From the NCBI GenBank assembly GCA_944332075.1, contig CALVJL010000001.1:138775-202774 (forward strand): a stretch of DNA of 64,000 bases. The letters are read 5' to 3'. The translations under genes were made by a program, and so were the position numbers. The notes under the pieces are model-generated. The model ran no database searches and was not told the origin of the DNA. It saw only the letters and a program-made list of their open reading frames with translations. Below, piece after piece: positions 1-64,000 of the stretch. The stretch is from an uncultured Bacilli bacterium (lineage in GTDB: Bacteria > Bacillota_I > Bacilli_A > RFN20 > CAG-449). Positions within the stretch are counted from its first letter, which is position 1; every line of letters starts with the position of its first letter.

Positions 1-90
1 ACGTAAAATCTCCATTACCATACCTAATAGAAATGAAATTATGAAAAGTATGAAGAAAATACATAATATGATTTTCATAATTTTTTTCAT
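1..90 (-). CDS. Partial CDS at window edge (N-terminus of a hydrophobic protein; ATG at 88-90 preceded by nothing visible)
   Basis: Reverse-complement of 1-90 reads MKKIMKIILCIFFILFIISFLLGMVMEILR and runs off the window start. Too short to assign. Confidence 0.25.
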   Translation of the reverse strand, partial: MKKIMKIILCIFFILFIISFLLGMVMEILR

Positions 91-265
91 ATTTTTCACT
101 CGCCTTTCTACCATAAGCACTCTATAACAAGAGTAAATTACAATTTTACTTTTATCAATTATTATAAATCAGACCTGATTTACTAATATAATTCATATCC
201 TCTAAAATCAGCTATCCAATCGTAGTCATTAGAAAGTGTAGCACCGAATCATAACTAAAAAAACT

Positions 266-292
266 GACACCCCTACTAGCAAAATGAAACCC
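266..292 (+). repeat. Repeat unit GACACCCCTACTAGCAAAATGAAACCC (copy A)
   Basis: Direct repeat of 3168-3194 with 26 of 27 positions identical. It lies on the other side of the MerR/ABC operon. Confidence 0.75.
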
Positions 293-435
293 TTACTAGA
301 TAAACGAAACCCCTTAATAAATGCTTGATACCACTTCTTTGCTTACGTTTGAAGATGTTTGTTGGTTGAGTATAAATTCAACTTAAAGAAATTGACGCAA
401 TATAAGGCAAACGTAAGGGTTTTGTGAGGCTATTA

Positions 436-472
436 AAAAGACTAGGATTTCTTACTTCCTAGCCTAGATTTT
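436..472 (-). terminator. Rho-independent terminator downstream of the ABC-2 permease gene
   Basis: Minus-strand hairpin CTAGG-n11-CCTAG followed by TCTTTTT, immediately 3' of the permease stop at 495. Confidence 0.5.
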
Positions 473-494
473 GAATAATTGCTTTTTACATAAA

Positions 495-1211
495 TTATTT
501 TGATTTTTGTTTTGCTAAAAGTACTGAACACAATATAACTTCTAAAGCCAATATAAGTATTAAATACCAAACATTTTCAAAACAAAAACCATTATCTAAC
601 ATTAATTGATAACCCCAAGACGCAGGAAAAATACGACCTATGATTAAGAGAAAATTAGGTAATAAATCAATAGGAAACATTATCCCAGAAAGCATGATTG
701 ATGGTAAAAAAACAAGTTGTGATACCATTGTCAGTTTAGCCCTATTTTTTACAACTAAACCTAATACACCGCCAATACCAAGCGCCACAATAATATACAT
801 AGTAAGACCAAGAAAAAAATATGGTAATTGTGCTGGTAAGCTTGCTTTAAATATCAACGGAGCAAGAATTATGATAACCGATGAACTAATCATCAAATGC
901 ACAAATGTAGAAAGGAATATAGTAACAAAACCTAAATATATAGGAACTCCATTTGCTTTATACACTTTTTGTATATCGCTTCCATAAGTTTCGGCTAATG
1001 TCGGCGGTAATCCAATAATAGCTCCCATTGAAATATTCATCACAATCATTGATTGTATAAGCGTGCTTTTCATTTCAGGCATGACAGATATAAAAATACC
1101 GCCAATAAGTAAAAAGAAAATAAGAGGCACAATATAGCAAGTTATTAATAAAGTTTTACTACGTATATCTAACTTCAGCTGCAATAATAATCCATACCAA
1201 AAACCTCTCAC
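495..1211 (-). CDS. ABC-2 type transporter permease
   Basis: 238 aa with six predicted TM helices. Its start overlaps the upstream ABC ATPase stop by 4 nt (ATGA). Typical ABC-2 exporter membrane subunit. Confidence 0.7.
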   Translation of the reverse strand: MRGFWYGLLLQLKLDIRSKTLLITCYIVPLIFFLLIGGIFISVMPEMKSTLIQSMIVMNISMGAIIGLPPTLAETYGSDIQKVYKANGVPIYLGFVTIFLSTFVHLMISSSVIIILAPLIFKASLPAQLPYFFLGLTMYIIVALGIGGVLGLVVKNRAKLTMVSQLVFLPSIMLSGIMFPIDLLPNFLLIIGRIFPASWGYQLMLDNGFCFENVWYLILILALEVILCSVLLAKQKSK

Positions 1212-2023
1212 TTTATTTCCCTCCTCGCTATTTCAACAAAGTGTTCTTCAAGCGATCCACGATCGACTTTAATATCTAAAACTTTGACTTTTTTATGTTT
1301 AAACTCACCTAATAAAGTGATTAAAGTATCTTCTATATTATTTGTCTCTATGGTTTGGTTTTCCAACTCTGTTTTTATATGAATGAAGTACTTTCTTCCA
1401 ACATTCTCAGTCAATTCAGAAACTGTCCCACAAAAAATAATATTACCCTTATTTAAAATAGCAATACGATCACATAATGCTTCAACTTCTGCCATATCAT
1501 GACTTGCTAAAACTATTGTTTTTCCTTCTGATTTAAGACATTTAATCTGTTCGTGAAGTGAAAGCTTTCCTTCAACATCAAGTCCAGCTGTAGGCTCATC
1601 AAGAAAAATAATATCTGGATTACCTACAAGGGCAAGCGCTAGATTTAATCGTCTTTTTTGACCGGTGGATAGTTCAAAATATTGTTTCTTTTCTATTTCT
1701 TTAATTCCTAGTTTTTTTAACATCTCATAATCTATTTTTTCTTTATTCCATTTAGCAAAAAGTTTTATTGCTTCCATTGGTTTGATATGTGCAGGTAACG
1801 AGGATGATTGCAATTGGATTCCAATTTTGCCATTTACAGTTATTGTCCCACTATCATATTTTCTTAATCCTTCAATAATCTCTAAAGTTGTAGTTTTCCC
1901 TGCGCCATTAATACCAAGTAAAGCAAAAATCTCACCTTTTTTAACTTTAAATTCTATTCCTTTAAGAACTTCACAAGTCCCATAATTCTTTCTTAATTCA
2001 TTAACATTTATAGCATCTATCAT
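1208..2023 (-). CDS. ABC transporter ATP-binding protein
   Basis: Walker A GINGAGKTT, ABC signature LSTGQKRRL and Walker B IIFLDEPTAGLD are present. Confidence 0.9.
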   Translation of the reverse strand: MIDAINVNELRKNYGTCEVLKGIEFKVKKGEIFALLGINGAGKTTTLEIIEGLRKYDSGTITVNGKIGIQLQSSSLPAHIKPMEAIKLFAKWNKEKIDYEMLKKLGIKEIEKKQYFELSTGQKRRLNLALALVGNPDIIFLDEPTAGLDVEGKLSLHEQIKCLKSEGKTIVLASHDMAEVEALCDRIAILNKGNIIFCGTVSELTENVGRKYFIHIKTELENQTIETNNIEDTLITLLGEFKHKKVKVLDIKVDRGSLEEHFVEIARREIK

Positions 2024-2031
2024 GATTTCAC

Positions 2032-2820
2032 CTACTCAAACGGATTTATTCCAATCCTTTTAAAATAAATTTCTAAGGCAGGACCTACATAATCGTTAAC
2101 AATCTTTTGTCTTTCTTCCCAGGAATTTGTAGCCATACCTATATTTCCAACTTCCATTAATTTTGGAAGCATACTCATATCTCCGTTGGTAAACTCCATG
2201 ATTAACCCCCAATATTCTCCTATTATCTTTTGACTTTCTTCGCTTCCTGGAGAAACTTTTTCTTCATGAAGTCTTACAATTTCATCACTTAAATGATTAA
2301 ATCTAGCCATAAAATCTAAACCACTTTCTTTATCAAATTTGTTACGTATATGGTCAAGTGTATTATCGTCAAAACGTTTGATGAGTGGATAAAATTCATT
2401 TTTCATTTGTAAATTAACAATAATATCTGCATATTTCTTGAAATTGACAGTATTCATTTGCAATACTTCTTCTTTTAATTGCTCGATTGCTTTTAAAGAA
2501 TCTTGCAGATTTTTGATTTTATTACGAATATCGTTAGCCTGTTCACTAAGAGCATTAGCCACATCTTTTGGTGTTTCTAATTTAATCAGTCTTTCTTTTA
2601 TATCATCTAAAGTAAAACCTAAAGATTTTAAAGATAAAACTTGATGAAGCATAATTAGATCTTTGCTCGAATAAAGTCTTCGACCACCTTCACTATGTGT
2701 AGATGGCGAAAGCAAACCCTCTTTATCATAATATTGTAGAGTGCGAACAGTAACTCCCATTTTCTTTGCAACTTCTCCAATTGTCATAAAGTTATTAGGA
2801 ATAGCTCTATATTTACTCAT
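2032..2820 (-). CDS. MerR family transcriptional regulator (N-terminal HTH plus C-terminal effector domain, TipAL/BmrR-like)
   Basis: N-terminus MTIGEVAKKMGVTVRTLQYYDKEGLL is a MerR HTH, followed by a coiled linker and a ~150 aa C-terminal domain. A strong RBS (AGGAGG) precedes it. It is co-oriented with the ABC efflux pair. Confidence 0.85.
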   Translation of the reverse strand: MSKYRAIPNNFMTIGEVAKKMGVTVRTLQYYDKEGLLSPSTHSEGGRRLYSSKDLIMLHQVLSLKSLGFTLDDIKERLIKLETPKDVANALSEQANDIRNKIKNLQDSLKAIEQLKEEVLQMNTVNFKKYADIIVNLQMKNEFYPLIKRFDDNTLDHIRNKFDKESGLDFMARFNHLSDEIVRLHEEKVSPGSEESQKIIGEYWGLIMEFTNGDMSMLPKLMEVGNIGMATNSWEERQKIVNDYVGPALEIYFKRIGINPFE

Positions 2821-2838
2821 AATTACCTCCTTATACGC

Positions 2839-2869
2839 ATTTTAAACCATTACGTTACGTCACAAACAA
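2839..2869 (-). promoter_or_regulatory. Putative MerR-type promoter with a 19-bp spacer
   Basis: On the minus strand: TTGTTT, then 19 nt (GTGACGTAACGTAATGGTT), then TAAAAT, about 20 nt upstream of the RBS. Over-long 19-bp spacers are the hallmark of MerR-activated promoters. Confidence 0.4.
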
Positions 2870-3081
2870 GCCTTATTTTAATTAAATTTTTAAATCTTAT
2901 TTACTTTTATTGTACAATGAGATTTTAATGCTATTTAAAAAGAAAATTCATATATAGTCATTCGCATTAAAGTGTTAATCACTAAAAATTTTATTATTCA
3001 ATAGAGATATTATTTTATTTACATTATATAGAGTTGTGAAATCACAAGTATGAAAATCTTATGAATAAAAAAGTGCTATTT

Positions 3082-3123
3082 CCCCATTTCTTTGCCAATT
3101 AGGGTATGATAGAAATGGGGGGG
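3082..3123. repeat. 42-bp GC-rich hairpin element, copy 1 (CCCCATTTC-n21-GAAATGGGG)
   Basis: A perfect 9-bp stem. The 21-nt loop is the exact reverse complement of the loop in copy 2 at 5072-5112 apart from one base. It is followed by GAAGTTTCATATAAAATG, which is also conserved beside copy 2. Confidence 0.8.
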
Positions 3124-3167
3124 AAGTTTCATATAAAATGTCTTTGTGCCGTCGTTTGATACAAAAC

Positions 3168-3194
3168 GACACCCCTACTAGCAAAACGAAACCC
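3168..3194 (+). repeat. Repeat unit GACACCCCTACTAGCAAAACGAAACCC (copy B of the CTACTAGCAAAAYG family)
   Basis: A near-identical 27-mer occurs at 266-292. The core CTACTAGCAAAACG recurs at 4931-4944. CTAGTAG half-sites occur at 4864-4870 and 4883-4889. Confidence 0.75.
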
Positions 3195-3427
3195 TAAAGG
3201 AGTGCGTATTTTATTGGTATTTTTTATTATTTACTAGTCCATCTATAGTGACCATAAACCTCATTGACTGCTTCAATGTAGCAAATGAATGATGGATGAT
3301 TATTATCGTTCCTTTTTAAATATAAATTCTTTTTGTCGAGATAACATTGTCTGACTTCTTCCCATAAATTATTGGCTTTAAGCGTCACAAATTTTTCAGA
3401 TACTTTGCTTGAATTAGGTACTTGGTT

Positions 3428-3883
3428 TCAAAAATACCTATCAGAATTTGTATAACCAGTTTTTTGATGAATTAATCGATACCAGTTTCCTTTATCATCT
3501 TTTTTAACAATGCAAAGATCCATACTAAATTTGATGTCAGGATTATCTTTAAAATATACGCACTTTGATGATAATGTCGAGGTGGAATCCTCAACATCAT
3601 GCAACCCGTTTTTTCTCATTATCTTGTTTAAAGCTTTACGCGTAGTTTCCTTAAGAAATCTACAGTCAGTTATATCATCACACTTTTGAATCAAAAGATT
3701 ATAATCAAAATCAATGTCACCATCTTCATTTTGAGTGACCATATTTCTACTACCACTACCAACTAATATAAATTGGGCGCTTATACCTTCTTCTAACAAG
3801 GATCCAACAAGTTTGTTTAAATCTTCAACACAAGAATTTTGAGCTCTTTTCAAAAACTCTTTATCCTCTACAAAATGATACAT
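3428..3883 (-). CDS. Minimal nucleotidyltransferase-fold protein (Pol-beta superfamily; SMODS/MNT-like; Lnu-like alternative)
   Basis: 151 aa. LVGSGSRNMVTQNEDGDIDFD matches the NTase signature hG[GS]-x(9-13)-DhD. A further acidic residue lies in a predicted strand (FSMDLCIV). It has its own strong RBS (AAGGAGG) and a TGA stop. No second domain is present. Confidence 0.6.
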   Translation of the reverse strand: MYHFVEDKEFLKRAQNSCVEDLNKLVGSLLEEGISAQFILVGSGSRNMVTQNEDGDIDFDYNLLIQKCDDITDCRFLKETTRKALNKIMRKNGLHDVEDSTSTLSSKCVYFKDNPDIKFSMDLCIVKKDDKGNWYRLIHQKTGYTNSDRYF

Positions 3884-4200
3884 ACTTAAAAACCTCCTTA
3901 ATAAATATTATCCCCATGCCTACCACTTGAAGTATGTATCCGTTCTTCAAATCAAATATTTATATCTTTCAAAACAATATTTGTCGATAGTTATCGAGCG
4001 TTTTCACTCGTTTTCATCAAAAAAAGACTAGGTCCTTAATTATATTTTGAAATGCAAAAAAACGCACGAAATGACACTAAATCACTTCAATGCGTTTATA
4101 TTTGTTATCAATGTAATTATTTAAACCGAAATCACTATTATTATTTCTTATTGGAAGTATACTAAATTTTAATTTAAGAAAGATAACTATAATTTCAATT

Positions 4201-4671
4201 CTATCTATAAAGTACAACAATTTTAGGATCTGACAAATCTTGTTCTCTAACAAAGCATTCTGCGTAATCTCCAACTTGATATGAAGTAAAATATTTAGAG
4301 AATATTCTAGATACAAATCTAATTTTAACTTTTTTATTTAAATTATCTGTTTCGATTTTTCCATACATTACACTACCTAAGAATCTTTCTAGGATTTTAA
4401 CATGAATCAATTTTCCTTTTGAATTAATAAATGGCAAAAATCTATATAGATATATAATCAAAGAAGCAATAAAGCAAATAGCAAACAATACATCTATCAA
4501 TATTAGAACACTAAATATTTCATTAACTGCTTCTTGATTAGCATTTGTGGAATCAAAAGACTTTAAATAAAATATCAAGCATAAAAAGCAAATAAATGTT
4601 ATTAGTTGAATTGCTAAGGAAATAATCATCCAAGAAAAACCGTACATTCTTTTAATATTGAATTTTTCCAT
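4201..4671 (-). CDS. Small two-TM membrane protein (SLATT-like topology), unknown function
   Basis: 156 aa. Two predicted TM helices (residues ~12-36 and ~52-76) are followed by an ~80 aa soluble C-terminal region. It lies immediately upstream of the NTase gene on the same strand, with a hairpin and T-run terminator between them. Confidence 0.5.
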   Translation of the reverse strand: MEKFNIKRMYGFSWMIISLAIQLITFICFLCLIFYLKSFDSTNANQEAVNEIFSVLILIDVLFAICFIASLIIYLYRFLPFINSKGKLIHVKILERFLGSVMYGKIETDNLNKKVKIRFVSRIFSKYFTSYQVGDYAECFVREQDLSDPKIVVLYR

Positions 4672-4926
4672 ATTTAAATTCCATATTTATAATTTATGTT
4701 TCCAACAACCATACAACCACGGTTATTCGTGTTGTTAACATAAAATGTTTTTTCATTAATAAAACCTCCTATGTCTTGGTTAGTTGCGACTAACTAAAGT
4801 ATACTACTTCCTTTTTATATGTCAATAATTTTAATCAAGCAAAAACATAGGGGTATCATTTCTCTAGTAGGGTATCGTTTTTCTAGTAGAACTAATTTTT
4901 AAAAATTCCTCAGTTCGAACGAGTTT

Positions 4927-5064
4927 TCATCTACTAGCAAAACGCAAAAAATATTTCAATGCATCCGCGCGAAAACCATATTTTCTTTCGATTTCATAAA
5001 TTGGTACGTTCTCTTCGATGTGAAGCTTCACAAAGCGAAGCTTTTCTTTTAATGTGTACTTCAT
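4927..5064 (-). pseudogene. IS3-family transposase OrfA N-terminal remnant (HTH only, about 45 aa)
   Basis: MKYTLKEKLRFVKLHIEENVPIYEIERKYGF resembles the IS3/IS150 OrfA N-terminal HTH (consensus ...YT.EFK..AVKLY.E.G.SI.EIA...GI). It terminates after 45 codons. The longer ORF in the six-frame track (to 5121) merely reads through the hairpin. Confidence 0.5.
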
Positions 5065-5071
5065 GTAAAAA

Positions 5072-5112
5072 CCCCCATTTCTATCATACCCTAATGGGCA
5101 AAGAAATGGGGG
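5072..5112. repeat. 42-bp GC-rich hairpin element, copy 2 (inverted relative to copy 1)
   Basis: CCCCCATTTC-n21-GAAATGGGGG, with a loop that is the reverse complement of the copy-1 loop. It sits 15 nt from the tRNA-Trp 3' end. Confidence 0.8.
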
Positions 5113-5126
5113 AAGTTTCAATAAAA

Positions 5127-5200
5127 TGGCAGGGGTAGCAGGAATCGAACCCGCAATAACGGTTTTGGAGACCGTTGCTATACCATTTAACTATACCCCT
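5127..5200 (-). tRNA. trnW: tRNA-Trp (anticodon CCA)
   Basis: Minus-strand sequence AGGGGTA...ACGGTCTCCAAAACCGT...GGTTCGATTCC...TACCCCT-G-CCA. The anticodon loop CTCCAAA gives anticodon CCA. The 3' CCA is encoded. Confidence 0.85.
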
Positions 5201-5210
5201 AAAATAAGGG

Positions 5211-5633
5211 CTAGAGACTTCTAGCAATTTTATTCACTAACCCCATATCAACTTTTCCAGCAAAATTTGTTTTGAAATGTTTCATAACTGCTGGCATTGA
5301 CTTATCGTCAAGTTTAGCGATTTCTTCTCTGATTTCTGCTTCGCTCATCATTCGAGGCAAATAGCCTTTAATGAGATCCATTTGTTTTTGGATATCATCA
5401 GCTTTTTGTTGATTAGAAACCTTTAGGTAGTTAGCTTTTTCGTCTTCGAGCTCTTTAATCGTTTTCTGAATGACACTAATCATATCAGCATCGGAAGCTG
5501 TTTGACCTTTCTCTTTCTTTTCGATTGAGAGAAGCATGTACTTATTCATTACAATGCTATAGATTCCTTTAGCTACCTGATCGCGAGCTTTCATCGCTAA
5601 GACATTGGCTTTTTTAATTTCATCAATTAACAT
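5211..5633 (-). CDS. yqeY: GatB/YqeY domain protein
   Basis: 140 aa. The N-terminus MLIDEIKKANVLAMKARD... and the overall helical YqeY-like pattern support the call. Confidence 0.7.
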   Translation of the reverse strand: MLIDEIKKANVLAMKARDQVAKGIYSIVMNKYMLLSIEKKEKGQTASDADMISVIQKTIKELEDEKANYLKVSNQQKADDIQKQMDLIKGYLPRMMSEAEIREEIAKLDDKSMPAVMKHFKTNFAGKVDMGLVNKIARSL

Positions 5634-5693
5634 AAAAACCTCCTTAGCGATATTTAATTTACCACTTAATCAAGCAAAAATCAACTATAAATT

Positions 5694-7550
5694 TTAAGAT
5701 AAATATTCTTCCTCTAACTTAGCTAAATCTGCTTTTAATGCATCTAGCTTTTTCTCTAATGCTTGCGATTTATGATAATCCATATAATTTTCTTCTTTGA
5801 ATAAATCTTCTTCGACTTTCTTTATTTCCGCTTCAGTTTTATTGATTAATTCTTCAAGTTTTAAAGGAGAACGTTTGGATTTTGGTTTATCTGAAACAAC
5901 TTTTGCTTTGATAACTGGTTTCTTCTCATCTTCGAGCTCATCGCTAAGTGAGAAAAGCGATGCTTCTTTTTCTTTGAAATCGAGGTAATTTCCTTCCATA
6001 AAATAAGGTTTATGATGATCGATATACAAAATATGCGTAGCTAACTCATCGACGAAATAACGGTCATGGCTAACAAAAATAATTGATCCTTGATAATCTT
6101 TTAAAGCTAATGTTAAAGCTTGCCGAGTAACCATATCAAGATGGTTAGTCGGTTCATCTAGTAAGAGAACATCATAATTTTCTAAGATGATTTTAGCTAA
6201 AACGACACGCATCTTTTCTCCGCCGGATAAAAATCCAATCTTTTTATTAGCGTCTTCATAATCAAAGTTAAATTTTCCTAAATGATTATATACGCCTTTT
6301 TCGCCAAGAGACGGAAAATCTTTTAACAATTCTTCAGCAACTGTTAAATCCGGATTAAGATCGACTTGATGCTGTTTAATATAACCAATATTGATTTGTC
6401 TTAAATATCTTATCTCGCCTTGTAAAATATGTTTTAATGAGACAATCGCTTCGAGCAAAGTAGTTTTTCCGCAGCCATTAGAGCCCATAATAGCAATTTT
6501 ATTTTGACCAAATAAGGAAAAATTAATATGCTCAATTAACGGTTGATCATAGCCTATGGTAACATCATCAACCTTTATGATTTCTTTGTTAGCTAACGAT
6601 TCACCATGAAAATTTAGTTTTAGTTTATTTTTATTTTCATAAGGCTTATCAAGAATCTTCATGTGCTCAAGTTTCTTCTCGCGGTCTTTTGCCCGAGACA
6701 CAAAACGCGGCTTTGGTTTATAAAATTCAATAAAACGTTTTAATTTTGCAATTTCGCGTTGCTGATTATTATAGGCGTTAAGCATATTTTGATAACGGAT
6801 TTTCTTTTCTTCAACATAAAAAGAATAGTTACCTTTATATACTTCAGCAGCATGGTTATCAATTTCAACAATCTTATTTGCTAATGCATCGATAAAATAA
6901 CGGTCATGGCTAACAAAAAGTAACGCGCCGCGATAAGATTTAAGATATGTTTCAAGCCATTCAATCGTCGCGATATCTAAGTGATTAGTCGGCTCATCAA
7001 GAATCAATAAATCAGGTTTGATTAATAATAACTTTACAAACGCCGCTTTTGTTCTTTCTCCTCCAGAAAATGAAGATAAAACTCTCGTTAAATCTTCTTT
7101 ATGAAATCCGAATTTGGAAAGCATCATATTGATTTGATAATGATAATCATATCCACCTAAAAGTGAAAATTCTGTTTGTTTCTTTCCATATTCATCAATT
7201 AAGGTTTGATTATTTGGGTCATTAGATAATTTTTGCTCAAGTTCTGAGAGTTCTTTTTCTTTAATCATTAAAGGAGTAAAAACTGATTCAATTTCTTGAT
7301 ATAGAGTATGATTAACATCTTTAATGACCTCTTGCGACAAATAGCCAAACTTAGCTCCTTTTGCAAAAATTATTTCCCCAGAAGTTATTTCTTCTTCTCC
7401 GATAATCATCTTTAACAAAGTAGTTTTTCCATTGCCGTTTGGTCCAATTAAAGCAACGCGGTCATTATCATTAATTAAAAAGCTTACTTTATCGAATAAT
7501 AAAGTGTCGCCGAATTCTTTTTTTACGTTTTGAAGAGTAAGTATTTGCAT
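5694..7550 (-). CDS. ABC-F family ATPase (two ABC cassettes plus C-terminal coiled coil; Uup/YdiF-like translation factor)
   Basis: 618 aa. Two Walker A motifs (GPNGNGKTT and GSNGCGKTT), two ABC signatures (LSGGERTKAAF and LSGGEKMRVVL) and no TM domain. A K/E-rich coiled-coil tail is present. Confidence 0.9.
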   Translation of the reverse strand: MQILTLQNVKKEFGDTLLFDKVSFLINDNDRVALIGPNGNGKTTLLKMIIGEEEITSGEIIFAKGAKFGYLSQEVIKDVNHTLYQEIESVFTPLMIKEKELSELEQKLSNDPNNQTLIDEYGKKQTEFSLLGGYDYHYQINMMLSKFGFHKEDLTRVLSSFSGGERTKAAFVKLLLIKPDLLILDEPTNHLDIATIEWLETYLKSYRGALLFVSHDRYFIDALANKIVEIDNHAAEVYKGNYSFYVEEKKIRYQNMLNAYNNQQREIAKLKRFIEFYKPKPRFVSRAKDREKKLEHMKILDKPYENKNKLKLNFHGESLANKEIIKVDDVTIGYDQPLIEHINFSLFGQNKIAIMGSNGCGKTTLLEAIVSLKHILQGEIRYLRQINIGYIKQHQVDLNPDLTVAEELLKDFPSLGEKGVYNHLGKFNFDYEDANKKIGFLSGGEKMRVVLAKIILENYDVLLLDEPTNHLDMVTRQALTLALKDYQGSIIFVSHDRYFVDELATHILYIDHHKPYFMEGNYLDFKEKEASLFSLSDELEDEKKPVIKAKVVSDKPKSKRSPLKLEELINKTEAEIKKVEEDLFKEENYMDYHKSQALEKKLDALKADLAKLEEEYLS

Positions 7551-7871
7551 AACAGAATAATTATTGATAAAAATACCTTCTAATTCAAGAAGTATTCATT
7601 AATGAATAAAAAATATTTATTATTCATAATTTGGCTTTAAATAATCAATAAATGCTTGTCATCTGTTTAATATTTTTGATTTTAAAGTTAAAAAATACTA
7701 AACAAAACAATTTATCAGTTATTTTATAAATAAAATATGAGCACAAAATACCTGAATAAATAATTTTTATTTTTTTATTGTTAAAAAAGATAAAATCACG
7801 CATAATAACCTAGTCTTTGTTTAGAGAAAGTAAACTTTATTCTTAAAGTCACAAAACAAGATGGAGGAATT

Positions 7872-8408
7872 ATGATTATTGGGAAAAAGATTAAAATGCT
7901 TCGAGCGCTCAACAATTTAACTCAGGAAGAACTCGCATCCCGCTGCGACCTCACCAAAGGTTATATCTCCCAGCTCGAAAATGATCTCACTTCTCCTTCC
8001 ATTGCAACCTTAGTCGACATTCTTAATGCGCTAGGAAGCAACCTTAACGAATTTTTCTCTAGTGATACGATTACTGAAAAAATCGTCTTTACTAAAGAAG
8101 ATTACTTCACCAAGGATAATGACTATGGGTCAATCACCTGGTTAGTCACTAACTCCCAAAAAAACGAGATGGAGCCGATTATGCTGTCTCTCTATCCGGG
8201 GCAATCTACTCCGCTAGATAATCCCCATGAAGGTGAAGAATTTGGATATGTCTTGGAAGGAAGCATTCTAGTCTGCCTAGACAATCAAAAGTTTAGATGC
8301 AAAAAAGGCGAATCATTTTATTATGAATGCGATAAGCCTCATTATCTAAAAAACACCTCGTCAGGCATAAGCAAAGTCATCTGGATTTCGAGTCCACCAA
8401 ATTTTTAG
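7872..8408 (+). CDS. XRE-family HTH plus cupin-domain transcriptional regulator (PuuR-like)
   Basis: The N-terminal HTH LTQEELASRCDLTKGYISQLEND is XRE-type. The C-terminal region has a cupin pattern (GEEFGYVLEGSILV...). It is directly upstream of potABCD. Confidence 0.75.
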   Translation: MIIGKKIKMLRALNNLTQEELASRCDLTKGYISQLENDLTSPSIATLVDILNALGSNLNEFFSSDTITEKIVFTKEDYFTKDNDYGSITWLVTNSQKNEMEPIMLSLYPGQSTPLDNPHEGEEFGYVLEGSILVCLDNQKFRCKKGESFYYECDKPHYLKNTSSGISKVIWISSPPNF

Positions 8409-8439
8409 TTTTTTTGTTTGTTGGAGAAGGAGATAAGTT

Positions 8440-9951
8440 ATGGAACAACAAGATTACATCATCGAGCTTCGCAACGTGAGAAAGAAGTTTGATGACGCTG
8501 ACGATTATGTCGTCGAAAACTTTAACCTCAAGGTTAAAAAAGGGGAATTTGTCACATTCCTTGGCCCATCTGGATGTGGAAAAACAACCACATTAAGAAT
8601 GATTGCAGGATTTGACACACCAACAGAAGGCGAAATTCTTTTAAAAGGCGTCGATATTTCTAAATTGCCACCTTATAAAAGACCAATTAATACCGTCTTC
8701 CAAAAATACGCATTATTCCCAACTATGAACGTCTTTGATAATGTCGCTTTCGGATTAAAAATTAAGAAAGTCCCGGTCAAGGTTAAGAAAAATGGTCAAG
8801 AAGTGGTTAAAATGGTCCACCTCACCAAGGACATTATTAAACAAAAAGTTCAAAAGGCTCTAGAAATTGTCGATTTGGAACAGTTTGAGACGAGAGATAT
8901 CCAAACTCTTTCAGGAGGACAACAGCAAAGAGTTGCTATTGCTAGAGCAATCGTCAACGAACCGGAAATCTTATTATTAGATGAACCTTTAGGCGCACTT
9001 GATTTAAAAATGCGTAAAGAGATGCAGCTCGAATTAAAAGAGATGCACCGCAAATTAGGTATTACCTTTATCTATGTTACACACGATCAAGAAGAAGCTT
9101 TAACCATGTCAGATACCATCGTTGTTATGTCTGATGGCTTTATTCAGCAAATCGGTGAACCTAAACAAATATATGATGAACCAGCTAATGCTTTCGTCGC
9201 TGATTTCATCGGTGAAAGCAACATCTATTCTGGAACTATCTTCCCAGATCACAAAGTCAAAATTCTTAATAAATTATTCCCGATGGTCGACGATTTTCCT
9301 CTTCATGAGAAAGTCGATGTCGTTTTAAGACCTGAAGATATTATTATCAGCAAACCAGGTGAAGGCACTGTTGACGGAGTTATTAAATCTAAGATTTTCA
9401 AAGGTATCCATTATCAATATGTCATCATGGTTGGTAAAAATGAGGTTACCGCGCAATCAACGCTTTCTTTACCGGTTGATGAAAAAGTCTCAATTTCTAT
9501 TACCCCAGAAAATATCCATATTATGAAACGCGATGCTACCATTAACGCTTATGACGGATATATTACCAAAAACAACAAAGTTTGCTTTGCTGAATATGAT
9601 TGGGAATGCGATGTCACTCAGCTTTTAAAAGGTTCAAGTATTGATGAAGATGGTTATTTAGTCGGACCGGATCACAAAAAATATGATTTAACCGACGCTG
9701 AAGTAAAAGTCGATGTCGATTTAAATAAAGTAATGATTAGCGATAATGTCGATGAATGCGAAGTTACCGGACAAATCATTCAAATGGTTTATAAAGGTGA
9801 CCATTATCAATATTTAGTAAGAAATGAAAACGATGATTTTATTGTTGAAAACGAATGGACTTGGAATGAAGGAGATATCGTCGGAGTAACGATTAATAAA
9901 GAAGATATTAAATTGAAACTCAAAGGGGATATCAAGCAATATGAGCTTTAG
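8440..9951 (+). CDS. potA: Spermidine/putrescine ABC transporter ATP-binding protein PotA with duplicated C-terminal TOBE domain
   Basis: Walker [10 protein letters not shown], signature [14 protein letters not shown] and Walker [12 protein letters not shown] are present. It is 503 aa because the transport-associated OB domain is present twice (KGIHYQYV... and KGDHYQYLV...). Confidence 0.9.
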
Positions 9952-10738
9952 ATTTCAAAGAAAATATCTCTCAATTCCCTATATCGTCTTCTTCTTATTA
10001 TTTATCATCGTACCAATTTTCTTAATTATCTATTACGCTTTTACCGATAAAGCCACCGGAAATTTTTCTTTCATCAATCTGGTGCACTTTTTCTCGGACA
10101 TGACCAATATCAACGTTTTAATTATTTCTTTGGTCTTTGCCTTAGCTACAACCGTCATCTGCTTAATTATCGGTTATCCAATCGCTTATATTTTAGCTAA
10201 CAAAAAATTCAATAAAAATAAGGTTATCGTTATGCTCTTTGTTATGCCGATGTGGATTAACTTCATCATCAGAACAGGTGCGACAAGAGACCTTCTTACC
10301 TGGATTGGTTTAGGTGGAGGTACCCATCCAACATTTGCGACATTAGTCGGCTTAGTTTATAACTATCTCCCTTTCACCGTCTTACCTCTTTATTCAACAA
10401 TGTTAAAAATGGACCGCTCATTAATTGAAGCATCAGCTGATTTAGGAGCTAATCCAGTTCAAACATTTATTAAAGTAGTTATTCCTATGACGATGCCAGG
10501 CATTGTTTCTGCCTGCACGATGGTCTTTATGCCGACAATCTCGTCATACGTTATCAGTGACTTACTTTCTGAATACAATATTGTTTTATTCGGTTCATAT
10601 ATCGATCTTTACTTCAATCAAGCTAACTGGAACTTTGGAGCTTTCATGGCCTTGATTATGTTAATTCTCGTTGGTATTTCAGTTGTCGTCACTAGAAAAT
10701 TTTCAAAAGAAGAAAATGCGAGGACATCATTATGGTAA
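9941..10738 (+). CDS. potB: Spermidine/putrescine ABC transporter permease PotB
   Basis: 265 aa with six TM helices and an EAA-type loop ([14 protein letters not shown]). It overlaps potA by 11 nt. Confidence 0.85.
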
Positions 10739-11535
10739 AGAAAATACTAGCGAAGACTTATGTCTATTTCATTTTATTCTTGATGTATCTTCCAATCTTT
10801 TTATTAATCGTCTTCTCTTTTACCGATTCAGATTCGGTCGGCGTTTGGAACGGCTTCACCTTCAAACTATACGGAGACCTTTTCAAAAACAAAGAGTTGA
10901 TGACCGCGGTTGGAAATACTATCCTTATCGCTTTTGTCTCAGCAATTGTTTCCACGATTATTGGAACTTTAGGCGCAATTGGTTCTTATTATTCAAAAAA
11001 GAGAACGAGAAAAGTTATCGAGGGTATAACTCAATTACCAGTCGTTAACGCTGAAATCGTTATGGCCTTATCACTCGCTGTTCTTTTCGTCGCTTTAGGC
11101 TTCTCCTTCTCTTTCTTCACCTTAGTCATCGGTCACGTCGTCTTAACAGTCGCCTTTGTCTTTTTATCAGTTAAACCAAAGCTTCAACAAATGGATCCAA
11201 ATATCTATGAAGCAGCCTTAGACTTAGGAGCTACCCCACGCGTTGCTTTATATAAAGTTATGCTTCCAGAAATTCTTCCGGGAATTGTCTCAGGATTTAT
11301 GTTAAGTCTAACTTTGTCACTCGACGACTTCGTTATCACCCAATATTTAAAGAACCCATCATTTGAAACTATTTCAACCTATATTCAAAAGATTTTGGCT
11401 AAACACCCAGTTCCACCTGAGGTTAGAGCCTTGACAACTTTTATCTTCTTAATCGCTGTCATCATCGTTATCATCAATAACGTATCTGCCTACCGGCATT
11501 CTAAAAAAATTAATTCAATGAAGGAGGGCAAATAA
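10732..11535 (+). CDS. potC: Spermidine/putrescine ABC transporter permease PotC
   Basis: 267 aa with six TM helices and an EAA loop (EAALDLGATPRVALYKV). It overlaps potB by 7 nt. Confidence 0.85.
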   Translation: MVKKILAKTYVYFILFLMYLPIFLLIVFSFTDSDSVGVWNGFTFKLYGDLFKNKELMTAVGNTILIAFVSAIVSTIIGTLGAIGSYYSKKRTRKVIEGITQLPVVNAEIVMALSLAVLFVALGFSFSFFTLVIGHVVLTVAFVFLSVKPKLQQMDPNIYEAALDLGATPRVALYKVMLPEILPGIVSGFMLSLTLSLDDFVITQYLKNPSFETISTYIQKILAKHPVPPEVRALTTFIFLIAVIIVIINNVSAYRHSKKINSMKEGK

Positions 11536-13125
11536 ATGAAATCTTTACTTATCTTGACTCTTTCAATTATCGCTATGAACGGATTTTCTTCATTTACCTT
11601 TAATGGAGATTACCAAGTACATGAAAAGACAAACACTGTCTTAAAAGCTAATAACGATAATGTTATAACTATCTATAACTCTTCCGATTATATCGACGAA
11701 GGCTTAATTACCGCTTTTGAAGAAGAATATAACTGCACGGTCAATTACTATACTTTCGATACTAACGAAACCATGTATAACCAATTCACATTGCAGCCAG
11801 AAGGCACATATGATTTGCTCTGCCCGTCAGAATACATGATTCAAAAGTTAGTCTCAGAGGACTTAATTGTTCCTCTCGACCGCAGCAAATTAACCACTTA
11901 TAACGAATATGCCGCGCAAAACATCAAAAATAAGCTCGACGAGATGCTTACAACCGCGCAAAAAGAAGATGGTAGCTACTATACTTTAGGTGATTACGCC
12001 GCCGGTTATATGTGGGGAACCATGGGCATTGTTTATGACCCAGAATATGTCCACGAAGAAGATATCAAAACTTGGGATATCTTTTGGAATGAAAAATATC
12101 ATAAAATGGCTTCAGTGAAAAATTCCATGCGTGATACTTATGTCGTAGGAATTCTTCATGCTTATCAAGATGAATTAAATGTTTACCGCCAAAAATATGA
12201 AAACGGTGAAATTTCCGCTTTAGAATATAACGCTAAAATCCAAGAAGTTTTTGATCGTCACAGCCAAGAAGATATCAATAAAGTCAGAGAAGAACTTATC
12301 TCCATGAAAAACAATATTTATGGTTTTGAAGTTGACTCTGGTAAAAATGATATCATCACAGGAAAAATTAAAATGAACCTCGCCTGGTCAGGTGATGCGG
12401 TCTATTCCATTGATACCGCTAGTGAAGAAGCTGATAAATATCTAGAATATTCCGTTCCTGAAGAAGGAAGCAATATTTGGTATGATGGCTGGGTTATGCC
12501 TAAAGGAGCTAACGAAGAATTAGCTTATGCCTTTATTAATTTCCTTTCTGATCCAACCAATGCCGCTATCAACATGAATTATATCGGTTACACATCCTTT
12601 GTCGCTTCTGAAGAAGTTTTTGATCAAGTAGTCAACTGGTATGGAGCTCACGAATATTATGAAGGAACACCATACTCTGCCGAATTAGAAGATGTCGTCC
12701 ACTATGGAGATAAATTCTATCTCTGCATTCAAGATGCTCAAGGTATCTTGCCGACTAATGAAGAATATTTTGAAGAATTGCCAGAAGAAGATTGGCCGTT
12801 AACTACTCCGGTTGATTTATCTTATTACTTTGCTAGCAATCTTCCAGAAGGAAAAGCTGCTCTCTGCTATCCTTACGAAGATAGTGCTAATCAGTTAGAA
12901 GCTCAATATCCAACTGTCGAAATCATTAATCGCTGCGCTTTTATGAATGATTTTGGAGAAGATAACGCTAATGTCGTTATTATGTGGAGCCAAGTTAAAG
13001 CAGCAACCAATATGGTTCCTTATTACGTAATCATTATTTTGGCTATCGCTTTAGTTCCTTGTTACTTCTTAATTAAGTTTATTAAGGAAAAGCGCGAACA
13101 AAAATATCTTTCAGACTTTAATTAA
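11536..13125 (+). CDS. potD: Spermidine/putrescine substrate-binding protein PotD (extended, with C-terminal TM anchor)
   Basis: 529 aa with an N-terminal signal sequence and a PotD-like periplasmic binding fold. The C-terminal hydrophobic helix YYVIIILAIALVPCYFLIKFI is followed by a basic tail. It directly follows potC. Confidence 0.8.
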   Translation: MKSLLILTLSIIAMNGFSSFTFNGDYQVHEKTNTVLKANNDNVITIYNSSDYIDEGLITAFEEEYNCTVNYYTFDTNETMYNQFTLQPEGTYDLLCPSEYMIQKLVSEDLIVPLDRSKLTTYNEYAAQNIKNKLDEMLTTAQKEDGSYYTLGDYAAGYMWGTMGIVYDPEYVHEEDIKTWDIFWNEKYHKMASVKNSMRDTYVVGILHAYQDELNVYRQKYENGEISALEYNAKIQEVFDRHSQEDINKVREELISMKNNIYGFEVDSGKNDIITGKIKMNLAWSGDAVYSIDTASEEADKYLEYSVPEEGSNIWYDGWVMPKGANEELAYAFINFLSDPTNAAINMNYIGYTSFVASEEVFDQVVNWYGAHEYYEGTPYSAELEDVVHYGDKFYLCIQDAQGILPTNEEYFEELPEEDWPLTTPVDLSYYFASNLPEGKAALCYPYEDSANQLEAQYPTVEIINRCAFMNDFGEDNANVVIMWSQVKAATNMVPYYVIIILAIALVPCYFLIKFIKEKREQKYLSDFN

Positions 13126-13128
13126 AAA

Positions 13129-13156
13129 TAACCAGCTGTAAAGCTGGTTTTATTTA
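13129..13156. terminator. Bidirectional rho-independent terminator between convergent potD and sdaA
   Basis: Hairpin ACCAGCT-GTAA-AGCTGGT flanked by an A-run 5' and a T-run 3'. Confidence 0.6.
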
Positions 13157-14331
13157 TGGAAGAAATATTTAGCAAGCCCACCTTTAGACGTCTCTTTATA
13201 GGCGTTTTTGAGGTCTTTACCGGTTTGATACATCGTTTCGACAACTGTGTCAAACGATACTTGGCTTAAAGATGAAAGAATTGTCGCTAGATAGGCCGCA
13301 TCAAAGGCTCTTAATGTCGCGACGGCATTTCTTTCAATGCAAGGAATCTGAACCATTCCTTCCACCGGATCACAGGTTAATCCTAAATGATGTTCCATAG
13401 CTATTTCACTAGCGTATTCAATTTGCTTAATGTTTCCGCCTTCTAAAAAACAAATAGATGCGGCAGCCATTGAACAAGCTGAACCGATTTCCGATTGACA
13501 GCCAGCATAGGCTCCCGCAATCGAAGCGTTATGTTTAATAACATTACCAATAAGTCCACCTACTTTTAACGCCTCAATAATTTTTTCTATTGGAGTATTT
13601 TTATCATGGTAATAGTAGTAAAGCGCGGAGGCTAAAACCCCACTAGAACCGCAAGTCGGTGAAGTAACAACAATCGCTCCAGACGCATTTTCTTCTGAGC
13701 AAGCATAAGCAGATAACAATCTAATAACCTTTTCATGTCCATCATCTTCATGAAGCGATGAATAAATGATTTTTGCTTTTCTTTTAACTTGTAATTTTCC
13801 TGGTAATACACCGTCTTTAGTTAATCCATCAGTTATGGTTTTATCCATTTGAAAATATACTTTTTTTAAATATTCATCAATATTTTCAAAGCGATCAACA
13901 ACTTTATCTAAAGAAATATTATTTTCATAAGCGTATTTTTTTATTTCATCAAAATTATGAAAAGGATAAATATCTTTATTACTTTCTTCTACTTTGCTAT
14001 CAATGGAAATCGATCCACCTCCAAGAGAAATAAAAGTAATTTGCTTAATCATTTTTTCGTCATTAAAAACTTTTGCAATAAAAGTATTTGGATGTTTCAC
14101 TTTGCTCTTAATATCAAAGACTATTTTTGTATTAGGTCCGAGTTCATTTAGAATAATTATATCCGTAAGGTGACCTTTACCGGTTAAGGCTAAAGACCCA
14201 TAGAGAGTTATTTCAAAGCGCGTTGCCTCAGGAAAATGTTCTTTTAAATATTGGCAAGCTTTTGCCGGTCCCATCGTATGAGAAGAGGATGGGCCATGCC
14301 CAATTTTATAAAGTTCGACTAATGAATCCAT
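13150..14331 (-). CDS. sdaA: L-serine dehydratase (iron-sulfur dependent, single-chain)
   Basis: N-terminus LYKIGHGPSSSHTMGP matches the SdaA beta-domain signature (E. coli FKVGIGPSSSHTVGP). 393 aa. Confidence 0.8.
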   Translation of the reverse strand: MDSLVELYKIGHGPSSSHTMGPAKACQYLKEHFPEATRFEITLYGSLALTGKGHLTDIIILNELGPNTKIVFDIKSKVKHPNTFIAKVFNDEKMIKQITFISLGGGSISIDSKVEESNKDIYPFHNFDEIKKYAYENNISLDKVVDRFENIDEYLKKVYFQMDKTITDGLTKDGVLPGKLQVKRKAKIIYSSLHEDDGHEKVIRLLSAYACSEENASGAIVVTSPTCGSSGVLASALYYYYHDKNTPIEKIIEALKVGGLIGNVIKHNASIAGAYAGCQSEIGSACSMAAASICFLEGGNIKQIEYASEIAMEHHLGLTCDPVEGMVQIPCIERNAVATLRAFDAAYLATILSSLSQVSFDTVVETMYQTGKDLKNAYKETSKGGLAKYFFHK

Positions 14332-14443
14332 ATATAATTATCTTAACATAAATTAAATAAATATTTTCATTAAAATTATTAAACTTTATCTTGCAAGATG
14401 GCTCGCCTTTTGCTAAACTAATCATTGCGAAAGTTGAAAAGAT

Positions 14444-14518
14444 GGTTCCTTAGCCAAGCTGGTAAGGCAATTGACTGCAACTCAATCACCGTCGGTTCAA
14501 ATCCGGCAGGAACCTCCA
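14444..14518 (+). tRNA. tRNA-Cys (GCA)
   Basis: Cloverleaf GGTTCCT...anticodon loop CTGCAAC...GGTTCAAATCC...AGGAACC-T-CCA. Confidence 0.8.
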
Positions 14519-14585
14519 ACTTTGGTAAAAATTACTAATTAAAGTTCTTGACTTTAATTAGATGTTGAGTTATATTAATTAGGCT

Positions 14586-14662
14586 GCGCTAGTAGCTCAA
14601 CTGGATAGAGTGTCAGACTACGAATCTGGAGGTTGCGGGTTCGATTCCTGCCTAGCGCGCCA
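14586..14662 (+). tRNA. tRNA-Arg (ACG)
   Basis: GCGCTAG...anticodon loop CTACGAA...GGTTCGATTCC...CTAGCGC-G-CCA. Confidence 0.85.
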
Positions 14663-14669
14663 TTTAAAT

Positions 14670-14746
14670 CGGGAAATAGCACAGCTTGGTAGTGCATCTG
14701 ATTTGGGATCAGAGGGTCGCAGGTTCGAATCCTGTTTTCCCGACCA
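14670..14746 (+). tRNA. tRNA-Pro (UGG)
   Basis: CGGGAAA...anticodon loop TTTGGGA...GGTTCGAATCC...TTTCCCG-A-CCA. Confidence 0.8.
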
Positions 14747-14790
14747 TGTTATTACATCAGGATTTATATATCCTGTTATATATATTTTTT

Positions 14791-14866
14791 GGGGCTGTAG
14801 CTCATCTGGGAGAGCACCTGATTTGCACTCAGGAGGTAGCGAGTTCGATCCTCGTCAGCTCCACCA
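14791..14866 (+). tRNA. tRNA-Ala (UGC)
   Basis: GGGGCTG TA GCTCATCTGGGAGAGC...anticodon loop TTTGCAC...GGTTCGATCC...CAGCTCC-A-CCA. The G3:U70 Ala identity pair is present. Confidence 0.9.
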
Positions 14867-14926
14867 TTAAATATTGTCTGAACAGAAATGTTCCGTTAAA
14901 TAACAGTTGTCATTTGACAACTTTTT

Positions 14927-16003
14927 TTATTGCAATTTTTTATTAAATATTATTGTGAATTTACTTCCTTTACCAAGTGAGCTTAAAACTTCAATTTTTC
15001 CATTATGCAAGTCGACAATCTTTTTTACAATTGATAATCCTAATCCATACCCAGATGTCGAATGCGATAAATCCGCTTGATAATAAGATTCAAAAATATG
15101 TTTAATAGTTTCTTCACTCATGCCAATACCTGTATCTTCAAAAGTAAAATAAACTTGCTCACCAATATTTTTTGCCGCGACGATTATTTTACCTCCGTCA
15201 GCAGTAAATTTAATCGCATTTGATATTAAATTTACAAAAACCTGTTTAATAAAATCGTGATTACCATCTATTTCAATTGGTTCAATTTCTGTGCTTAAAG
15301 TTATTTTCTTATCATTAATTTGTTTTTCAAAAAGCAAAAGGGTTTGCCTAAGAATTTCTGAAGCATTTATCGTTTCTATTTCTTTTAAAGATTCACTGGT
15401 TTTTAATTTAGATAAAAGTAAAGTATTATTTGATAAATCTGAAAGGCGATTAATTTCGCTATAAATGATATCTAAATACTTCTCTTTATCCTCTTGTGAT
15501 ACTTTTTTATTTTTTAAAAGTTTAACAAAGCCTTTTATAGATGCTATCGGTGTTTTGAATTCATGGGAAAAATTAGAAATAAAGTCATCCTTTAACATTT
15601 CAAGAGAGCTTAATTCTTTGACCATTTTATTAAAATTATCGCCTAAATAACGTAACTCTGATGGAGTAACGATATTTACTTGAACATTAAAATCACCGTG
15701 TGAAACTTTTTCCATCGCTTCTCCAAGAGAAATTAATCCTCCTAACATCGCTCTTGTTAAAAAAGCCATAATGATGCTGGTCATCAAAACGCTTAATGAT
15801 AAAGCAATAATTGTCACGATAAAAAATGAAACGAAGCTATATGTCTCATAAAACGATAATAGATAAACGATTAAAGCGACGATTCCAGCCGTTGCTAGAG
15901 AAATTAAAAAGATTAATCCTGTTAATTTTTTATCGAGGTAAAAATGATATTCTTTATGGGCTCTAGTAAAATTTTTTAATATTGATTTTTTTAAATTTTT
16001 CAT
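14927..16003 (-). CDS. Two-component sensor histidine kinase
   Basis: Two N-terminal TM helices. HisKA motif SHEFKTPIASIKG and HATPase_c motifs (NLISNAIKFT, FEDTGIGM, GYGLGLSIVKKIV) are present. Confidence 0.9.
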   Translation of the reverse strand: MKNLKKSILKNFTRAHKEYHFYLDKKLTGLIFLISLATAGIVALIVYLLSFYETYSFVSFFIVTIIALSLSVLMTSIIMAFLTRAMLGGLISLGEAMEKVSHGDFNVQVNIVTPSELRYLGDNFNKMVKELSSLEMLKDDFISNFSHEFKTPIASIKGFVKLLKNKKVSQEDKEKYLDIIYSEINRLSDLSNNTLLLSKLKTSESLKEIETINASEILRQTLLLFEKQINDKKITLSTEIEPIEIDGNHDFIKQVFVNLISNAIKFTADGGKIIVAAKNIGEQVYFTFEDTGIGMSEETIKHIFESYYQADLSHSTSGYGLGLSIVKKIVDLHNGKIEVLSSLGKGSKFTIIFNKKLQ

Positions 16004-16004
16004 A

Positions 16005-16679
16005 CTATTTCTTTCTTACCGCCTTATAACCAATTCCCCAAATGGTTTGGATTTCAAAATCTTTTATATTTTTTAATTTATTTCTTAAACGATTTATATG
16101 TACAGCAACTGTGACATCATTAGATTCGTTATCATATCCCCAGATTTCATCCATTAATTGATAACGGGTAAATGCAACATCTAAATTAGATAATAATTTA
16201 TATAGTAATAAAAATTCTTTTTTCGGCAACGTAATAATTTTATCATCTGTTCGTATTTCTAAAGATGAGTAATCAACGATAGTATGAGGGAAAACAATCT
16301 TTTTTTCTGATTCAATTTTTGCTCGTCTTAATAATGCTTTAATCCGTAAAAGCATTTCTTCTTCATCAATTGGTTTAATCAAATAATCATCTGTTCCCAA
16401 GATAAAGGCTTCTCTTTTATCCTGAGGCAAATGTTTAGCAGTTATTATTAAAACCGGAATATCAATATCATTTTTTCTAATCGTTTTTAAAAATTCAAAG
16501 CCGTCCATAACCGGCATCATCACATCGAGAACGATTAAAGAGATTTTTTCTTGTTCAAGTTTAGATAAAGCTTCTTGACCATTTTTTGCCATAAATACTT
16601 GGTAGGAAGCTTGCTTTAAAACAGCAGATAAATATTCGCGATAAGAATAATCATCTTCAACCACTAAAATTTTAAACAT
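16005..16679 (-). CDS. OmpR-family response regulator
   Basis: Receiver domain (ILVVEDD ... LDVMMP ... K) and a C-terminal winged-helix (TRYQLMDEIWG...). I prefer the start at MFKILVVEDD (16679), which has an AGGTG RBS, over the upstream ATG at 16730. Confidence 0.85.
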   Translation of the reverse strand: MFKILVVEDDYSYREYLSAVLKQASYQVFMAKNGQEALSKLEQEKISLIVLDVMMPVMDGFEFLKTIRKNDIDIPVLIITAKHLPQDKREAFILGTDDYLIKPIDEEEMLLRIKALLRRAKIESEKKIVFPHTIVDYSSLEIRTDDKIITLPKKEFLLLYKLLSNLDVAFTRYQLMDEIWGYDNESNDVTVAVHINRLRNKLKNIKDFEIQTIWGIGYKAVRKK

Positions 16680-16784
16680 AAATAAAACACCTATTTCATT
16701 ATGGCATAAATATGATAAAAATCTAAACACAAGTTTATCTTTTGTTTAATATTATTTGTTAAAAAATAAATAGGATGTGGGAAA

Positions 16785-17453
16785 ATGACAGAATTAGTAA
16801 ATAACAAAATACCGGCAAAAGCAAAAAAAATTTACGACTACCATTGGGTCTATATGGGCATATGCATGATAGTTGCCTCGTTTCTTGGATGGGTAAGCGA
16901 AAATATATTTCGCTGTATCGCTTCAGAAAACCATACAATTGATAGCCGTTTTATGATTTTGCCTTTTATTGCTCCTTACGGGTTAGCTGTTTTTGCAGCC
17001 TATTTTGCTTTGGGTACCCCTGATAAGATGCGGTTATTCAAAAAAGAAATATTCCGTGACAATACAAGAAAAGATCGCATTTTATCCTACGTTTGTTATG
17101 GTACAGCAATATTTGTTACAGTCGCTTTAGGTGAAATAGTAGTTGGAACTATCTACGAAGCCATAACCGGATTAACGCTTTGGAATTATTCTAATATTCC
17201 TTTACACATAACTAAATTTACTTCTATTCCGACAACTTCGGCCTTAACTATATTAGCTGTAATTTTAATGCGGTTTGCCTTCACCCCATTTATGAACTTT
17301 CTGGAAAATAAGATGAACTATAAACTCGCTTTATATATTTCAATTATTTTAGGCAGTTTGATTGTTCTCGACTGTTTAATTATGATGTTCAATTTTCTAG
17401 TCTACGGAGAAAAAAATATTTATTGGCATATTGATTTAGCTTCTTATTTCTAA
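16785..17453 (+). CDS. Hypothetical polytopic membrane protein
   Basis: 222 aa with about six TM helices and no recognisable motif. Confidence 0.5.
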   Translation: MTELVNNKIPAKAKKIYDYHWVYMGICMIVASFLGWVSENIFRCIASENHTIDSRFMILPFIAPYGLAVFAAYFALGTPDKMRLFKKEIFRDNTRKDRILSYVCYGTAIFVTVALGEIVVGTIYEAITGLTLWNYSNIPLHITKFTSIPTTSALTILAVILMRFAFTPFMNFLENKMNYKLALYISIILGSLIVLDCLIMMFNFLVYGEKNIYWHIDLASYF

Positions 17454-17533
17454 GTAAGTGTCTAAAAATTACCTCTAGTCAAATTAAATGTAATCGGTTA
17501 CAATATAAATAAGGATAATGTTGAGGTGATAAT

Positions 17534-17986
17534 ATGTACGAGTTAAATAAGAAGGTTTCCCATGCGACTAAGGGATTAGTTCGTGTCATGGCAATTGATG
17601 GAGATAAAGTTCATTTAAGAAAAAGCGGAGTATATTTTGATGACTATATTCAAAATATTCGCCCGATTACTCCAAAAGAAGACTGCGAACATCTTTTAAC
17701 TGATTTAGAAAAAATCTGCGGTGAACGCGTTAAAAAACTTAATCCGGAAACGATGTATTATTATAATCTCGCACGTTATGGAACACTTGAAGATCTCTTT
17801 GTTATCATGAAAAGATTTTATTTAATTAAAGCCAAAGAATGTAAATCTCCGTTAACTCCAGAAGAAGCAGCGATTTATGCCTTTGCTAAAGATAAAGCTC
17901 TTCATGAAGTTTCTTATGTCTTAAGCGCGCCGATTGAAGAAATCGAGCCATACATCAAAAACCAACTACATTACGTAAAGGGTTAA
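17534..17986 (+). CDS. Hypothetical protein
   Basis: 150 aa soluble protein with no recognisable motif. An RBS (GGTGATAATATG) precedes it. Confidence 0.5.
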   Translation: MYELNKKVSHATKGLVRVMAIDGDKVHLRKSGVYFDDYIQNIRPITPKEDCEHLLTDLEKICGERVKKLNPETMYYYNLARYGTLEDLFVIMKRFYLIKAKECKSPLTPEEAAIYAFAKDKALHEVSYVLSAPIEEIEPYIKNQLHYVKG

Positions 17987-18204
17987 TTTCTCCCCATTGG
18001 ACACCTTGTAAAGCGTCAATATAAACGGCATTAGACCGTTTAACAAGGTGCAGGAAAGTACCATTAGCCACGGTACTTTCTTTTTTTGCAAAAATTAAGA
18101 AGATAAACTTCAAGTTCAGATGTATTTAGTTGCATTTTAATATTAATTATATAAGAATATCTATGCGCGACACATCGATAAGATGGTTGCAGCAGGAGTG
18201 TTTT

Positions 18205-18975
18205 ATGATTTTATTATTAGACCTTGGCAATACCAATCTCTATGTTGGTGTTGACCAAAACGGGACATTAATCAGCGAATACCGCACTGATAGTGATCTC
18301 ACGAGATCCTCTGATATGTATCGGAGTCTCTTAAAAGAATTCTTGAACCAAAACAATTTGAAAGCCGATGACTTTGAAGGTGCTATCCTTTCAAGCGTTA
18401 TCCCTTCCTTATCGCGTTCAATAGTCCATGCGGTTGAAACATTAATCGGAAAAAAGTGCTTATTAGTATCAAATAAGCTGAAATCCGGCCTATCAATTCA
18501 TATTGATAACCCAAGCGAACTCGGAGCAGATTTAGTCTGTGACTGCGTTGGAGCGATTGGTAATTATCCTCTTCCTTGTTTTATCACCGATTTAGGAACA
18601 GCAAACAAGTTCTTAATTGTCGATAACAAGAAAAACTTTATTGGAGGGATTATTACTCCAGGCATTAAATTATCGATGCAGTCATTAATTCGAAATGCTG
18701 CTCAATTAAGTGATTTATCTTATCAAAAACCAGAAAAAATCGTTGGCAAAAATACTTTAGATTGCCTCAATTCCGGAGCGATATACGGCACAAGTGCAAT
18801 GATAAAAGAATTACTTAGAGAAACTGAAAAAGAATTAAACTGTCAGTTATATCCGATTCTGACAGGTGGAAATAGTTATCTTGTTAAAGATGAACTATCA
18901 TCATTTAAATATGATCCGCATCTAATTTTTAAAGGATTAAAAGCTATCTATGAAAAGAATCGGGGGTTATTATAA
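18205..18975 (+). CDS. coaX: Type III pantothenate kinase
   Basis: N-terminus MILLLDLGNTNLYVGV matches the CoaX/Bvg accessory-factor fold signature. The start is trimmed from the six-frame ORF at 18130 to the conserved ATG at 18205. Confidence 0.85.
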   Translation: MILLLDLGNTNLYVGVDQNGTLISEYRTDSDLTRSSDMYRSLLKEFLNQNNLKADDFEGAILSSVIPSLSRSIVHAVETLIGKKCLLVSNKLKSGLSIHIDNPSELGADLVCDCVGAIGNYPLPCFITDLGTANKFLIVDNKKNFIGGIITPGIKLSMQSLIRNAAQLSDLSYQKPEKIVGKNTLDCLNSGAIYGTSAMIKELLRETEKELNCQLYPILTGGNSYLVKDELSSFKYDPHLIFKGLKAIYEKNRGLL

Positions 18976-18976
18976 T

Positions 18977-19642
18977 ATGAAAAACAGAAATCTTTTAATT
19001 TATAAAATGGCATTTACTGCCTTCTTTATCGCCTTAATTATCGTTATGGCTTTCACGCCTATTGGATACATTAAATTACCGTTTATGTCGGTTACTTTAT
19101 TAGTTTTACCGGTTGCTGTCGGAGCTATATTGCTCGGACCTGTCTGCGGAATGGTTCTCGGCTTAACCTTTGGTTTAACTTCTTTCGCCCAATGTTTCAT
19201 GGGTGATTATGTCGGAGGATTAATCGTTAGCCAAAATGTCTTTTTAGCCGCAGTTGTCTGTATTGTAACAAGAACTTTAATGGGCTTATTAACTGGCTTA
19301 ATTTTTAAAGGATTAAAGAAAGCTTTCCATAAAACTTTAACTAATCCAGAAGTCTCAAACGGAAAGAAGAAAAGCATAAATATCTTTATTCATGCCGTTA
19401 GCTGTTTCTCAGCCGCCTTCCTTAATACATTACTCTTTATGTCAACGCTAGTATTATTCTTCTATAATATTGTTGAACAATTAGCATCCACAAATGGTTC
19501 AAGCGTAATCATGTACGTCTTAGTTACCTGCATAGGTATTAACTGGGTTATTGAAACTTTAATTAATCTTTTCGCCGGAACAGTAATTACTTCTTCATTA
19601 GAAAATCTAGTTAACCGTAAATTCAATTTATTAAAACAATAA
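18977..19642 (+). CDS. Putative ECF-transporter S component (PanT-like, pantothenate) membrane protein
   Basis: About 220 aa with six TM helices, small and Gly-rich. It lies immediately downstream of coaX, an arrangement common for PanT. The assignment rests on context and topology. Confidence 0.45.
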   Translation: MKNRNLLIYKMAFTAFFIALIIVMAFTPIGYIKLPFMSVTLLVLPVAVGAILLGPVCGMVLGLTFGLTSFAQCFMGDYVGGLIVSQNVFLAAVVCIVTRTLMGLLTGLIFKGLKKAFHKTLTNPEVSNGKKKSINIFIHAVSCFSAAFLNTLLFMSTLVLFFYNIVEQLASTNGSSVIMYVLVTCIGINWVIETLINLFAGTVITSSLENLVNRKFNLLKQ

Positions 19643-19659
19643 AAAATATTTAAGCAAAT

Positions 19660-19692
19660 AAAAAGGTTGCAGCTGCAACCTTTATTTTTTTA
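19660..19692. terminator. Bidirectional terminator between the PanT-like gene and tkt
   Basis: AGGTTGCAGCTGCAACCT perfect palindrome flanked by A and T runs. Confidence 0.65.
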
Positions 19693-21657
19693 TTAGATAA
19701 TTTCCTTAATTCTTCTAACTAATTCATCGCTGGTAAAATTAAATTTCTTAATTACATCACCGGCCGGTGCTGAAGCTCCAAAAGTGTCAATGCTCATAAC
19801 ATGTGGAGCAAAGCGGTGCCATCCAAAGGATGAAAGCATTTCAACTGCGATGCGTTTACCATATTCATTGCCTAATGTTTCTTTAATGTAAGTTGGATCT
19901 TGCTTTAAGAATCTTTCTTGGCTCATCATTGAAACAACGCGGGAATCAATGCCTTCTTTAAGAAGTTTTTCTTGAGCTTCAACTGCTAAGGAAACTTCTG
20001 AACCAGAGGCGATAATGGTAATTTGTGCTTCTTTAACTTCACAAGATACAACATAGCCGCCTTTTTCACAATCTTTTGAAGAAGTACCTGGCAATACTGG
20101 AAGAGCTTGTCTAGTTAAAATAATGCAGCATGGATGAGTTGTTTGTTCAAACATCAAGCGATAAGCCGTTGCAACTTCATTAGCATCGCATGGGCGGAAA
20201 ACTTCAACATTTGGAATTGATCTAAGCATTGCTAATTGTTCGATAGGTTGATGCGTTGGTCCATCTTCACCGACAGCGATTGAATCGTGTGAGAAGAGAT
20301 AGACAGCTGGTAAATGGGAAAGAGCAGCCATTCTAATAGCCGGTTTAAGGTAATCAGCGAAAACCAAGAAGCAGCCGACATAAGTTCTTAATCCACCGTG
20401 GAGCAACATACCGTTTTGAATCGCTGCCATAGCAAATTCACGAATACCGAAGTTAATTGATCTGCCTTCGCGGTGTTCTGGAGTGAAATATGTTCCTCCG
20501 TTAATCTTAGTATAAACTGAACCAGCGACATCAGCAGAACCACCAATTAAATTGTGAATATTAGCGTGTAATAAATTAATAATAGTTTTTGAAGTATTTC
20601 TTGAAGCTTCCTTCATTCCTACTTCAAATTTTGGATTTTCTTGATAAAGTTCAGTAGTAACTGAATTATTTAAAGAAGAAGCGATTTTCTTTGCTTCAAT
20701 AGGATGAGCAATAGCGTATTCGTCATAGAGTTTGTTCCATTCTTGATATGCTTTTTCTCCTCTTGCAGCAAAGCTATTTTTGAAATCTTCATAAACTTCT
20801 GGTAAAACAGTGAAGTCAGGATAATCAAAGCCATATTTTAACTTTGCGTTATGTCCATCTTCTTCACCTAATGGAGAACCGTGGACTTTACTTGTACCTT
20901 GGTTAACAGAACCAAAGCCGATAACTGTATGGACCATGATTAATGTCGGTTTATCAGAAACTTTAGCTTTTGTTATCGCTCTATCGATATCATCAACATC
21001 ATTGCCGTCTTTAACTTCGATAACATTCCATTCACTTGCTTCAAAGCGTTTTTTAACGTCTTCAGAGAAAGATAAATCTAATCCGCCATCAAGGGTGACA
21101 TTATTAGCGTCATAGAAGAGAATAAGTTTATTTAACTTTTGATGTCCAGCAAACGAGATAGCTTCTTGGGAAATACCTTCTTGGAGGCAGCCATCACCGC
21201 ATAAAGCATAAGTATAGTGATCAAAAATATTTTTTGCTCCATCATACATAGCTTTTAATGATTGTTCAGCTAAAGCCAAACCAACAGCTTGAGCAATACC
21301 TTGACCTAATGGTCCTGCTGAAGCATCAACTCCCGGTGTAACACCGAATTCTGGGTGTCCAGGGGTTCTTGAATCTAATTGACGGAAATGTTTTAAATCA
21401 TCCATATTCAAATCATAGCCAGCCACATGCAATATTGCATAGAGAAGAGCTGAAGCATGACCGGCAGAAAGAACAAATCTATCGCGGTTAATCCATTCAG
21501 GATGATGTGGATCAGCTTTTAAATGGCGAGTAAAAAGAGTATAGAGAATTGGTGCAGAACCAAGTGCCATACCTGGGTGACCTGACTTTGCCTTATTTAT
21601 TTCATCAATACATAAGGCGCGAATGCAAGCAATCGATAATTTTGATGATGTCTTCAT
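19693..21657 (-). CDS. tkt: Transketolase
   Basis: 654 aa. The TPP-binding N-terminus (GHPGMALGSAPILYTLF) and the motif GEDGPTHQPIEQLA are present. Confidence 0.95.
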   Translation of the reverse strand: MKTSSKLSIACIRALCIDEINKAKSGHPGMALGSAPILYTLFTRHLKADPHHPEWINRDRFVLSAGHASALLYAILHVAGYDLNMDDLKHFRQLDSRTPGHPEFGVTPGVDASAGPLGQGIAQAVGLALAEQSLKAMYDGAKNIFDHYTYALCGDGCLQEGISQEAISFAGHQKLNKLILFYDANNVTLDGGLDLSFSEDVKKRFEASEWNVIEVKDGNDVDDIDRAITKAKVSDKPTLIMVHTVIGFGSVNQGTSKVHGSPLGEEDGHNAKLKYGFDYPDFTVLPEVYEDFKNSFAARGEKAYQEWNKLYDEYAIAHPIEAKKIASSLNNSVTTELYQENPKFEVGMKEASRNTSKTIINLLHANIHNLIGGSADVAGSVYTKINGGTYFTPEHREGRSINFGIREFAMAAIQNGMLLHGGLRTYVGCFLVFADYLKPAIRMAALSHLPAVYLFSHDSIAVGEDGPTHQPIEQLAMLRSIPNVEVFRPCDANEVATAYRLMFEQTTHPCCIILTRQALPVLPGTSSKDCEKGGYVVSCEVKEAQITIIASGSEVSLAVEAQEKLLKEGIDSRVVSMMSQERFLKQDPTYIKETLGNEYGKRIAVEMLSSFGWHRFAPHVMSIDTFGASAPAGDVIKKFNFTSDELVRRIKEII

Positions 21658-22172
21658 AATTCTTCCTTTTCAACAAAATAAAAGCCTAATAGACTTGGCT
21701 GAATCCCGAAGGACCAGAGTGGAAAGCTTTTCTCTACTTTAGGATTCCGAACTTAGATATCTTAATTAAGATGAACGGCCTTCAACACCATAGAGATGAA
21801 AAAACTCTCCTAAAATTTAATGTGGAATCGCATACGTCTATTAGACATTTACATTCTAACATGAAAATAAAAACATGGCAATTTTGTATATATTTTCTTA
21901 ATGTGCTTTTGTTGCACAGCAAGAAATTATCAAGCATATAAAGAAAAGATTGTCAAATATTAATTAAAATATCTTAAATAATCATTTATTTCATTATATA
22001 AATTCTTATAAAAAATTTTTTTAATCAAAAATGCATTTTCTACTTGATAAAAAGAAGCTGAATACTTAGAATAATAAAGGTAAATAAATCGTGGAAAGAA
22101 GGAGCGCCCGCTTCTCACCAGATCTAGAATATAGATTGGTAAAGAGCTACCAAAGATAACTTTGAAGTTTTG

Positions 22173-22205
22173 ATGGGCGCAGGATTCTGTGCCCATTTTA
22201 TTTTA
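22173..22205 (+). promoter_or_regulatory. infC leader attenuator hairpin (putative L20-responsive)
   Basis: ATGGGCGCAG-GATT-CTGTGCCCAT followed by TTTATTTT, about 20 nt upstream of the infC RBS. It lies within a ~560-nt untranslated leader. Confidence 0.4.
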
Positions 22206-22219
22206 CTAGGAGGATCTCA

Positions 22220-22777
22220 ATTATAGAAACGAATAATAAACAATTACCGCCAAAGAAGAACAAGTTTGGTAACGATTTAGTTGATAACTTAATCCGTTTC
22301 CCAAGAGTCTTAGTCGTTGATCAAGACGGTAATCAACTCGGTGAAATGTCATCGCGTGATGCCCAGATGGAGGCACGTTCACGGAATCTCAACTTACTAT
22401 GTGTAGCTCCGAACGCTAAAGTTCCGGTCTGCAAAATTCTCGATTATGGGAAATATCGCTATCAGCAGCAAAAGAAAGCTAAAGAAGCGAAAAAGAATCA
22501 AACCATTATCGAAGTAAAAGAAATTCAATTATCGCCAGTCATCGGTGAACACGATCTTCAGACTAAGTTAAAACATGCTGTGCGCTTCCTTGAGGATGGA
22601 AACAAAATCAAGATTACAATGCGTTTCAAAGGCAGACAGATTTCTCATATGGATGTCGGTAATCAAGTTATTGAGCGTTTTATTTCATTACTAAGCGATA
22701 AGGCTGTAGTGGAAAAAGCACCGATTCTAGACAAGAGAACCTTAATCGTCATTTTAGCGTCGAAAGTAAAAAAATAG
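22220..22777 (+). CDS. infC: Translation initiation factor IF-3 (AUU start codon)
   Basis: Conserved IF3 sequence (…VLVVDQDGNQLGEMSSRDAQ…PVCKILDYGKYRY…) continues in frame upstream of the first ATG (22346) back to ATT at 22220. That ATT sits 5-11 nt downstream of the RBS AGGAGGA. AUU initiation is the classical IF3 autoregulatory feature. Confidence 0.8.
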   Translation: MIETNNKQLPPKKNKFGNDLVDNLIRFPRVLVVDQDGNQLGEMSSRDAQMEARSRNLNLLCVAPNAKVPVCKILDYGKYRYQQQKKAKEAKKNQTIIEVKEIQLSPVIGEHDLQTKLKHAVRFLEDGNKIKITMRFKGRQISHMDVGNQVIERFISLLSDKAVVEKAPILDKRTLIVILASKVKK

Positions 22778-22789
22778 GAGGACAAAATC

Positions 22790-22984
22790 ATGCCAAAAAT
22801 GAAATCCAAAAAAGCTTTGACCAAAAGAGTTAAAGTCACAGGCAGTGGAAAATTAAAGAGACATTCCGCTTATATTTCCCACTTATCACACAACAAGTCA
22901 CACAAACAGATTCGCCAATTAAGAAAGGCAAGTCTTGTCAGCAAATCTGACTACAAGAGAATCAAGGATTTGATTCAACAATAA
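22790..22984 (+). CDS. rpmI: 50S ribosomal protein L35
   Basis: 64 aa basic protein ([13 protein letters not shown]...) following infC. Confidence 0.9.
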
Positions 22985-22998
22985 GGAGGTAATAGAAC

Positions 22999-23355
22999 AT
23001 GAGAGTTAAAGGCGGAACTACAACACACGCAAGAAGAAAAAAAGTCTTAAAGAGAGCTAAAGGTTACTTCGGTTCTAAACATCTTCTCTATAAGACCGCT
23101 CATGAGCAAGTAATGCATTCTCTCCACTATGCTTATGTTTCAAGAAGAACAATTAAGAGAGATTACCGCAAGTTATGGATTGTCAGAATCAATGCTGCCT
23201 GCCATCACTATGATATCAGCTATTCAACATTAATTCATGGATTAAAACTTGCTAACATCAACGTTAACAGAAAAATGCTTTCCGAAATCGCTATCGCTGA
23301 TGATAAGGCATTTGCTGAATTAGTCGCTACTGCTAAAAAAGCTTTAGCTAAGTAA
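22999..23355 (+). CDS. rplT: 50S ribosomal protein L20
   Basis: 118 aa ([28 protein letters not shown]...). It is followed by a hairpin CAAGGCTTCGGCCTTG and T-run terminator at about 23378-23402. Confidence 0.95.
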
Positions 23356-23503
23356 TTAGTAATTAAGCTCAGAAAAATTCAAGGCTTCGGCCTTGTTTTT
23401 TTCACCAAAAATATCTAATTTATCACCATCTGTAGCTTAATTATTCTTAATTTTTTTAAATGAAGATATTACAATAAAAACATAAACTGAATGAGGTGAT
23501 AAT

Positions 23504-24205
23504 ATGTCTTTTATTGAAATAGAAAACGTATCAAAAATATATGGTGAAGGAGCAACTGAAGTAAAAGCTCTTGATAATGTTTCTTTTAAAATAGAAAAAG
23601 GGGAAATCGTTGTCATTCTCGGAGCTTCTGGTGCCGGAAAATCAACTCTCTTAAACATTCTTGGAGGAATGGATAATTTAACATCTGGATCCTATAAAAT
23701 GGACGGAGAAGAAGTCGGTAATTATAATAGCAAGGAACTAGAAAACTTTCGAAGAAACAATATTGGTTTCGTCTTTCAATTTTATAATTTAATGAATAAT
23801 TTAACGGCTTTAGAAAACGTTGAAATCGCGGCCTCGCTTGTCAAAAATCCTCTTTCTAGCATTGATATGTTAGAAAAAGTTGATTTGGCAAAAAGAAAAA
23901 ATAATTATCCAGGTGAATTATCAGGAGGCGAACAACAAAGAGTCAGTATCGCTAGAGCACTTGTTAAAAATCCAAAACTACTTCTCTGCGATGAACCAAC
24001 AGGTGCATTAGACAGCAAAACTGGTATCTCTATTATCAAGCTTCTTTATGAAATTTCTAGAGAAGAAAATACCACTGTCATAATAGTAACCCATAACTCA
24101 TCTTTAAAAGATATTGCAACTCATTTAATTAGAATTGCTGATGGAAAAATCATCGAAAATACCTATCAGGAAAAGAAGGAGAACGTCGATGAAATCAAAT
24201 GGTAA
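23504..24205 (+). CDS. ABC transporter ATP-binding protein (MacB/LolD/FtsE-type)
   Basis: Walker A GASGAGKST, signature LSGGEQQRVSIARA and Walker B LLLCDEPTGALD. 233 aa. Confidence 0.9.
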   Translation: MSFIEIENVSKIYGEGATEVKALDNVSFKIEKGEIVVILGASGAGKSTLLNILGGMDNLTSGSYKMDGEEVGNYNSKELENFRRNNIGFVFQFYNLMNNLTALENVEIAASLVKNPLSSIDMLEKVDLAKRKNNYPGELSGGEQQRVSIARALVKNPKLLLCDEPTGALDSKTGISIIKLLYEISREENTTVIIVTHNSSLKDIATHLIRIADGKIIENTYQEKKENVDEIKW

Positions 24206-26615
24206 GAGCAAATCGACTTTTCGTTTGTTAAATAGAAAAGTTCTCCGCTCACTTAAAGATAATTATAAGCAATACTTAGCAATTTTAATGATTTCTTTTT
24301 TGGCTGTCTGTCTTTTTAATGGTCTCACTTCTAATGCTGATTTATTAAATAGACGCGTAGAAAATCTTTATGAAAAAGGCAATATCGCAGATTTGTTTTT
24401 AACAATATCTCCGTATTCTTATCAAGATGATATCATTGAAATTAAGGATCTTGATAGCAACATTAGCGAAATCAATACGCGCGGCAATATTCAGGCAAAC
24501 TATCAGCAAAGCAGTTTAAATTTATTAGTTAATAGCGATGATAATACCGTTTCTGTCCCTATTGTAATCGACGGGGATGAAAACTTTATGATTACTGATT
24601 CTTTTGCCGAAGCTAATAACTTAAAAATCGGGGATGAAATGTTACTTGAAATAACCAATCCGCTTTTACAATCAGAAGAATTTGAAAAATATATTAATTT
24701 ATTACCGCTTGTTTTGAAACCAAATCAAGAAAACGTTCTAGCTGAACCATTAATTCAAATATCCTTTACCATTTCAGGAATTATGTATTTTCCTGAAGCT
24801 GTCGCATCAAGTCAATTTTCAGATACCTATATCTATAGTCAGTTTTCTTATGTGTATGATATTTTAAAAGATTTTATACTTTCGCATTACAATTTAGAAT
24901 CCTATCTAAATAATGTCACTTCTCAGCAAATCTATAATCTTTTAGTAAATCAAATTTTAATTAAAACCTCTGATATTGAAAGAAGTAAAGATATTATTAA
25001 TGAATATTACGCTTCTAAAGAAACAAACAATCTTCTCTTGCTAATTGATTTAGAGAATTTGCCAAGTAACTCGCAGGTAATGCAAGATGTTAATCAATCA
25101 AAGAAATTAACATACGTTTTTCCTACAATTTTCTTTTTAGTATCGATATTAATCATTTCAACAACTCTTTCTCAGTTAATTCTTAAAGAAAGATTGCAGA
25201 TAGGTGCAATGAAATCATTAGGCATCAAAAAAAGTTTAATATATCTCCATTATATGACATATGGTTTTATCGTTTGTCTGCTTGGAGGTTTAATTGGATT
25301 TATTGTTGGCCCATTAACTTTACCAAAAGTCATGGAGTTAAAATATGCTTTATTATGGGATATGCCTCAGCTTAGCAGCAAGCTATTTTTGCCGTTAAAC
25401 ATTGTTTCAATACTTGTAATCTTAGCAATAGCTCTCTTAATTTCCTTTATCGTAATTAGAAAAAGCGTTTCTGAAAAGCCAGTTGACCTTTTAAAAAACG
25501 TCGCTCCAAAAACGAAAGTAACTCTCTTTAATAATGCTCGACATTTATCTTTAACAACCAAAATGTCATTTAGAAATATTTTGGCTAATAAAGCTAAATC
25601 TTTAATGATTATCTTAGGAACTTTAGGCTGCACAGCCCTTTTAGTATGCGGATTTGGTATTATGGATACCTTAAATTATGGAGTAAATCTTGATATCTAT
25701 GAAAATACCACGATTCCTCTAACAGTAGAAACCTCGGTGTCTTATAACAATATCACATCACAGTTAGAAGAAATTGATGGAGTAAGCGATGTTGAAGGAT
25801 TAATAGTCTATCCAGTTACCTTAACCAATAATGATAAGGCTTCTATGACAACTATTAACCTTCTTAATACAGCAAATTCAAAATACATTCACTTTCCTTA
25901 TAGCGACGGAGTAGCGATTATCTCAACTTTAGCTGATGATTTAAACGTTAAAGTCGGAGACGAAATATCTGTTACCTATAATCAGAAAACTTATACCAGA
26001 AAAATTGGTTGCATCGTTGAATCAAGTATTTTAAACGGAATATATGATATCAGTGAAAATTATGATTCTTTTATCGCACCAAACACCTATTATATGTCTT
26101 ATCAAGAAGATAAACTACCGCAAATTGAAGAAGAGATATCATCAATTAGTGATGTCACAAGCGTCATGACATTGCAAGATTTAAAAGATAAAGCTGACAA
26201 TTTACTTTCATCAATAAAAATGATGACCAATGTCATCAAGATTTTTGCTATAGCCCTAGCGGTTGTCGTAATTTATAATCTTATTTCTTTGAATATTTCT
26301 GAACGAAGCCGAGATATCGCGACAATGAAAGTTATCGGATTCCATTTTACAGAAATTCGCTCAATGCTAATAAAAGAAATTATGATCTTAACCTTTATTG
26401 GAACATTTATTGGTCTCTTTGTCGGCTACCCGTTATGTGTTTTAACTCTCGCCATCAATAAAACTAATCTCATAGCTTTCCTATATCATATAAATTTCAC
26501 AACTTATCTGATTTCGTTAGCTATTTCATTAGTAAGCGCCTTAGTTGTTGAGCTTATTTTAACTATAAGAATCAATAAAATTTCTATGGTTTCATCACTA
26601 AAATCAGTTGAGTAA
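24189..26615 (+). CDS. ABC transporter permease, FtsX/MacB family with large extracytoplasmic domains
   Basis: About 809 aa. Two FtsX-type four-TM bundles are separated by large soluble domains. The start is taken at ATG 24189 (MKSNGKSK...), overlapping the ATPase stop. Confidence 0.75.
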   Translation: MKSNGKSKSTFRLLNRKVLRSLKDNYKQYLAILMISFLAVCLFNGLTSNADLLNRRVENLYEKGNIADLFLTISPYSYQDDIIEIKDLDSNISEINTRGNIQANYQQSSLNLLVNSDDNTVSVPIVIDGDENFMITDSFAEANNLKIGDEMLLEITNPLLQSEEFEKYINLLPLVLKPNQENVLAEPLIQISFTISGIMYFPEAVASSQFSDTYIYSQFSYVYDILKDFILSHYNLESYLNNVTSQQIYNLLVNQILIKTSDIERSKDIINEYYASKETNNLLLLIDLENLPSNSQVMQDVNQSKKLTYVFPTIFFLVSILIISTTLSQLILKERLQIGAMKSLGIKKSLIYLHYMTYGFIVCLLGGLIGFIVGPLTLPKVMELKYALLWDMPQLSSKLFLPLNIVSILVILAIALLISFIVIRKSVSEKPVDLLKNVAPKTKVTLFNNARHLSLTTKMSFRNILANKAKSLMIILGTLGCTALLVCGFGIMDTLNYGVNLDIYENTTIPLTVETSVSYNNITSQLEEIDGVSDVEGLIVYPVTLTNNDKASMTTINLLNTANSKYIHFPYSDGVAIISTLADDLNVKVGDEISVTYNQKTYTRKIGCIVESSILNGIYDISENYDSFIAPNTYYMSYQEDKLPQIEEEISSISDVTSVMTLQDLKDKADNLLSSIKMMTNVIKIFAIALAVVVIYNLISLNISERSRDIATMKVIGFHFTEIRSMLIKEIMILTFIGTFIGLFVGYPLCVLTLAINKTNLIAFLYHINFTTYLISLAISLVSALVVELILTIRINKISMVSSLKSVE

Positions 26616-27884
26616 TTAAATATTTTTCAGACAATTTCCAAATTCAGTTAAATATTGTTTATCAAAATGATATACTCCATCTTCTTCAACTAGAAGTTTA
26701 GAAGACAATAAAGCTGTTTTTAGTTTATCAATATACGAAATTAATGATTCTAATTTTAAAATATTTGGGCGAATTTTTGTTCCGCGATAATAAATAAATT
26801 TTTCGTATTCCTCTTTAACGCGCAGATAGAGTTTAAATTCAATATCCGATTCTTCATCCGTGCTTTCTAATCTTTTCATCATCTCAAAATGGCGAATCTT
26901 TTTATTATCGATATCGAGAATCTTTTCGCTAGTATTAAATACTTTCAAAAATGTTTTTTCGGTTTGATAGTCGCTAAGGATATTGCTCAAATATTCTTTA
27001 AGCAATTTTTCACTACTATCATTAATTTTCAAATTATTTAAAAATTTGTCATATGCTTTAATAAACTCTTCATCATTGATAAGTTCATCTGGCAAAGAAA
27101 AAAGTGTCTTGATTTTTGCTAGGGAATGATCAAGCACGAATTTGTCTTTAATTCTCGCTTTTTCAATATTATCGCGTAACTGCCTAGAAAGATTTCTTAA
27201 AACATTATCAATTTTATCAAAATAAATGCCTTCACTTTCTTTATATTTTTCGATTAATGATATCCCTTCGCTTTTTAAATAAGTTGAAGGATAACGGCTT
27301 AACGATGAATGCTTTTCAACTAGGGTTTCTAATGTTATATCATCTTGATGCACTTCATAATTTTTAAATGAATTTAAATATTTACGCGAATTATCTAAAT
27401 ATTTTTCAATACTAATTTTATCTTTTTGTCTAAGCCGTTTTTCTAATTCATTAGTAAGTTGAAATCTAAGCAGATTAAGATCTTTAATATTTTTTACTAA
27501 ATCAGGATTTTTCTTCATCATCACCGAGACTAAAGAAGCCGATACCTCTTCAATTGTCTGATTATTATTTAATCCGGGATTATCTAAAAATTCGCATTCT
27601 AAATTCGGTTCAGTATCACTGCTTAAAGTGACAACATTATAATGTTTTTTTAAAAAATGATAATCATCATTAGTATTTTTCAAATAAATATAATAATTGT
27701 TTTTTGTGAAGGAATTAAAAACAATCCGCAAATTTTTTTCCTCATAGCATGAGAAAAAATGCCGATGACCATAATATGTTATCGTGCCATCTAATGCTGG
27801 ACGGGAATAATAATATGTAACTTTGTACCGTCTAACGATTTTAAAAAGCATTTTTGATGTTCTAAATCCGTAGCAAAGTGTCAT
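26616..27884 (-). CDS. Hypothetical protein (422 aa)
   Basis: No recognisable motif. It is downstream of thiI on the same strand, and the start codon is uncertain (alternative at 27851). Confidence 0.45.
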   Translation of the reverse strand: MTLCYGFRTSKMLFKIVRRYKVTYYYSRPALDGTITYYGHRHFFSCYEEKNLRIVFNSFTKNNYYIYLKNTNDDYHFLKKHYNVVTLSSDTEPNLECEFLDNPGLNNNQTIEEVSASLVSVMMKKNPDLVKNIKDLNLLRFQLTNELEKRLRQKDKISIEKYLDNSRKYLNSFKNYEVHQDDITLETLVEKHSSLSRYPSTYLKSEGISLIEKYKESEGIYFDKIDNVLRNLSRQLRDNIEKARIKDKFVLDHSLAKIKTLFSLPDELINDEEFIKAYDKFLNNLKINDSSEKLLKEYLSNILSDYQTEKTFLKVFNTSEKILDIDNKKIRHFEMMKRLESTDEESDIEFKLYLRVKEEYEKFIYYRGTKIRPNILKLESLISYIDKLKTALLSSKLLVEEDGVYHFDKQYLTEFGNCLKNI

Positions 27885-27950
27885 ACTGACATTTTAGCAT
27901 TAAAAAAAAGAAAGTAAAATATTTACTATTTACTTTCTTCGGTATAACTC

Positions 27951-29129
27951 TTAAAGAAGATCATCTTCATCTTCATCAGTAATTGTTAAAACTTCAAGAT
28001 TATTGACACAGTCATCGATTAATTTTTCAAAATCAAATAACTGTTCATATTCAATTGCTTTTTCTTCATTAGGAGCAGTAGTTGGATTTTTTACCTCAAA
28101 AATTGTGCAGCAATCTTCATATGGACGAATTGAAATATCGTATGTATCAATTTTTCTAGCAATTTTAATAATGTCAACTTTATCAAATATCGCTAATGGT
28201 CGAATAACCGGCAAAGTTGAAACCTTTTCAATAACGCTAATAGATTTTAATGTTTGCGATGCGACCTGCCCAAGCGATTCTCCGTTAGCTATAACTAAGT
28301 CTTTGCGTTTTCCAGCGACTCTTGAAGCAATTCTATACATCATTCTGCGCATAATCGTAATAGCATAAGAAATATTTACGTGGTGATATATTTCTTCTTG
28401 TAACTTAGTAAACGGAACAATGAACAATTTTATTTCTTTTTGATAAGCCGTTAACTTTTTTAGCAAATCCTTAATTTTAGTAATAACTGCCTCGTTTGTA
28501 TAAGGAGGAGAAGCAAAGTGAATACATTCAATTTTTATTCCGCGTTTCATCATTAAATATGCTGCAACCGGAGAATCAATTCCCCCAGAAAGCATCATTA
28601 ATGATTTTCCACCGCTTCCTAGAGGATAACCGCCAGCAGCTAAAGTCTCATCGGTGAATAAATAGATATAATCTTCTCTAACTGTAATATTAATCATCAG
28701 TTCAGGGTTATGGACATCAACTTTATAATCACTATTACGAAGAATTTCTCCGGCGATAAGGCGATTAATTTCTTCGCTATGAATAGGGAAAGATTTATTC
28801 GGACGTTTTGTGTGAACTTTGAAAGTTTTTTTGTTTTCTGCTAAAGCCAATTTTAAAGCTTCTTGCTTCAAAACATCTAAATCAATAGGCAAACGATAAA
28901 CTTTAGAAAATGAGTAAATTCCTGAAACATCCAATAATCTTTTGCTAACATCATCATATTTTTCACCATTTAAATGAATATAAATATGATCATATTTAAT
29001 ATCGTAAGTAAGATTTGAAAATTTTTTCAAAGCATGCTTAACATTGCAGCCTAATAAATTGATAAAATCGCGCTTATTTTTTCCTTTTGTCGATAATTCT
29101 CCATAACGGAGCATTATTAATTCATCCAT
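27951..29129 (-). CDS. thiI: tRNA 4-thiouridine(8) synthase ThiI
   Basis: THUMP-containing N-terminus and PP-loop SGGIDSPVAAY. 392 aa. Confidence 0.9.
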   Translation of the reverse strand: MDELIMLRYGELSTKGKNKRDFINLLGCNVKHALKKFSNLTYDIKYDHIYIHLNGEKYDDVSKRLLDVSGIYSFSKVYRLPIDLDVLKQEALKLALAENKKTFKVHTKRPNKSFPIHSEEINRLIAGEILRNSDYKVDVHNPELMINITVREDYIYLFTDETLAAGGYPLGSGGKSLMMLSGGIDSPVAAYLMMKRGIKIECIHFASPPYTNEAVITKIKDLLKKLTAYQKEIKLFIVPFTKLQEEIYHHVNISYAITIMRRMMYRIASRVAGKRKDLVIANGESLGQVASQTLKSISVIEKVSTLPVIRPLAIFDKVDIIKIARKIDTYDISIRPYEDCCTIFEVKNPTTAPNEEKAIEYEQLFDFEKLIDDCVNNLEVLTITDEDEDDLL

Positions 29130-29137
29130 GGTTTTAC

Positions 29138-30256
29138 CTACTTAATTTCTATTAATATTTGTTTTAAAACTCTTAAAAATTCATCAACTTCCGAAAGAGT
29201 GTTTTCTCTGTCAAAAGAAATTCTTATCGAATTCTGAGCAATTTTATCATTTTTTCCATAAGCTTCCAAGACATATGATGACATTTCTTTTTTTGATGAA
29301 CAAGCTGATTTTGTCGATACATAAATTCCTTTATTAGACAAAGATTCAGCAACCACTGAACCTTTCTTTGGAACATAAACAGAAACGATAAATGGTGAAT
29401 CATCATCACCAGAATTTACTTCTACCCCTTCAATATCTTTTAATCCAGCAACTAAATGTTTCTTTAATGAAAGGGCATGCTCATAATTATCTTTTTGGTT
29501 TTCTTTAGCAAGTCTAACAGCCTTAGCTAATGCTATTTCACGCGGAACATCATTTGTTCCTGAGCGCAAGTTATCTTGCTGTCCTCCACCAAGAATCTCA
29601 GGCTCAATTAAAATATTTTTCTTTTTTAACAATGCTCCTGACTGTTTAAATGAATGGATTTTATGACCTGAAAAAGATATTAAATCCAAGATGCTATAAT
29701 CGAAATCAATCTTGCCATATGCTTGGGTGACATCGCTATGGAACTTCACTTTCGGATATTTTTTAAGAATTTCCCTTACTTTTTTTAAATCTTGAACCGC
29801 ACCGGTTTCATTATTCACCAGCATCAATGAAACTAAAATAGTATCATCATTGAGCAATTTTTCTAATTCATCTAACTTATAATGTCCATGCTCATCTACA
29901 TCGAGATAGCTGACAGTAAACCCTTCTTGCTCTAAGTGGTGAAATACTTCGCGGACCGATGGATGCTCAATTTTTGATGTGATTAAATGTTTTCCATTTT
30001 TCTTATAGCGATATGCGATACCTTTAATCGCTAAATTATTAGCTTCCGTTGCCCCCGATGTGAAAATTACATCAAAGTTTTCATCATTAAAACATTTGGC
30101 AATCAATTTTCGTGCCTTATTTTCCATTTCTAAAGCCTTCAATCCTTCATGGTGAAGAGAAGAAGGATTAGCAAAATATAATTTCAAAGCATCCTCAAAG
30201 CTTTTTAAAACAGACTCATCAACGAGAGTCGTCGCTGCATTATCAAAATATATCAT
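29138..30256 (-). CDS. Cysteine desulfurase (class V aminotransferase, NifS/IscS-like)
   Basis: 372 aa. The PLP-lysine region (SFSGHKIHS) and C-terminal active-site Cys region (STKSACSSKK) are present. It is upstream of thiI, as in the B. subtilis nifZ-thiI locus. Confidence 0.85.
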   Translation of the reverse strand: MIYFDNAATTLVDESVLKSFEDALKLYFANPSSLHHEGLKALEMENKARKLIAKCFNDENFDVIFTSGATEANNLAIKGIAYRYKKNGKHLITSKIEHPSVREVFHHLEQEGFTVSYLDVDEHGHYKLDELEKLLNDDTILVSLMLVNNETGAVQDLKKVREILKKYPKVKFHSDVTQAYGKIDFDYSILDLISFSGHKIHSFKQSGALLKKKNILIEPEILGGGQQDNLRSGTNDVPREIALAKAVRLAKENQKDNYEHALSLKKHLVAGLKDIEGVEVNSGDDDSPFIVSVYVPKKGSVVAESLSNKGIYVSTKSACSSKKEMSSYVLEAYGKNDKIAQNSIRISFDRENTLSEVDEFLRVLKQILIEIK

Positions 30257-31983
30257 TACTTATTAGCCTCTGGTCTAATCTTTTTTAATATTGAAACAGT
30301 TTCATCAGCAGTTCGAGCGAAATCACCTTCAAAGAAAGCCTTTTCTGCTGTCATTAAAGCTGTTCTCACATCATAGAATTTTAAACGGAACTGATTAGCG
30401 TATACAATCGCTTCTTCAGCTTGATTAACTTGCTTTTCTATATTAGCTAGATGGGCAATTAAAGATTCTTCTTCTTGTTTTAAAAGTTCAACATATTCAT
30501 TAATTGCACTCACATCAATAGGTGTAACTTTTATTACATTGCCGATGTTGTCAATTAACTCATAACAACGCGCAAAATTACTTTTATAAGCATTGATTAA
30601 GCTTTTAACGTTAACTTTTCTTAATAACGACTCATAGTCTTTTAATTCCAGATAGGCTTTAGAAATATAATTATAAGCATTTTCTGAATCATCTTTTAAA
30701 GAATTAAGATATGATTGAACCGAAGCGATATGTTCCTTTATTTTTTCTGTACATTCTTTCAAATCAAGTAATTTGGCATTCAGTAATGAATAAGGTTGCT
30801 TTGATGAAGCATGAACATACGTATCAAGATTTCTCTTAATAGTATCAAGTTCATTGATTTCTCTTTGAATACCTTCAAGAGACGATAAGCATTCATCTTT
30901 CAAAAGATATGTTGATTTGTATTCAGGTACAACTCTTCTTAGTTTAATAAAGCGGTTTTCAAGTTGATAGGAACCATTATAAAGTTCTTCGAATGATGAT
31001 GTGAAATCTTCTTTTGCCTTAACTTCAAGATCAAAATCTTCATTGAGTTTAAAAATACTATCCTTAATTTGATTTAATTCATATTCCGCATTTTTAGTTT
31101 GAAAAGAAGTTAAACGATTTTGGATATGTTTGAGATTTTTTTCAAATGTTTCTACCGATGATTGAAACAATAAATGATGAAGCGGATAACCTTGATTAGT
31201 TAATTCATCATAGCGATTTTTTAATTCCGTCAAATTATTTGGAATGACGACAAACGCTAAAGTGGTAAGGCGCGGTAAAACATTTAAAGATTTTTCTAAA
31301 GCATCGATAACTCTTTTTAATTCAGGAAATTTTTCTTGAGCTTCTTGATAATGGGCGCATGAGAAAAGATTATTTATCTCGATAAAACTTTCTTCTAATT
31401 TTTCAAATAGGGAACTAAGTGATGGTTCAATATATTTTAGTTCAAACTTCTTTGATTCCGCTAAATCGCGAATATCGCGGAATTTCTTTTGATAAGTTAA
31501 AAGTGTCTGGCGATTTTCATCATCTAAAGACAAAATTTTACTTAATGATTTTTCTAAATTAGTATAACGTTCTTCTAAAGTTGAAAGTGATTTACGTGCG
31601 TTTTCAACTTCTTCTTTAATTAATTTATATTTTTTTTGCTGCAACAAAAGTTTTAAAGAGTCGATATCTTGGCTAACTTTATAATCTTCATTTTTTAAAA
31701 CATTTTGATAGATTTCGTCATTTTTAGTATAGACTTCTTGATAATCGCTATTGAGCTGAGCAATTGAATATATTCTTTTCAATTCTTCACTTATTTCATT
31801 TACGAGTAAATCATGGTATCGACGGTAGCGTTTACTAACATCATTCACCATTTTTTTAGCATGCCGACGCGAAGTAAAAATCGCGCAAACAACAATCAAT
31901 AAAATTAGTACAATCACGCCGATAACACCGGCAACAATAACAATCGGATTAATAGCAATCAAACTCAACATATATTTCTCCAA
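30256..31983 (-). CDS. ezrA: Septation ring formation regulator EzrA
   Basis: 575 aa. A single N-terminal TM helix is followed by an extended coiled-coil/spectrin-like region. The ezrA-nifS-thiI gene order is conserved. Confidence 0.75.
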   Translation of the reverse strand: MEKYMLSLIAINPIVIVAGVIGVIVLILLIVVCAIFTSRRHAKKMVNDVSKRYRRYHDLLVNEISEELKRIYSIAQLNSDYQEVYTKNDEIYQNVLKNEDYKVSQDIDSLKLLLQQKKYKLIKEEVENARKSLSTLEERYTNLEKSLSKILSLDDENRQTLLTYQKKFRDIRDLAESKKFELKYIEPSLSSLFEKLEESFIEINNLFSCAHYQEAQEKFPELKRVIDALEKSLNVLPRLTTLAFVVIPNNLTELKNRYDELTNQGYPLHHLLFQSSVETFEKNLKHIQNRLTSFQTKNAEYELNQIKDSIFKLNEDFDLEVKAKEDFTSSFEELYNGSYQLENRFIKLRRVVPEYKSTYLLKDECLSSLEGIQREINELDTIKRNLDTYVHASSKQPYSLLNAKLLDLKECTEKIKEHIASVQSYLNSLKDDSENAYNYISKAYLELKDYESLLRKVNVKSLINAYKSNFARCYELIDNIGNVIKVTPIDVSAINEYVELLKQEEESLIAHLANIEKQVNQAEEAIVYANQFRLKFYDVRTALMTAEKAFFEGDFARTADETVSILKKIRPEANK

Positions 31984-32291
31984 AGTGCAGCAAAGTAAAT
32001 AATTCTTCTAAAATTATAGCTTACAATTGAGCACAAATAAATTATTTAAATAATTTATCTGCATTTTATTTTTTTATAAACTTTTTTTTAAACTAAAGTG
32101 ACAATTATGTTGACAAATTTCATATTGATACGATATTATTTTAAAGCATGCGAAATAGCAAGTAGATACATCCTGCCAGACGAACGCCAAAAGAAGTAAC
32201 CTTGCTAGATGGTGAAGGCGTCTCACCCGGGGAATAAGGGATCTATTCTCTATAGCTAATTCGTTATGAATTATTATAGGAGGAAAAACAC

Positions 32292-32903
32292 ATGTCAAGA
32301 TACACAGGACCTTCCTGGAAAGTGTCACGTCGCCTCGGTTATTCAGTTCTCGAAACCGGAGTTGAGCTCAAGAAGAGAGCTTATGGACCTGGTCCACACG
32401 CAAAAGACAAAAAGAAAAAACCATCTGAATATGGTAAACAATTAATCGAGAAACAAAAATTAAGAGAAACATATGGTGTTTCTGAAAGACAGTTCCAACG
32501 TCTTTTCAAGATTGCAAAAGCTAAGAAAGGTGTCGTCACCGGTGTAGCATTTATGCAATTACTCGAATCAAGATTAGATAACTTAGTCTATCGTCTCGGC
32601 TTTGCTAGAACTAGAAGACAAGCTCGTCAATTAGTCAATCACTGCCACGTCTTAGTAAACGATAAGAAAGTCAATATTCCTTCATACATCGTTTCAGTCG
32701 GCGACACAATTGCTGTTAAAGAAGCAAGCAAGAACTTAGCAATCGTTAAATCATCTCTTGAATCAGCACCTAAGACCCCAGCTTATGTCGAACTCGACAA
32801 AGATAAAGTCTCCGGCAAATATATCCGCCTTCCAGAAAGAAGCGAATTAACAAGAGAAATCGACGAATCACAAGTTGTTGAATTCTACAACAGAAAGTTA
32901 TAA
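32292..32903 (+). CDS. rpsD: 30S ribosomal protein S4
   Basis: [16 protein letters not shown]... 203 aa. A structured ~150-nt leader lies upstream and a terminator (ACAGGTCAG-GAAA-CTGATCTGT plus T7) follows at about 32920-32948. Confidence 0.95.
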
Positions 32904-33010
32904 TCTAGCAATTTATCAAACAGGTCAGGAAACTGATCTGTTTTTTTATTTATAATTTTATTTAAAGAAACAAAAAAATCACCTTTCGGTGATTCGTTTT
33001 GTTATCGTAA

Positions 33011-33184
33011 TTAATATGATTTACGACGAGCCATTTCTGACTTCATCTTGCGACGAAGGCCTGGTTTTAAGTAGAATTCTCTCTTGCGAGCTTCCGCTAA
33101 GATACCAGCTTTGTTGACTTGGCGTTTAAATCTGCGAAGAGCGTCATCGAGTGTTTCATTCTCACGAACGACTGTTTTTGGCAT
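33011..33184 (-). CDS. rpsU: 30S ribosomal protein S21
   Basis: 57 aa [27 protein letters not shown]... The start is trimmed from the six-frame ORF. A terminator hairpin lies at about 32970-32996. Confidence 0.9.
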
Positions 33185-33394
33185 TAACTTTTCACCCCTT
33201 CTCGGTCTTTGTTTTTCAACAATGATAATTATAAATAACCATAAATTACTTTGCAACAATAACATTTAGTATTTAACTATTTATTTAGTTTTTTATCAAA
33301 AATTAAAAAAATATCCATTAATTAAGCCCTAATAAAAAGTTCTAAAAATCTTTCTTATTTACAAAAGTACGCTTTTATTTCATAATTAGTATAG

Positions 33395-33811
33395 TTGAAA
33401 GGCACATTTATGGAACAAATTATCTTATGGCTCGAAAGCAACCTCGAGTATTTTGCGCGGATTATTGTTATCATCTTAGAATTTATTGGAATCCTCGTTA
33501 TTGTTGTTGGTACAATCAAAGCAATATTCTACGTCTTTGATGATACAATTAGAAAAAAACATCATAATGTGAAAATCACATTAGCTCAAGCTCTTTCACT
33601 TGGTCTAGAGTTCAAGATGGGCGCAGAAATTATTAACACGGTTGTTATCCGCGAAGCCAGTGAATTAATCATTCTCGGTGCCATTATTTTATTAAGAGCA
33701 ATCTTAGCCATCATCATCCATTGGGAAATTAAAACCGAAAGAAAAGATGAGATGGAAAATATTGAAGTCAGTAAAGTTTTAAAAGAAGAAAATGATTCAA
33801 GCGAGGAATAA
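33395..33811 (+). CDS. DUF1622-like small membrane protein
   Basis: Three to four TM helices with a pattern resembling DUF1622. The likely start is MEQIIL at 33410. Confidence 0.5.
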   Translation: MKGTFMEQIILWLESNLEYFARIIVIILEFIGILVIVVGTIKAIFYVFDDTIRKKHHNVKITLAQALSLGLEFKMGAEIINTVVIREASELIILGAIILLRAILAIIIHWEIKTERKDEMENIEVSKVLKEENDSSEE

Positions 33812-33865
33812 AATTTCTCGCTTTTCTTATACAATATTTCACCTTTAATTTTATATAATAGATAT

Positions 33866-36800
33866 ATGAATTATTGTCCTTTGAATATCACTACATGCTA
33901 TACGTTTTTATCATCAAGTTTAAAAATTGACGATATTTTTAAGATAGCCATTAAACTTGGATATCGCTCCTTTGGAGTAAATGATTTATTGGTTATGCAT
34001 AGTTATGGTAACATTGCTAGCCTTGATAAAAAATATCATCTTAATCCTGCATACGGAGTTAAATTGAACGTTTCATATAACGAATACACTTTTCCTCTTT
34101 CTTGTTATATCCATAATGAAGAAGGATATCGAAATTTAATTGCCCTAATTTCTCTTAGAAAAGAAACAATTGATAATGATGAATTGAGAGATTATAAAAA
34201 TGGTTTAATCGCGGTTATCTCTTTTAATGATGAATTAAAAAAGCTCTTTTATAATGATGAAATAAAATTTGCTAAACTATTAGTGACTATTGAGAGTAAT
34301 TTTGATGATTTTTATCTAGGGATTGAAACATATTCAGATTTCGACCAAGATTTTACCGACAAAATTCGCAAATTTTATAAATCTCATAAATTTAAAGGTG
34401 TCTGCTTTAATAAACATCTCTACTTAAAAAAAGAAGATGCGATAGTTTTAAAAATATTAGAAGCAATAAAAACAAATAGTAAGTTATCAGTTAAACAAGA
34501 AAAAGGACCATATTTTTTTCTCACTTTAAATGTTCTTAGTAAGCTCTACACCGATGAAGAAATCGAAAATAGTTATATAATTCAAAAAGAATGTCAAAAT
34601 TTTAATTTTTTAAAAAAGCGCGGTGAATTAGTTTCTTTTCCGTATAAAAACAAGCGACAAGAGCTTTATAATCACTGTCAAAATAAATTAATTGCAATAA
34701 AAAAAGAGCAAGATGAACAATATCTATCTAGATTGAATTATGAACTAGATATCATCGAAAAAATGGGCTACCTCGATTATTTTTTCATAGTAGAAGATTA
34801 TGTTAAAGAAGCAAAAAAAAGAAATATTATGGTTGGCCCGGGGCGTGGATCTGCGGCAGGTTCCTTGATTGCTTATCTTTTAGAGATTACCGAAGTCGAT
34901 CCTTTAAAATATGATTTACTTTTCGAACGCTTTCTCAATCCTGAAAGGACATCAATGCCAGATATTGATGTCGATTTTGCCGATTATCGACGCGATGAAG
35001 TTTGTCAATATATTCAAAATCGTTATGGAAAAGAAAAATTTTGTTATATTATAACTTTTCAAACATATAAAGTTCGCGGAGCCTTACAAGATTTACAAAG
35101 GGTATATAATATCGATAGCAGAGATATTAGGAACATCATCGATTCTTTAGAAGGAAACGATTCTTTTTCTGAGGCATATCATAATTCTGAAAGTTTCCGA
35201 TTATTATTAAAAGACGAATATTATAAAGAACTGATTCATTTAGCGAGTAAGCTTGAAGGATTACCGCGGCAATCATCTCTTCATGCTGCCGGGATAATCA
35301 TCAACAATACCCCATTATCGCAATCACTTCCAACCATTGAAAGCGAAGGTAATTTAGTTAGCCAATTTGAAGCGCCAATTCTTGAAGAGCTAGGATATCT
35401 AAAAATGGATATTCTCGGTCTTACTAACTTAACAATAATTGAAGATCAACTCAAATATATTAAAGCTAATTATAATCAAAATTTTTCTTTAGAAAAAATA
35501 CCTTTTTCTGATAAAAATACTTTTTCAATTTTGAATAACGGATTAACATGCGGTGTCTTCCAATTAGAATCAACAGGCATTACTAAAGCTCTTAAACTTG
35601 TGAAAGTCGATTCGTTTGATGATATAACCGCGGTATTAGCTCTTTATCGTCCTGGTCCAATGGACAATATTCCTTCCTATGCCTACAATAAACAGCATCC
35701 GGAAAAAATAACTTACCTTAATGAAGATTTAAAGCAAATTCTCAGTCCAACTTTTAATATAATTATCTACCAAGAACAAATCATGTTAATTGCGAGAAAA
35801 ATTGCCTCTTTCTCTCTTGGAAAAGCTGATTTGTTCCGTCGGGCGATTTCTAAAAAGAACAATGCTTTGCTCTCTTCTTTACGCGAAGAATTTATCAAAG
35901 GTGCTATTTCTAATCATTTAACGCAAAATGAAGCTGAAAATATCTATGATTTAATCTATAAATTTGCTTCATATGGTTTTAATAAGTCACATTCAGTTTC
36001 CTACGCTTTTATATCTTATATAATGAGTTATATTAAAGCTAATTATCCATCTTGTTATTATGCTGGATTGCTAAATCATTTAACATTAAATGATCGAAGA
36101 ATTGATTCATTAGAAGAAGAATTAAACTATTTTTCGTTAGAGTTAGCTTTACCAGATGTTAAAAAAAGCAAAACATATTTTGTTATCGACGACAGAAAAT
36201 TAATTATTCCTTTTACCTTAATTAAAGGAATAAATAAAAATCAAATAGCAGCTCTATTAAAAATTCAAGAAGAAGACATTTCTTCATTCCATTTATTTAT
36301 CAAAGCAAGCGTTAAATATCACTTGAGCGAAGAAAATATTGTAACGCTCATTAATGCAGGCGCATTAGACTGTTATCAATATAATCGAGTAACTTTAAGA
36401 AGAGGTCTATCAAGAATGCTGAATTACTATCAAAATATAGTTCTTGATGGCTTGATTAGTGAAGAAGAATTGTCTTCTTTCTTACCAAAGATGGAAATTT
36501 ATCCAGAAGACAAAGAATTAAAATATTCTTTAGAAATTTCTACATTAAACATTTTGCTTTCCGGATCAATGATGGAACAATATCAAGATAGATTGCGCGA
36601 AGAAAATATTTTACCTTTGAAAAAGCAATTAGAAATGATTGATAATAATGAAAGGAAAATTGCCGGAATTGTTAAAAATGTCCGCAATTTTAAAACAAAA
36701 CGCGGCGAAGAGATGGGAGTAGCCTTAATCGAAGATGATGATAAATCAATTAATGGAGTTCTTTTTCCTGCCGCTTATAAAAAATTAATCGGTTTAATTA

Positions 36801-36895
36801 ATCATGCTCGCGCGTTTATTTTTACCGGCAGATTTGCAAAACGCGATGACAATATAGAGTTTATTATTGAAGATGGAGAAAGTTTAGAGGATTAA
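33866..36895 (+). CDS. dnaE: DNA polymerase III alpha subunit (DnaE-type)
   Basis: N-terminal PHP domain. Palm motif GPGRGSAAGSLIAYLLEITEVDPL and ...PDIDVDF are present. 1009 aa and no exonuclease insertion, so it is DnaE rather than PolC. Confidence 0.9.
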   Translation: MNYCPLNITTCYTFLSSSLKIDDIFKIAIKLGYRSFGVNDLLVMHSYGNIASLDKKYHLNPAYGVKLNVSYNEYTFPLSCYIHNEEGYRNLIALISLRKETIDNDELRDYKNGLIAVISFNDELKKLFYNDEIKFAKLLVTIESNFDDFYLGIETYSDFDQDFTDKIRKFYKSHKFKGVCFNKHLYLKKEDAIVLKILEAIKTNSKLSVKQEKGPYFFLTLNVLSKLYTDEEIENSYIIQKECQNFNFLKKRGELVSFPYKNKRQELYNHCQNKLIAIKKEQDEQYLSRLNYELDIIEKMGYLDYFFIVEDYVKEAKKRNIMVGPGRGSAAGSLIAYLLEITEVDPLKYDLLFERFLNPERTSMPDIDVDFADYRRDEVCQYIQNRYGKEKFCYIITFQTYKVRGALQDLQRVYNIDSRDIRNIIDSLEGNDSFSEAYHNSESFRLLLKDEYYKELIHLASKLEGLPRQSSLHAAGIIINNTPLSQSLPTIESEGNLVSQFEAPILEELGYLKMDILGLTNLTIIEDQLKYIKANYNQNFSLEKIPFSDKNTFSILNNGLTCGVFQLESTGITKALKLVKVDSFDDITAVLALYRPGPMDNIPSYAYNKQHPEKITYLNEDLKQILSPTFNIIIYQEQIMLIARKIASFSLGKADLFRRAISKKNNALLSSLREEFIKGAISNHLTQNEAENIYDLIYKFASYGFNKSHSVSYAFISYIMSYIKANYPSCYYAGLLNHLTLNDRRIDSLEEELNYFSLELALPDVKKSKTYFVIDDRKLIIPFTLIKGINKNQIAALLKIQEEDISSFHLFIKASVKYHLSEENIVTLINAGALDCYQYNRVTLRRGLSRMLNYYQNIVLDGLISEEELSSFLPKMEIYPEDKELKYSLEISTLNILLSGSMMEQYQDRLREENILPLKKQLEMIDNNERKIAGIVKNVRNFKTKRGEEMGVALIEDDDKSINGVLFPAAYKKLIGLINHARAFIFTGRFAKRDDNIEFIIEDGESLED

Positions 36896-36899
36896 CAAA

Positions 36900-39473
36900 A
36901 TGAAAAAATTAATAGTTATCGATGGTAATTCATTACTATTCAGGGCTTATTATGCAACCGCCTTTAACGGAGAAATAATGCATACAAAAGATGGTTTTCC
37001 AACTAATGCTATATTCGGTTTCAATAATATGATAATGAAACTTGTTTCTTCATTAAAAGAAGGCGATTTGTTTTTCGTCTCTTTTGATACAGGGCATAAA
37101 ACATTTCGGCATGAAGAAATGGAGACTTATAAGGCTCAAAGAAAACCAGTTGATGAAGCATTGATTAAACAGTTTAAGCCGGCTAGAGAATATCTTGATG
37201 CATTGAATGCTTTTCATTATGAACTAGATGGTTATGAAGGCGATGATTTAGCAGGTACTGTTGCTAAAATGGGATCGAGGGAAAATCTCGACGTAGAAAT
37301 TTATACTAGTGATAAAGATTACTTACAGTTAATTGATGATCATATCGCTATCCAAATGATTCGTAAGGGATTAAAAGATATCGTTCGTTATGATGCCGCG
37401 ACATTAAAAGAAACGATGGGACTTGAGCCTGACCAAATTCGTGATTATAAAGGATTAATGGGTGATCCATCAGACAACATCAAAGGAATTCCTGGCATCG
37501 GCGAAAAAACGGCTTTAAAACTGCTTAGCGAATATCATGACTTAGAAAACATTATTGCTAATATGCAGAATAATTCTTCTAAGTTAGCTCAAAAAATTAT
37601 TGAAAATCAAGAATTAGGACGTTTTTGCAAGAAAATAGCAACCATTGATATTGACGTCAAATTGCCTTTTTCATTAAATGATTTAGTCTATAAGGGATAT
37701 GATTTTAATGCTCTATCAACTTTCTATACTAAATATGAATTTTTCTCATTGTTAAAAAAGTTAAAGCCTTCATCTTTATATAAAGAAAATCCTACTTCCG
37801 TAAAGCCAGAAAAAAACTTTATAGAAGTCGAAAATTTTTCAGCTATTCCAAGTGATTGCACGACCTTTTATTTAAGTTCTAATGTTACCAACTATCATCA
37901 CGGAGAAATCCAAGAAATCGTTTTATCAAACGGCAAAGAAATCTACCATCTGCCTTTTAATAGTAACGACATTGATCTCAAACGTTATTTAGAAGATGCT
38001 AATTTGCTAAAATCAACATATGATGTCAAAAGAGCTTATTGCTTGCTAAATCGATACGGAATTAAATTAGATGGAATTGATTTAGACTTTTTACTCGCTT
38101 CTTATCTTTTAGACTCCTCATTAGATAATGATATCGTCGCATTATCAGCTTTCTATGGCGAAAACATCGCTTCTAATGATGAAAAAGAGAAGGAATATTT
38201 ATTAACAAAAGTTATCTATAATCATCGCGATGAAATTTTTGAAAAGCTTAAAAGCATAAACTGCTTATCTCTTTATCAAACACTAGAACTACCATTAAGC
38301 AAAGTCCTAGCCAAAATGGAGATTGAAGGTTTTCCATTAAATAAAGAAGCTTTATCAATAATTAATGATAAATACCTAGCAATTGAAAAAAGCCTAGAGA
38401 AACAAATTTATGATATTGCAGGGTATGACTTTAATCTCTCTTCACCTAAACAAGTTGCCGATTTATTGTTTAATAAATTAGGCTTACCCGGCAATAAAAA
38501 GAATTCTACATCAATAGAAGTGCTTAACGCATTAAAAGATCGTCATCCGATTGTCAAATTGATTATTGATCAAAGAAAATATTCTAAATTGATTTCTACT
38601 TATACATCCGCGTTAAGCGATTATATTTTCCCAGATGGAAAAATTCATACACTCTTTAATCAAGCATTAACCACCACAGGTAGGCTTTCCTCATCTGAAC
38701 CAAATCTACAAAATATTACTGTCCGCGATGAAGACGGTAAATACATCAGAAAAGCATTCTTCTATGATGAAGATGACCTATATTTACTTAGTTTAGATTA
38801 TTCACAAATCGAATTGAGGCTTCTTGCGGAAATGTCATCGTGTCAAACATTAATTGATATTTTCAACCACGGAGGCGATATTCATGCTTCAACAGCGAGA
38901 AAAGTCTTTAATATTCCTGATGATCAAGAAGTTCCATCAGCATTAAGAAGAAAAGCAAAAGCGGTGAATTTTGGTATAGTTTATGGAATTTCTGATTGGG
39001 GACTAGCGGAACAAATTGATTGCTCGGTCAGTGAAGCTAAAGTCATAATTGATTCATTCTACAAAATATATCCGGAGATAAAAGAATATTTTGATAGAAT
39101 ACTTGAAGAAGCCAAGAAAACCAATTATGTAGTCACAATGTTTAACCGACGTCGCTACATCAAAGAACTCGCCTCAGACAATTACCAAACAAGAGAATTT
39201 GGTCGACGCGCAGCTAAAAATGCCCCAATTCAAGGAACTGCAGCCGATTTAATAAAAATTGCTATGATAAAAATTGATCAAGCTCTTACTGAAAATAAAC
39301 TTAAATCGCGCTTAGTTCTTCAAATTCACGATGAATTGATTTTCAAAGTATATGAAGATGAAAAAGATCAAGTATATTCATTAGCTAAGGAGATTATGGA
39401 ACATGTCATCAATAGCAAGGTAAAACTTGAAGTCGATGGGGGAATTGCTAAAACTTGGTATGATACCAAATAG
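36900..39473 (+). CDS. polA: DNA polymerase I
   Basis: 5'-3' exonuclease N-terminus (LIVIDGNSLLFRAYYA). Polymerase motifs (DYSQIELRLLA, RRKAKAVNFGIVYG, LQIHDELIF) are present. 857 aa. Confidence 0.95.
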   Translation: MKKLIVIDGNSLLFRAYYATAFNGEIMHTKDGFPTNAIFGFNNMIMKLVSSLKEGDLFFVSFDTGHKTFRHEEMETYKAQRKPVDEALIKQFKPAREYLDALNAFHYELDGYEGDDLAGTVAKMGSRENLDVEIYTSDKDYLQLIDDHIAIQMIRKGLKDIVRYDAATLKETMGLEPDQIRDYKGLMGDPSDNIKGIPGIGEKTALKLLSEYHDLENIIANMQNNSSKLAQKIIENQELGRFCKKIATIDIDVKLPFSLNDLVYKGYDFNALSTFYTKYEFFSLLKKLKPSSLYKENPTSVKPEKNFIEVENFSAIPSDCTTFYLSSNVTNYHHGEIQEIVLSNGKEIYHLPFNSNDIDLKRYLEDANLLKSTYDVKRAYCLLNRYGIKLDGIDLDFLLASYLLDSSLDNDIVALSAFYGENIASNDEKEKEYLLTKVIYNHRDEIFEKLKSINCLSLYQTLELPLSKVLAKMEIEGFPLNKEALSIINDKYLAIEKSLEKQIYDIAGYDFNLSSPKQVADLLFNKLGLPGNKKNSTSIEVLNALKDRHPIVKLIIDQRKYSKLISTYTSALSDYIFPDGKIHTLFNQALTTTGRLSSSEPNLQNITVRDEDGKYIRKAFFYDEDDLYLLSLDYSQIELRLLAEMSSCQTLIDIFNHGGDIHASTARKVFNIPDDQEVPSALRRKAKAVNFGIVYGISDWGLAEQIDCSVSEAKVIIDSFYKIYPEIKEYFDRILEEAKKTNYVVTMFNRRRYIKELASDNYQTREFGRRAAKNAPIQGTAADLIKIAMIKIDQALTENKLKSRLVLQIHDELIFKVYEDEKDQVYSLAKEIMEHVINSKVKLEVDGGIAKTWYDTK

Positions 39474-39484
39474 GAGAAATCATT

Positions 39485-40891
39485 ATGCCAGAATTACCAG
39501 AAGTTGAAACTGTAAAAAAAGCTTTATTAAAACATCTAAAAGGACGTGAAATTATTTCATGTGACATTCTTTATCCGAAGATGATTAAATCACCTCTTGA
39601 AGAATTTTCAACATTTTTTAATCATAAAATAATTCAAGATATTGAAAGAAAGGGAAAATTTCTTATTTTCATCTTTTCAGATCATGTATTAATATCCCAT
39701 TTAAGGATGGAAGGCAAATATCTTTACTTTAAAGATAGCGAACCAAATACTTTGCATGCAAAAGTTGTGTTTCATTTAGATAATAATGAAAAAGTCATCT
39801 ATGATGATGTCAGATGCTTTGGAATAATGGAATTACATACGTTAGTTGAATATCGAAATAACGAAATACCATGTTTAAAAAAACTTGGACCTGAACCATT
39901 TGTCACAGATGAAGATTATCTCTACAAAAAATTTCAAAGCCGTGATAAAGAAATAAAATCAGTTTTATTAGATCAAGAAATTATGACCGGTTTAGGTAAC
40001 ATCTATGTCGATGAAACTTTATTCAAATCTAAAATTAATCCATTTAGAATGGCCTCATCAATTACAAAAGAAGAAACTAAGGCTATCATTCAAAACTCGC
40101 GAATTATTCTCACTAACGCAATTGAAAAAGGTGGTTCAACTGTCTCTAGCTATCACCCTGAAAATGGTGTTGATGGAAAATTTCAAAACGAATTATTTGT
40201 TTATGGTCGCTCCTCTGAGCCTTGCAAAATCTGTCAAACAACAATTTTAAAGAAGCACTTAGGCGGTCGGGGAACTTCTTATTGCCCAAACTGCCAACAT
40301 GTTGCTAAGATTATCGGAATATATGGAAAAATTGCTTCAGGAAAAACTACTGTTTTAAATTATTTAAAAAATCAGGGTTATAAAGTTTTTTCATGCGATG
40401 AATATATTGCTGCCCTTTATAGTTCATCATTGCCTTTCAAAAAATTCTTAATCGATACTTTTCATGAAGAAGTTATTAATGACAATGGTAGTATATCTAA
40501 AACATATATCAAAGAGATGATAAATCAAAATGAAGAACTAAAAAAAGCTTTAGAAAACTATCTCTACCCAGAAGTAAAGAAAGCTCTTCATGCTTTTGTA
40601 AAACAAAATATTAATGAAAAGCTAGTTTTTGCGGAAATTCCTCTTCTTTATGAAGCTCATTTTGAAAAGGAAGTAGACTACGTTTTAGGCATTGATGCTT
40701 CATTGATGACCCAAATGAGAAATTTAAATCTTCGCGGGAGCAAAGATGTAGCGGCCGATATAAAATTAAATCAAACTAATAAATTTGATGAAAATGCTGG
40801 CAAAGTAAATTATTTAATCGCCAATAATGATTCGCTTAGCTATTTATACGCACAAATCGACAAAGCACTATTATATTTTTCTAAAATCTAA
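39485..40891 (+). CDS. Fused formamidopyrimidine-DNA glycosylase (Fpg/MutM) and dephospho-CoA kinase (CoaE)
   Basis: N-terminal MPELPEVETV... and the C4 zinc finger CKICQ...CPNCQ end the Fpg domain at about aa 270. A P-loop IGIYGKIASGKTT and a CoaE-like domain (about 200 aa) follow immediately in the same frame with no stop. Confidence 0.8.
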   Translation: MPELPEVETVKKALLKHLKGREIISCDILYPKMIKSPLEEFSTFFNHKIIQDIERKGKFLIFIFSDHVLISHLRMEGKYLYFKDSEPNTLHAKVVFHLDNNEKVIYDDVRCFGIMELHTLVEYRNNEIPCLKKLGPEPFVTDEDYLYKKFQSRDKEIKSVLLDQEIMTGLGNIYVDETLFKSKINPFRMASSITKEETKAIIQNSRIILTNAIEKGGSTVSSYHPENGVDGKFQNELFVYGRSSEPCKICQTTILKKHLGGRGTSYCPNCQHVAKIIGIYGKIASGKTTVLNYLKNQGYKVFSCDEYIAALYSSSLPFKKFLIDTFHEEVINDNGSISKTYIKEMINQNEELKKALENYLYPEVKKALHAFVKQNINEKLVFAEIPLLYEAHFEKEVDYVLGIDASLMTQMRNLNLRGSKDVAADIKLNQTNKFDENAGKVNYLIANNDSLSYLYAQIDKALLYFSKI

Positions 40892-41192
40892 GTCCAATAA
40901 TAACGCTGCGCCTAACTATTAATTTTCGCTGTTTAGAAAATAAAAGATTTAAATCTAATGATAATTCATAATCAAAAATTTCACCGATTTGCTGGGGATT
41001 ACCATAATATATAAATTTGTACTCTTTATCATTGATAAAAGATAATAATTTCTCACCATATCCCTCATCCATTAAAATAGAAGAAATTATCTGGCACTGT
41101 GATGCCAGATAATTTTTTTCTGAATTGATTTGAATTAGATCACTGCAAAGAAGAATTCCGATTGCTCCAAGAAAGATTAATATTTTTTTCAT
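40881..41192 (-). CDS. Hypothetical exported small protein
   Basis: 103 aa with an N-terminal signal or lipoprotein-like sequence MKKILIFLGAIGILLCS. It is the last gene of the five-gene minus-strand cluster. Confidence 0.45.
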   Translation of the reverse strand: MKKILIFLGAIGILLCSDLIQINSEKNYLASQCQIISSILMDEGYGEKLLSFINDKEYKFIYYGNPQQIGEIFDYELSLDLNLLFSKQRKLIVRRSVIIGLRF

Positions 41193-42326
41193 TTAACCAA
41201 GTAAAACCTCCATATATTCTCTTAGCAAAATAATCACCTCAAAAGCCAAAATTAAAGTTAAACAAATCTTGAAAACGCTTGTTATTTCTTCATAATTTTC
41301 GTTTATATGTTTTAGTCTTCCTAATAATTCATTAACAGTTTGATTGTCACTAGTTCGAAAATCATTTTTAATGACTAATCGATAAATTAAGAGCATACCA
41401 TCCTCAAAATAGGGGTAAGGATATTTTTTTATAATTTTGAGAGTTGGTTGCAAATCTAGATTTTGATATGACGTTTTAAGATTTTCAAGCTCATTTATTC
41501 CAGCTCTCGTCAAAATATTATTTGCCAGCAAAAACGCATTGTATGGTGTTTCTGTCTGCACATAGAATAAAAAGGAAGACAAAAATCTTTTAAAGAGTAT
41601 TTTTTTAAACAAGTATTTATTATCATTTAACAATAAAATTGAAGCTATAAAAACAATTAATGTCATAGCGACCTTTTCAAAGCAGAAAATAATTAAAAAA
41701 ACATGTTTCGACAATAATAAAGTATATATGTCGCTGAATAATATAATTATAAAAGCAAAAAACAGGGTATTGCCAATTGCTGATTTGATCAAATCGACAT
41801 ATGTATTTATTTTTTGCTGATTTTCGCTTTCTGAAGCATATATATTGCTAATAGTAATTAATATTTTGAATGAAGATATAATATCTTTACGATAATTGTC
41901 TAAAAACAAAAGTTTCTTCATCAAGGTAAATGGCTGATAAGAAAAATAAGCATCTAATCTGTTAAGGCGAACATCATCACTAGAAAGCTGTTCTATTTCA
42001 CTAAATATTTTTTTATCTAAATGTTGATAAGCTTCGCAGAGAGATTCATGAATTCTTTTTCCAGATAATAGTGAGAAATAAACAAACAATATAAATTGAT
42101 TGCTCTTCATCTCTTTGGAAATTTTTTTATCTTTTTTTTCGATAATAAGATAGATTATCAGATAGCCAATAAACGACAAAATCATAAGCCAATAACGGAT
42201 AACTTCAGGAAAAATAAGAAAAGTGACTGTCACATCAATTAGAATTAAAAAAATCAAATAATATTTACATTTCTTCATAATATAACCGGTATTTAATATT
42301 CCTTTCATAAAAATACGAAATGACAA
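41193..42326 (-). CDS. Hypothetical polytopic membrane protein
   Basis: 377 aa with at least six TM helices. The start is possibly at MKKCKYY (42278). It overlaps the upstream ORF. Confidence 0.5.
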   Translation of the reverse strand: MSFRIFMKGILNTGYIMKKCKYYLIFLILIDVTVTFLIFPEVIRYWLMILSFIGYLIIYLIIEKKDKKISKEMKSNQFILFVYFSLLSGKRIHESLCEAYQHLDKKIFSEIEQLSSDDVRLNRLDAYFSYQPFTLMKKLLFLDNYRKDIISSFKILITISNIYASESENQQKINTYVDLIKSAIGNTLFFAFIIILFSDIYTLLLSKHVFLIIFCFEKVAMTLIVFIASILLLNDNKYLFKKILFKRFLSSFLFYVQTETPYNAFLLANNILTRAGINELENLKTSYQNLDLQPTLKIIKKYPYPYFEDGMLLIYRLVIKNDFRTSDNQTVNELLGRLKHINENYEEITSVFKICLTLILAFEVIILLREYMEVLLG

Positions 42327-42612
42327 TAACTTTTAAATGTACTTCATTGCAATAAGACACACTTTTAACACCATTGAGATAATAATTAAAATATGCAACA
42401 ATTTCTTTGTAATAGAATTGATTGTCTAGATTGTTTTTGATTAGTTTATGAAATCTACTTTCAAAAAGATTTCTATTTAAGAACATCTCATTTTCCTTTT
42501 GATATAAACTTGATTGATATGCCTCTTTGGAACATTCGTAAACTAACGATTGCACATCATCCACTCTTAAGGGAACAATCAAAATCATTAAAAAAATTAA
42601 AAGATATTTCAT
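42265..42612 (-). CDS. Hypothetical secreted protein
   Basis: 115 aa with an N-terminal signal peptide MKYLLIFLMILIVPL. Confidence 0.45.
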   Translation of the reverse strand: MKYLLIFLMILIVPLRVDDVQSLVYECSKEAYQSSLYQKENEMFLNRNLFESRFHKLIKNNLDNQFYYKEIVAYFNYYLNGVKSVSYCNEVHLKVIVISYFYERNIKYRLYYEEM

Positions 42613-43487
42613 AAAATCGTCACCTTTTTTTGGTAAATTATTTCATCAAACCAAGCAGTTATTTCTGTTTTCAGTAAGCTATGCGTAAATTCAAAAGAAA
42701 CATTAATTTGGAACGAGCAATTATTGTTCATTAAAACTATTTTTGCATCTAGAAAAGTCTCTTCATAGTTATTTGGAAAATATAAATTTCGCGAACTAAC
42801 TATGTTTTCATAATTATCTGTACACATTTGCATTGTTCCAATTTGATAATAAAACTCTTCTTTAAATTGCAATAGAAGTCTGTTGTCTAACTGAATAGCT
42901 TGCAATGGAAATTCATAACCAAATCTAAGATAATCATAACCGATTAATGGAAAAATTTCTTTTTCTGAATAAGCAAAGAAATATCCATATAAATTTAAAT
43001 TATCTACGCCTTCTAAGTAAACGATGTCAAGTTTTGATAAATCTATGAACTTATTAACACTAAAATTATCATTTATAACGTGAATAGCTTGAAGTTTATT
43101 ATTCTCAATAATATCAATATTTTTTCCAATTAGATAATAATCAAGATAGAAAGTATTATTGTATTGATCTAGGCTTAAATGATTAATGTCTTTAAGCAAA
43201 GACATCTGGTAAACCATCTTTTCATCGGTAATTATTTTTACGATTATTTCCCCTCCATTTTGTTTTAAGTCATTATCATTAAATGTTAAATAGTATCCAG
43301 ATTCAGAGATAACAGCAGCTTGTTTAGTTTCAGAAAATGTTATCAAAACTTCATATTGTTGCTTAGAGAATAATCCTATCTCTGCCGTATCTTTTTCAAC
43401 AGATAGTTTAGCTTGAAATGGAGAATTATAATCGCTTGTTCCCGAAAAAGATGAAAGCAATATAATTGGAATTATTAACTTTTTCAT
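42609..43487 (-). CDS. Hypothetical secreted protein
   Basis: 292 aa with signal peptide MKKLIIPIILLSSFSG. It is Asn/Tyr-rich. Its start overlaps the upstream gene stop by 1 nt. Confidence 0.5.
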   Translation of the reverse strand: MKKLIIPIILLSSFSGTSDYNSPFQAKLSVEKDTAEIGLFSKQQYEVLITFSETKQAAVISESGYYLTFNDNDLKQNGGEIIVKIITDEKMVYQMSLLKDINHLSLDQYNNTFYLDYYLIGKNIDIIENNKLQAIHVINDNFSVNKFIDLSKLDIVYLEGVDNLNLYGYFFAYSEKEIFPLIGYDYLRFGYEFPLQAIQLDNRLLLQFKEEFYYQIGTMQMCTDNYENIVSSRNLYFPNNYEETFLDAKIVLMNNNCSFQINVSFEFTHSLLKTEITAWFDEIIYQKKVTIL

Positions 43488-43849
43488 TACATCAAACGGT
43501 AGAAATTTTTAATCGCCTTATTACGTAATCTATAATAAGTTGAGCGATTATATTTTTGCATCCACCAAAACTTATCTTCTGGGAAGAAGAATTCTTTCCA
43601 AATAATTTCCATTTCTTTTTTATTAAGAGATGCCAAGACAAAATTTATTCGGCATAGCTCTCTTTCATCATCAGTTAAGCTTTCTCCCGATGAGAGTTTC
43701 CAGAATGTTTTGTAGTCACAACTGGGATCGAAGAGCATACCGTCCTTGCAATTAGTACCTGCTTTGATTTGCTGGCAGATTAATAACTTATAACGTTGTA
43801 CTAATAAAATTATCGCGGCTTCCTCTTTTTTTGTATTTTTTTTGGTCAT
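43487..43849 (-). CDS. Small sigma-70 region-4-like / ArpU-family putative transcriptional regulator
   Basis: 120 aa, taken from the ATG at 43849 which has an AGGAGGT RBS. The C-terminal ...NRSTYYRLRNKAIKNFYRL resembles a sigma region 4.2 HTH. It heads a co-directional cluster of exported and membrane proteins. Confidence 0.45.
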   Translation of the reverse strand: MTKKNTKKEEAAIILLVQRYKLLICQQIKAGTNCKDGMLFDPSCDYKTFWKLSSGESLTDDERELCRINFVLASLNKKEMEIIWKEFFFPEDKFWWMQKYNRSTYYRLRNKAIKNFYRLM

Positions 43850-44053
43850 ATTTTTACCTCCTGTTGAATTTATTTTAACCAAATACCCATACATCCCCGT
43901 TACTTTTGAACTTTTATTTTTTTATCCCAATTAAGTATCAAAAAATTTCATTTTAATCTCCTATCCTTATCTATTTTACATGAATTATTCAATCTTCCAT
44001 CAAAGACTTTTAGTTTTATTTATTTAATTTAAAAATAATCATATAATCATCTT

Positions 44054-44755
44054 ATGAGTAAAAAGAAATATTTATTTTTATTATCGGCTATATTATTGAT
44101 TTCGTGCCAAAATAACTCTTATTCCAAGAGTTATCTATCCTCATCGGCACAATCGGTCGTTCCTATCACAAATCAAAACTTAAGCAAATATTGTTCAATG
44201 AATTTGTCTTTTATACTTTATGTCGGAAATAATTCTTGCTCAACCTGCAGTATATATAAACGTAATCTTAATAATTTAATCAAAGAAGAGAATATCCTTG
44301 TTTTTCATCTAAATTATTCTGAAAGCGACAATAACTATCTTTCTATTGAAGACAACCTTTTATTTCCTAAAATAGAAGCAGATGAAGCGCCTTGTTTATT
44401 CTTTATTTTAAATGGAAACATCAATGAATATTACCCATATGATGATAGTTATTTAAACATTAGCAATCTCAGTAACATTATATTTTCTGAAAGAAATTTT
44501 GAGAATTATCTTTTAAATGATTTTAACGAAGATGGGTCTTTTATTTCAAAAAAATTATCATTACAAAAAAATAAATATTATTATTTTGACAACTATTCTT
44601 CACCTTTATTAAGCCAAGAAGTCAATTCCTATTTGGAAACACATAATCTAGCAATAAATTATTACTTTTATCATGAAAAAAGCGAGATTTCTGAAAATCT
44701 CACTTTACCATGTTTAATTTATTATGGTGAAACAATTGAATATTTAGTAATTTGA
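44054..44755 (+). CDS. Hypothetical lipoprotein
   Basis: Signal peptide plus lipobox LLISC-Q. The mature protein is Asn/Tyr/Ser-rich. Confidence 0.55.
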   Translation: MSKKKYLFLLSAILLISCQNNSYSKSYLSSSAQSVVPITNQNLSKYCSMNLSFILYVGNNSCSTCSIYKRNLNNLIKEENILVFHLNYSESDNNYLSIEDNLLFPKIEADEAPCLFFILNGNINEYYPYDDSYLNISNLSNIIFSERNFENYLLNDFNEDGSFISKKLSLQKNKYYYFDNYSSPLLSQEVNSYLETHNLAINYYFYHEKSEISENLTLPCLIYYGETIEYLVI

Positions 44756-45541
44756 CCAAGCTACTAAATCAATTTTTGCTTTCACCAAACGATCGAGTTT
44801 CGAATTTTCTCTATAATCCGCGGTTACCGATGCTTCAACGCGGCGGTCACCAACTAATTCATCAGCAACTTCACTTTTTCCTGATTTATAGACAGCTATA
44901 GACAAGCCGCTTCTTTCCTTAATTAATGTCATGCAAGGAATATCTGTAATGCCATCTCCAATATATATCATATTAGAAAACTCAACATGTTTTTCACCAA
45001 TTTTTTTGTTAATGGTCTCATCATCAAGGATATCAAGAGTTCCTTTACTGATACGGAATAAGTATTGCGTTTTTGAAGTATAATTAATAATCATATTCGG
45101 CCAAACAGCAATTCCATTTTCGTCATATACGTAGCTACAAGCAAAAATCTTTTTGAATTTGCTAGCAATTTTTGTTCCTTTTAAAATTTCTCTATTACCA
45201 GAAGAAATAACATAATGTTCAATTGCTACTCCGCGGCTTTTACCATATTCATTAATTCTGTCAAACCAGGAAAGAACACCTTCGTAATATTCAATGCTCT
45301 GACCCAAAGAATTAAGGTATTCTTCAGTTAACGGAATATTTTTCTTTTTGCATTGATCCATCATCATGAAGAGATATGCTAACGTTCTTTCGCAATGATG
45401 ATCCTTTGAGAATTGTCCAGTTTTTTCCCAGAATTCCGCATTACTCATACCAAGATTTTCAATAAATTTAAAATTTTGCATGTCCTTGGTAGCTAATGTC
45501 TTATCAAAATCATAGATTATTGCAAGTACTTTTTCTTTCAT
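44744..45541 (-). CDS. HAD-superfamily hydrolase
   Basis: Motif I IYDFDKTL (DxDxT) and motif IV IYIGDGITDIPCM are present. 265 aa. Confidence 0.7.
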   Translation of the reverse strand: MKEKVLAIIYDFDKTLATKDMQNFKFIENLGMSNAEFWEKTGQFSKDHHCERTLAYLFMMMDQCKKKNIPLTEEYLNSLGQSIEYYEGVLSWFDRINEYGKSRGVAIEHYVISSGNREILKGTKIASKFKKIFACSYVYDENGIAVWPNMIINYTSKTQYLFRISKGTLDILDDETINKKIGEKHVEFSNMIYIGDGITDIPCMTLIKERSGLSIAVYKSGKSEVADELVGDRRVEASVTADYRENSKLDRLVKAKIDLVAWSNY

Positions 45542-45599
45542 TTATTTTCACCACAGATATTTTACTAATTTTTTTAAAAATTGTCACTTCAATTTTTTT

Positions 45600-46364
45600 C
45601 TAGTTAATTTTAATTTGATAATTTAGCTTCTTTTTAACGATTTTAACAGCTATTTCTACGATAAAAACCAAAATAACGACCTCGATAAGTAATGCAAATA
45701 GATGTGCAAAATCCAAATTTTGTTTATATAAATAGACAATATTTCCTAATGAATTGTTACTTTGACAGATGTATTCACCCATTATCATCACTTTAATACC
45801 TAAACCAAAAGTTTGAAGGCACGTCATTAAAATATATGGCATGATTAATGGTAAATAGATAATAAAATATTTTTTTATAAATGAAACATTTTCTGTTTTT
45901 AATGTCAATAAGTAGATTGTATCTATTTCATCTAAGGCTGCGATAAATCCTTCAATCATTACAGGTAAAACCATCAATAGAGTGATTAAATACGGGGCTT
46001 TATCCGCGCCTAAACTGATCCAAAGGTACACCGATACGATTGCTAATGGTGTTGCCTTTAATAATAAAAGTAATGGTTTAAAAATTAAAAAGATATCTTT
46101 TTTTAGCAAATAGATGAAGGATATTAAAAGAGAAATAACTAAAGAAATGCCTAAGACAATTATAACTCTAAGCAAAGTCATGCCTAAGCTTAAATATATT
46201 TCTTTACTAGTTAAAAGTTCACCTAAAGAAATAAAAATAGAATTCCATGAAGGATAAATTAATTGGTTATCTTTAACAAGTGAAACTATTAAATAAAAGA
46301 CAAAAATTAAAACAATTCCGCTGGCAAAAAAACTGATTTTAGATAGAGTAGTAGAAGTTTTCAT
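45600..46364 (-). CDS. ABC transporter permease (NitT/TauT/Ssu-type)
   Basis: 254 aa with six TM helices and a binding-protein-dependent permease fold. It overlaps the upstream SBP gene. Confidence 0.65.
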   Translation of the reverse strand: MKTSTTLSKISFFASGIVLIFVFYLIVSLVKDNQLIYPSWNSIFISLGELLTSKEIYLSLGMTLLRVIIVLGISLVISLLISFIYLLKKDIFLIFKPLLLLLKATPLAIVSVYLWISLGADKAPYLITLLMVLPVMIEGFIAALDEIDTIYLLTLKTENVSFIKKYFIIYLPLIMPYILMTCLQTFGLGIKVMIMGEYICQSNNSLGNIVYLYKQNLDFAHLFALLIEVVILVFIVEIAVKIVKKKLNYQIKIN

Positions 46365-47283
46365 CTGGTAATTTATTTCCGTATTGAGCGCTCAACGATA
46401 ACTCATTCATTTTATTAAAATATAACTCGATTGCTTCTTTATCGTTGTCACTAATTTGGTAATGGCAATGCGGAATTGCTTTTTTTAGAATATCTTCTCC
46501 TAAAGCTTTAAATGTTTGGTACATTGAAACAGCATTTTTTGCCGTTTGCTCAGGATTTTCATTTGCAGCAACTACAGAATCTGATAAAGCTTCTAAAATT
46601 GAATCTATTTTTCCTTTTAATGACTCTTTAAAGAATATTGAAGCTTGAGGGTAGGAGTTTTGAGAAAATGTCTCAGACCAAACATCTTGTAAGTCAATTG
46701 TATATAAATTTTGTGACGACATTAATTTTGTTAATGAAGGTTGAGCTGAAATAATATATTCGGCTTCATTACTAACTAATAAAGAATTGGCAGTTCCAAC
46801 ATCATCTGTATATGTTAAATCAATATCAAGATCTTTAGCTTTGATTAATGATTGTATAACAATATCAGGAGTACTATTTTTTCCAAACAAGGTAAGATTC
46901 TTTCCGTTTAAATCCTCAAGTGAATGTATTTCTTGTTTGCTAGCTACATACAAGTTTCCCCAAACAATTGTTTGATAATGTAAATACTTTTCTCCGTTAT
47001 TGCTATTATACATTTTCGCGCCTAAATTAGTTGGGGCTACAATAATATCATAAGAACCGGAAGTAAATGCCGCAACTAATGGATCTGAGCCAGCTTTTAT
47101 ATCAAAAGTACTACCTTCTGAAACATGCTCAGCATAATAATTTGCTAAAGCCAAAGCAGGTGTTCCATCAGGTGCGATAATGGATACATCATCAAATGAA
47201 ATAGAAGTATTGCTTGTCGAAGTAGTTCCTCCGCATGATACAAGCATTAATCCTCCTAAAACTATTAATAATAATTTTTTCAT
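46339..47283 (-). CDS. ABC transporter substrate-binding lipoprotein (NMT1/SsuA/ThiY-like)
   Basis: Signal peptide with lipobox LMLVSC-GG. About 300 aa periplasmic binding fold. Confidence 0.6.
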   Translation of the reverse strand: MKKLLLIVLGGLMLVSCGGTTSTSNTSISFDDVSIIAPDGTPALALANYYAEHVSEGSTFDIKAGSDPLVAAFTSGSYDIIVAPTNLGAKMYNSNNGEKYLHYQTIVWGNLYVASKQEIHSLEDLNGKNLTLFGKNSTPDIVIQSLIKAKDLDIDLTYTDDVGTANSLLVSNEAEYIISAQPSLTKLMSSQNLYTIDLQDVWSETFSQNSYPQASIFFKESLKGKIDSILEALSDSVVAANENPEQTAKNAVSMYQTFKALGEDILKKAIPHCHYQISDNDKEAIELYFNKMNELSLSAQYGNKLPDENFYYSI

Positions 47284-47353
47284 AATTAATCCTCCACGTG
47301 AGATTATAGCAAATTATATTTTAAAAGCATGTAACATTTGTTACACTATTAAT

Positions 47354-47932
47354 ATGAATATTTTAGATTTATTAAATGATCAAGAAAGAAAATTCTTAGC
47401 TTATCATCACATCCGAAAAGGTGATGTATTTTTAAAGGAAGGCGACAATCCCCATCATGTCTATTTTGTCATATCAGGTATAGTAAAAATCTCTTCGTTT
47501 TCCTCGCATGGCGATGAAGAATTAATTAATATTCTCCAACAAGGTGATATCTTTGCTAATGCATTAACTTTTTCAGGGACACATTTATATGGAGATGTTA
47601 TTGCTATGGATAACGCAGTCGTAGCATCCATAGATGAATCATCTATTATCGAAATATTTTCGACTAATCCAGCATTTCTTAAAGAATATTTAAACATTCT
47701 AAGCGAGAAGACCATCTCTTTGCAAATGCGAGTTAAGTTATTATCTAAGCGAACAATTGAAGAAAGATTAATTTTTTATTTGGAAACACACAATAGAAAA
47801 ATAAAGAAAAATATTTCCACACTTTCAATGATTTTATTATGTCCGCGACCGTCACTATCTAGATCTGTCAGTAAATTAAAAAGAGAAGGAATTCTTATTG
47901 AGAAAAACCATTATATTTATTTAATCAAGTGA
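47354..47932 (+). CDS. Crp/Fnr-family transcriptional regulator
   Basis: The cNMP-binding beta-roll (...GDVFLKEGDNPHHVYFVISGIVKI...) and a C-terminal HTH (RPSLSRSVSKLKREGIL) are present. The start is trimmed to ATG 47354. It is divergent from the SBP gene. Confidence 0.75.
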   Translation: MNILDLLNDQERKFLAYHHIRKGDVFLKEGDNPHHVYFVISGIVKISSFSSHGDEELINILQQGDIFANALTFSGTHLYGDVIAMDNAVVASIDESSIIEIFSTNPAFLKEYLNILSEKTISLQMRVKLLSKRTIEERLIFYLETHNRKIKKNISTLSMILLCPRPSLSRSVSKLKREGILIEKNHYIYLIK

Positions 47933-48051
47933 TTGAAAAATATTTTTTTATTATAATACTAATTTTTAATAATAATTTTTATTTCTACCCTATATGAATA
48001 ATGAGTAGAGAAAATAAAAAAACTTCGGTCAACCCGAAGCGGAATTTTTTA

Positions 48052-48127
48052 TGGTGCCGACTGCAGGATTCGAACCTGTGACCTACTCATTACGAATGAG
48101 TTGCTCTACCAGCTGAGCTAAGTCGGC
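48052..48127 (-). tRNA. tRNA-Thr (CGU)
   Basis: Minus strand: GCCGACT TA GCTCAGCTGGTAGAGC...anticodon loop TTCGTAA...GGTTCGAATCC...AGTCGGC-A-CCA. It is followed by the terminator CTTCGG-n6-CCGAAG plus T-run at 48024-48050. Confidence 0.85.
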
Positions 48128-48201
48128 AACTAAAAACATTATAGATAGTTTTATTACTCTAGTCAAAGAAAAAAAGATTTTTGAAAATATAGGAGGAATG
48201 T

Positions 48202-49092
48202 ATGAAAAAGAAAAAAATCTTAACGACTGGAATTATAGTTGTTGCTTCATTAACCATGATTGCTGGAGGCCTAATTTTAGATAACTTTGAAGACAATCAA
48301 TCTAATGTAGAAACAGAAATAATTAATAACGGGATAAAATTATATTTATTAAGCGAGTCTGAGAATTTAGAAGGTGAAACTATAAAGACTTTTTCCTATA
48401 CTATTACACCAGAAGACGCGACAAACCAAGACATTAAAATAGCTGTACAATACAAAGGAGGTGGAAATTGCGAAGATAAAGTAACTGCTACAATTGATAT
48501 AGAAAAGAAATTAGTGACGGTTACTTGCTTAGAAGCTTTTGACAAAGAAATTGAAATAATTTTGACATCTCTTGATAATCCAGCAATTTCAGGAAAAGTT
48601 ATAGTTAATTATTTAAAGAAAATAAACGATGTTGCCCTAGAATTAGAAATATGGGATGAAGATAATAATTTGTTAATTACTCCAGAATATTCTATTTTCT
48701 CCAAAGATCAAGAGTATACTTTTTCAGTCGCTATCGAATCAATTTATTGTAATGATTATAATTTTTCTTATTCTTTTCCTGAACAAACAGAAGCGATGAT
48801 GGAAATTTTTAAATCGCATATTGAAAATGACTTAGGATTACCTACGGAAGAGGATTTTATCTCAGTAGCTAATGGCAATAATAAATATATTAACGCGCTT
48901 ATCGAAAATAATCACTGGTCTTACTATAATTTAGATGTTGATTACTCCATAACTGTAATGCCAGGCGGAAAAGTTTTTGAAAAAAGTGATATTCTTTGTC
49001 CTGATGTTACAAACGATGAAATGTACGATTTTTCACCATATAAAATTGCTGTCACATCAATCAATCCTGATTTAGGAAATATTGATTTTTAA
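48202..49092 (+). CDS. Hypothetical exported protein (N-terminal signal anchor)
   Basis: 296 aa. One N-terminal TM helix is followed by an acidic, Asn-rich extracellular domain. An RBS (AGGAGG) is present. Confidence 0.5.
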   Translation: MKKKKILTTGIIVVASLTMIAGGLILDNFEDNQSNVETEIINNGIKLYLLSESENLEGETIKTFSYTITPEDATNQDIKIAVQYKGGGNCEDKVTATIDIEKKLVTVTCLEAFDKEIEIILTSLDNPAISGKVIVNYLKKINDVALELEIWDEDNNLLITPEYSIFSKDQEYTFSVAIESIYCNDYNFSYSFPEQTEAMMEIFKSHIENDLGLPTEEDFISVANGNNKYINALIENNHWSYYNLDVDYSITVMPGGKVFEKSDILCPDVTNDEMYDFSPYKIAVTSINPDLGNIDF

Positions 49093-49264
49093 TGGATAAG
49101 AAGAAAAAAATCATAACTGTAGCAATCGCAATAGTGTTATTGAGTATATTTATCGGACTTTATTATTATTTATATTTGCATAACAAAGAAATAATCTACC
49201 ATTTAATCATTCCTTCAGAAATATTTTTTTAAATCTATTTTTATAAATATGCTATAATTTTTAT

Positions 49265-50521
49265 ATGAAAAGTCCATTAGCTGCAGCATATCGTCCGACT
49301 AATTTTGATGAAGTTGTCGGACAAACTCATTTAATAGGAAAAAATGGTGTTATTAGAAAAATGATTGATAATAACGCTCTTTCCAATATGATTTTATATG
49401 GTCCGTCAGGAACAGGCAAAACGACTATAGCCTCAATTATCGCCTCTTTAACAAATAAAAAGCTTTATAAACTCAACGCTACCACCGCATCAACAAAGGA
49501 CATCAAAGAAATAATTAACGATTTATCTAGCAGCCAAAGTAAAATTCTGCTTTATCTAGACGAAATTCAATATTTTTCAAAGAAGCAACAACAATCTTTA
49601 CTTGAAGTTATTGAAAATGGTGATATAACATTAATTGCCTCTACAACAGAAAATCCATATTTTTACATCTATAATGCTATCCTATCTCGCTCAACTATTT
49701 TTGAATTTCATCCGCTAAGTAATAAAGATATTGAAAAAGCTCTAACCCGCGTTATCAAACAAATTGAAAACGATGATAATTGCCGCATTGAGATAGATAA
49801 TGAATGTATTTCCTATCTCGCATCTTCAGCAGGAGGAGATGCGAGAAAAGCTTTAAATGCTCTTGAAGTCGCATTAAATTCATCTTCATTCTATGATCAA
49901 ACATATCATATATCGATTGATATTTTAAAATCTTTATCATTATCACCAGTACATTATGATAAAGATGGTGATGACCATTATGACTTACTATCGGCTTTTC
50001 AAAAATCAATCCGCGGATCAGATGCCGATGCCGGAATTTTTTATCTAGCAAAATTACTTGCTAGCAAAGATTTAATCTCACCTTGCCGGAGATTATTAGT
50101 CATCGCTAGTGAAGATATTGGTTTGGCCAATCCACAAGCGGCAGTCATTGTTAAGAATTTAGTAGATTCAGCATTCCAGCTCGGTTTACCAGAAGCGAGA
50201 ATTCCACTTGCTGAAGCAGTTATTTTTCTTTGCCTATGCCCGAAATCAAACTCAGCTATCACGGCTATTGATCAAGCTATGGATGATATAAGCAAGGGTC
50301 GCGGAAAAGAAATACCCGCATATTTAAAAGACGGCCATTATCAAGGAGCCGTCAAATTAAATCATGCTCAAGGATATATCTATCCTCATACTTTTCCACA
50401 TCACTATGTCCAACAACAATATCTTCCTGATGATTTAAAAGAAAGAGTTTATTATTTACCTGGAGAAAATAAGATAGAATTGTCTTATAAAGAATATTGG
50501 GATAAAATTAAAAAGAATTAA
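49265..50521 (+). CDS. rarA: Replication-associated recombination protein A (RarA/MgsA AAA+ ATPase)
   Basis: N-terminus LAAAYRPTNFDEVVGQTHLIG, Walker A GPSGTGKTT and the MgsA C-terminal helical domain are present. 418 aa. Confidence 0.9.
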   Translation: MKSPLAAAYRPTNFDEVVGQTHLIGKNGVIRKMIDNNALSNMILYGPSGTGKTTIASIIASLTNKKLYKLNATTASTKDIKEIINDLSSSQSKILLYLDEIQYFSKKQQQSLLEVIENGDITLIASTTENPYFYIYNAILSRSTIFEFHPLSNKDIEKALTRVIKQIENDDNCRIEIDNECISYLASSAGGDARKALNALEVALNSSSFYDQTYHISIDILKSLSLSPVHYDKDGDDHYDLLSAFQKSIRGSDADAGIFYLAKLLASKDLISPCRRLLVIASEDIGLANPQAAVIVKNLVDSAFQLGLPEARIPLAEAVIFLCLCPKSNSAITAIDQAMDDISKGRGKEIPAYLKDGHYQGAVKLNHAQGYIYPHTFPHHYVQQQYLPDDLKERVYYLPGENKIELSYKEYWDKIKKN

Positions 50522-50898
50522 TCTTCTTCACGTTTTTTTAATTCTTTAATTAAGAATAATAACGATCCGTTTTTAAGGCACGAAATTAATAATCCATCGA
50601 CGAAGCGATCTTGCTTAATGATATTGGAAATCAAAGCTTCAACAACTATTGTTGGAGCTTTTTTAACGTCTTCATCTTTTAGAGTTTTGACATTTCTATC
50701 ACCATAATAATCTTTTAAAATTTTATTATAATCTTGATGAATGACACCTTCATTATAAAGATCTTCGCGTAAAGTAATAATTTCTCGATCAAAAGTTAGA
50801 AGCGGAGTTGATTCTTTAGAGATAAAATTATACCCATCATCAGTATTCTCTAATTTTTCTAAATAAGGAATGTACTCATATATTTTTTTGTATTTCAT
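50518..50898 (-). CDS. Hypothetical protein (126 aa)
   Basis: Soluble protein with no recognisable motif. Confidence 0.4.
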   Translation of the reverse strand: MKYKKIYEYIPYLEKLENTDDGYNFISKESTPLLTFDREIITLREDLYNEGVIHQDYNKILKDYYGDRNVKTLKDEDVKKAPTIVVEALISNIIKQDRFVDGLLISCLKNGSLLFLIKELKKREED

Positions 50899-51051
50899 TA
50901 TAATCCCCCTTTATGATAAGTCCATAAAAGTATTATAACTAAGTATCTTGCTTTTGCATATACCAGCCACAAGATATTCCCTCATTATGACGCAATTTTG
51001 TCACTTTTTTTCAAGCTTTTTACAATTATCGAAATAAAAATTGAAGTAAAT

Positions 51052-51082
51052 AACAAAAAAGGTCTCTGCATTGCAGAGACCA
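51052..51082 (-). terminator. Rho-independent terminator of the 1100-aa membrane protein gene
   Basis: GGTCTCTGCA-TT-GCAGAGACC perfect hairpin with a T-run on the minus strand. Confidence 0.65.
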
Positions 51083-51094
51083 AGATAGGATATT

Positions 51095-54000
51095 TTACTT
51101 TGTGAGAACTACAGTGCCACCTAACGCAAGTACCATTACAGCAGCGGCATCGGAGATTTCGTCACATTCAATATAAAGCTTTTTGTCGAGATCACCATGA
51201 ACATCAACTGCTAAGGTTGTTGTGTCTAAACTAATAGCATTAATTTCTTTTAATGTCTCTAAAGTAACCTTTTTAACTCCTTCAAGAGTATCGAGATAAA
51301 CCAATGATTTCATCTCTTCGGTGATAGCATGTTCTTTTTCTTTAACCGGGATTAAAGACATAATTGCTGGAACGCTTTCACCTAACTCACCAACGAGAGC
51401 AAAGTCTGCGTGGTTAGTCATTTTCTCACTAAGATTTAATTTTTCAAAAATCTCTTTACCGGAAGGTGTAAGATCCTTTTCATAATCGGTATGAACAAAA
51501 GCTTGAGTTAATCCTAATCCACGACCTTCACAGACAATTCTGACTAATTCTAAGCTTCTCTTAAAAGCAAGATCTGATTTAATTTTAACTGTGAATGGGA
51601 CGTCCTTATATGCAGCTTTATCCGCTAAAGAGAATTGATGATAGCGATCAAGTGGTAAAGTAGGATCATTTGGATCAAGAGCTAGATGTAATCTTAATGT
51701 TTTTCCGGAAACAGAAATCTTCGCAACTAAGCCAGATTTTCTAAATGCTTCGTTTTTGAAGACCAATCTAGACGAGCATCCATAGCTTAATAAAGCATTT
51801 TTAATTTCAGAATAGTAATGTTTACTCTTTTCAGAAATAAAGAATAATTTACTAGCAAATGGTGTCCGGCGAATTTTCAAGGAATTATCAGCATTTTCAG
51901 CAGCCGGAGTAATTTCGGTTACTTCTCCCTCTTCTCTATCTTCTTCATCATCGTCATCTTCACCATCATCGATTTCATCTTCTGAAAAGTCTTCTTCAGA
52001 TGTTGTGAATAATGGGCGAGTGTCATCTTCTACTTCAAATTCTTTTGGAGTATAGAACATAACTTTACCATGTGTTGCTAAGATAGCGACTGCAACAGGT
52101 AAATCGATATCATCACAGATAACTGTAATTGGCTCTGTTACTGCTTCATGCATTTTGACAAAAATACGTTGAACATCAAGAGCAATATTGTTTACTTCTT
52201 TTAAAGTTTCCGTTGAAATAACTTTTCCAGGAACATACTTCAATGCTGTTTCGACATAGACATTGACTTCTTCACCATCATTATGATTTAATCCATCTTC
52301 AACCTTTTTAACTGGAATAAGAGAACAAATCTTATTGACAGATGGTAATCCGTCTTTGCCGAATTTTTCGCTATATGTTTCATCAGCTTGAGAAACCATC
52401 AAATCGGTAATGCCTAGCTTTTCGAAAATTGCATCACCATCGACATCAAGGGTTGGAACATAGTCAAATGCTTCAAAGTTTCTCTTGAAACGGAAACGAC
52501 GAACTTCGCCGCAAAGAATATCAATTAACTCTAACGCCCGTTTGCAAGCCAATCCGGATTTAACTTTCATTGTAAACGGAACATCTTTATAAGCCTTTCT
52601 TTCGGCTAATGAGAATTGATGATAACGATCTTCCTCAAATCTTGCATCTGTTGGATCAAGAGCTAAATGGATTCTTAATGTCTTACCAGCAACGCTGAGT
52701 TTTGCTAATAATCCGCGTTTTCTGAACGTCTCATTTTTACTTGTTAATCTAGAAGTGGCTCCATATTGTAATAAAGCATTCTTGATTTCAGAATAGAATC
52801 CTTTAGTTTTATCAGAAGTAAATTTGAGTTTATTGATAAAGGTTCTCTTAATGATAGGTCTAGTTTCAATAGTTGTTGGAACAACTGCTGTTTCCTTAAC
52901 CTCTGTAACAACTGTTTCTGTAGGAGTTTCTACTTTCTCTTCGACAATTGTTTCTTCAACCTTCTCAACTGTTTCTGTTACAGGTTCAGCTACTGGTTCT
53001 TCTTCAGTTGCCTCAAGAACAGGTTCTTCACTTTCAATAGATTTTTCTTCTTCAGGAGTAATTTCTTCAAGTTCTTCTTCCGTAGTCTCAACATAAGGAA
53101 TATCTTCAGCGAGAAGTGCTTGATTGAAATATTTAGCTCTTAAGAAGATAACAATTACCCAAATAACAAATAAAGCGAGATAACCAATTAAAGTATAAGT
53201 TTGGAATTGAATAGCCACATCAAACGAGAGGAAAACACCAGCATATGCAAGTGAAACGATTGCAAAATCGATTACATTGATTTTTTTACAAACCATCTTT
53301 TTAGTAAATAATCCGATAAAGAACATTACTAATAAGACTAAAGCAACCAATAGAGTACCTAGATATGCGAGAATATTAAGGTGTGTTGCATTAAATGCTC
53401 TAAATCCTGAATAATCAACATAGATTAATCCGGCAGCTAAAACTAAGCCGACAGCAGCTAATGGAGTAAGAGAGAATTTATTAAAGACCTGTCCGATGTA
53501 AACAGCAAATAAACCCTTCTTATCATTGACTTCGCTCTTACTGACGATTAATGCTCTAAATGCAGTTAAGAACATTACGGCATAAGTCAAAGTGAAATAA
53601 ACACCGAGGAAATGATTATTAATGGCTTTTACACCATTTAATAATACCTGCAATCCAAAATATAAACCAACGCCAATCATCATATACATTACAAAGGCGA
53701 GTAAGATATCAAGGAAATTAACTTTGCGCATTTTCTTAAAGATGCAGAAAATCAAGAAAATAACAGTTAAAGCTAAAGCGATAATTTCGAATACTAAAAG
53801 CTTTCTGCCTGTAGATAGAGTAGCAAATGCCGGAATAACATCACCGATAAATCCAAATACATCAGTATAAATGATAATTAACGCAAGGATAATACCGACG
53901 ATTAATCCAGATAAGATAAACACAACTGGATTGAAATGAGAATATAATGATGCAAAATAATTTTTAACATCACCTTTTTCGTCATTAACTTCTCTTACCT

Positions 54001-54397
54001 CAGCCATACGAATAATTAAGAAAATTAATCCGACAGCCAATAAAGCAAGATAGACGAAACTGTTAGTTTTGAATTCTTTATCATAGCCGAGAGTAAAGCC
54101 GAATAAGGTAGCACAGGCGGCAATAAAGAATGTCAGTAGAAAATCCCCTTTAGTTGTATACTTTTTAAAGAGGAATGGAATAACAGCAGCTATCGATAAA
54201 ACCAAAATGGCAAGATATACGACAGTTAAACCCGTTCTTGCGGCTTCCACATATTGTCCAGGTAAGAGACTACCAAGAATATTTGTCCGGAAAAGATAAA
54301 AAATACCAATTCCGAAAATGCAACCGACAACAAGGGCTAGTATTCCATCGAGTTTTTTAAAAAAATCTCTGCAAAAACTAGTTTTATTGCGTTCCAT
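51095..54397 (-). CDS. Large polytopic membrane protein with acidic E/T/V-rich linker and two tandem ~110-aa repeated cytoplasmic domains; unknown function
   Basis: 1100 aa. About twelve TM helices lie in the first ~440 aa. A low-complexity acidic linker follows. Two paralogous modules then appear (…FINKLKFTSDKTKGFYSEIKNALLQYGATSRLTSKNETFRKRGLLAKLSVAGKTLRIHLALDP… and …FASKLFFISEKSKHYYSEIKNALLSYGCSSRLVFKNEAFRKSGLVAKISVSGKTLRLHLALDP…), each followed by a ~100-aa tail. Confidence 0.7.
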   Translation of the reverse strand: MERNKTSFCRDFFKKLDGILALVVGCIFGIGIFYLFRTNILGSLLPGQYVEAARTGLTVVYLAILVLSIAAVIPFLFKKYTTKGDFLLTFFIAACATLFGFTLGYDKEFKTNSFVYLALLAVGLIFLIIRMAEVREVNDEKGDVKNYFASLYSHFNPVVFILSGLIVGIILALIIIYTDVFGFIGDVIPAFATLSTGRKLLVFEIIALALTVIFLIFCIFKKMRKVNFLDILLAFVMYMMIGVGLYFGLQVLLNGVKAINNHFLGVYFTLTYAVMFLTAFRALIVSKSEVNDKKGLFAVYIGQVFNKFSLTPLAAVGLVLAAGLIYVDYSGFRAFNATHLNILAYLGTLLVALVLLVMFFIGLFTKKMVCKKINVIDFAIVSLAYAGVFLSFDVAIQFQTYTLIGYLALFVIWVIVIFLRAKYFNQALLAEDIPYVETTEEELEEITPEEEKSIESEEPVLEATEEEPVAEPVTETVEKVEETIVEEKVETPTETVVTEVKETAVVPTTIETRPIIKRTFINKLKFTSDKTKGFYSEIKNALLQYGATSRLTSKNETFRKRGLLAKLSVAGKTLRIHLALDPTDARFEEDRYHQFSLAERKAYKDVPFTMKVKSGLACKRALELIDILCGEVRRFRFKRNFEAFDYVPTLDVDGDAIFEKLGITDLMVSQADETYSEKFGKDGLPSVNKICSLIPVKKVEDGLNHNDGEEVNVYVETALKYVPGKVISTETLKEVNNIALDVQRIFVKMHEAVTEPITVICDDIDLPVAVAILATHGKVMFYTPKEFEVEDDTRPLFTTSEEDFSEDEIDDGEDDDDEEDREEGEVTEITPAAENADNSLKIRRTPFASKLFFISEKSKHYYSEIKNALLSYGCSSRLVFKNEAFRKSGLVAKISVSGKTLRLHLALDPNDPTLPLDRYHQFSLADKAAYKDVPFTVKIKSDLAFKRSLELVRIVCEGRGLGLTQAFVHTDYEKDLTPSGKEIFEKLNLSEKMTNHADFALVGELGESVPAIMSLIPVKEKEHAITEEMKSLVYLDTLEGVKKVTLETLKEINAISLDTTTLAVDVHGDLDKKLYIECDEISDAAAVMVLALGGTVVLTK

Positions 54398-54615
54398 AAG
54401 TTGAAACCCCTTTCTTATTATTAAAAATATTTTAATATTTTAAGGGGACAAATATCAATATTTTTGAAAAAATAACGCGAAACGTATGCAGTTTTTCAAC
54501 ATTTCGCGTCGCTTTTTTACAAATCGATAAAAATAGAATGAATTAATTTACAACATTAGAAAAATTACTGTTTTAAATTGGTCAAAAAGACACACCATTG
54601 AATAATAATATTTTT

Positions 54616-55806
54616 TTATTCAATTTCTTCTAAAAGGTAATACTTTTTCAACTTTCTACCGCTATTAAAATATACAATATTTTCAGTTTTATTAGCGATT
54701 TCTAACATTCCTTGATCATCGCTCAATCCATTTATATCTATAATAAAATCCTCTTGGTCATAACAAATTACCTTAATTTTTTGACCATTTCGAATATCGT
54801 TTTTTCGAATAATCGTAGCTTTTTGAGTAATTTCATCATAATCATCCACATAACCTAGATACCTTTGCTTTACGTTATGAGGTTTAACATGGATTAAATC
54901 ATTAGAAGTAATTTCGCCTTGTTTAAGATATCCTTCAGTCAATGGGCGATTTTCCATATCATTCAATTCATTTTCTTTTTTATCAAGTATTTCTTTAGTT
55001 AAAGTATGATTATAATATGAATCTATTACCGATTTATAAATTTTCGCACATTTAGCTAAATAATAAGCTGATTTCATTCTTCCTTCAATTTTTAAAGAAG
55101 AAACGTTTGCTTCAATCAAATCCGAAACTTTTTTTATTCCGCATAAATCCTTACTGCCAATAGGAAATGAATCCTGAGATACTAACTGGTTATCTTGGTA
55201 GAGATGATATTCCCAGCGGCAAGAATGCGCGCATCCTCCTCTATTTGCATCACGTGATACCATATAATTACTTAAAGAGCAACGGCCTGAAATTGAAGAG
55301 CAAAGCCCTCCGTGGATGAAAACTTCAATTTCTGTAATTTTGCTTCCAGCTAATACGTTTATTTCTGATAATGTACATTCCCTAGCTAAAACTACCCTTG
55401 TCGCCCCTAATGATTTATAAAACATCAACGTTTCTTGGTTCATCGCTGACACTTGAGTTGAAACATGGGCTTCCAAATTTAAATTAAGTTTTTTTATCAA
55501 GCTAATTATATAAAGAGAAGAAACAATCAAAGCGTCAACATGAATTTTATCTAATGCTTTAAGATATTCTTCAATTTGCTCTAAATCGCGATAATGCGGG
55601 ACAATATTGACTGTGACATAAACCTTTTTATTTAAAGAATGCGCGAATTTTACGCCTTCTTCAATATCTTCTAAAGTGAAATTGCTTGCTTTTGCGCGTA
55701 AAGAAAAATGTTTCCCGCCAATAAATACGGCATCACCGCCATAAAGTAAAGCAATCTTTAATCTCGTCAAATCACCAGCAGGCATCAATAATTCAATCTT
55801 GTCCAT
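54616..55806 (-). CDS. Peptidase U32 family protein
   Basis: N-terminus ELLMPAGDLTRLKIALLYGGDAVFIGG and the conserved Cys-rich region (GGLCSSISGRCSLS...CAHSCRW) of the U32 family. 396 aa. Confidence 0.8.
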   Translation of the reverse strand: MDKIELLMPAGDLTRLKIALLYGGDAVFIGGKHFSLRAKASNFTLEDIEEGVKFAHSLNKKVYVTVNIVPHYRDLEQIEEYLKALDKIHVDALIVSSLYIISLIKKLNLNLEAHVSTQVSAMNQETLMFYKSLGATRVVLARECTLSEINVLAGSKITEIEVFIHGGLCSSISGRCSLSNYMVSRDANRGGCAHSCRWEYHLYQDNQLVSQDSFPIGSKDLCGIKKVSDLIEANVSSLKIEGRMKSAYYLAKCAKIYKSVIDSYYNHTLTKEILDKKENELNDMENRPLTEGYLKQGEITSNDLIHVKPHNVKQRYLGYVDDYDEITQKATIIRKNDIRNGQKIKVICYDQEDFIIDINGLSDDQGMLEIANKTENIVYFNSGRKLKKYYLLEEIE

Positions 55807-56641
55807 ACACTATCTCCTGGTTAAGTAAATAAGAAGAAAAGTTTTCTTCTTGAACACTTTCTCCATTTAGAGCTTTTCTAACTAATTCAACCATCGGCAT
55901 ATTTTCATTAATAAATGAACTATCAATAAAGAAATATTCCATTCCTCTATCTAAGAAATCTTTCAACGCCTGGGAAGGGAAGAAAATCTTATCAGAAAAA
56001 ATATAAAACAAATAATTATCTTCGTGAATTTTAAAATATTGAGCGCGCGAACTTTCTTTTAACGTTAATTCTTTTTGACCATTCAATTTTATATCTCGAT
56101 GTTCATCCAAGAAAAGAGAAAGCATTTTTCTCTTCGACATATATAGCTGAGGATAGCCAAAACACATCATGCCTATCTGACAATTTTTTCTGTTTTCTAA
56201 AATATTGAGATAACCATTATATTCGCAATCTTTAGAAATAATAAATTTATTTAATCCAAGCTGTTTTAACGTCTCTATTTCATATGAATTAAGTAATAAA
56301 GTAGGCGAATAATAAATCATCTTTTCAAGTGCATTATATTCTTTTGCTTTTATAAAATAATAAAAGTCACTAAAAAGGAAATGATAGTTTTGCTTAATTA
56401 GCAAAGGAAAATACAAATTAGCAGCAATTTTATCCTTCTCTTCTAACGGACGATCAATTAACAAATAAATTTCCTTATTATATTTATTTTTAACTTTATC
56501 TAAAACTTCGTATTGCAAAGCTATATCATCTCTTGTTGAAAGATATTTAACGGCGATTACGATTACATCACATGCATCAAGATTAGGATTTCTGATTTTA
56601 CTTCTCAAATCATCTTCTTTAAATAAATATAAAATTTTCAT
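55793..56641 (-). CDS. Putative second U32-family protein (YrrN-like), divergent
   Basis: 282 aa immediately upstream of, and overlapping, the U32 gene. This paired arrangement matches yrrN-yrrO. Sequence similarity is weak, so the call rests largely on context. Confidence 0.35.
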   Translation of the reverse strand: MKILYLFKEDDLRSKIRNPNLDACDVIVIAVKYLSTRDDIALQYEVLDKVKNKYNKEIYLLIDRPLEEKDKIAANLYFPLLIKQNYHFLFSDFYYFIKAKEYNALEKMIYYSPTLLLNSYEIETLKQLGLNKFIISKDCEYNGYLNILENRKNCQIGMMCFGYPQLYMSKRKMLSLFLDEHRDIKLNGQKELTLKESSRAQYFKIHEDNYLFYIFSDKIFFPSQALKDFLDRGMEYFFIDSSFINENMPMVELVRKALNGESVQEENFSSYLLNQEIVYGQD

Positions 56642-56642
56642 A

Positions 56643-58526
56643 TTACTCTAATTCAAACGCTCCAGTATAAAGTTGATAATAAATACCTTTTTTCTCAATA
56701 AGCTCAGCATGGCTGCCTCTTTCAATAATCTTACCATGATCTAAAACCATGATGGCATCAGAATTTCTCACGGTCGACAAGCGATGTGCAATAACAAAAA
56801 CAGTTCTTCCCTTCATTAGTTCGTCCATACCCTCTTGAACTAATGATTCTGTCCACGTATCAATTGACGATGTCGCCTCATCGAGGATTAATACCGGAGG
56901 GTTACAAATAGCTACTCTGGCAATAGCTAACAGCTGTCTTTGACCTTGTGATAAGTTACCACCATCACCGGTGATATAAGTATCATAACCATTTTCTAAA
57001 AGGTTGATAAATTGATCAGCCTTAGCTAATTTCGCAGCTTGATAAACTTCTTCATCCGTCGCATCTTCTTTTCCGTACTTGATATTATCTTTAATCGTAC
57101 CTGAGAAAAGGTGAGTATCCTGTAAAACGATACCTAAACTGCGACGCAAATCTTCCTTCTTAATTTTTTTAATATCGATTCCGTCATAAGTAATCGTACC
57201 TTTTTGAATATCATAAAAGCGATTAATTAAATTAGTTATCGTTGTTTTTCCAGCGCCTGTTGCTCCGACAAAAGCAATTTTCTGACCAGGTTTTGCATAT
57301 AAAGAAATATCGTGAAGAATTGTTTTATCTTCATCATAACCAAATGTGACGTCGTAAAAGCGAACATCGCCGCATAATTTAATCAAGCGGACACTCTGAT
57401 CACTTTCGATATGTTTCCAAGCCCAGTGATGTGTGACTTCTTTAACCTCAATAAGGTTGCCATTTTCTTCTTTAACATTAACTAACGTAACATCACCTTG
57501 ATCGGTTTCACCTTTTTCATCAAGTAACGCAAAGATTCTTTGAGCACCAGCTAAAGCCATGAAGATAAAATTAATCTGATTAGAGACTTGTCCGATTGGT
57601 TGAGTAAACTGTTTATTATATAGTAAGAAGGTTGCAAAAGCTCCCGCGGTAAATCCGCCAAAGCCACTAAAAGCTAAAATTGATCCAACAACCGCGGTAA
57701 CTGCAAAATTAACATATCCTAAATTATGAATAATCGGCATCAAGGAAATCGCATATTTATTAGCTCGATAGTTGCTTTCACGCATATGATTATTCAATTC
57801 ATCAAAACCATCTTTAACTTCTTGTTCGTGATTAAAGACTTTAATAACTTTCTGCCCTTCAATCATCTCTTCAATATAACCATTAATTTTTGATAAAACA
57901 ATTTGGTTATCCATAAAATATGTCGATGAACGCTTTCCAATAATTTTAATAGCAATTAGCATTAAGAAAACTGAACAAACAGTCACTATTGTCAAAATCC
58001 ACGATGTTGTTATCATCATCACAAATACAGAAACAATGGTAATAAATGAAGATGTAATCTGCGGAATAGACTGAGAAATCATCTGTCTTAAGGAATCGGT
58101 ATCGTTAGTATAAGTCGACATTACTTCACCAATCGTCCGTGAGTCAAAATAACGGATTGGCAACGTTTCCATATGATAAAACATTTCATCACGCAAAATT
58201 TTCAAAGTATCTTGAGTAATGAATACCATGATAAACGCATAAGCATATGTTGAAGCAATTGAGACTAAGAATAATCCGCTCATTTCAAGTAAAATCACAA
58301 TTAATGGAGTCATGTTCTCAGGATTTGCTAACAAATCCGGAACGACATTATCAATAAGTGATTTTAAAAGCGACATTGAAGAAACCTGAGTAACCGCGGC
58401 AACAATCAATAAAATGATTACCAAAATAATCTTATAAGTGTTAATCTTATAAACATATTTCATCAAACGTGAAAGGATTTTGAAAGGATGATCAATTTTG
58501 ACACGATAATTTACATGACGCGGCAT
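56643..58526 (-). CDS. ABC exporter, fused permease-ATPase subunit (heterodimeric multidrug/lipid exporter type)
   Basis: 627 aa. Six TM helices, then Walker A GATGAGKTT, signature LSQGQRQLLAIARV and Walker B LILDEATSSID. Confidence 0.9.
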   Translation of the reverse strand: MPRHVNYRVKIDHPFKILSRLMKYVYKINTYKIILVIILLIVAAVTQVSSMSLLKSLIDNVVPDLLANPENMTPLIVILLEMSGLFLVSIASTYAYAFIMVFITQDTLKILRDEMFYHMETLPIRYFDSRTIGEVMSTYTNDTDSLRQMISQSIPQITSSFITIVSVFVMMITTSWILTIVTVCSVFLMLIAIKIIGKRSSTYFMDNQIVLSKINGYIEEMIEGQKVIKVFNHEQEVKDGFDELNNHMRESNYRANKYAISLMPIIHNLGYVNFAVTAVVGSILAFSGFGGFTAGAFATFLLYNKQFTQPIGQVSNQINFIFMALAGAQRIFALLDEKGETDQGDVTLVNVKEENGNLIEVKEVTHHWAWKHIESDQSVRLIKLCGDVRFYDVTFGYDEDKTILHDISLYAKPGQKIAFVGATGAGKTTITNLINRFYDIQKGTITYDGIDIKKIKKEDLRRSLGIVLQDTHLFSGTIKDNIKYGKEDATDEEVYQAAKLAKADQFINLLENGYDTYITGDGGNLSQGQRQLLAIARVAICNPPVLILDEATSSIDTWTESLVQEGMDELMKGRTVFVIAHRLSTVRNSDAIMVLDHGKIIERGSHAELIEKKGIYYQLYTGAFELE

Positions 58527-58527
58527 A

Positions 58528-60324
58528 TTATCTTCCTCCTTTCGTTTGGGCTTGATAAATCTTATTATAAATATCGTTTTCTTTTAAGAGCTGCTGATGC
58601 GTTCCAATATTTTCAATATCACCATTATTCATAAAAATGATGATATCACTATCTTCAATAGAAGTAATTCTTTGAGAAATAATAAATTTTGTTGTTTCGG
58701 GAATTTCTTCGCGAAAAGCTTTTCTAATCAAAGCATCAGTTTTCGTATCGACTGCCGAAGTAGAGTCATCAAGGATAAGAATTTTTGGTTTTTTTAATAA
58801 AGCTCTCGCAATGCAAAGGCGCTGTTTTTGTCCTCCGGAAACATTGTTGCCGCCTTGTTCAATATGCGTATCGTATGCATCAGGAAATTTACTGACAAAT
58901 TCATCAGCCTGAGCTAATTTGCAAACTCTAATTAATTCTTCATCAGTCGCATCTTTATTGCCCCAGCGCAAATTATCTTTAATTGAACCGGTAAATAAAA
59001 CATTCTTTTGTAAAACCATCGATACTTGATCGCGTAAGGTTTTTAAATCGTATTCTTTAACGTTGATTCCTCCGACAAGAACTTCTCCTCTAGTTGGATC
59101 ATATAGACGCGGAATTAATGACATGACCGTCGATTTACCAGAACCAGTACCTCCAAAAACACCAACCGTCATACCCGATTCTATTTTGAAAGAAATGTTT
59201 TTCAAAGCAAGTTTCTCATCATCATTTACATATGAGAAATCGACATTTCTAAATTCAACCGAGCCATCTTTCACCTCATAGATGGGATTAGCTGGATTTT
59301 GAATCGTTGGGACTTCGTTTAATGCTTCAACAATTCTATCAGTCGAAGCCTTTGCCATTACAAGCATCATAAAGACCATAGAAACCATCATTAATGCTGA
59401 AAGAATTTGAATTGCATAAGTAATAAATAAATATAAAGTTGAACCTTCCCCGTAATGGTCGCGGACAATCATCATTGTTCCTAAATAGGAAACAACCATA
59501 ACACATGCATAAATAATAAACTGAATAACTGGAGAATTTAAGGCGATAATCTTTTCAGCAGCTTTAGAATTCATCGCGACTTCATCGCTAGCTTTAGCAA
59601 ATTTTTTATCTTCTTTTGGTTCCGTGGTATAGGCCTTAACTGTTCTAATTCCGGTGATATTTTCTTGGACGACAAGATTTAATGCATCATATTTTTTAAA
59701 CATTTTCTTGAAATAAGGATTCGCTCTAGTAATGATAATAGCAAGTAAAATAACTAAAATAGGTGAGGCAACAACGAAAATCCAAGCTAATTCGCTATTT
59801 GCTAAGAAAGCCATAACTAAGGAAAAGATAAAAATTAAAGGGGCTCTAAATGAAATTCTTGTAGTCATTTGAAATGATTGCTGACAGTTTGTAATATCAG
59901 TTGTCAAACGGGTTATAAGTGAGGAAGTTGAATACTTATCAATATTTTCAAATGAATATTCTTGGATATGATAATACAAATCTTTACGAACATTTTTAGC
60001 AAATCCGGAGGAAGCATTGGTTGCTAAAATACCAGAAATAACTCCAGAAAATAATGAAATAATGGCTAGCAAAAGCATTATGACACCATAGACATAGACG
60101 TAAACATTATGAACATTCGGAAATACTCCTTCAAAGTATGTAACAATTTTATTCATAACTGAGGAAACAATAGAAGATGCCTCATTTCCACCAGCTCTAT
60201 CGATAACATCTGCCATAAATAATGGTAACATCGCCTCAATTAATGCTTCTATTGCCACAAAAAAAGGAGTCAGCAATGCCTGAGCACGATAACCCTTTGA
60301 ATGTTTTATATAGAGTTTAAACAT
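58528..60324 (-). CDS. ABC exporter, fused permease-ATPase subunit (partner of the previous)
   Basis: 598 aa. Six TM helices, then Walker A GGTGSGKST, signature VSGGQKQRLCIARA and Walker B LILDDSTSAVD. Confidence 0.9.
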   Translation of the reverse strand: MFKLYIKHSKGYRAQALLTPFFVAIEALIEAMLPLFMADVIDRAGGNEASSIVSSVMNKIVTYFEGVFPNVHNVYVYVYGVIMLLLAIISLFSGVISGILATNASSGFAKNVRKDLYYHIQEYSFENIDKYSTSSLITRLTTDITNCQQSFQMTTRISFRAPLIFIFSLVMAFLANSELAWIFVVASPILVILLAIIITRANPYFKKMFKKYDALNLVVQENITGIRTVKAYTTEPKEDKKFAKASDEVAMNSKAAEKIIALNSPVIQFIIYACVMVVSYLGTMMIVRDHYGEGSTLYLFITYAIQILSALMMVSMVFMMLVMAKASTDRIVEALNEVPTIQNPANPIYEVKDGSVEFRNVDFSYVNDDEKLALKNISFKIESGMTVGVFGGTGSGKSTVMSLIPRLYDPTRGEVLVGGINVKEYDLKTLRDQVSMVLQKNVLFTGSIKDNLRWGNKDATDEELIRVCKLAQADEFVSKFPDAYDTHIEQGGNNVSGGQKQRLCIARALLKKPKILILDDSTSAVDTKTDALIRKAFREEIPETTKFIISQRITSIEDSDIIIFMNNGDIENIGTHQQLLKENDIYNKIYQAQTKGGR

Positions 60325-60431
60325 ACGAAAACCCCTTCCTCTCTAAAATAAATATTTTCAGTAATATATTTATACTAAATAAAAAGCCAGTCTCATTCAA
60401 GACTGGACTTATAATTAAATTTAATAAATGA

Positions 60432-61094
60432 TTATTTTTTATTAGTTTTTTTAGTTGAAGATTTTTCTTCCTTATTTTCGCTAACATGTGCCTTTTTTTG
60501 AGGCTTAGCATAGATGCCATAGCCAATAGCTAATAAGCCAACAACAATTAATAGACAGACAAAAATCCAAAGTAATGTTAAATCAGTAATAAATGGTGCG
60601 ACCATCATCCACATACCAACGCTGACAAAGGCCAAGGCGACTACTAACCACCAAATTGGATAATATGATTTACTATCTCTTTGATGGAAATAAGCACGGA
60701 AAATCTCAACGCATCCTCTAATCCAAATAGCTAAACCTGCTGTTGCGCATGCTCCGTTTACCGGAACAATTCTTAATTGTGGGATCCATTGACCGAGGAT
60801 TAAATATAAATCGACTAATAAAAGTAAAACAAATTCAATAATTGTTAATACTTTCAACGTTGATCCAGATGTTCTTAACATCTTTTTAAGAAGCCATCCA
60901 AACAGATAAAGTGAGAGGAACAACGCGATAATTAAATTGATAGCTTGAGTTCCCCAAGATTTCCAGACAGCCCAATCAATACCATTCCAAACAGGCATTA
61001 AAAATATCGATAAGATTATAAATAAAGCACCGACAACAATGAAAGCCCAGAAAAATTTATTGTTTTTCTTTAAAGTAGGTAATTTAATTGCCAT
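60432..61094 (-). CDS. Hypothetical membrane protein with lysine-rich C-terminal tail
   Basis: 220 aa with about six TM helices. The C-terminus is KPQKKAHVSENKEEKSSTKKTNKK. Confidence 0.5.
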   Translation of the reverse strand: MAIKLPTLKKNNKFFWAFIVVGALFIILSIFLMPVWNGIDWAVWKSWGTQAINLIIALFLSLYLFGWLLKKMLRTSGSTLKVLTIIEFVLLLLVDLYLILGQWIPQLRIVPVNGACATAGLAIWIRGCVEIFRAYFHQRDSKSYYPIWWLVVALAFVSVGMWMMVAPFITDLTLLWIFVCLLIVVGLLAIGYGIYAKPQKKAHVSENKEEKSSTKKTNKK

Positions 61095-61229
61095 AATAAA
61101 ACTCCTTTACTACTTAAACATTATAGTTTATAAGAAGTAAATTGTTAAAACTTTTAAGTGATTATTCAAAAGTAAATAAATTAAAAAAGTCTGACGATTA
61201 TTGCCAGACTTAAATATAATCAATAGTAA

Positions 61230-61904
61230 TTATTTTGTAATGAATGTTAATTTACTAATCATTACTCTCTTAGTAGCTGTAAAAGCAATACTATTTGTAC
61301 CTTCAGTTAAATTAAATGTATATGTTTTGCAACCTGCTATATAATCTTCAGCAGTTGTTTCAGGAATACTTTCAATATTTTGGGCTTCAGCATCTCCAAC
61401 AGTTAAAGTTGGATTATCTTTTCTCCAACCAGCACCATAAACTTGAACAGCAGTAATATTAGTTCCTTCAGGGAAATTAAAGGTTAATGTACCATTTTGA
61501 CTTGAAGAAGAGAACTTTAAAATTCCATCACCTTTAAGATTACGTTCGATACCAAAATATACTGTATTGTAGTCACTCAAACTTGTTAAATCTGTATCAG
61601 TATCAGATTGAGCATTTAATTGAGTTAAATAATCATTTACATTTGATTCAGATACTTTTGTAGATTCACCTGTAAATTCAGCAAAATCATATTCAGCAAC
61701 AGTAGTTGGTCCACTTACAACAGGTGTAGTTGTTGAAGGGGTAGATGGGGTGACGCTAGTAGATGGAGTGCTAGGTGCAGATGGTGACGAAACAGACGGT
61801 TCACCAGATGATGTTGAAGGTGTTACGCTAGACGAAGTACCTCCACAAGCGACCATAACACCAGCTAAAGCGACAAGGCCTAAAGTAAATAAAACTTTTT
61901 TCAT
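61230..61904 (-). CDS. Hypothetical lipoprotein with S/T/P-rich linker
   Basis: Lipobox VMVAC-GG. A ~45-aa Ser/Thr/Pro low-complexity tract is followed by a ~150-aa globular domain. Confidence 0.55.
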   Translation of the reverse strand: MKKVLFTLGLVALAGVMVACGGTSSSVTPSTSSGEPSVSSPSAPSTPSTSVTPSTPSTTTPVVSGPTTVAEYDFAEFTGESTKVSESNVNDYLTQLNAQSDTDTDLTSLSDYNTVYFGIERNLKGDGILKFSSSSQNGTLTFNFPEGTNITAVQVYGAGWRKDNPTLTVGDAEAQNIESIPETTAEDYIAGCKTYTFNLTEGTNSIAFTATKRVMISKLTFITK

Positions 61905-62060
61905 GTAAAATCTCCTTTATTTATTTACACCACTATTTTAAAGACAATGAAAAAAAGTTTCAATCTATTATGAAAAAATCCCCGGCAAATATTCACTTTT
62001 TCTTGAAAATTTGCGAGGATTTCTTATTTGCTTATTAGCAAATTACATTTATTAATTTTA

Positions 62061-62498
62061 TTATATCGTTACAGATTGCTGATCTGATAAAACAATCAAT
62101 TCACTTAAATCATCATCAGTAAACAATTTTAATGTCGCCATAAAATGTTCGCTTAAATCATCTCTTTGCTCAATTTCGTCAAGTGTATACCAATTGACTT
62201 CGCCTTCTTCTGATGATTTGAGTTCACCTTCAAATTTGTTAGTCTTAACTAAAATGGATAAATACTTATTATCCCCACTATAATATTCTTTTATTCCAGC
62301 TAATCTTAAATTACTAATATTTAAATTAGTTTCTTCTTTGACTTCTCTAATAGCTGTCATAAAAATAGAATCATCGTCTTCGACATGTCCGCTTAAGAAA
62401 GATAATCCGCTCGTCTTTTTATTTATACGGTTTTGAAGCAAGATTTTATCACCATCATAAATCATAACCAAAACTGTAACACAAACTCTTTTCCGCAT
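62061..62498 (-). CDS. NUDIX hydrolase
   Basis: Nudix box GHVEDDDSIFMTAIREVKEETNL (GX5EX7REUXEEXGU). 145 aa. Confidence 0.85.
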   Translation of the reverse strand: MRKRVCVTVLVMIYDGDKILLQNRINKKTSGLSFLSGHVEDDDSIFMTAIREVKEETNLNISNLRLAGIKEYYSGDNKYLSILVKTNKFEGELKSSEEGEVNWYTLDEIEQRDDLSEHFMATLKLFTDDDLSELIVLSDQQSVTI

Positions 62499-62605
62499 AC
62501 TTATCCCCTCCTAACAAACATTAATAACCACATTTAGTGATATAAAAACTTTGAAATATTTTACTAAAATAACTTTTGTTTTTCAAGGTAAGGAGAGAAA
62601 AGGGA

Positions 62606-64000
62606 TTAACATTCGATTTGTAATAAAAGAGTTTTGCCTTTTTTACTTAAAATAATAAAGAGAGCAATAATTCCAGCAATAAGTAAGACTAAAGTTATTG
62701 AGAATGCTGCTATTACATTGATAAATAATCCGAGAACAAAATAAATTGCTGTTAAAATAATAGCTGCAATTATCGATGAAAAAGAAAAAATCATTGCAGA
62801 TGGAGAATTTTTTATTTCGTTATAAGTTGACCAATTTAATTTTGGAAATTTCAAATTAATTAATAATCCAAAGATACCAGCTAATAGAATATAGAGCTGT
62901 GGAATAACAATGATGCTAATCGCGGATAAAACGTCAAACTTAAATAACACTATTGAAATTACTCCACTAGCTATACCAAATATGAATCCGGGTAATTGAT
63001 TAATTATCAGTTTTATTCCAAAATAATCAAAAGATTTAATTGGTAATGATTTGACAATCCATAAGCGATTATTCTCTAAAGTAATTGAGAAGCAGGTATA
63101 GTTTGATAATGCGCACATCATCCCAATTAGTCCAGGAAGAATTAATGTCATAATTTGATTAAACAATATTAATTCTTCAGAATTTATTTCCATTGATTTA
63201 CTAGAAAAATAAATAGATATTGGTATGATTATCGCTATAATATTTCCGACGAGAAAAGCGATAATCAACATCGGGTTATCAACAATAGCAAATAAATCTT
63301 TTTTTATTAATGAAAGATAAGATTTTTGAGCCTTAATATCTGATGACTTAAATAATCTTTTCTTCTCTTGAACAAATAATGCCTGATATAGTTTGTCATA
63401 AAATAAAACATATAAAGCGATTAATAGTCCGCTGGAAACTAAAGCTAATGCAACTAATATTAATAAATAAATAAATTGATGATTTATCATAGCCGCATAA
63501 GCCCATTGCAAAAACGGGAAAATATAGTAAAGATATGAGAAAGTCGATACCATCTGCGTTCCATTTGTATCGTAGGAAATAATGAATACAATTGCTATAT
63601 ATGCGGTAAAAATAGCTATGTAGAGAATTGTAGTAATAATTTTCATCGCCGTAAAGCGATTAAGCAATAAAGTTATAATAAATCCAAGAACAATAGATAG
63701 TAAAACCATTATTAACGGAACGGTTAACATACAAACGATACCTGAGAAAATATAAGTTGGATCTATCATTCCATAAAAAACGATAGATGGAACCATGACT
63801 AATAAAGAAAAAATCATTTCTTCAAGATAAAACGTTGTCAGTTTTACTAAAACTATCGTACTTTTCTTTAAAGGCAAAGGTGTAAGAAAAGCATGGTCTT
63901 TAAGGGAAAACAAGACGCTATTAGCCCGGAAAAGCGCGCTAATAAATGTTAAAGAACAGGCTATGCCAAGAACAGCAACTGGGTATTCTTCGGCAATGTT
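62606..64000 (-). CDS. Polytopic membrane protein (ABC-2-type permease-like), probably partial at the window edge
   Basis: At least ten TM helices. The reading frame stays open upstream of the first ATG (63913) to the window end (…NIAEEYPVAVLGIACSLTFISALF…), so the true start probably lies beyond 64000. Confidence 0.5.
   Translation of the reverse strand, partial: NIAEEYPVAVLGIACSLTFISALFRANSVLFSLKDHAFLTPLPLKKSTIVLVKLTTFYLEEMIFSLLVMVPSIVFYGMIDPTYIFSGIVCMLTVPLIMVLLSIVLGFIITLLLNRFTAMKIITTILYIAIFTAYIAIVFIISYDTNGTQMVSTFSYLYYIFPFLQWAYAAMINHQFIYLLILVALALVSSGLLIALYVLFYDKLYQALFVQEKKRLFKSSDIKAQKSYLSLIKKDLFAIVDNPMLIIAFLVGNIIAIIIPISIYFSSKSMEINSEELILFNQIMTLILPGLIGMMCALSNYTCFSITLENNRLWIVKSLPIKSFDYFGIKLIINQLPGFIFGIASGVISIVLFKFDVLSAISIIVIPQLYILLAGIFGLLINLKFPKLNWSTYNEIKNSPSAMIFSFSSIIAAIILTAIYFVLGLFINVIAAFSITLVLLIAGIIALFIILSKKGKTLLLQIEC

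Follow-up and report, generated by a model that had tools for sequence, protein, structure and literature searches.

Several systems have been described in which a small nucleotidyltransferase (NTase) or cyclase gene lies beside the gene for a small membrane protein. Hailong is an obligate operon for the channel HalA and the NTase HalB, with the transmembrane (TM) gene first, in which loss of the NTase is toxic. Panoptes combines 2TM-beta with mCpol, a Cas10-palm enzyme. In Hailong and Panoptes the enzyme product restrains a toxic membrane effector; in CBASS and SMODS-SLATT pairs the nucleotide signal activates it. The CD-NTases of CBASS have a Pol-beta core (GS...DxD...D) with an N-terminal helix, a beta sheet and a C-terminal helical bundle, and are accompanied by adjacent effector or regulatory Cap genes, whereas NTases of the MNT type have a cognate HEPN partner. 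At the RNA level, small riboswitches of the preQ1-I type consist of one hairpin and a conserved single-stranded tail next to the ribosome-binding site.

The locus described here is an islet of about 2 kb near the start of the window, by which we mean the whole stretch of 64,000 nucleotides that was analysed. The initial annotation described the islet as a minimal NTase plus a two-TM (2TM) protein and proposed a SMODS/SLATT-like or MNT-type conflict system. Both small ORFs are present, at 3428-3883 (minus strand, 151 aa) and 4201-4671 (minus strand, 156 aa). We conclude that the islet is probably a decayed mosaic of two unrelated modules downstream of tRNA-Trp and not a two-gene system, the NTase being, at the level of its family, a solo cargo gene with a leader RNA. 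The features are collected in Table 1.

Table 1. Features of the islet and its borders (positions in the window).
Feature	Position	Strand	Remarks
Left repeat copy: hairpin 3079-3121, loop flipped relative to right copy, plus direct flank GAAGTTTCATATAAAATG	3079-3140		
NTase cassette (promoter, leader, gene, terminal element)	3139-4032	-	about 0.9 kb
Terminal element of the cassette, about 57 nt	3139-3195	-	20-nt motif copy at 3175-3194
Compact CD-NTase-like gene (predicted fold), 218 codons	3227-3883	-	TGA at codon 152 (3428-3430)
5' leader: hairpin (UUUGAAG...CUUCAAG), then UGG-UA-GG-CAU-GGGG	3909-3956	-	covariance model R1
NTase promoter TCGACA-17-TATAAA	3959-3987	-	-10 box ends 5 nt before leader hairpin
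Intrinsic terminator of the 2TM gene, hairpin + U7	about 4057-4098	-	-18.6 kcal/mol (z -4.4)
Membrane protein gene, 156 aa, intact: two TM helices + C-terminal OB-like beta domain	4201-4671	-	
Remnant of secreted-protein gene, last ~30 codons (...NNTNNRGCMVVGNINYKYGI, stop)	4674-4766	-	
Promoter-like site TTGACA-16-TATACT (11/12), upstream of 2TM gene	4798-4825	-	
Cluster of 20-nt motif GGGTRTCGTTTTKCTAGTAG	4848-4947		4851-4870(+), 4870-4889(+)
45-codon ORF remnant (MKYTLKEKLRFVKLHIEENVPIYEI...)	4930-5064	-	ORF listing; no HMM support
Right repeat copy: flank CATTTTATTGAAAC + hairpin 5072-5114 + U5	about 5065-5126	-	att-like duplicated sequence
tRNA-Trp (anticodon CCA)	5127-5200	-	ARAGORN; Rfam tRNA 65.4 bits

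The inverted hairpin copies and the adjacent tRNA-Trp that had been reported at the borders of the islet are both real. The repeat measures 43 nt (3079-3121 and 5072-5114, 95% complementary) and occurs in two copies only within the 64-kb window, against none expected by chance. Each copy forms a hairpin on its own. On the minus strand the right copy (-25.7 kcal/mol, z -3.9) is followed by U5 and is therefore likely the intrinsic terminator of tRNA-Trp, whose CCA 3' end abuts it, while the left copy abuts the end of the NTase cassette. Both copies also share a direct flank of 17-18 nt, GAAGTTTCA(T)ATAAAATG, which reaches the CCA of tRNA-Trp on the right and the cassette end on the left. Since an inverted match is thus combined with a direct flank, the unit is better called a duplication of about 60 nt with a flipped loop. 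The islet was said to be AT-poorer than its surroundings, but its GC content is 0.24-0.31, as compared to 0.30-0.38 outside. A supposed transposase remnant (45 aa) gave no HMM match and has only short fragments as homologues; we take it to resemble the HTH N-terminus of an IS3-type OrfA.

The initial description of a repeat-bounded, tRNA-adjacent islet is supported, and pieces of the islet recur in unrelated contexts. Part of the 20-nt motif is found in reverse orientation (CTACTAGCAAAACGCAA) at 4931-4947, and the whole motif block (4848-4947) recurs in loci L021, L066, L126-128 and L132; the repeat hairpin itself was not found in any of the other loci collected. Neither the ORF list nor HMM searches revealed an integrase or recombinase ORF between 3140 and 5065, and searching for identical copies of YqeY and MerR, which flank the islet, recovered no empty tRNA-Trp site or strain variants: one protein led to a contig that ends inside the repeat hairpin, and there is no record of the other. 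The integration history is therefore reconstructed from the repeats only. A sister species harbors an analogous islet in which 129-nt direct repeats, seen in L137 and L139, lie 1,990 nt apart, the start of the repeats coinciding with the CCA end of tRNA-Trp; a pseudo-tRNA 3' fragment is also present at this gene. In relatives the same module adjoins other tRNA genes.

The Pol-beta NTase motif noticed in the 151-aa ORF exists, although its spacing is GSGS(42-45)-x10-DIDFD(56-60) instead of x13, and the window copy keeps the catalytic residues G42 S43, D58, D60 and D122. The ORF is not the complete minimal NTase it was taken for: it ends at the TGA, and the frame runs through 66 further conserved codons to 3227, giving a 218-codon gene that is cut at an invariant tryptophan. 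This residue (W152) is conserved in all 57 aligned homologues, which measure about 213-243 aa, mostly 216-225; the closest one (P0001) is 95% identical and has 218 aa. A reading by genetic code 4 (TGA = Trp) was rejected, as 5 of the 43 long ORFs stop at TGA and table 4 does not lengthen the longest ones. The catalytic sheet is kept but the C-terminal helical half is lost, so that the window NTase, judged from its sequence, was most likely cut at Trp152 by a recent TGA and is most likely inactive. The TGA could also be a sequencing error or be partially read through, in which case the enzyme is still made.

At full length, G42 S43, D58, D60 and D122 are invariant in the 57 sequences, which is the Pol-beta signature. 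Structure prediction followed by a Foldseek search, as proposed with the initial annotation, gave a cGAS/CD-NTase (SMODS-like) fold: with an AlphaFold2 model of the family (pLDDT 90.5), all 50 matches listed from the PDB were CD-NTases or cGAS, with E values from 7e-6 to 8e-3. Among the matches listed TM(query) was 0.38-0.56 and identity 11-17%, and DwCdnB was the best (E 7e-6, TM 0.54). The modelled enzyme is thus a compact CD-NTase-like protein; the likeness is moderate (TM about 0.5), and a cyclic-nucleotide product does not follow from it. A PDB sequence search with the NTase-family profile returned spurious matches only. Membership in the curated CD-NTase/SMODS HMMs of Pfam, NCBIfam and PADLOC was not found: Pfam gave nothing for the window protein or P0001 and a DncV-like match for one of the 57 members (E 0.012), NCBIfam CBASS_cyclase_b matched one member (E 0.014), and PADLOC Cyclase weakly matched at most 6 of the 57 (best E 2e-5). 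For the two proteins of the islet, PHROGs, Pfam, NCBIfam and PADLOC gave nothing beyond weak CBASS cyclase matches. The family comprises 971 representative clusters at 50% identity (E <= 1e-3), and confirmed relatives occupy 216 places in the species-genome collection and also occur on 23 viral contigs. Among C-terminally extended members one recognisable fusion was found, with PIN7.

The genes surrounding the NTase in other genomes encode serine recombinases, TerL/TerS, PrgI/T4SS proteins, ParB-methylase and R-M systems. No conserved protein partner was found, since no neighbour cluster occurs in more than 10 of the 102 NTase loci. The NTase gene is thus carried alone, as cargo of phages, ICEs and integrative elements in gut Bacillota, in agreement with the proposal of an accessory, horizontally moving gene. 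The cassette is 90-96% identical in L001-L005, L021 and L022 and has sharp boundaries at 4032 and 3139 that are shared by these seven other loci; it directly follows a serine recombinase gene in all of them except L021, which starts inside the cassette. In its terminal element, the motif copy is followed by a related segment, GGGGTGTCGTTTTGTATCAAACGAC..., ending ...GCACAAAGACA, and a second copy of the element is present at 260-321.

Transport as single cargo by ICEs and phages in gut Firmicutes, together with a strong promoter of its own, would also suit a resistance enzyme of the Lnu or ANT type. These antibiotic-modifying enzymes are of similar size and layout, with an NTase core and a short helical C-terminal domain, and the initial annotation pointed out that the DIDFD motif resembles Lnu(A). 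We consider this reading very unlikely. Searches against NCBIfam (including its resistance models), Pfam and PDB sequences gave no match to Lnu or ANT, neither type is among the 50 structural matches listed, no match to the NTase was found in 72,556 plasmids, and to our knowledge a dedicated G-rich structured leader has not been described for Lnu/ANT resistance genes. The MNT alternative likewise gained no HMM or fold support: NTP_transf_2 matches were weak and limited to 3 of the 57 members (best E 0.0023), and no HEPN-like partner recurs.

Downstream of a near-consensus promoter, almost every family member has a leader composed of a 5'-terminal hairpin that covaries and a tail, UGG-N2-GG-N3-GGG, that is invariant. 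The leader measures about 40-45 nt, with the conserved 3' tail immediately before the Shine-Dalgarno sequence. The covariance model finds the window copy with 30.3 bits (E 4.6e-6) as the sole significant match in the window. In the alignment, 95.3% of the base-pair cells can pair, as compared to 83.5% in shuffles (0 of 500 reach 95.3%); with sliding, no more than 44% do. Compensatory cells number 31, and G-U is far more frequent than A-C. Covariance-model matches in 1.8 Mb numbered 106, all upstream of NTase genes except the one in L132, where the NTase gene body is lost; the loci searched were mostly chosen for containing an NTase, and the only unbiased search is a small viral scan, in which three of three leader matches precede NTase genes. 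In 44 of 50 leaders the hairpin starts 5 nt after the -10 box, and the transcript is predicted from these sequences to begin exactly at the hairpin. An Rfam cmscan at E <= 10 gave no match for the leader, either with the window copy or with the canonical copy of L030, and start-codon sequestration was not enriched over shuffles (20/65 vs 125/325).

What the leader does can be read in more than one way. Since 5'-end hairpins protect Firmicute mRNAs, it may be a generic stabilising hairpin with an extended ribosome-binding region and no specific ligand or protein partner. The weak folding of the window copy (-6.1 kcal/mol, z -0.7) and the lack of conservation in the loop would suit this. Across proteins that are only 27-60% identical, however, the leader keeps a conserved GAUUU start and three invariant GG doublets whose spacing is fixed. 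Stabilisation would require far less constraint on the sequence, and the motif was found only with the NTase family; we regard the generic function as conceivable but rather unlikely. With a non-conserved loop, a loop-tail pseudoknot as in the preQ1-I type is not evident.

The leader and the gene are associated strictly one-to-one down to 27% protein identity, the hairpin is predicted at the exact 5' end of the RNA, and no protein partner is conserved. These observations would also fit a toxin or RNA-tailing enzyme (MenT/AbiEii- or MNT-like) with the leader RNA as its antitoxin, decoy or substrate, and inactivating mutations like the TGA in the window are common in toxin genes. We find this explanation unlikely, more so than the generic one, because neither HMMs nor the fold matched MenT/AbiEii (DUF1814) or MNT, no HEPN neighbour was found, and the leader is a single copy inside the mRNA, in contrast to the separate, repeated RNA gene of type III toxin-antitoxin systems. 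Tentatively, and with no greater likelihood than the generic hairpin, the enzyme and its strictly co-inherited hairpin/G-rich leader may constitute a module of one protein and one RNA, not described before, which is carried by mobile elements and would take part in phage-host or element-host conflict with no need of a protein effector. The leader would then be a new riboswitch class or an RNA ligand, primer or substrate of the enzyme. If it is a riboswitch, the three GG doublets and the Shine-Dalgarno GG possibly form a two-layer G-quadruplex.

The second gene has a different history. The two TM helices reported for the 156-aa protein were borne out by its model (pLDDT 83), in which helices span residues 12-37 and 46-81 and the rest forms a beta domain (residues 85-154) that resembles OB folds in the structure search. 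No SLATT or CBASS-effector HMM matched, including those of PADLOC and Pfam; a Cap15-like beta-barrel was likewise not found, no Cap15 structure being among the 50 matches listed. A PDB sequence search with the 2TM-family profile gave spurious matches only. In most of the 48 loci collected for the 2TM gene, a secreted-protein gene abuts it upstream. The 2TM gene is thus the orphan of a decayed two-gene operon from which the secreted protein was lost, and its product may be an immunity- or anchor-type partner of that protein. In the nearest relatives (97-99% nucleotide identity) the 2TM gene is present and the NTase cassette absent; homology to them stops at the 2TM terminator, the hairpin with T7 that had already been noticed between the genes.

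Of 102 NTase loci, 2 have the 2TM gene next to the NTase, and of 48 2TM loci, 2 have an NTase within 6 kb of the 2TM gene, so the neighbourhood comparison recommended earlier shows no conserved adjacency. The order 2TM-then-NTase does recur in five contexts (the window, L066, L084, L145 and, partially, L129), with divergent NTase alleles. This is more than one accident and could hint at a link; our explanation is that the DNA beyond the 2TM terminator is a variable hot spot. A functional two-gene conflict system, be it CBASS/SMODS-SLATT-like or Hailong/Panoptes-like, would agree with this recurrence, with the co-orientation of the genes and the position of the TM gene before the NTase, with the CD-NTase-like fold, and with two TM helices and a small beta domain that recall Cap15 and 2TM-beta. 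It is nevertheless highly improbable, in our judgement the least probable of the readings considered. Besides the low adjacency counts, the genes have separate promoters and a strong terminator between them, the beta domain is matched by OB folds, and the effector HMMs of PADLOC and Pfam gave no match. Rare adjacency, a different usual neighbour of the 2TM gene (the secreted-protein gene upstream) and relatives lacking the cassette leave the proposed SMODS/SLATT-type pairing unsupported, the NTase moreover carrying a premature stop. A 2TM gene that persists without the NTase, and intact beside a stopped NTase here, is incompatible with an NTase that restrains a toxic effector. Of the conflict system originally proposed, the CD-NTase-like fold and the mobility of the NTase stand, and the pairing is not supported.

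The mosaic that we favor is made up as follows. The islet is bounded by the duplication of about 60 nt of the tRNA-proximal terminator hairpin. Its first module is probably the tail of a lineage-specific operon for an HTH regulator, a secreted protein and the 2TM-OB membrane protein, of which the membrane gene alone survives intact, with its own promoter and terminator. The second is the cassette of about 0.9 kb that is found in other genomes at the very end of mobile elements with a serine recombinase, and that consists of a near-consensus sigma-70 promoter, the structured leader, the 218-aa NTase and the 57-nt terminal element. The NTase gene would be transcribed constitutively from the resident element, and the leader, as a small element that binds a ligand or a protein, would govern translation or the lifetime of the mRNA. 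The enzyme may make or transfer a nucleotide in a conflict role, either in defence or in counter-defence, and would act without a dedicated co-encoded effector. The conflict role, regulation by the leader and the orphan immunity function of the 2TM protein are inferences on our part.

Composed of two unrelated remnants, one of them a pseudogene, the combination of minimal NTase and 2TM protein should not be catalogued as a defence system. The window locus is a decayed mosaic, and the interesting part is the NTase family with its leader: about 1,000 clusters (at 50% identity) of apparently undescribed enzymes of about 220 aa with a predicted cGAS/CD-NTase fold, annotated only as hypothetical and lacking a handle in Pfam, NCBIfam or Rfam, which move singly with phages and conjugative elements of the animal gut, at whose ends and hot spots they lie. 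Should the enzyme produce a nucleotide signal, this would be the case of a cyclase with no linked effector, and the question would be whether that signal is meant for effectors of the host, for rival phages or for the enzyme's own RNA. In the leader we see a candidate for a compact riboswitch or an RNA partner.

Similar to known tRNA-adjacent integrative islets, accessory DNA of about 2 kb is flanked here by repeats that start at the CCA end of a tRNA gene or beside it, the direct repeat being the unit of about 60 nt at 3079-3140 and about 5065-5127. Unlike those islets, the one in the window has no integrase, its contents are a mosaic of remnants, and the duplicated unit is a tRNA terminator hairpin with a flipped loop. 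As in Hailong and Panoptes, a small NTase gene lies beside a small membrane-protein gene; the TM gene comes first as in Hailong, and its 156-aa product combines two TM helices with a beta domain, as do 2TM-beta and Cap15. Unlike in Hailong and Panoptes, the two genes do not form a conserved pair, the membrane gene persists where the NTase has been dispensed with, there is no detectable sequence match to PDB chains, and the beta domain of the 2TM protein is OB-like. The obligate operon and toxic NTase loss that characterize Hailong do not apply to the window pair, and the Pol-beta NTase of the window differs from the Cas10-palm enzyme of Panoptes. The NTase family also differs from MNT-HEPN modules, as its proteins have 218 aa with a helical C-terminal lobe and lack a recurrent partner gene such as the cognate HEPN gene of those modules. 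With the CD-NTases it shares, according to the model, the Pol-beta core, N-terminal helix, beta sheet and C-terminal helical bundle. Its members are, however, shorter (about 218 aa, as compared to about 270-390 in the matched structures), are carried singly without the adjacent effector or regulatory Cap genes of CBASS, and are preceded by a dedicated structured leader. This leader is similar to those of the preQ1-I type in its length of about 40-45 nt, its single covarying hairpin, the 3' tail at the Shine-Dalgarno sequence and its translational placement, whereas it differs in the G-rich sequence of that tail (UGG-N2-GG-N3-GGG) and in occurring with one gene family only.

The open reading frame of 151 residues is a truncated member of a family of 218-residue nucleotidyltransferases (NTases) and not the complete protein that the initial annotation had taken it for, since an in-frame TGA is followed by 66 more codons. 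Its catalytic signature reads GSGS-x10-DIDFD and not, as first given, with a spacing of x13. The genetic code is standard, with TGA terminating 5 of the 43 long open reading frames in the window; a reading with table 4 did not lengthen the longest ones. Databases hold 69 relatives of the NTase, with full-length proteins of ca. 213-243 amino acids, mostly 216-225. The closest (P0001, 95% identical) reads DRYFWNQVP across the position of the stop, and an alignment of 57 members showed that W152 is invariant, as are G42, S43, D58, D60 and D122. Because the 66 codons past the TGA differ from P0001 at only two positions, the stop is taken as a recent nonsense change; it may instead be leaky or an error of sequencing. 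According to the structural model, the shortened product would keep the catalytic sheet and lose the C-terminal helices (res. 161-216).

The NTase family has no sequence match in Pfam, NCBIfam, PHROGs or PDB, its single annotated member carries the name 'hypothetical protein', and the CBASS 'Cyclase' models of PADLOC give weak matches (best E 2e-5) to at most 6 of the 57 members. An AlphaFold2 model of P0001 (pLDDT 90.5, pTM 0.87) was compared with the PDB by Foldseek, and all 50 matches listed are CD-NTases (CdnB, CdnE, CdnG, CdnD, CdnC, DncV) or cGAS, the top match having an E value of 7e-6 and a TM score of 0.54 over ca. 210 columns. ANT, Lnu, MNT, MenT and poly(A) polymerase do not appear among these 50; the Lnu-, ANT- and MNT-type assignments considered earlier thus find no counterpart there, nor in Pfam or NCBIfam. 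A profile search (E ≤ 1e-3) returned 971 representatives of 50% identity clusters. In a collection of species genomes, relatives were confirmed at 216 places, those listed being mostly gut Bacillota MAGs, Acholeplasmatales among them. Further relatives occur in 23 IMG/VR contigs; the GenBank phages gave two matches only and the plasmids searched none. One member, P0181 (351 aa), has a PIN7 domain at its C-terminus (E 5.6e-16), and several others have C-terminal extensions of 80-150 amino acids with no known domain.

The NTase is a solo cargo gene on mobile elements. When the neighbours in 102 loci were clustered, no cluster recurred within three genes of the NTase in more than 10 of them. The gene recurs right after paired large serine recombinases, between T4SS genes (e.g., PrgI, VirD4-like, VirB4-like), beside TerS/TerL and a ParB-methylase, beside type I or type III R-M systems, and beside AP2-domain genes. 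The cassette of promoter, leader, gene and terminal element is 90-96% identical in the fetched loci L001-L005, L021 and L022, and its ends are sharp and shared between loci; it begins a few bases past the stop codon of a serine recombinase in L001-L005 and L022, and L021 starts within it. Six loci (L070, L071, L079, L081, L087, L104) have the NTase inside conjugative T4SS operons, with a VirB6-like membrane gene on one side and a PrgI or VirB4-like gene on the other. In the phage contigs L105-L107, L110 and L111 the NTase comes after TerL, and in L113 and L118-L120 its neighbours are TerS on one side and a ParB-methyltransferase on the other.

The NTase gene is preceded by a covarying RNA leader that is exclusive to this family. 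Comparison of upstream regions revealed a common layout in members with only 27-60% protein identity, composed in 5' to 3' order of a near-consensus promoter, (A/U)(C/U)GAUUUAG, a loop of 5-14 nt, CUAAAU and the G-rich tail UGG-N1-2-GG-N3-4-GGG, with a Shine-Dalgarno sequence 1-16 nt (mostly 6-8) past the tail and then the start codon. In 46 distinct leaders the six hairpin pairs form in 95.3% of the cells versus 83.5% in shuffled controls, none of 500 shuffles reaching the observed value; sliding the partner column reduces pairing to at most 44%, and 31 cells are compensatory. G-U pairs (ca. 16) outnumber A-C combinations (1-2), which indicates that it is the sense strand that folds, i.e., the RNA. 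The covariance model has one significant match in the window (E 4.6e-6) and 106 in 1.8 Mb of fetched loci, many of them outside the training set. All but one of these 106 lie directly upstream of an NTase gene and on its strand, the exception being L132, which kept the leader and lost the gene body. A scan of 2.9 million viral contigs for the exact pattern gave three matches, each followed by an NTase member, one of which is only 27% identical. Rfam 15 contains no match to the leader. In 44 of 50 leaders the -10 hexamer has its end exactly 5 nt ahead of the hairpin G, and in 39 of 50 the -35 box agrees with the consensus in at least five of six positions; the transcript is therefore predicted to start at the base of the hairpin. 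The leader may regulate translation or stability, or act as the RNA partner of the NTase. Sequestration of the start codon is not general across the family; in window-type leaders part of the hairpin can form a 14-nt stem (93% complementary) with the start-codon region.

The initial annotation had combined the NTase and the 156-residue membrane protein (2TM) into one candidate SMODS/SLATT-like or MNT-type conflict system. Its observations were partly confirmed: both open reading frames are present, and the terminator between them is a strong hairpin followed by U7 (-18.6 kcal/mol, z -4.4). The NTase also stands as accessory, horizontally acquired and SMODS-like, but its pairing with the 2TM protein does not, as the two genes are not co-conserved. 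An HMM of the 2TM protein applied to the NTase neighbourhoods found it adjacent only in L066 and L084, and of the loci searched from the 2TM side, only L145, where an AP2 gene intervenes, and in part L129 have an NTase at a distance of up to 6 kb. The closest relatives of the 2TM gene (L124-L128 and L158, 97-99% nucleotide identity over the gene) are without the cassette, their homology to the window ending just past the 2TM terminator, beside the cassette start. In L066 the 2TM gene, the spacer and the NTase as far as nt 30 match the window at 94% identity; from there on the locus has an NTase allele with 68% DNA and 52% protein identity over the aligned part. Adjacency recurs in five contexts, for which a variable hot spot past the 2TM terminator is the best explanation. 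The sequence that follows this terminator is not the same in L124/L126, L125, L132 and the window. A logic of the Hailong/Panoptes type, with a toxic membrane protein held in check by what the NTase makes, is contradicted by the persistence of the 2TM gene both here and in relatives that have no working NTase. This persistence bears only on restraint; a CBASS-type logic for its part receives no support from synteny, HMMs or fold. Additionally, L132 retains the promoter, the leader and the first ca. 20 nt of the NTase, with unrelated sequence in place of the gene body, and in L066 and L129 a divergent allele takes over ca. 30 nt past the start of the gene; this gene start may be a recombination breakpoint.

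The 2TM protein is modelled as two long helices and a five-strand domain with a weak Foldseek match to IF1/S1-type OB folds (E 8e-3). No Cap15 structure is among the 50 Foldseek matches listed for this domain, and the protein has no effector HMM match. The family is narrow (21 clusters, in gut Acholeplasmatales-like genomes only), and some contigs carry two paralogues. In most of 48 metagenomic loci a gene for a protein with a signal peptide, either 147 or ca. 720 amino acids long, lies directly upstream with a gap of 2-3 nt, usually preceded by an HTH_3 regulator. Neither form has a Pfam domain, and the shorter looks like an internal deletion of the longer. In the window the last ca. 30 codons of this gene are left (ending in NNRGCMVVGNINYKYGI), 2 nt from the 2TM start, and the 2TM gene keeps a terminator and a promoter-like site (TTGACA-16-TATACT). 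We infer that the secreted protein, now lost, was the partner of the 2TM protein, which would be left as an orphan of the immunity or anchor type.

The inverted repeat bounding the islet was recovered as two copies of 43 nt (95% complementary; none expected), each of which folds as a hairpin. The right copy (-25.7 kcal/mol, z -3.9, then U5), which comes after tRNA-Trp when read on the minus strand, is likely the tRNA terminator. Because both copies have a common direct flank of 17-18 nt, GAAGTTTCA(T)ATAAAATG, which extends to the tRNA's CCA end on the right and to the end of the NTase cassette on the left, the pair is best described as a duplication of ca. 60 nt of tRNA-proximal sequence with a flipped loop, the copies starting 1,993 nt apart. 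The islet is not AT-poorer, as had been stated: its GC content is 0.24-0.31 versus 0.30-0.38 outside, with 32% for the window. A sister species (L137, L139) has an islet of HTH, secreted-protein and 2TM genes at the same YqeY/tRNA-Trp position. Direct repeats of 129 nt border it at a spacing of 1,989-1,990 nt; the first begins at the CCA end and both hold a pseudo-tRNA 3' fragment (GGTTCAATTCCTACCG...). In closer relatives the 2TM block adjoins tRNA-Val, tRNA-Pro or tRNA-Thr, which suggests that it is a small tRNA-associated mobile module. The islet contains no integrase, and look-ups of the flanking proteins recovered no empty tRNA-Trp site. The islet would go back to an integration event at the tRNA, after which it decayed and captured the cassette; the window's own locus is ordinary decay. 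The sequence of the hairpin recurs on another contig together with the initial 25 codons of a 45-aa remnant ORF, joined there to the C-terminus of an apparent DNA methyltransferase (P0259, 79 aa), and the end of a same-species contig (L172) falls within the hairpin; both observations suggest a recombination or assembly breakpoint at this hairpin.

Small arrays in the window contain the 20-nt motif GGGTRTCGTTTTKCTAGTAG, with five copies in total (0.02 expected); it may be a recombinase or element-end site. One array is in the ca. 57-nt end of the NTase cassette, its inverted partner lies upstream of the 2TM gene, and a third is downstream of an operon for a MerR/TipAS-type regulator and an ABC ATPase-permease located directly beyond the left hairpin. 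This operon may itself be a cassette, since a copy of the 57-nt element lies on either side of it.

Coordinates of features in the window and in the fetched comparison loci
Feature	Locus	Coordinates (strand)
NTase cassette	window	4032-3139 (-)
NTase gene, to the end of the in-frame codons	window	3227-3883 (-)
In-frame TGA	window	3428-3430
Leader, covariance model match	window	3909-3956 (-)
Leader copy	L030	7943-7985
Start-codon stem	window	3877-3890 / 3927-3940 (-)
Promoter, leader and NTase start kept	L132	6746-6839
2TM gene	window	4201-4671 (-)
End of homology with closest 2TM relatives	window	4056 or 4039
Remnant of secreted-protein gene	window	4674-4766 (-)
Upstream secreted-protein gene	L135	5555-5998
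Upstream secreted-protein gene	L145	3833-5998
Inverted repeat	window	3079-3121 / 5072-5114
tRNA-Trp	window	5127-5200
129-nt direct repeats	L137	4824-4952, 6813-6941
129-nt direct repeats	L139	4827-4955, 6817-6945
2TM block just downstream of other tRNA genes (Val, Pro, Thr)	L126/L128	5528-5604
2TM block just downstream of other tRNA genes (Val, Pro, Thr)	L132	5528-5604
2TM block just downstream of other tRNA genes (Val, Pro, Thr)	L066	5774-5849
GGGTRTCGTTTTKCTAGTAG sites	window	273-312; 3175-3194; 4851-4889
Regions holding motif arrays	window	260-321; 3139-3195; 4848-4947
57-nt element copies around MerR/ABC operon	window	260-321; 3139-3195
MerR/ABC operon	window	495-2820 (-)

The NTase and its leader appear to be undescribed in Pfam, NCBIfam, PADLOC, PHROGs, Rfam, PDB and the literature searched, and the interest here rests on this family and its leader, not on the window locus. 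The NTase would be a nucleotide-signal or nucleotide-transfer enzyme with a role in conflict. It resembles the CD-NTases in fold class, catalytic residues and predicted way of working, but falls outside them by HMM membership and operon organization, and we therefore file it as a new compact variant and not as a member of the CD-NTase family.

Follow-up and report, generated by a model that had tools for sequence, protein, structure and literature searches.

We analyzed a window of 64,000 nt from an uncultured Bacilli bacterium (assembly GCA_944332075.1, contig CALVJL010000001.1, positions 138,775 to 202,774 of the forward strand) and focused on one gene within it, which encodes a membrane protein of 1,100 amino acids (Table 1). 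That the locus holds a protein of this length had been predicted from the DNA alone, and it was confirmed as one open reading frame (ORF) on the minus strand. The whole protein had no confident match in Pfam or NCBIfam. The gene appears to be a separate transcription unit; its promoter-like site is only a match to the consensus, and such sites were no more numerous in the region than expected from shuffling. The gene does not lie in a ribosomal-protein operon.

Table 1. Features of the window gene and its protein (positions within the 64,000-nt window)
Feature	Position	Strand	Remarks
Whole ORF, 1,100 aa plus stop	51095..54397	-	Single uninterrupted reading frame
12-TM membrane domain, residues 1-425	53123..54397	-	Hydropathy, ortholog alignment, hhalign
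Acidic linker 1, residues 426-512, E/T/V/P-rich	52862..53122	-	pI 4.05; 30 D+E in 87 residues
X domain copy 1, residues 513-640	52478..52861	-	pI 10.35; HMM i-E 1.4e-53
Connector 1, residues 641-687	52337..52477	-	'DY...(I)FEKLG(I/L)' motif seen in alignments and family sequences
C domain copy 1, residues 688-790	52028..52336	-	pI 4.87; local HMM i-E 2e-27
Acidic linker 2, residues 791-837, D/E-rich	51887..52027	-	pI 4.05; 24 D+E in 47 residues
X domain copy 2, residues 838-965	51503..51886	-	pI 9.96; AF2 model and fold matches to YjbR, MotA CTD, DUF5655
Connector 2, residues 966-1009	51371..51502	-	Cassette alignment
C domain copy 2, residues 1010-1100	51098..51370	-	pI 4.63; weak PF00828, TIGR01071, and PDB uL15 matches
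Shine-Dalgarno-like GAAAGGGG	54407..54414	-	Read from sequence; 9 nt 5' of ATG
Promoter-like TTGATA-18-TAAAAT	54429..54458	-	10/12 consensus matches; ~30 nt 5' of start codon
Terminator-like hairpin	51061..51081	-	9-bp stem, 6 G-C pairs, T-run; begins 14 nt past stop codon

The window protein belongs to a 90% identity cluster of 57 members, of which the 15 listed members were examined for length. One ortholog of the same length (P0001) was 98% identical to it, and a 100% match was found on the MAG contig CALVKD010000041.1 of an uncultured Bacilli bacterium. An acidic E/T/V/P tract after the membrane helices and a second poly-acidic linker between the repeated modules had both been described from the sequence, and their composition bears this out. 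The DNA at 52824-53096 had also been called visibly repetitive, a description that did not hold: TRF identified no tandem repeat there at a score of at least 30, and the repetitive look of the linker 1 DNA is a compositional bias at the codon level. In the DNA of linker 2, TRF found weak 9/15-nt repeats (51922-51979).

Linker 1 was nonetheless length polymorphic, with residues 474 to 492 missing in 3 and residues 475 to 481 missing in 1 of the 15 listed members; these deletions were in frame, and every indel among the 15 fell within this linker. One may ask whether the linkers had been collapsed or expanded during assembly, or whether the ORF was a chimera of misassembled repetitive linkers. 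The variable length of linker 1 among assemblies would fit such an error, as would one relative (L002) with a scaffold gap of 10 Ns within a linker, where gene callers split the protein. However, 11 of the 15 listed members had the 1,100-aa form, one of them identical to the window protein and located on a 304-kb contig, so neither collapse nor expansion produced the window copy. The identical sequence was recovered in many independent assemblies, the diverged relatives P0057 and P0064 share the architecture, and the reading frame is intact between a Shine-Dalgarno sequence and a terminator, so that we regard an assembly error as negligibly probable.

About twelve transmembrane (TM) helices had been expected in the N-terminal third of the protein, and 12 hydrophobic helices were found between residues 18 and 420. 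An organization that the original prediction did not mention is that this membrane domain consists of a triplicated 4-TM unit (U1, residues 1 to 133; U2, 134 to 286; U3, 287 to 430), with hhalign values of 91.7% for U1-U2, 97.1% for U2-U3, and 95.4% for U1-U3. Every unit carried a cytoplasmic 'KK..K.N..D..L' motif, and the ortholog alignment showed an invariant aspartate in each (D85, D230, and D377), located at the cytoplasmic membrane interface beside the KK motifs rather than in the middle of the membrane. The domain was conserved over its full length among orthologs at 21 to 30% identity. No sequence match to known 12-TM transporter superfamilies (MFS, APC, and others) was found in Pfam or NCBIfam. 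The AF2 model showed 12 long helices at low confidence (pLDDT, 55.7), and a Foldseek search of this model against the PDB was uninformative (best E, 1.1; TM, ≤0.25). The MFS is organized as two repeats of six TM helices, whereas the window protein has three repeats of four. Together with the duplication described below, the whole polytopic protein is composed of internal repeats.

Self-alignment confirmed that two paralogous modules follow the membrane domain, although the repeat unit is not the ~110 aa originally proposed but ~265 to 270 aa (residues 513 to 782 and 840 to 1099). Across 269 aligned positions, the two copies had 49% identity (E, 6e-74). Each cassette is made up, in order, of a basic domain of ~125 aa (here called X), a short connector with a motif conserved in the family (DY...EKLGL), and a domain of ~90 aa resembling the C-terminal domain (CTD) of ribosomal protein uL15 (here called C). 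The ~110-aa domain of the original prediction corresponds to the N-terminal half of the cassette, X, only, and the 'CD(D/E)I...G' ending assigned to it is part of the separate domain C. Likewise, the description of the repeat as unrecognized stands for X, for which Pfam, NCBIfam, and PHROGs contain no model, but not for C.

Among 34 diverse copies of X scanned singly, there was no recurrent Pfam match and none to PF04237 at E values up to 10; a profile of X against PDB chains also yielded no sequence similarity. The AF2 model of copy 2 had a pLDDT of >90 over model residues ~20 to 130, and its top Foldseek match in the PDB was YjbR (2FKI; E, 0.049; probability, 0.98; TM normalized by target, 0.60), with further fold matches to DR2400/DUF419, the T4 MotA C-terminal domain, VP1028, and a YdhG-like protein. 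In BFVD, the matches were an unnamed 215-aa phage protein (E, 1.2e-4) and a DUF5655 protein (E, 1.6e-3), both at a probability of 1.00. Based on the model, the predicted fold of X can be placed confidently in the YjbR/MotA-CTD/DUF5655 'double-wing' class, as a match at the level of fold only. This class includes MmcQ/YjbR (PF04237, DUF419), the MotA CTD, and the related YdhG-like/DUF1801, TfoX-N, and DUF5655 groups. X resembles its best structural neighbors, which include MmcQ/YjbR and the MotA CTD, in size (~110 to 125 aa) and in the order of alpha and beta elements, but it has no detectable sequence relationship to them and has conserved motifs of its own (YSEIKN, GKTLxLYLALDP, KxKS, and a trailing DY...GLIK). 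It also differs from the double-wing families in its arrangement, as tandem copies carried on acidic linkers and placed behind membrane anchors; our searches turned up no description of this for those families. X is strongly basic: the median pI of 386 copies was 9.73, and 93% of them exceeded 9. For the linkers, the median was 4.1.

In the window protein itself, the relationship of C to uL15 was weak: PF00828 matched C copy 2 at 16.5 bits (E, 0.012; cutoff, 21.5), TIGR01071 matched the protein at 20.5 bits (E, 3.4e-4; cutoff, 77.95), and the single sequence of C copy 2 reached an E value of 0.2 against uL15 in the PDB. A profile built from 30 C domains of the family, however, matched residues ~69 to 145 of bacterial uL15 in the PDB at an E value of 1e-17, with Firmicute uL15 ranked first, and two relatives exceeded the curated PF00828 cutoff of 21.5 bits (P0037, 35.6 bits; P0063, 53.5 bits). 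Because of this family profile and these relatives, the C domain is, as far as sequence comparison goes, a homologue of the uL15 CTD, established through the family. The similarity covers only the C-terminal globular part of uL15 (L15, rplO; PF00828 Ribosomal_L27A; TIGR01071). The Gly/Lys/Arg-rich N-terminal extension of uL15, a basic segment that makes most of its rRNA contacts, is absent here, and an acidic connector and the X domain precede C instead. Moreover, uL15 in its canonical form is free and only ~145 aa long, whereas the window protein has 1,100 aa, 12 TM helices, and two uL15-like domains; in the family, C stood at the extreme C terminus of multidomain proteins in 38 of 38 cases. 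The original prediction had reasoned that a match to a well-known domain would make the repeats routine. Formally uL15 is such a domain, but its place on the tails of membrane proteins is not routine.

We scored the family C domains against a uL15 signature that we take to be PROSITE PS00475. It fit 25 of 46 domains but none from the 12-TM subfamily, including both copies in the window protein. In this subfamily, the signature KVLARG...FS is replaced by VK(I/V)H(E/D)...CDEI and the C domains are acidic (pI, 4.6 to 4.9). Having become acidic and lost the signature, these domains may have ceased to share the binding partners of uL15.

X matched 3,394 representative protein clusters (50% identity), and arrays of two to seven copies were common, so the suggestion that the protein might be lineage specific was not upheld. 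Genome matches were to Bacillota throughout and came from the gut, including Christensenellales, Erysipelotrichaceae, Anaeroplasmataceae, and uncultured Bacilli of humans and animals. X arrays hang on their acidic linkers from diverse anchors. Some were single N-out helices or domains of 4 or 12 TM helices, some were giant surface proteins whose ectodomains are large, and others were a GGDEF-EAL signaling protein and soluble coiled coils. The uL15-like domain capped 38 of the 150 best-scoring representatives, all of them nonribosomal and most of them membrane anchored. The TM-X-C-X-C layout was shared with the diverged representatives P0057 and P0064, and the X-C duplication is older than the split from their lineages. 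We define the family by at least one X domain C-terminal to any membrane anchor, acidic linkers between, and an optional terminal uL15-like domain; the window protein, with two X and two C domains behind 12 TM helices, falls within this definition. We found no published description of the X family and no name for it in the curated libraries searched. The X-domain cytoplasmic tail proteins of Bacillota are a new family as defined here.

Whether the repeats lie inside or outside the cell was a point raised with the original prediction. From three independent lines of sequence evidence (the charge of the loops, the flanks of relatives, and the GGDEF-EAL relative), we infer that the X and C cassettes are cytoplasmic. 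In the window protein, alternate loops of the 12 TM helices held 24 K+R on the N-terminal side and 7 on the other. TM helices lay N-terminal to X in 92 of 92 relatives, and the C-terminal flank of the last helix before X was the richer in K/R in 73 of 93 anchored relatives. In P0132, two X domains come straight after cytoplasmic GGDEF-EAL domains with no TM helix between. It could be argued that the modules are displayed extracellularly as domains that bind the cell wall or surface, since some relatives carry surface-protein repeats (Beta_helix_3, Flg_new, and Ig_3) and repeated modules on low-complexity linkers resemble wall-binding arrays. However, in the relatives with ectodomains, X is cut off from the ectodomain by a stop-transfer TM helix flanked by RKK, and where the anchor is a single N-terminal helix, it has no charged n-region of the kind seen in signal peptides. 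The positive-inside count, with an even number of helices, and the position of X in P0132 also speak against display outside the cell, which was already disfavored and which we consider very improbable.

The window gene lies immediately downstream of a pair of U32 genes like trhP2/trhP1, and this order was kept in three loci (L001, L002, and L007). In Bacillus subtilis, a U32 pair of the trhP2/trhP1 type makes ho5U34 in tRNA (PMC6599085). X-domain genes adjoin such tRNA-hydroxylase (U32) genes in Bacilli. In 44 to 49 Christensenellales-type loci, a gene for a soluble X-domain protein immediately preceded, in the same orientation, genes for RNase J, a yrrM-like methyltransferase, and a U32 protein, often with a spacing of ~267 nt between the X gene and RNase J. 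It is important to note that the clostridial loci are phylogenetically related and thus do not amount to 44 independent observations; the neighborhood evidence is essentially that of two orthologous groups. No DNA-metabolism genes were recurrent in the neighborhoods of X genes.

We propose that the window protein is a membrane-anchored multivalent platform for a polyanionic partner, probably RNA or ribosomal particles, and give this prediction a probability of roughly 45%. The membrane domain would serve mainly as an anchor, and the acidic linkers would be flexible, disordered spacers that the anionic membrane repels. Together, the basic X domains and the uL15-derived domains would form the platform for the cytoplasmic partner, so that RNA, ribosomes, or RNA-processing machinery might be held at the membrane. 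Binding of a polyanion is supported by the basicity of X and the acidity of the linkers, and a link to RNA is supported by the U32 neighbors in Bacilli and by the RNase J, yrrM-like, and U32 neighbors in the Christensenellales-type loci. Against this reading, the structural match of X is at fold level only, with a best PDB E value of 0.05; C lacks the rRNA-contacting extension of uL15 and is acidic in the 12-TM subfamily; the X gene often lies ~267 nt from RNase J; and the window gene appears to be transcribed separately. Basic domains near the membrane might also have anionic lipids, or the protein's own acidic linkers, as their ligands instead.

If X is a double-wing DNA-binding domain, the protein might instead tether chromosomal or foreign DNA to the membrane, with the uL15-like domain as an accessory interaction module. 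DNA binding has been described for the nearest folds, YjbR and the MotA CTD; X is strongly basic; and its best viral fold matches are DUF5655 and the unnamed phage protein. However, the DNA binding of YjbR is itself a prediction (PMC7641849), and DNA-metabolism genes do not recur near X genes. The tRNA hydroxylase, RNase J, and tRNA methyltransferase context and the ribosomal origin of C point to RNA rather than DNA, and we consider a DNA or nucleoid tether unlikely. The cassettes could also act without direct contact to nucleic acid, as a protein-protein adaptor or a self-associating scaffold that recruits specific proteins or clusters electrostatically into condensate-like patches under the membrane. 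Basic X domains alternating with acidic linkers in 2 to 7 copies are typical of multivalent electrostatic scaffolds, and attachment to functionally unrelated proteins (adhesin-like giants and GGDEF-EAL) is what a generic localization or clustering module would be expected to show; the C domains of the window protein, without the uL15 signature, fit this too. Yet a scaffold leaves the conserved RNA-metabolism neighborhood unexplained, and most family C domains remain close to uL15 in signature and profile, which suggests that a uL15-like surface has been retained. We find this explanation improbable as well.

A different division of labor is that the triplicated 12-TM domain is the functional core, as a transporter or channel, and that the cassettes regulate it. 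Many transporters contain inverted or tandem TM repeats, and the conservation of this domain throughout, with its repeat structure and invariant aspartates, may indicate a role beyond anchoring. The invariant aspartates lie at the cytoplasmic interface by the KK motifs rather than in mid-membrane, however, and neither transporter families in Pfam and NCBIfam nor the fold search with the low-confidence model offered a match. Because the cassette also follows single helices, anchors of four TM helices, and coiled coils, it does not need the 12-TM domain, and a transporter with a regulatory tail seems to us quite improbable.

The proposed platform for RNA or ribosomal particles may have functional analogues, not homologues, in the membrane-tethered scaffolds of RNA metabolism in Firmicutes, such as RNase Y. 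In RNase Y, a membrane anchor at the N terminus is followed by a disordered or coiled stretch and then by an RNA-related module in the cytoplasm. By analogy, the window protein would combine an anchor, a linker, and a cytoplasmic RNA-related module, and X genes lie near RNase J and tRNA-modification genes. Unlike RNase Y, the window protein has no KH or HD domains, no sequence similarity to it, and no recognizable catalytic domain.

More broadly, and with considerable doubt, the X/uL15-CTD cassette might couple membrane proteins of gut Bacillota to ribosomes or RNA-processing machinery, the uL15 domain having been recruited from rplO to recognize a ribosomal or rRNA surface. If so, the coupled proteins would span the 12-TM protein, giant adhesin-like surface proteins, and a c-di-GMP enzyme, and this would be a bacterial membrane-to-translation tether without a known counterpart. 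The cytoplasmic ends of nonribosomal proteins are in any case an unexpected place for a domain derived from a ribosomal protein. There are also two hazards for annotation, as X-C proteins may be mislabeled '50S ribosomal protein L15' and gene callers can split X proteins at assembly gaps in the acidic linkers. Should the cassette bind ribosomes or RNA, it would give Firmicutes a means of localizing translation or RNA turnover to the membrane and would link surface proteins to the cytoplasm. Should it bind neither, X would still be a very common unmodeled domain of abundant gut lineages that merits a family model and a structure.

The 1100-aa ORF of the original prediction was present as described, and its approximately 12 transmembrane (TM) helices were recovered by hydropathy analysis as 12 helices within residues 18 to 420. 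The proposed duplication is genuine, because the two C-terminal halves of the protein matched each other by BLASTP (49% identity over 269 aligned positions; E = 6e-74), but the repeated unit is ∼265 to 270 aa long rather than ∼110 aa. Each unit, or cassette, consists of a basic ∼125-aa domain (X), a connector, and a ∼90-aa domain (C) that resembles the C-terminal domain of ribosomal protein uL15. An acidic linker precedes each cassette (tract 1, residues 426 to 512, pI 4.05; tract 2, residues 791 to 837), as had been proposed.

Coordinates of the gene encoding the 1100-aa window protein, its membrane domain, and neighboring features
Feature	Position	Strand	Content or basis
rarA/mgsA-like AAA+ gene	49265-50521	+	
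DUF6508 gene	50518-50898	-	126 aa
Window protein gene	51095-54397	-	1100 aa
S/T/V-rich ORF	52824-53096	+	90 aa
12-TM domain	53123-54397	-	Hydropathy; hhalign of thirds
8-bp perfect stem, then T-run	∼54475-54509	-	Seen by eye
Tandem U32 pair	54616-56641	-	282 aa, U32 motif only; 396 aa, U32 + U32_C
Two ABC-exporter genes	56643-58526 and beyond		

The DNA at 52824 to 53096, under linker 1, had been described as visibly repetitive. TRF found no tandem repeat under this linker, which rules out a true tandem DNA repeat there, and the repetitiveness is compositional; linker 2 contained only weak 9/15-nt repeats. The S/T/V-rich ORF is the antisense reading of linker 1, a low-complexity artifact and not a gene. 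The 90% cluster of the window protein has 57 members, and 11 of the 15 listed members were 1100 aa long, one of them, on a 304-kb contig, being identical to the window protein. Because this form recurs, the window copy is not an artifact of linker collapse or expansion during assembly. Residues 474 to 492 were missing in three of the 15 listed members and residues 475 to 481 in one; every indel among the 15 fell in linker 1, whose length genuinely varies between cluster members. At the relative locus L002, a 10-N scaffold gap (L002:2919-2928) lies within the acidic linker and splits the gene calls into 452-aa and 257-aa proteins (P0004; P0007 is another fragment). We rejected a split gene at this locus, as the separate calls come from the gap, and also a single-module ortholog, as the gap could conceal module 1. 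The acidic linkers of the X family are assembly-fragile.

Single-sequence searches with the C-terminal part of the cassette gave weak matches to uL15 (PF00828, E = 0.012; TIGR01071, E = 3.4e-4; PDB uL15, E = 0.2), and the whole window protein produced only subthreshold uL15 matches in Pfam and NCBIfam and no match in PHROGs. A profile built from 30 family C domains aligned to residues ∼69 to 145 of bacterial uL15 with an E value of 1e-17, with Firmicute proteins ranking first, and distant relatives exceeded the Pfam curated cutoff (PF00828). Because of these two results, we regard the sequence-based homology of C to the globular C-terminal domain of uL15 as solid. Unlike uL15, the C domain has no basic N-terminal extension, and the window protein differs from the ribosomal protein in lacking its signature and in size and genomic context. 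Thus, the window protein carries a domain derived from uL15 but is not itself that ribosomal protein. In the 12-TM subfamily, the classic uL15 signature has disappeared from the C domains, which are acidic, and what they bind may not be what canonical uL15 binds. A metal site at the conserved H...CDE of these C domains was considered and dropped, since the H and C were not invariant among the sequences compared.

The original prediction could not assign the repeat to a family. While this does not hold for C, it does for X: no relative was found among PDB sequences, 34 diverse X copies had no recurring family in Pfam, and NCBIfam and PHROGs contained no model for it. X was modeled by AF2 with a pLDDT of >90. 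The closest PDB folds to this model were YjbR, DR2400/DUF419, VP1028, a YdhG-like protein, and the C-terminal domain of T4 MotA, and the closest in the viral library were an unnamed phage protein (E = 1.2e-4) and a DUF5655 protein (E = 1.6e-3), all of these resemblances being at the fold level only. The fold class of YjbR and its relatives has been named "double-wing" (PMC7641849). The model points to membership of X in this class, again by fold only; by sequence, X is not a member of the YjbR family (PF04237).

The 12-TM domain matched no family in Pfam or NCBIfam, and its AF2 model was poor (pLDDT, 55.7), so that a fold search with it was uninformative. The three thirds of the domain matched each other in profile-profile comparisons (hhalign probabilities of 91.7%, 97.1%, and 95.4%), which shows that the 12 helices are a triplication of a 4-TM unit. 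The motif KK..K.N..D..L occurs three times, and the aspartates D85, D230, and D377 are invariant; the invariant aspartate of each unit is at the cytoplasmic interface, with the KK-rich motif before it. The TM domains of orthologs can be aligned over their full length at 21 to 30% identity, and this conserved domain may be functional in its own right.

We infer that X and C are cytoplasmic, which places the repeats inside the cell, because three independent lines agree. The number of helices in the window protein is even, and the loops on the N-terminal side carry 24 K+R residues versus 7 on the other side. Among 93 anchored relatives, the C-terminal flank of the last helix before X was more K/R rich in 73, with the opposite in 9 and equal flanks in 11. 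Further, in the related protein P0132, no helix separates X from the cytoplasmic GGDEF-EAL domains that precede it.

An exhaustive profile search recovered X in 3,394 representative clusters at an E value of ≤1e-3 (3,111 at ≤1e-10). Word-indexed homolog searches yielded just 3 matches with the whole protein and 1 with the TM-domain profile, as low-complexity and TM words filled the 8,000-candidate filter, and the family came into view only through the exhaustive search. The best 150 representatives carried 2 to 7 copies of X, a list biased toward multicopy proteins because scores add up over copies. At least one TM helix was predicted in 92 of these 150, and in all 92 every helix was N-terminal to the first X; a uL15-like domain was present in 38, always at the extreme C terminus. 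The anchors vary widely, from single short N-terminal helices to 4-TM and 10- to 12-TM domains. Some X proteins are giants in which a signal peptide and a large ectodomain (Beta_helix_3, Flg_new, Ig_3) come before a stop-transfer helix, and others are soluble coiled-coil proteins or an SBP-TM-GGDEF-EAL signaling protein. The latter, P0132 (SBP_bac_3, TM helix, GGDEF, EAL, X, X), encoded outside the window, ties the X module to a c-di-GMP signaling protein. A genome scan made with a 4-sequence alignment identified 308 loci, and all 80 of those listed were from gut Bacillota.

The TM-X-C-X-C layout of the window protein was also found in two diverged representatives (P0057 and P0064). In a module tree, the first modules of four diverged proteins formed one clade, and module 2 grouped with single-module proteins. 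Because module 1 has its own shared clade, the duplication is old and common to diverged proteins, and a recent, lineage-specific duplication is ruled out. The suggestion that the protein may be lineage-specific is likewise at odds with the breadth of X and this shared duplication. The only secure single-module ortholog was that of Erysipelotrichaceae (L007/P0161; 757 to 763 aa).

The window gene looks monocistronic, since consensus matches, and only these, indicate a promoter-like site, a good Shine-Dalgarno sequence, and a strong terminator-like hairpin. Between this promoter-like site and the U32 (tRNA-hydroxylase-type) gene is the 8-bp stem (ACGCGAAA / TTTCGCGT), absent from the terminator scan output, probably owing to its long loop; the stem and its T-run point to an end of the U32 operon ahead of the window gene. 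The DUF6508 gene lies downstream, its 3' end overlapping the convergent AAA+ gene by 4 nt; in L002, a 126-aa ORF with no Pfam match on record lies two genes downstream of the ortholog. The ABC-exporter genes are upstream of the U32 pair. GC content was 0.35 to 0.37 at 8001 to 14000 and 18001 to 24000, versus ∼0.28 to 0.32 across most other window DNA. An Rfam scan of 50 to 56 kb found no RNA family.

The U32 pair directly upstream of the window gene matched B. subtilis YrrN/YrrO (TrhP2/TrhP1), which are needed for tRNA ho5U34 hydroxylation (PMC6599085). No yrrM-like methyltransferase adjoined the pair. The same gene order was found at L001, L002, and L007. When neighbor genes were clustered across the 80 listed loci, 44 to 49 Christensenellales-type loci had a soluble X gene and, immediately after it on the same strand, genes for RNase J, a YrrM/TrmR-type O-methyltransferase of family 3, and U32 (median gaps of 267, 22, and 3 nt). 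In L010 to L083 (e.g., L016:∼3000-11000), the cluster reads X protein, RNase J, YrrM-like O-methyltransferase, U32 protein, and aroA; the X protein there (∼300 to 1900 aa) has a coiled coil, a long acidic E/P/V/A tract, and one X. X-domain genes thus adjoin RNA metabolism genes in two bacterial classes with differing gene orders, which is suggestive, but the Clostridial genomes are related to one another and this weakens the adjacency as evidence.

We take as shown which domains make up the protein, that C is homologous to uL15, the fold class to which X belongs, the pattern of charge, and an architecture that holds across the family. The mechanism that follows is a proposal. The membrane domain would anchor the protein and the acidic linkers would act as flexible spacers, while the X domains, which are basic, and the domain derived from uL15 would form a multivalent platform at the membrane for a polyanionic partner, which we hypothesize is most probably RNA or ribosomal particles. 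Both X domains are strongly basic (pI 10.35 for X1 and 9.96 for X2), and the connectors, C domains, and linkers of the window protein are all acidic. Alternatively, the ligand of X could be DNA, anionic lipid, or the acidic linkers themselves. Under the preferred reading of an RNA or ribosomal partner, as under these others, the function of the cassette is putative. Both of its components are familiar, one as a fold and the other as a ribosomal domain.

Our search of the literature on uL15-like, PF00828, and double-wing/DUF419 proteins found no description of the X-uL15 architecture, and public sources gave no name for any looked-up protein. With no curated model, annotation, or paper found, we rate X and the X-uL15 cassette as outside every described family. 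It is unexpected, and open to direct testing, that many membrane proteins of abundant gut lineages should have recruited a ribosomal domain to their cytoplasmic tails.
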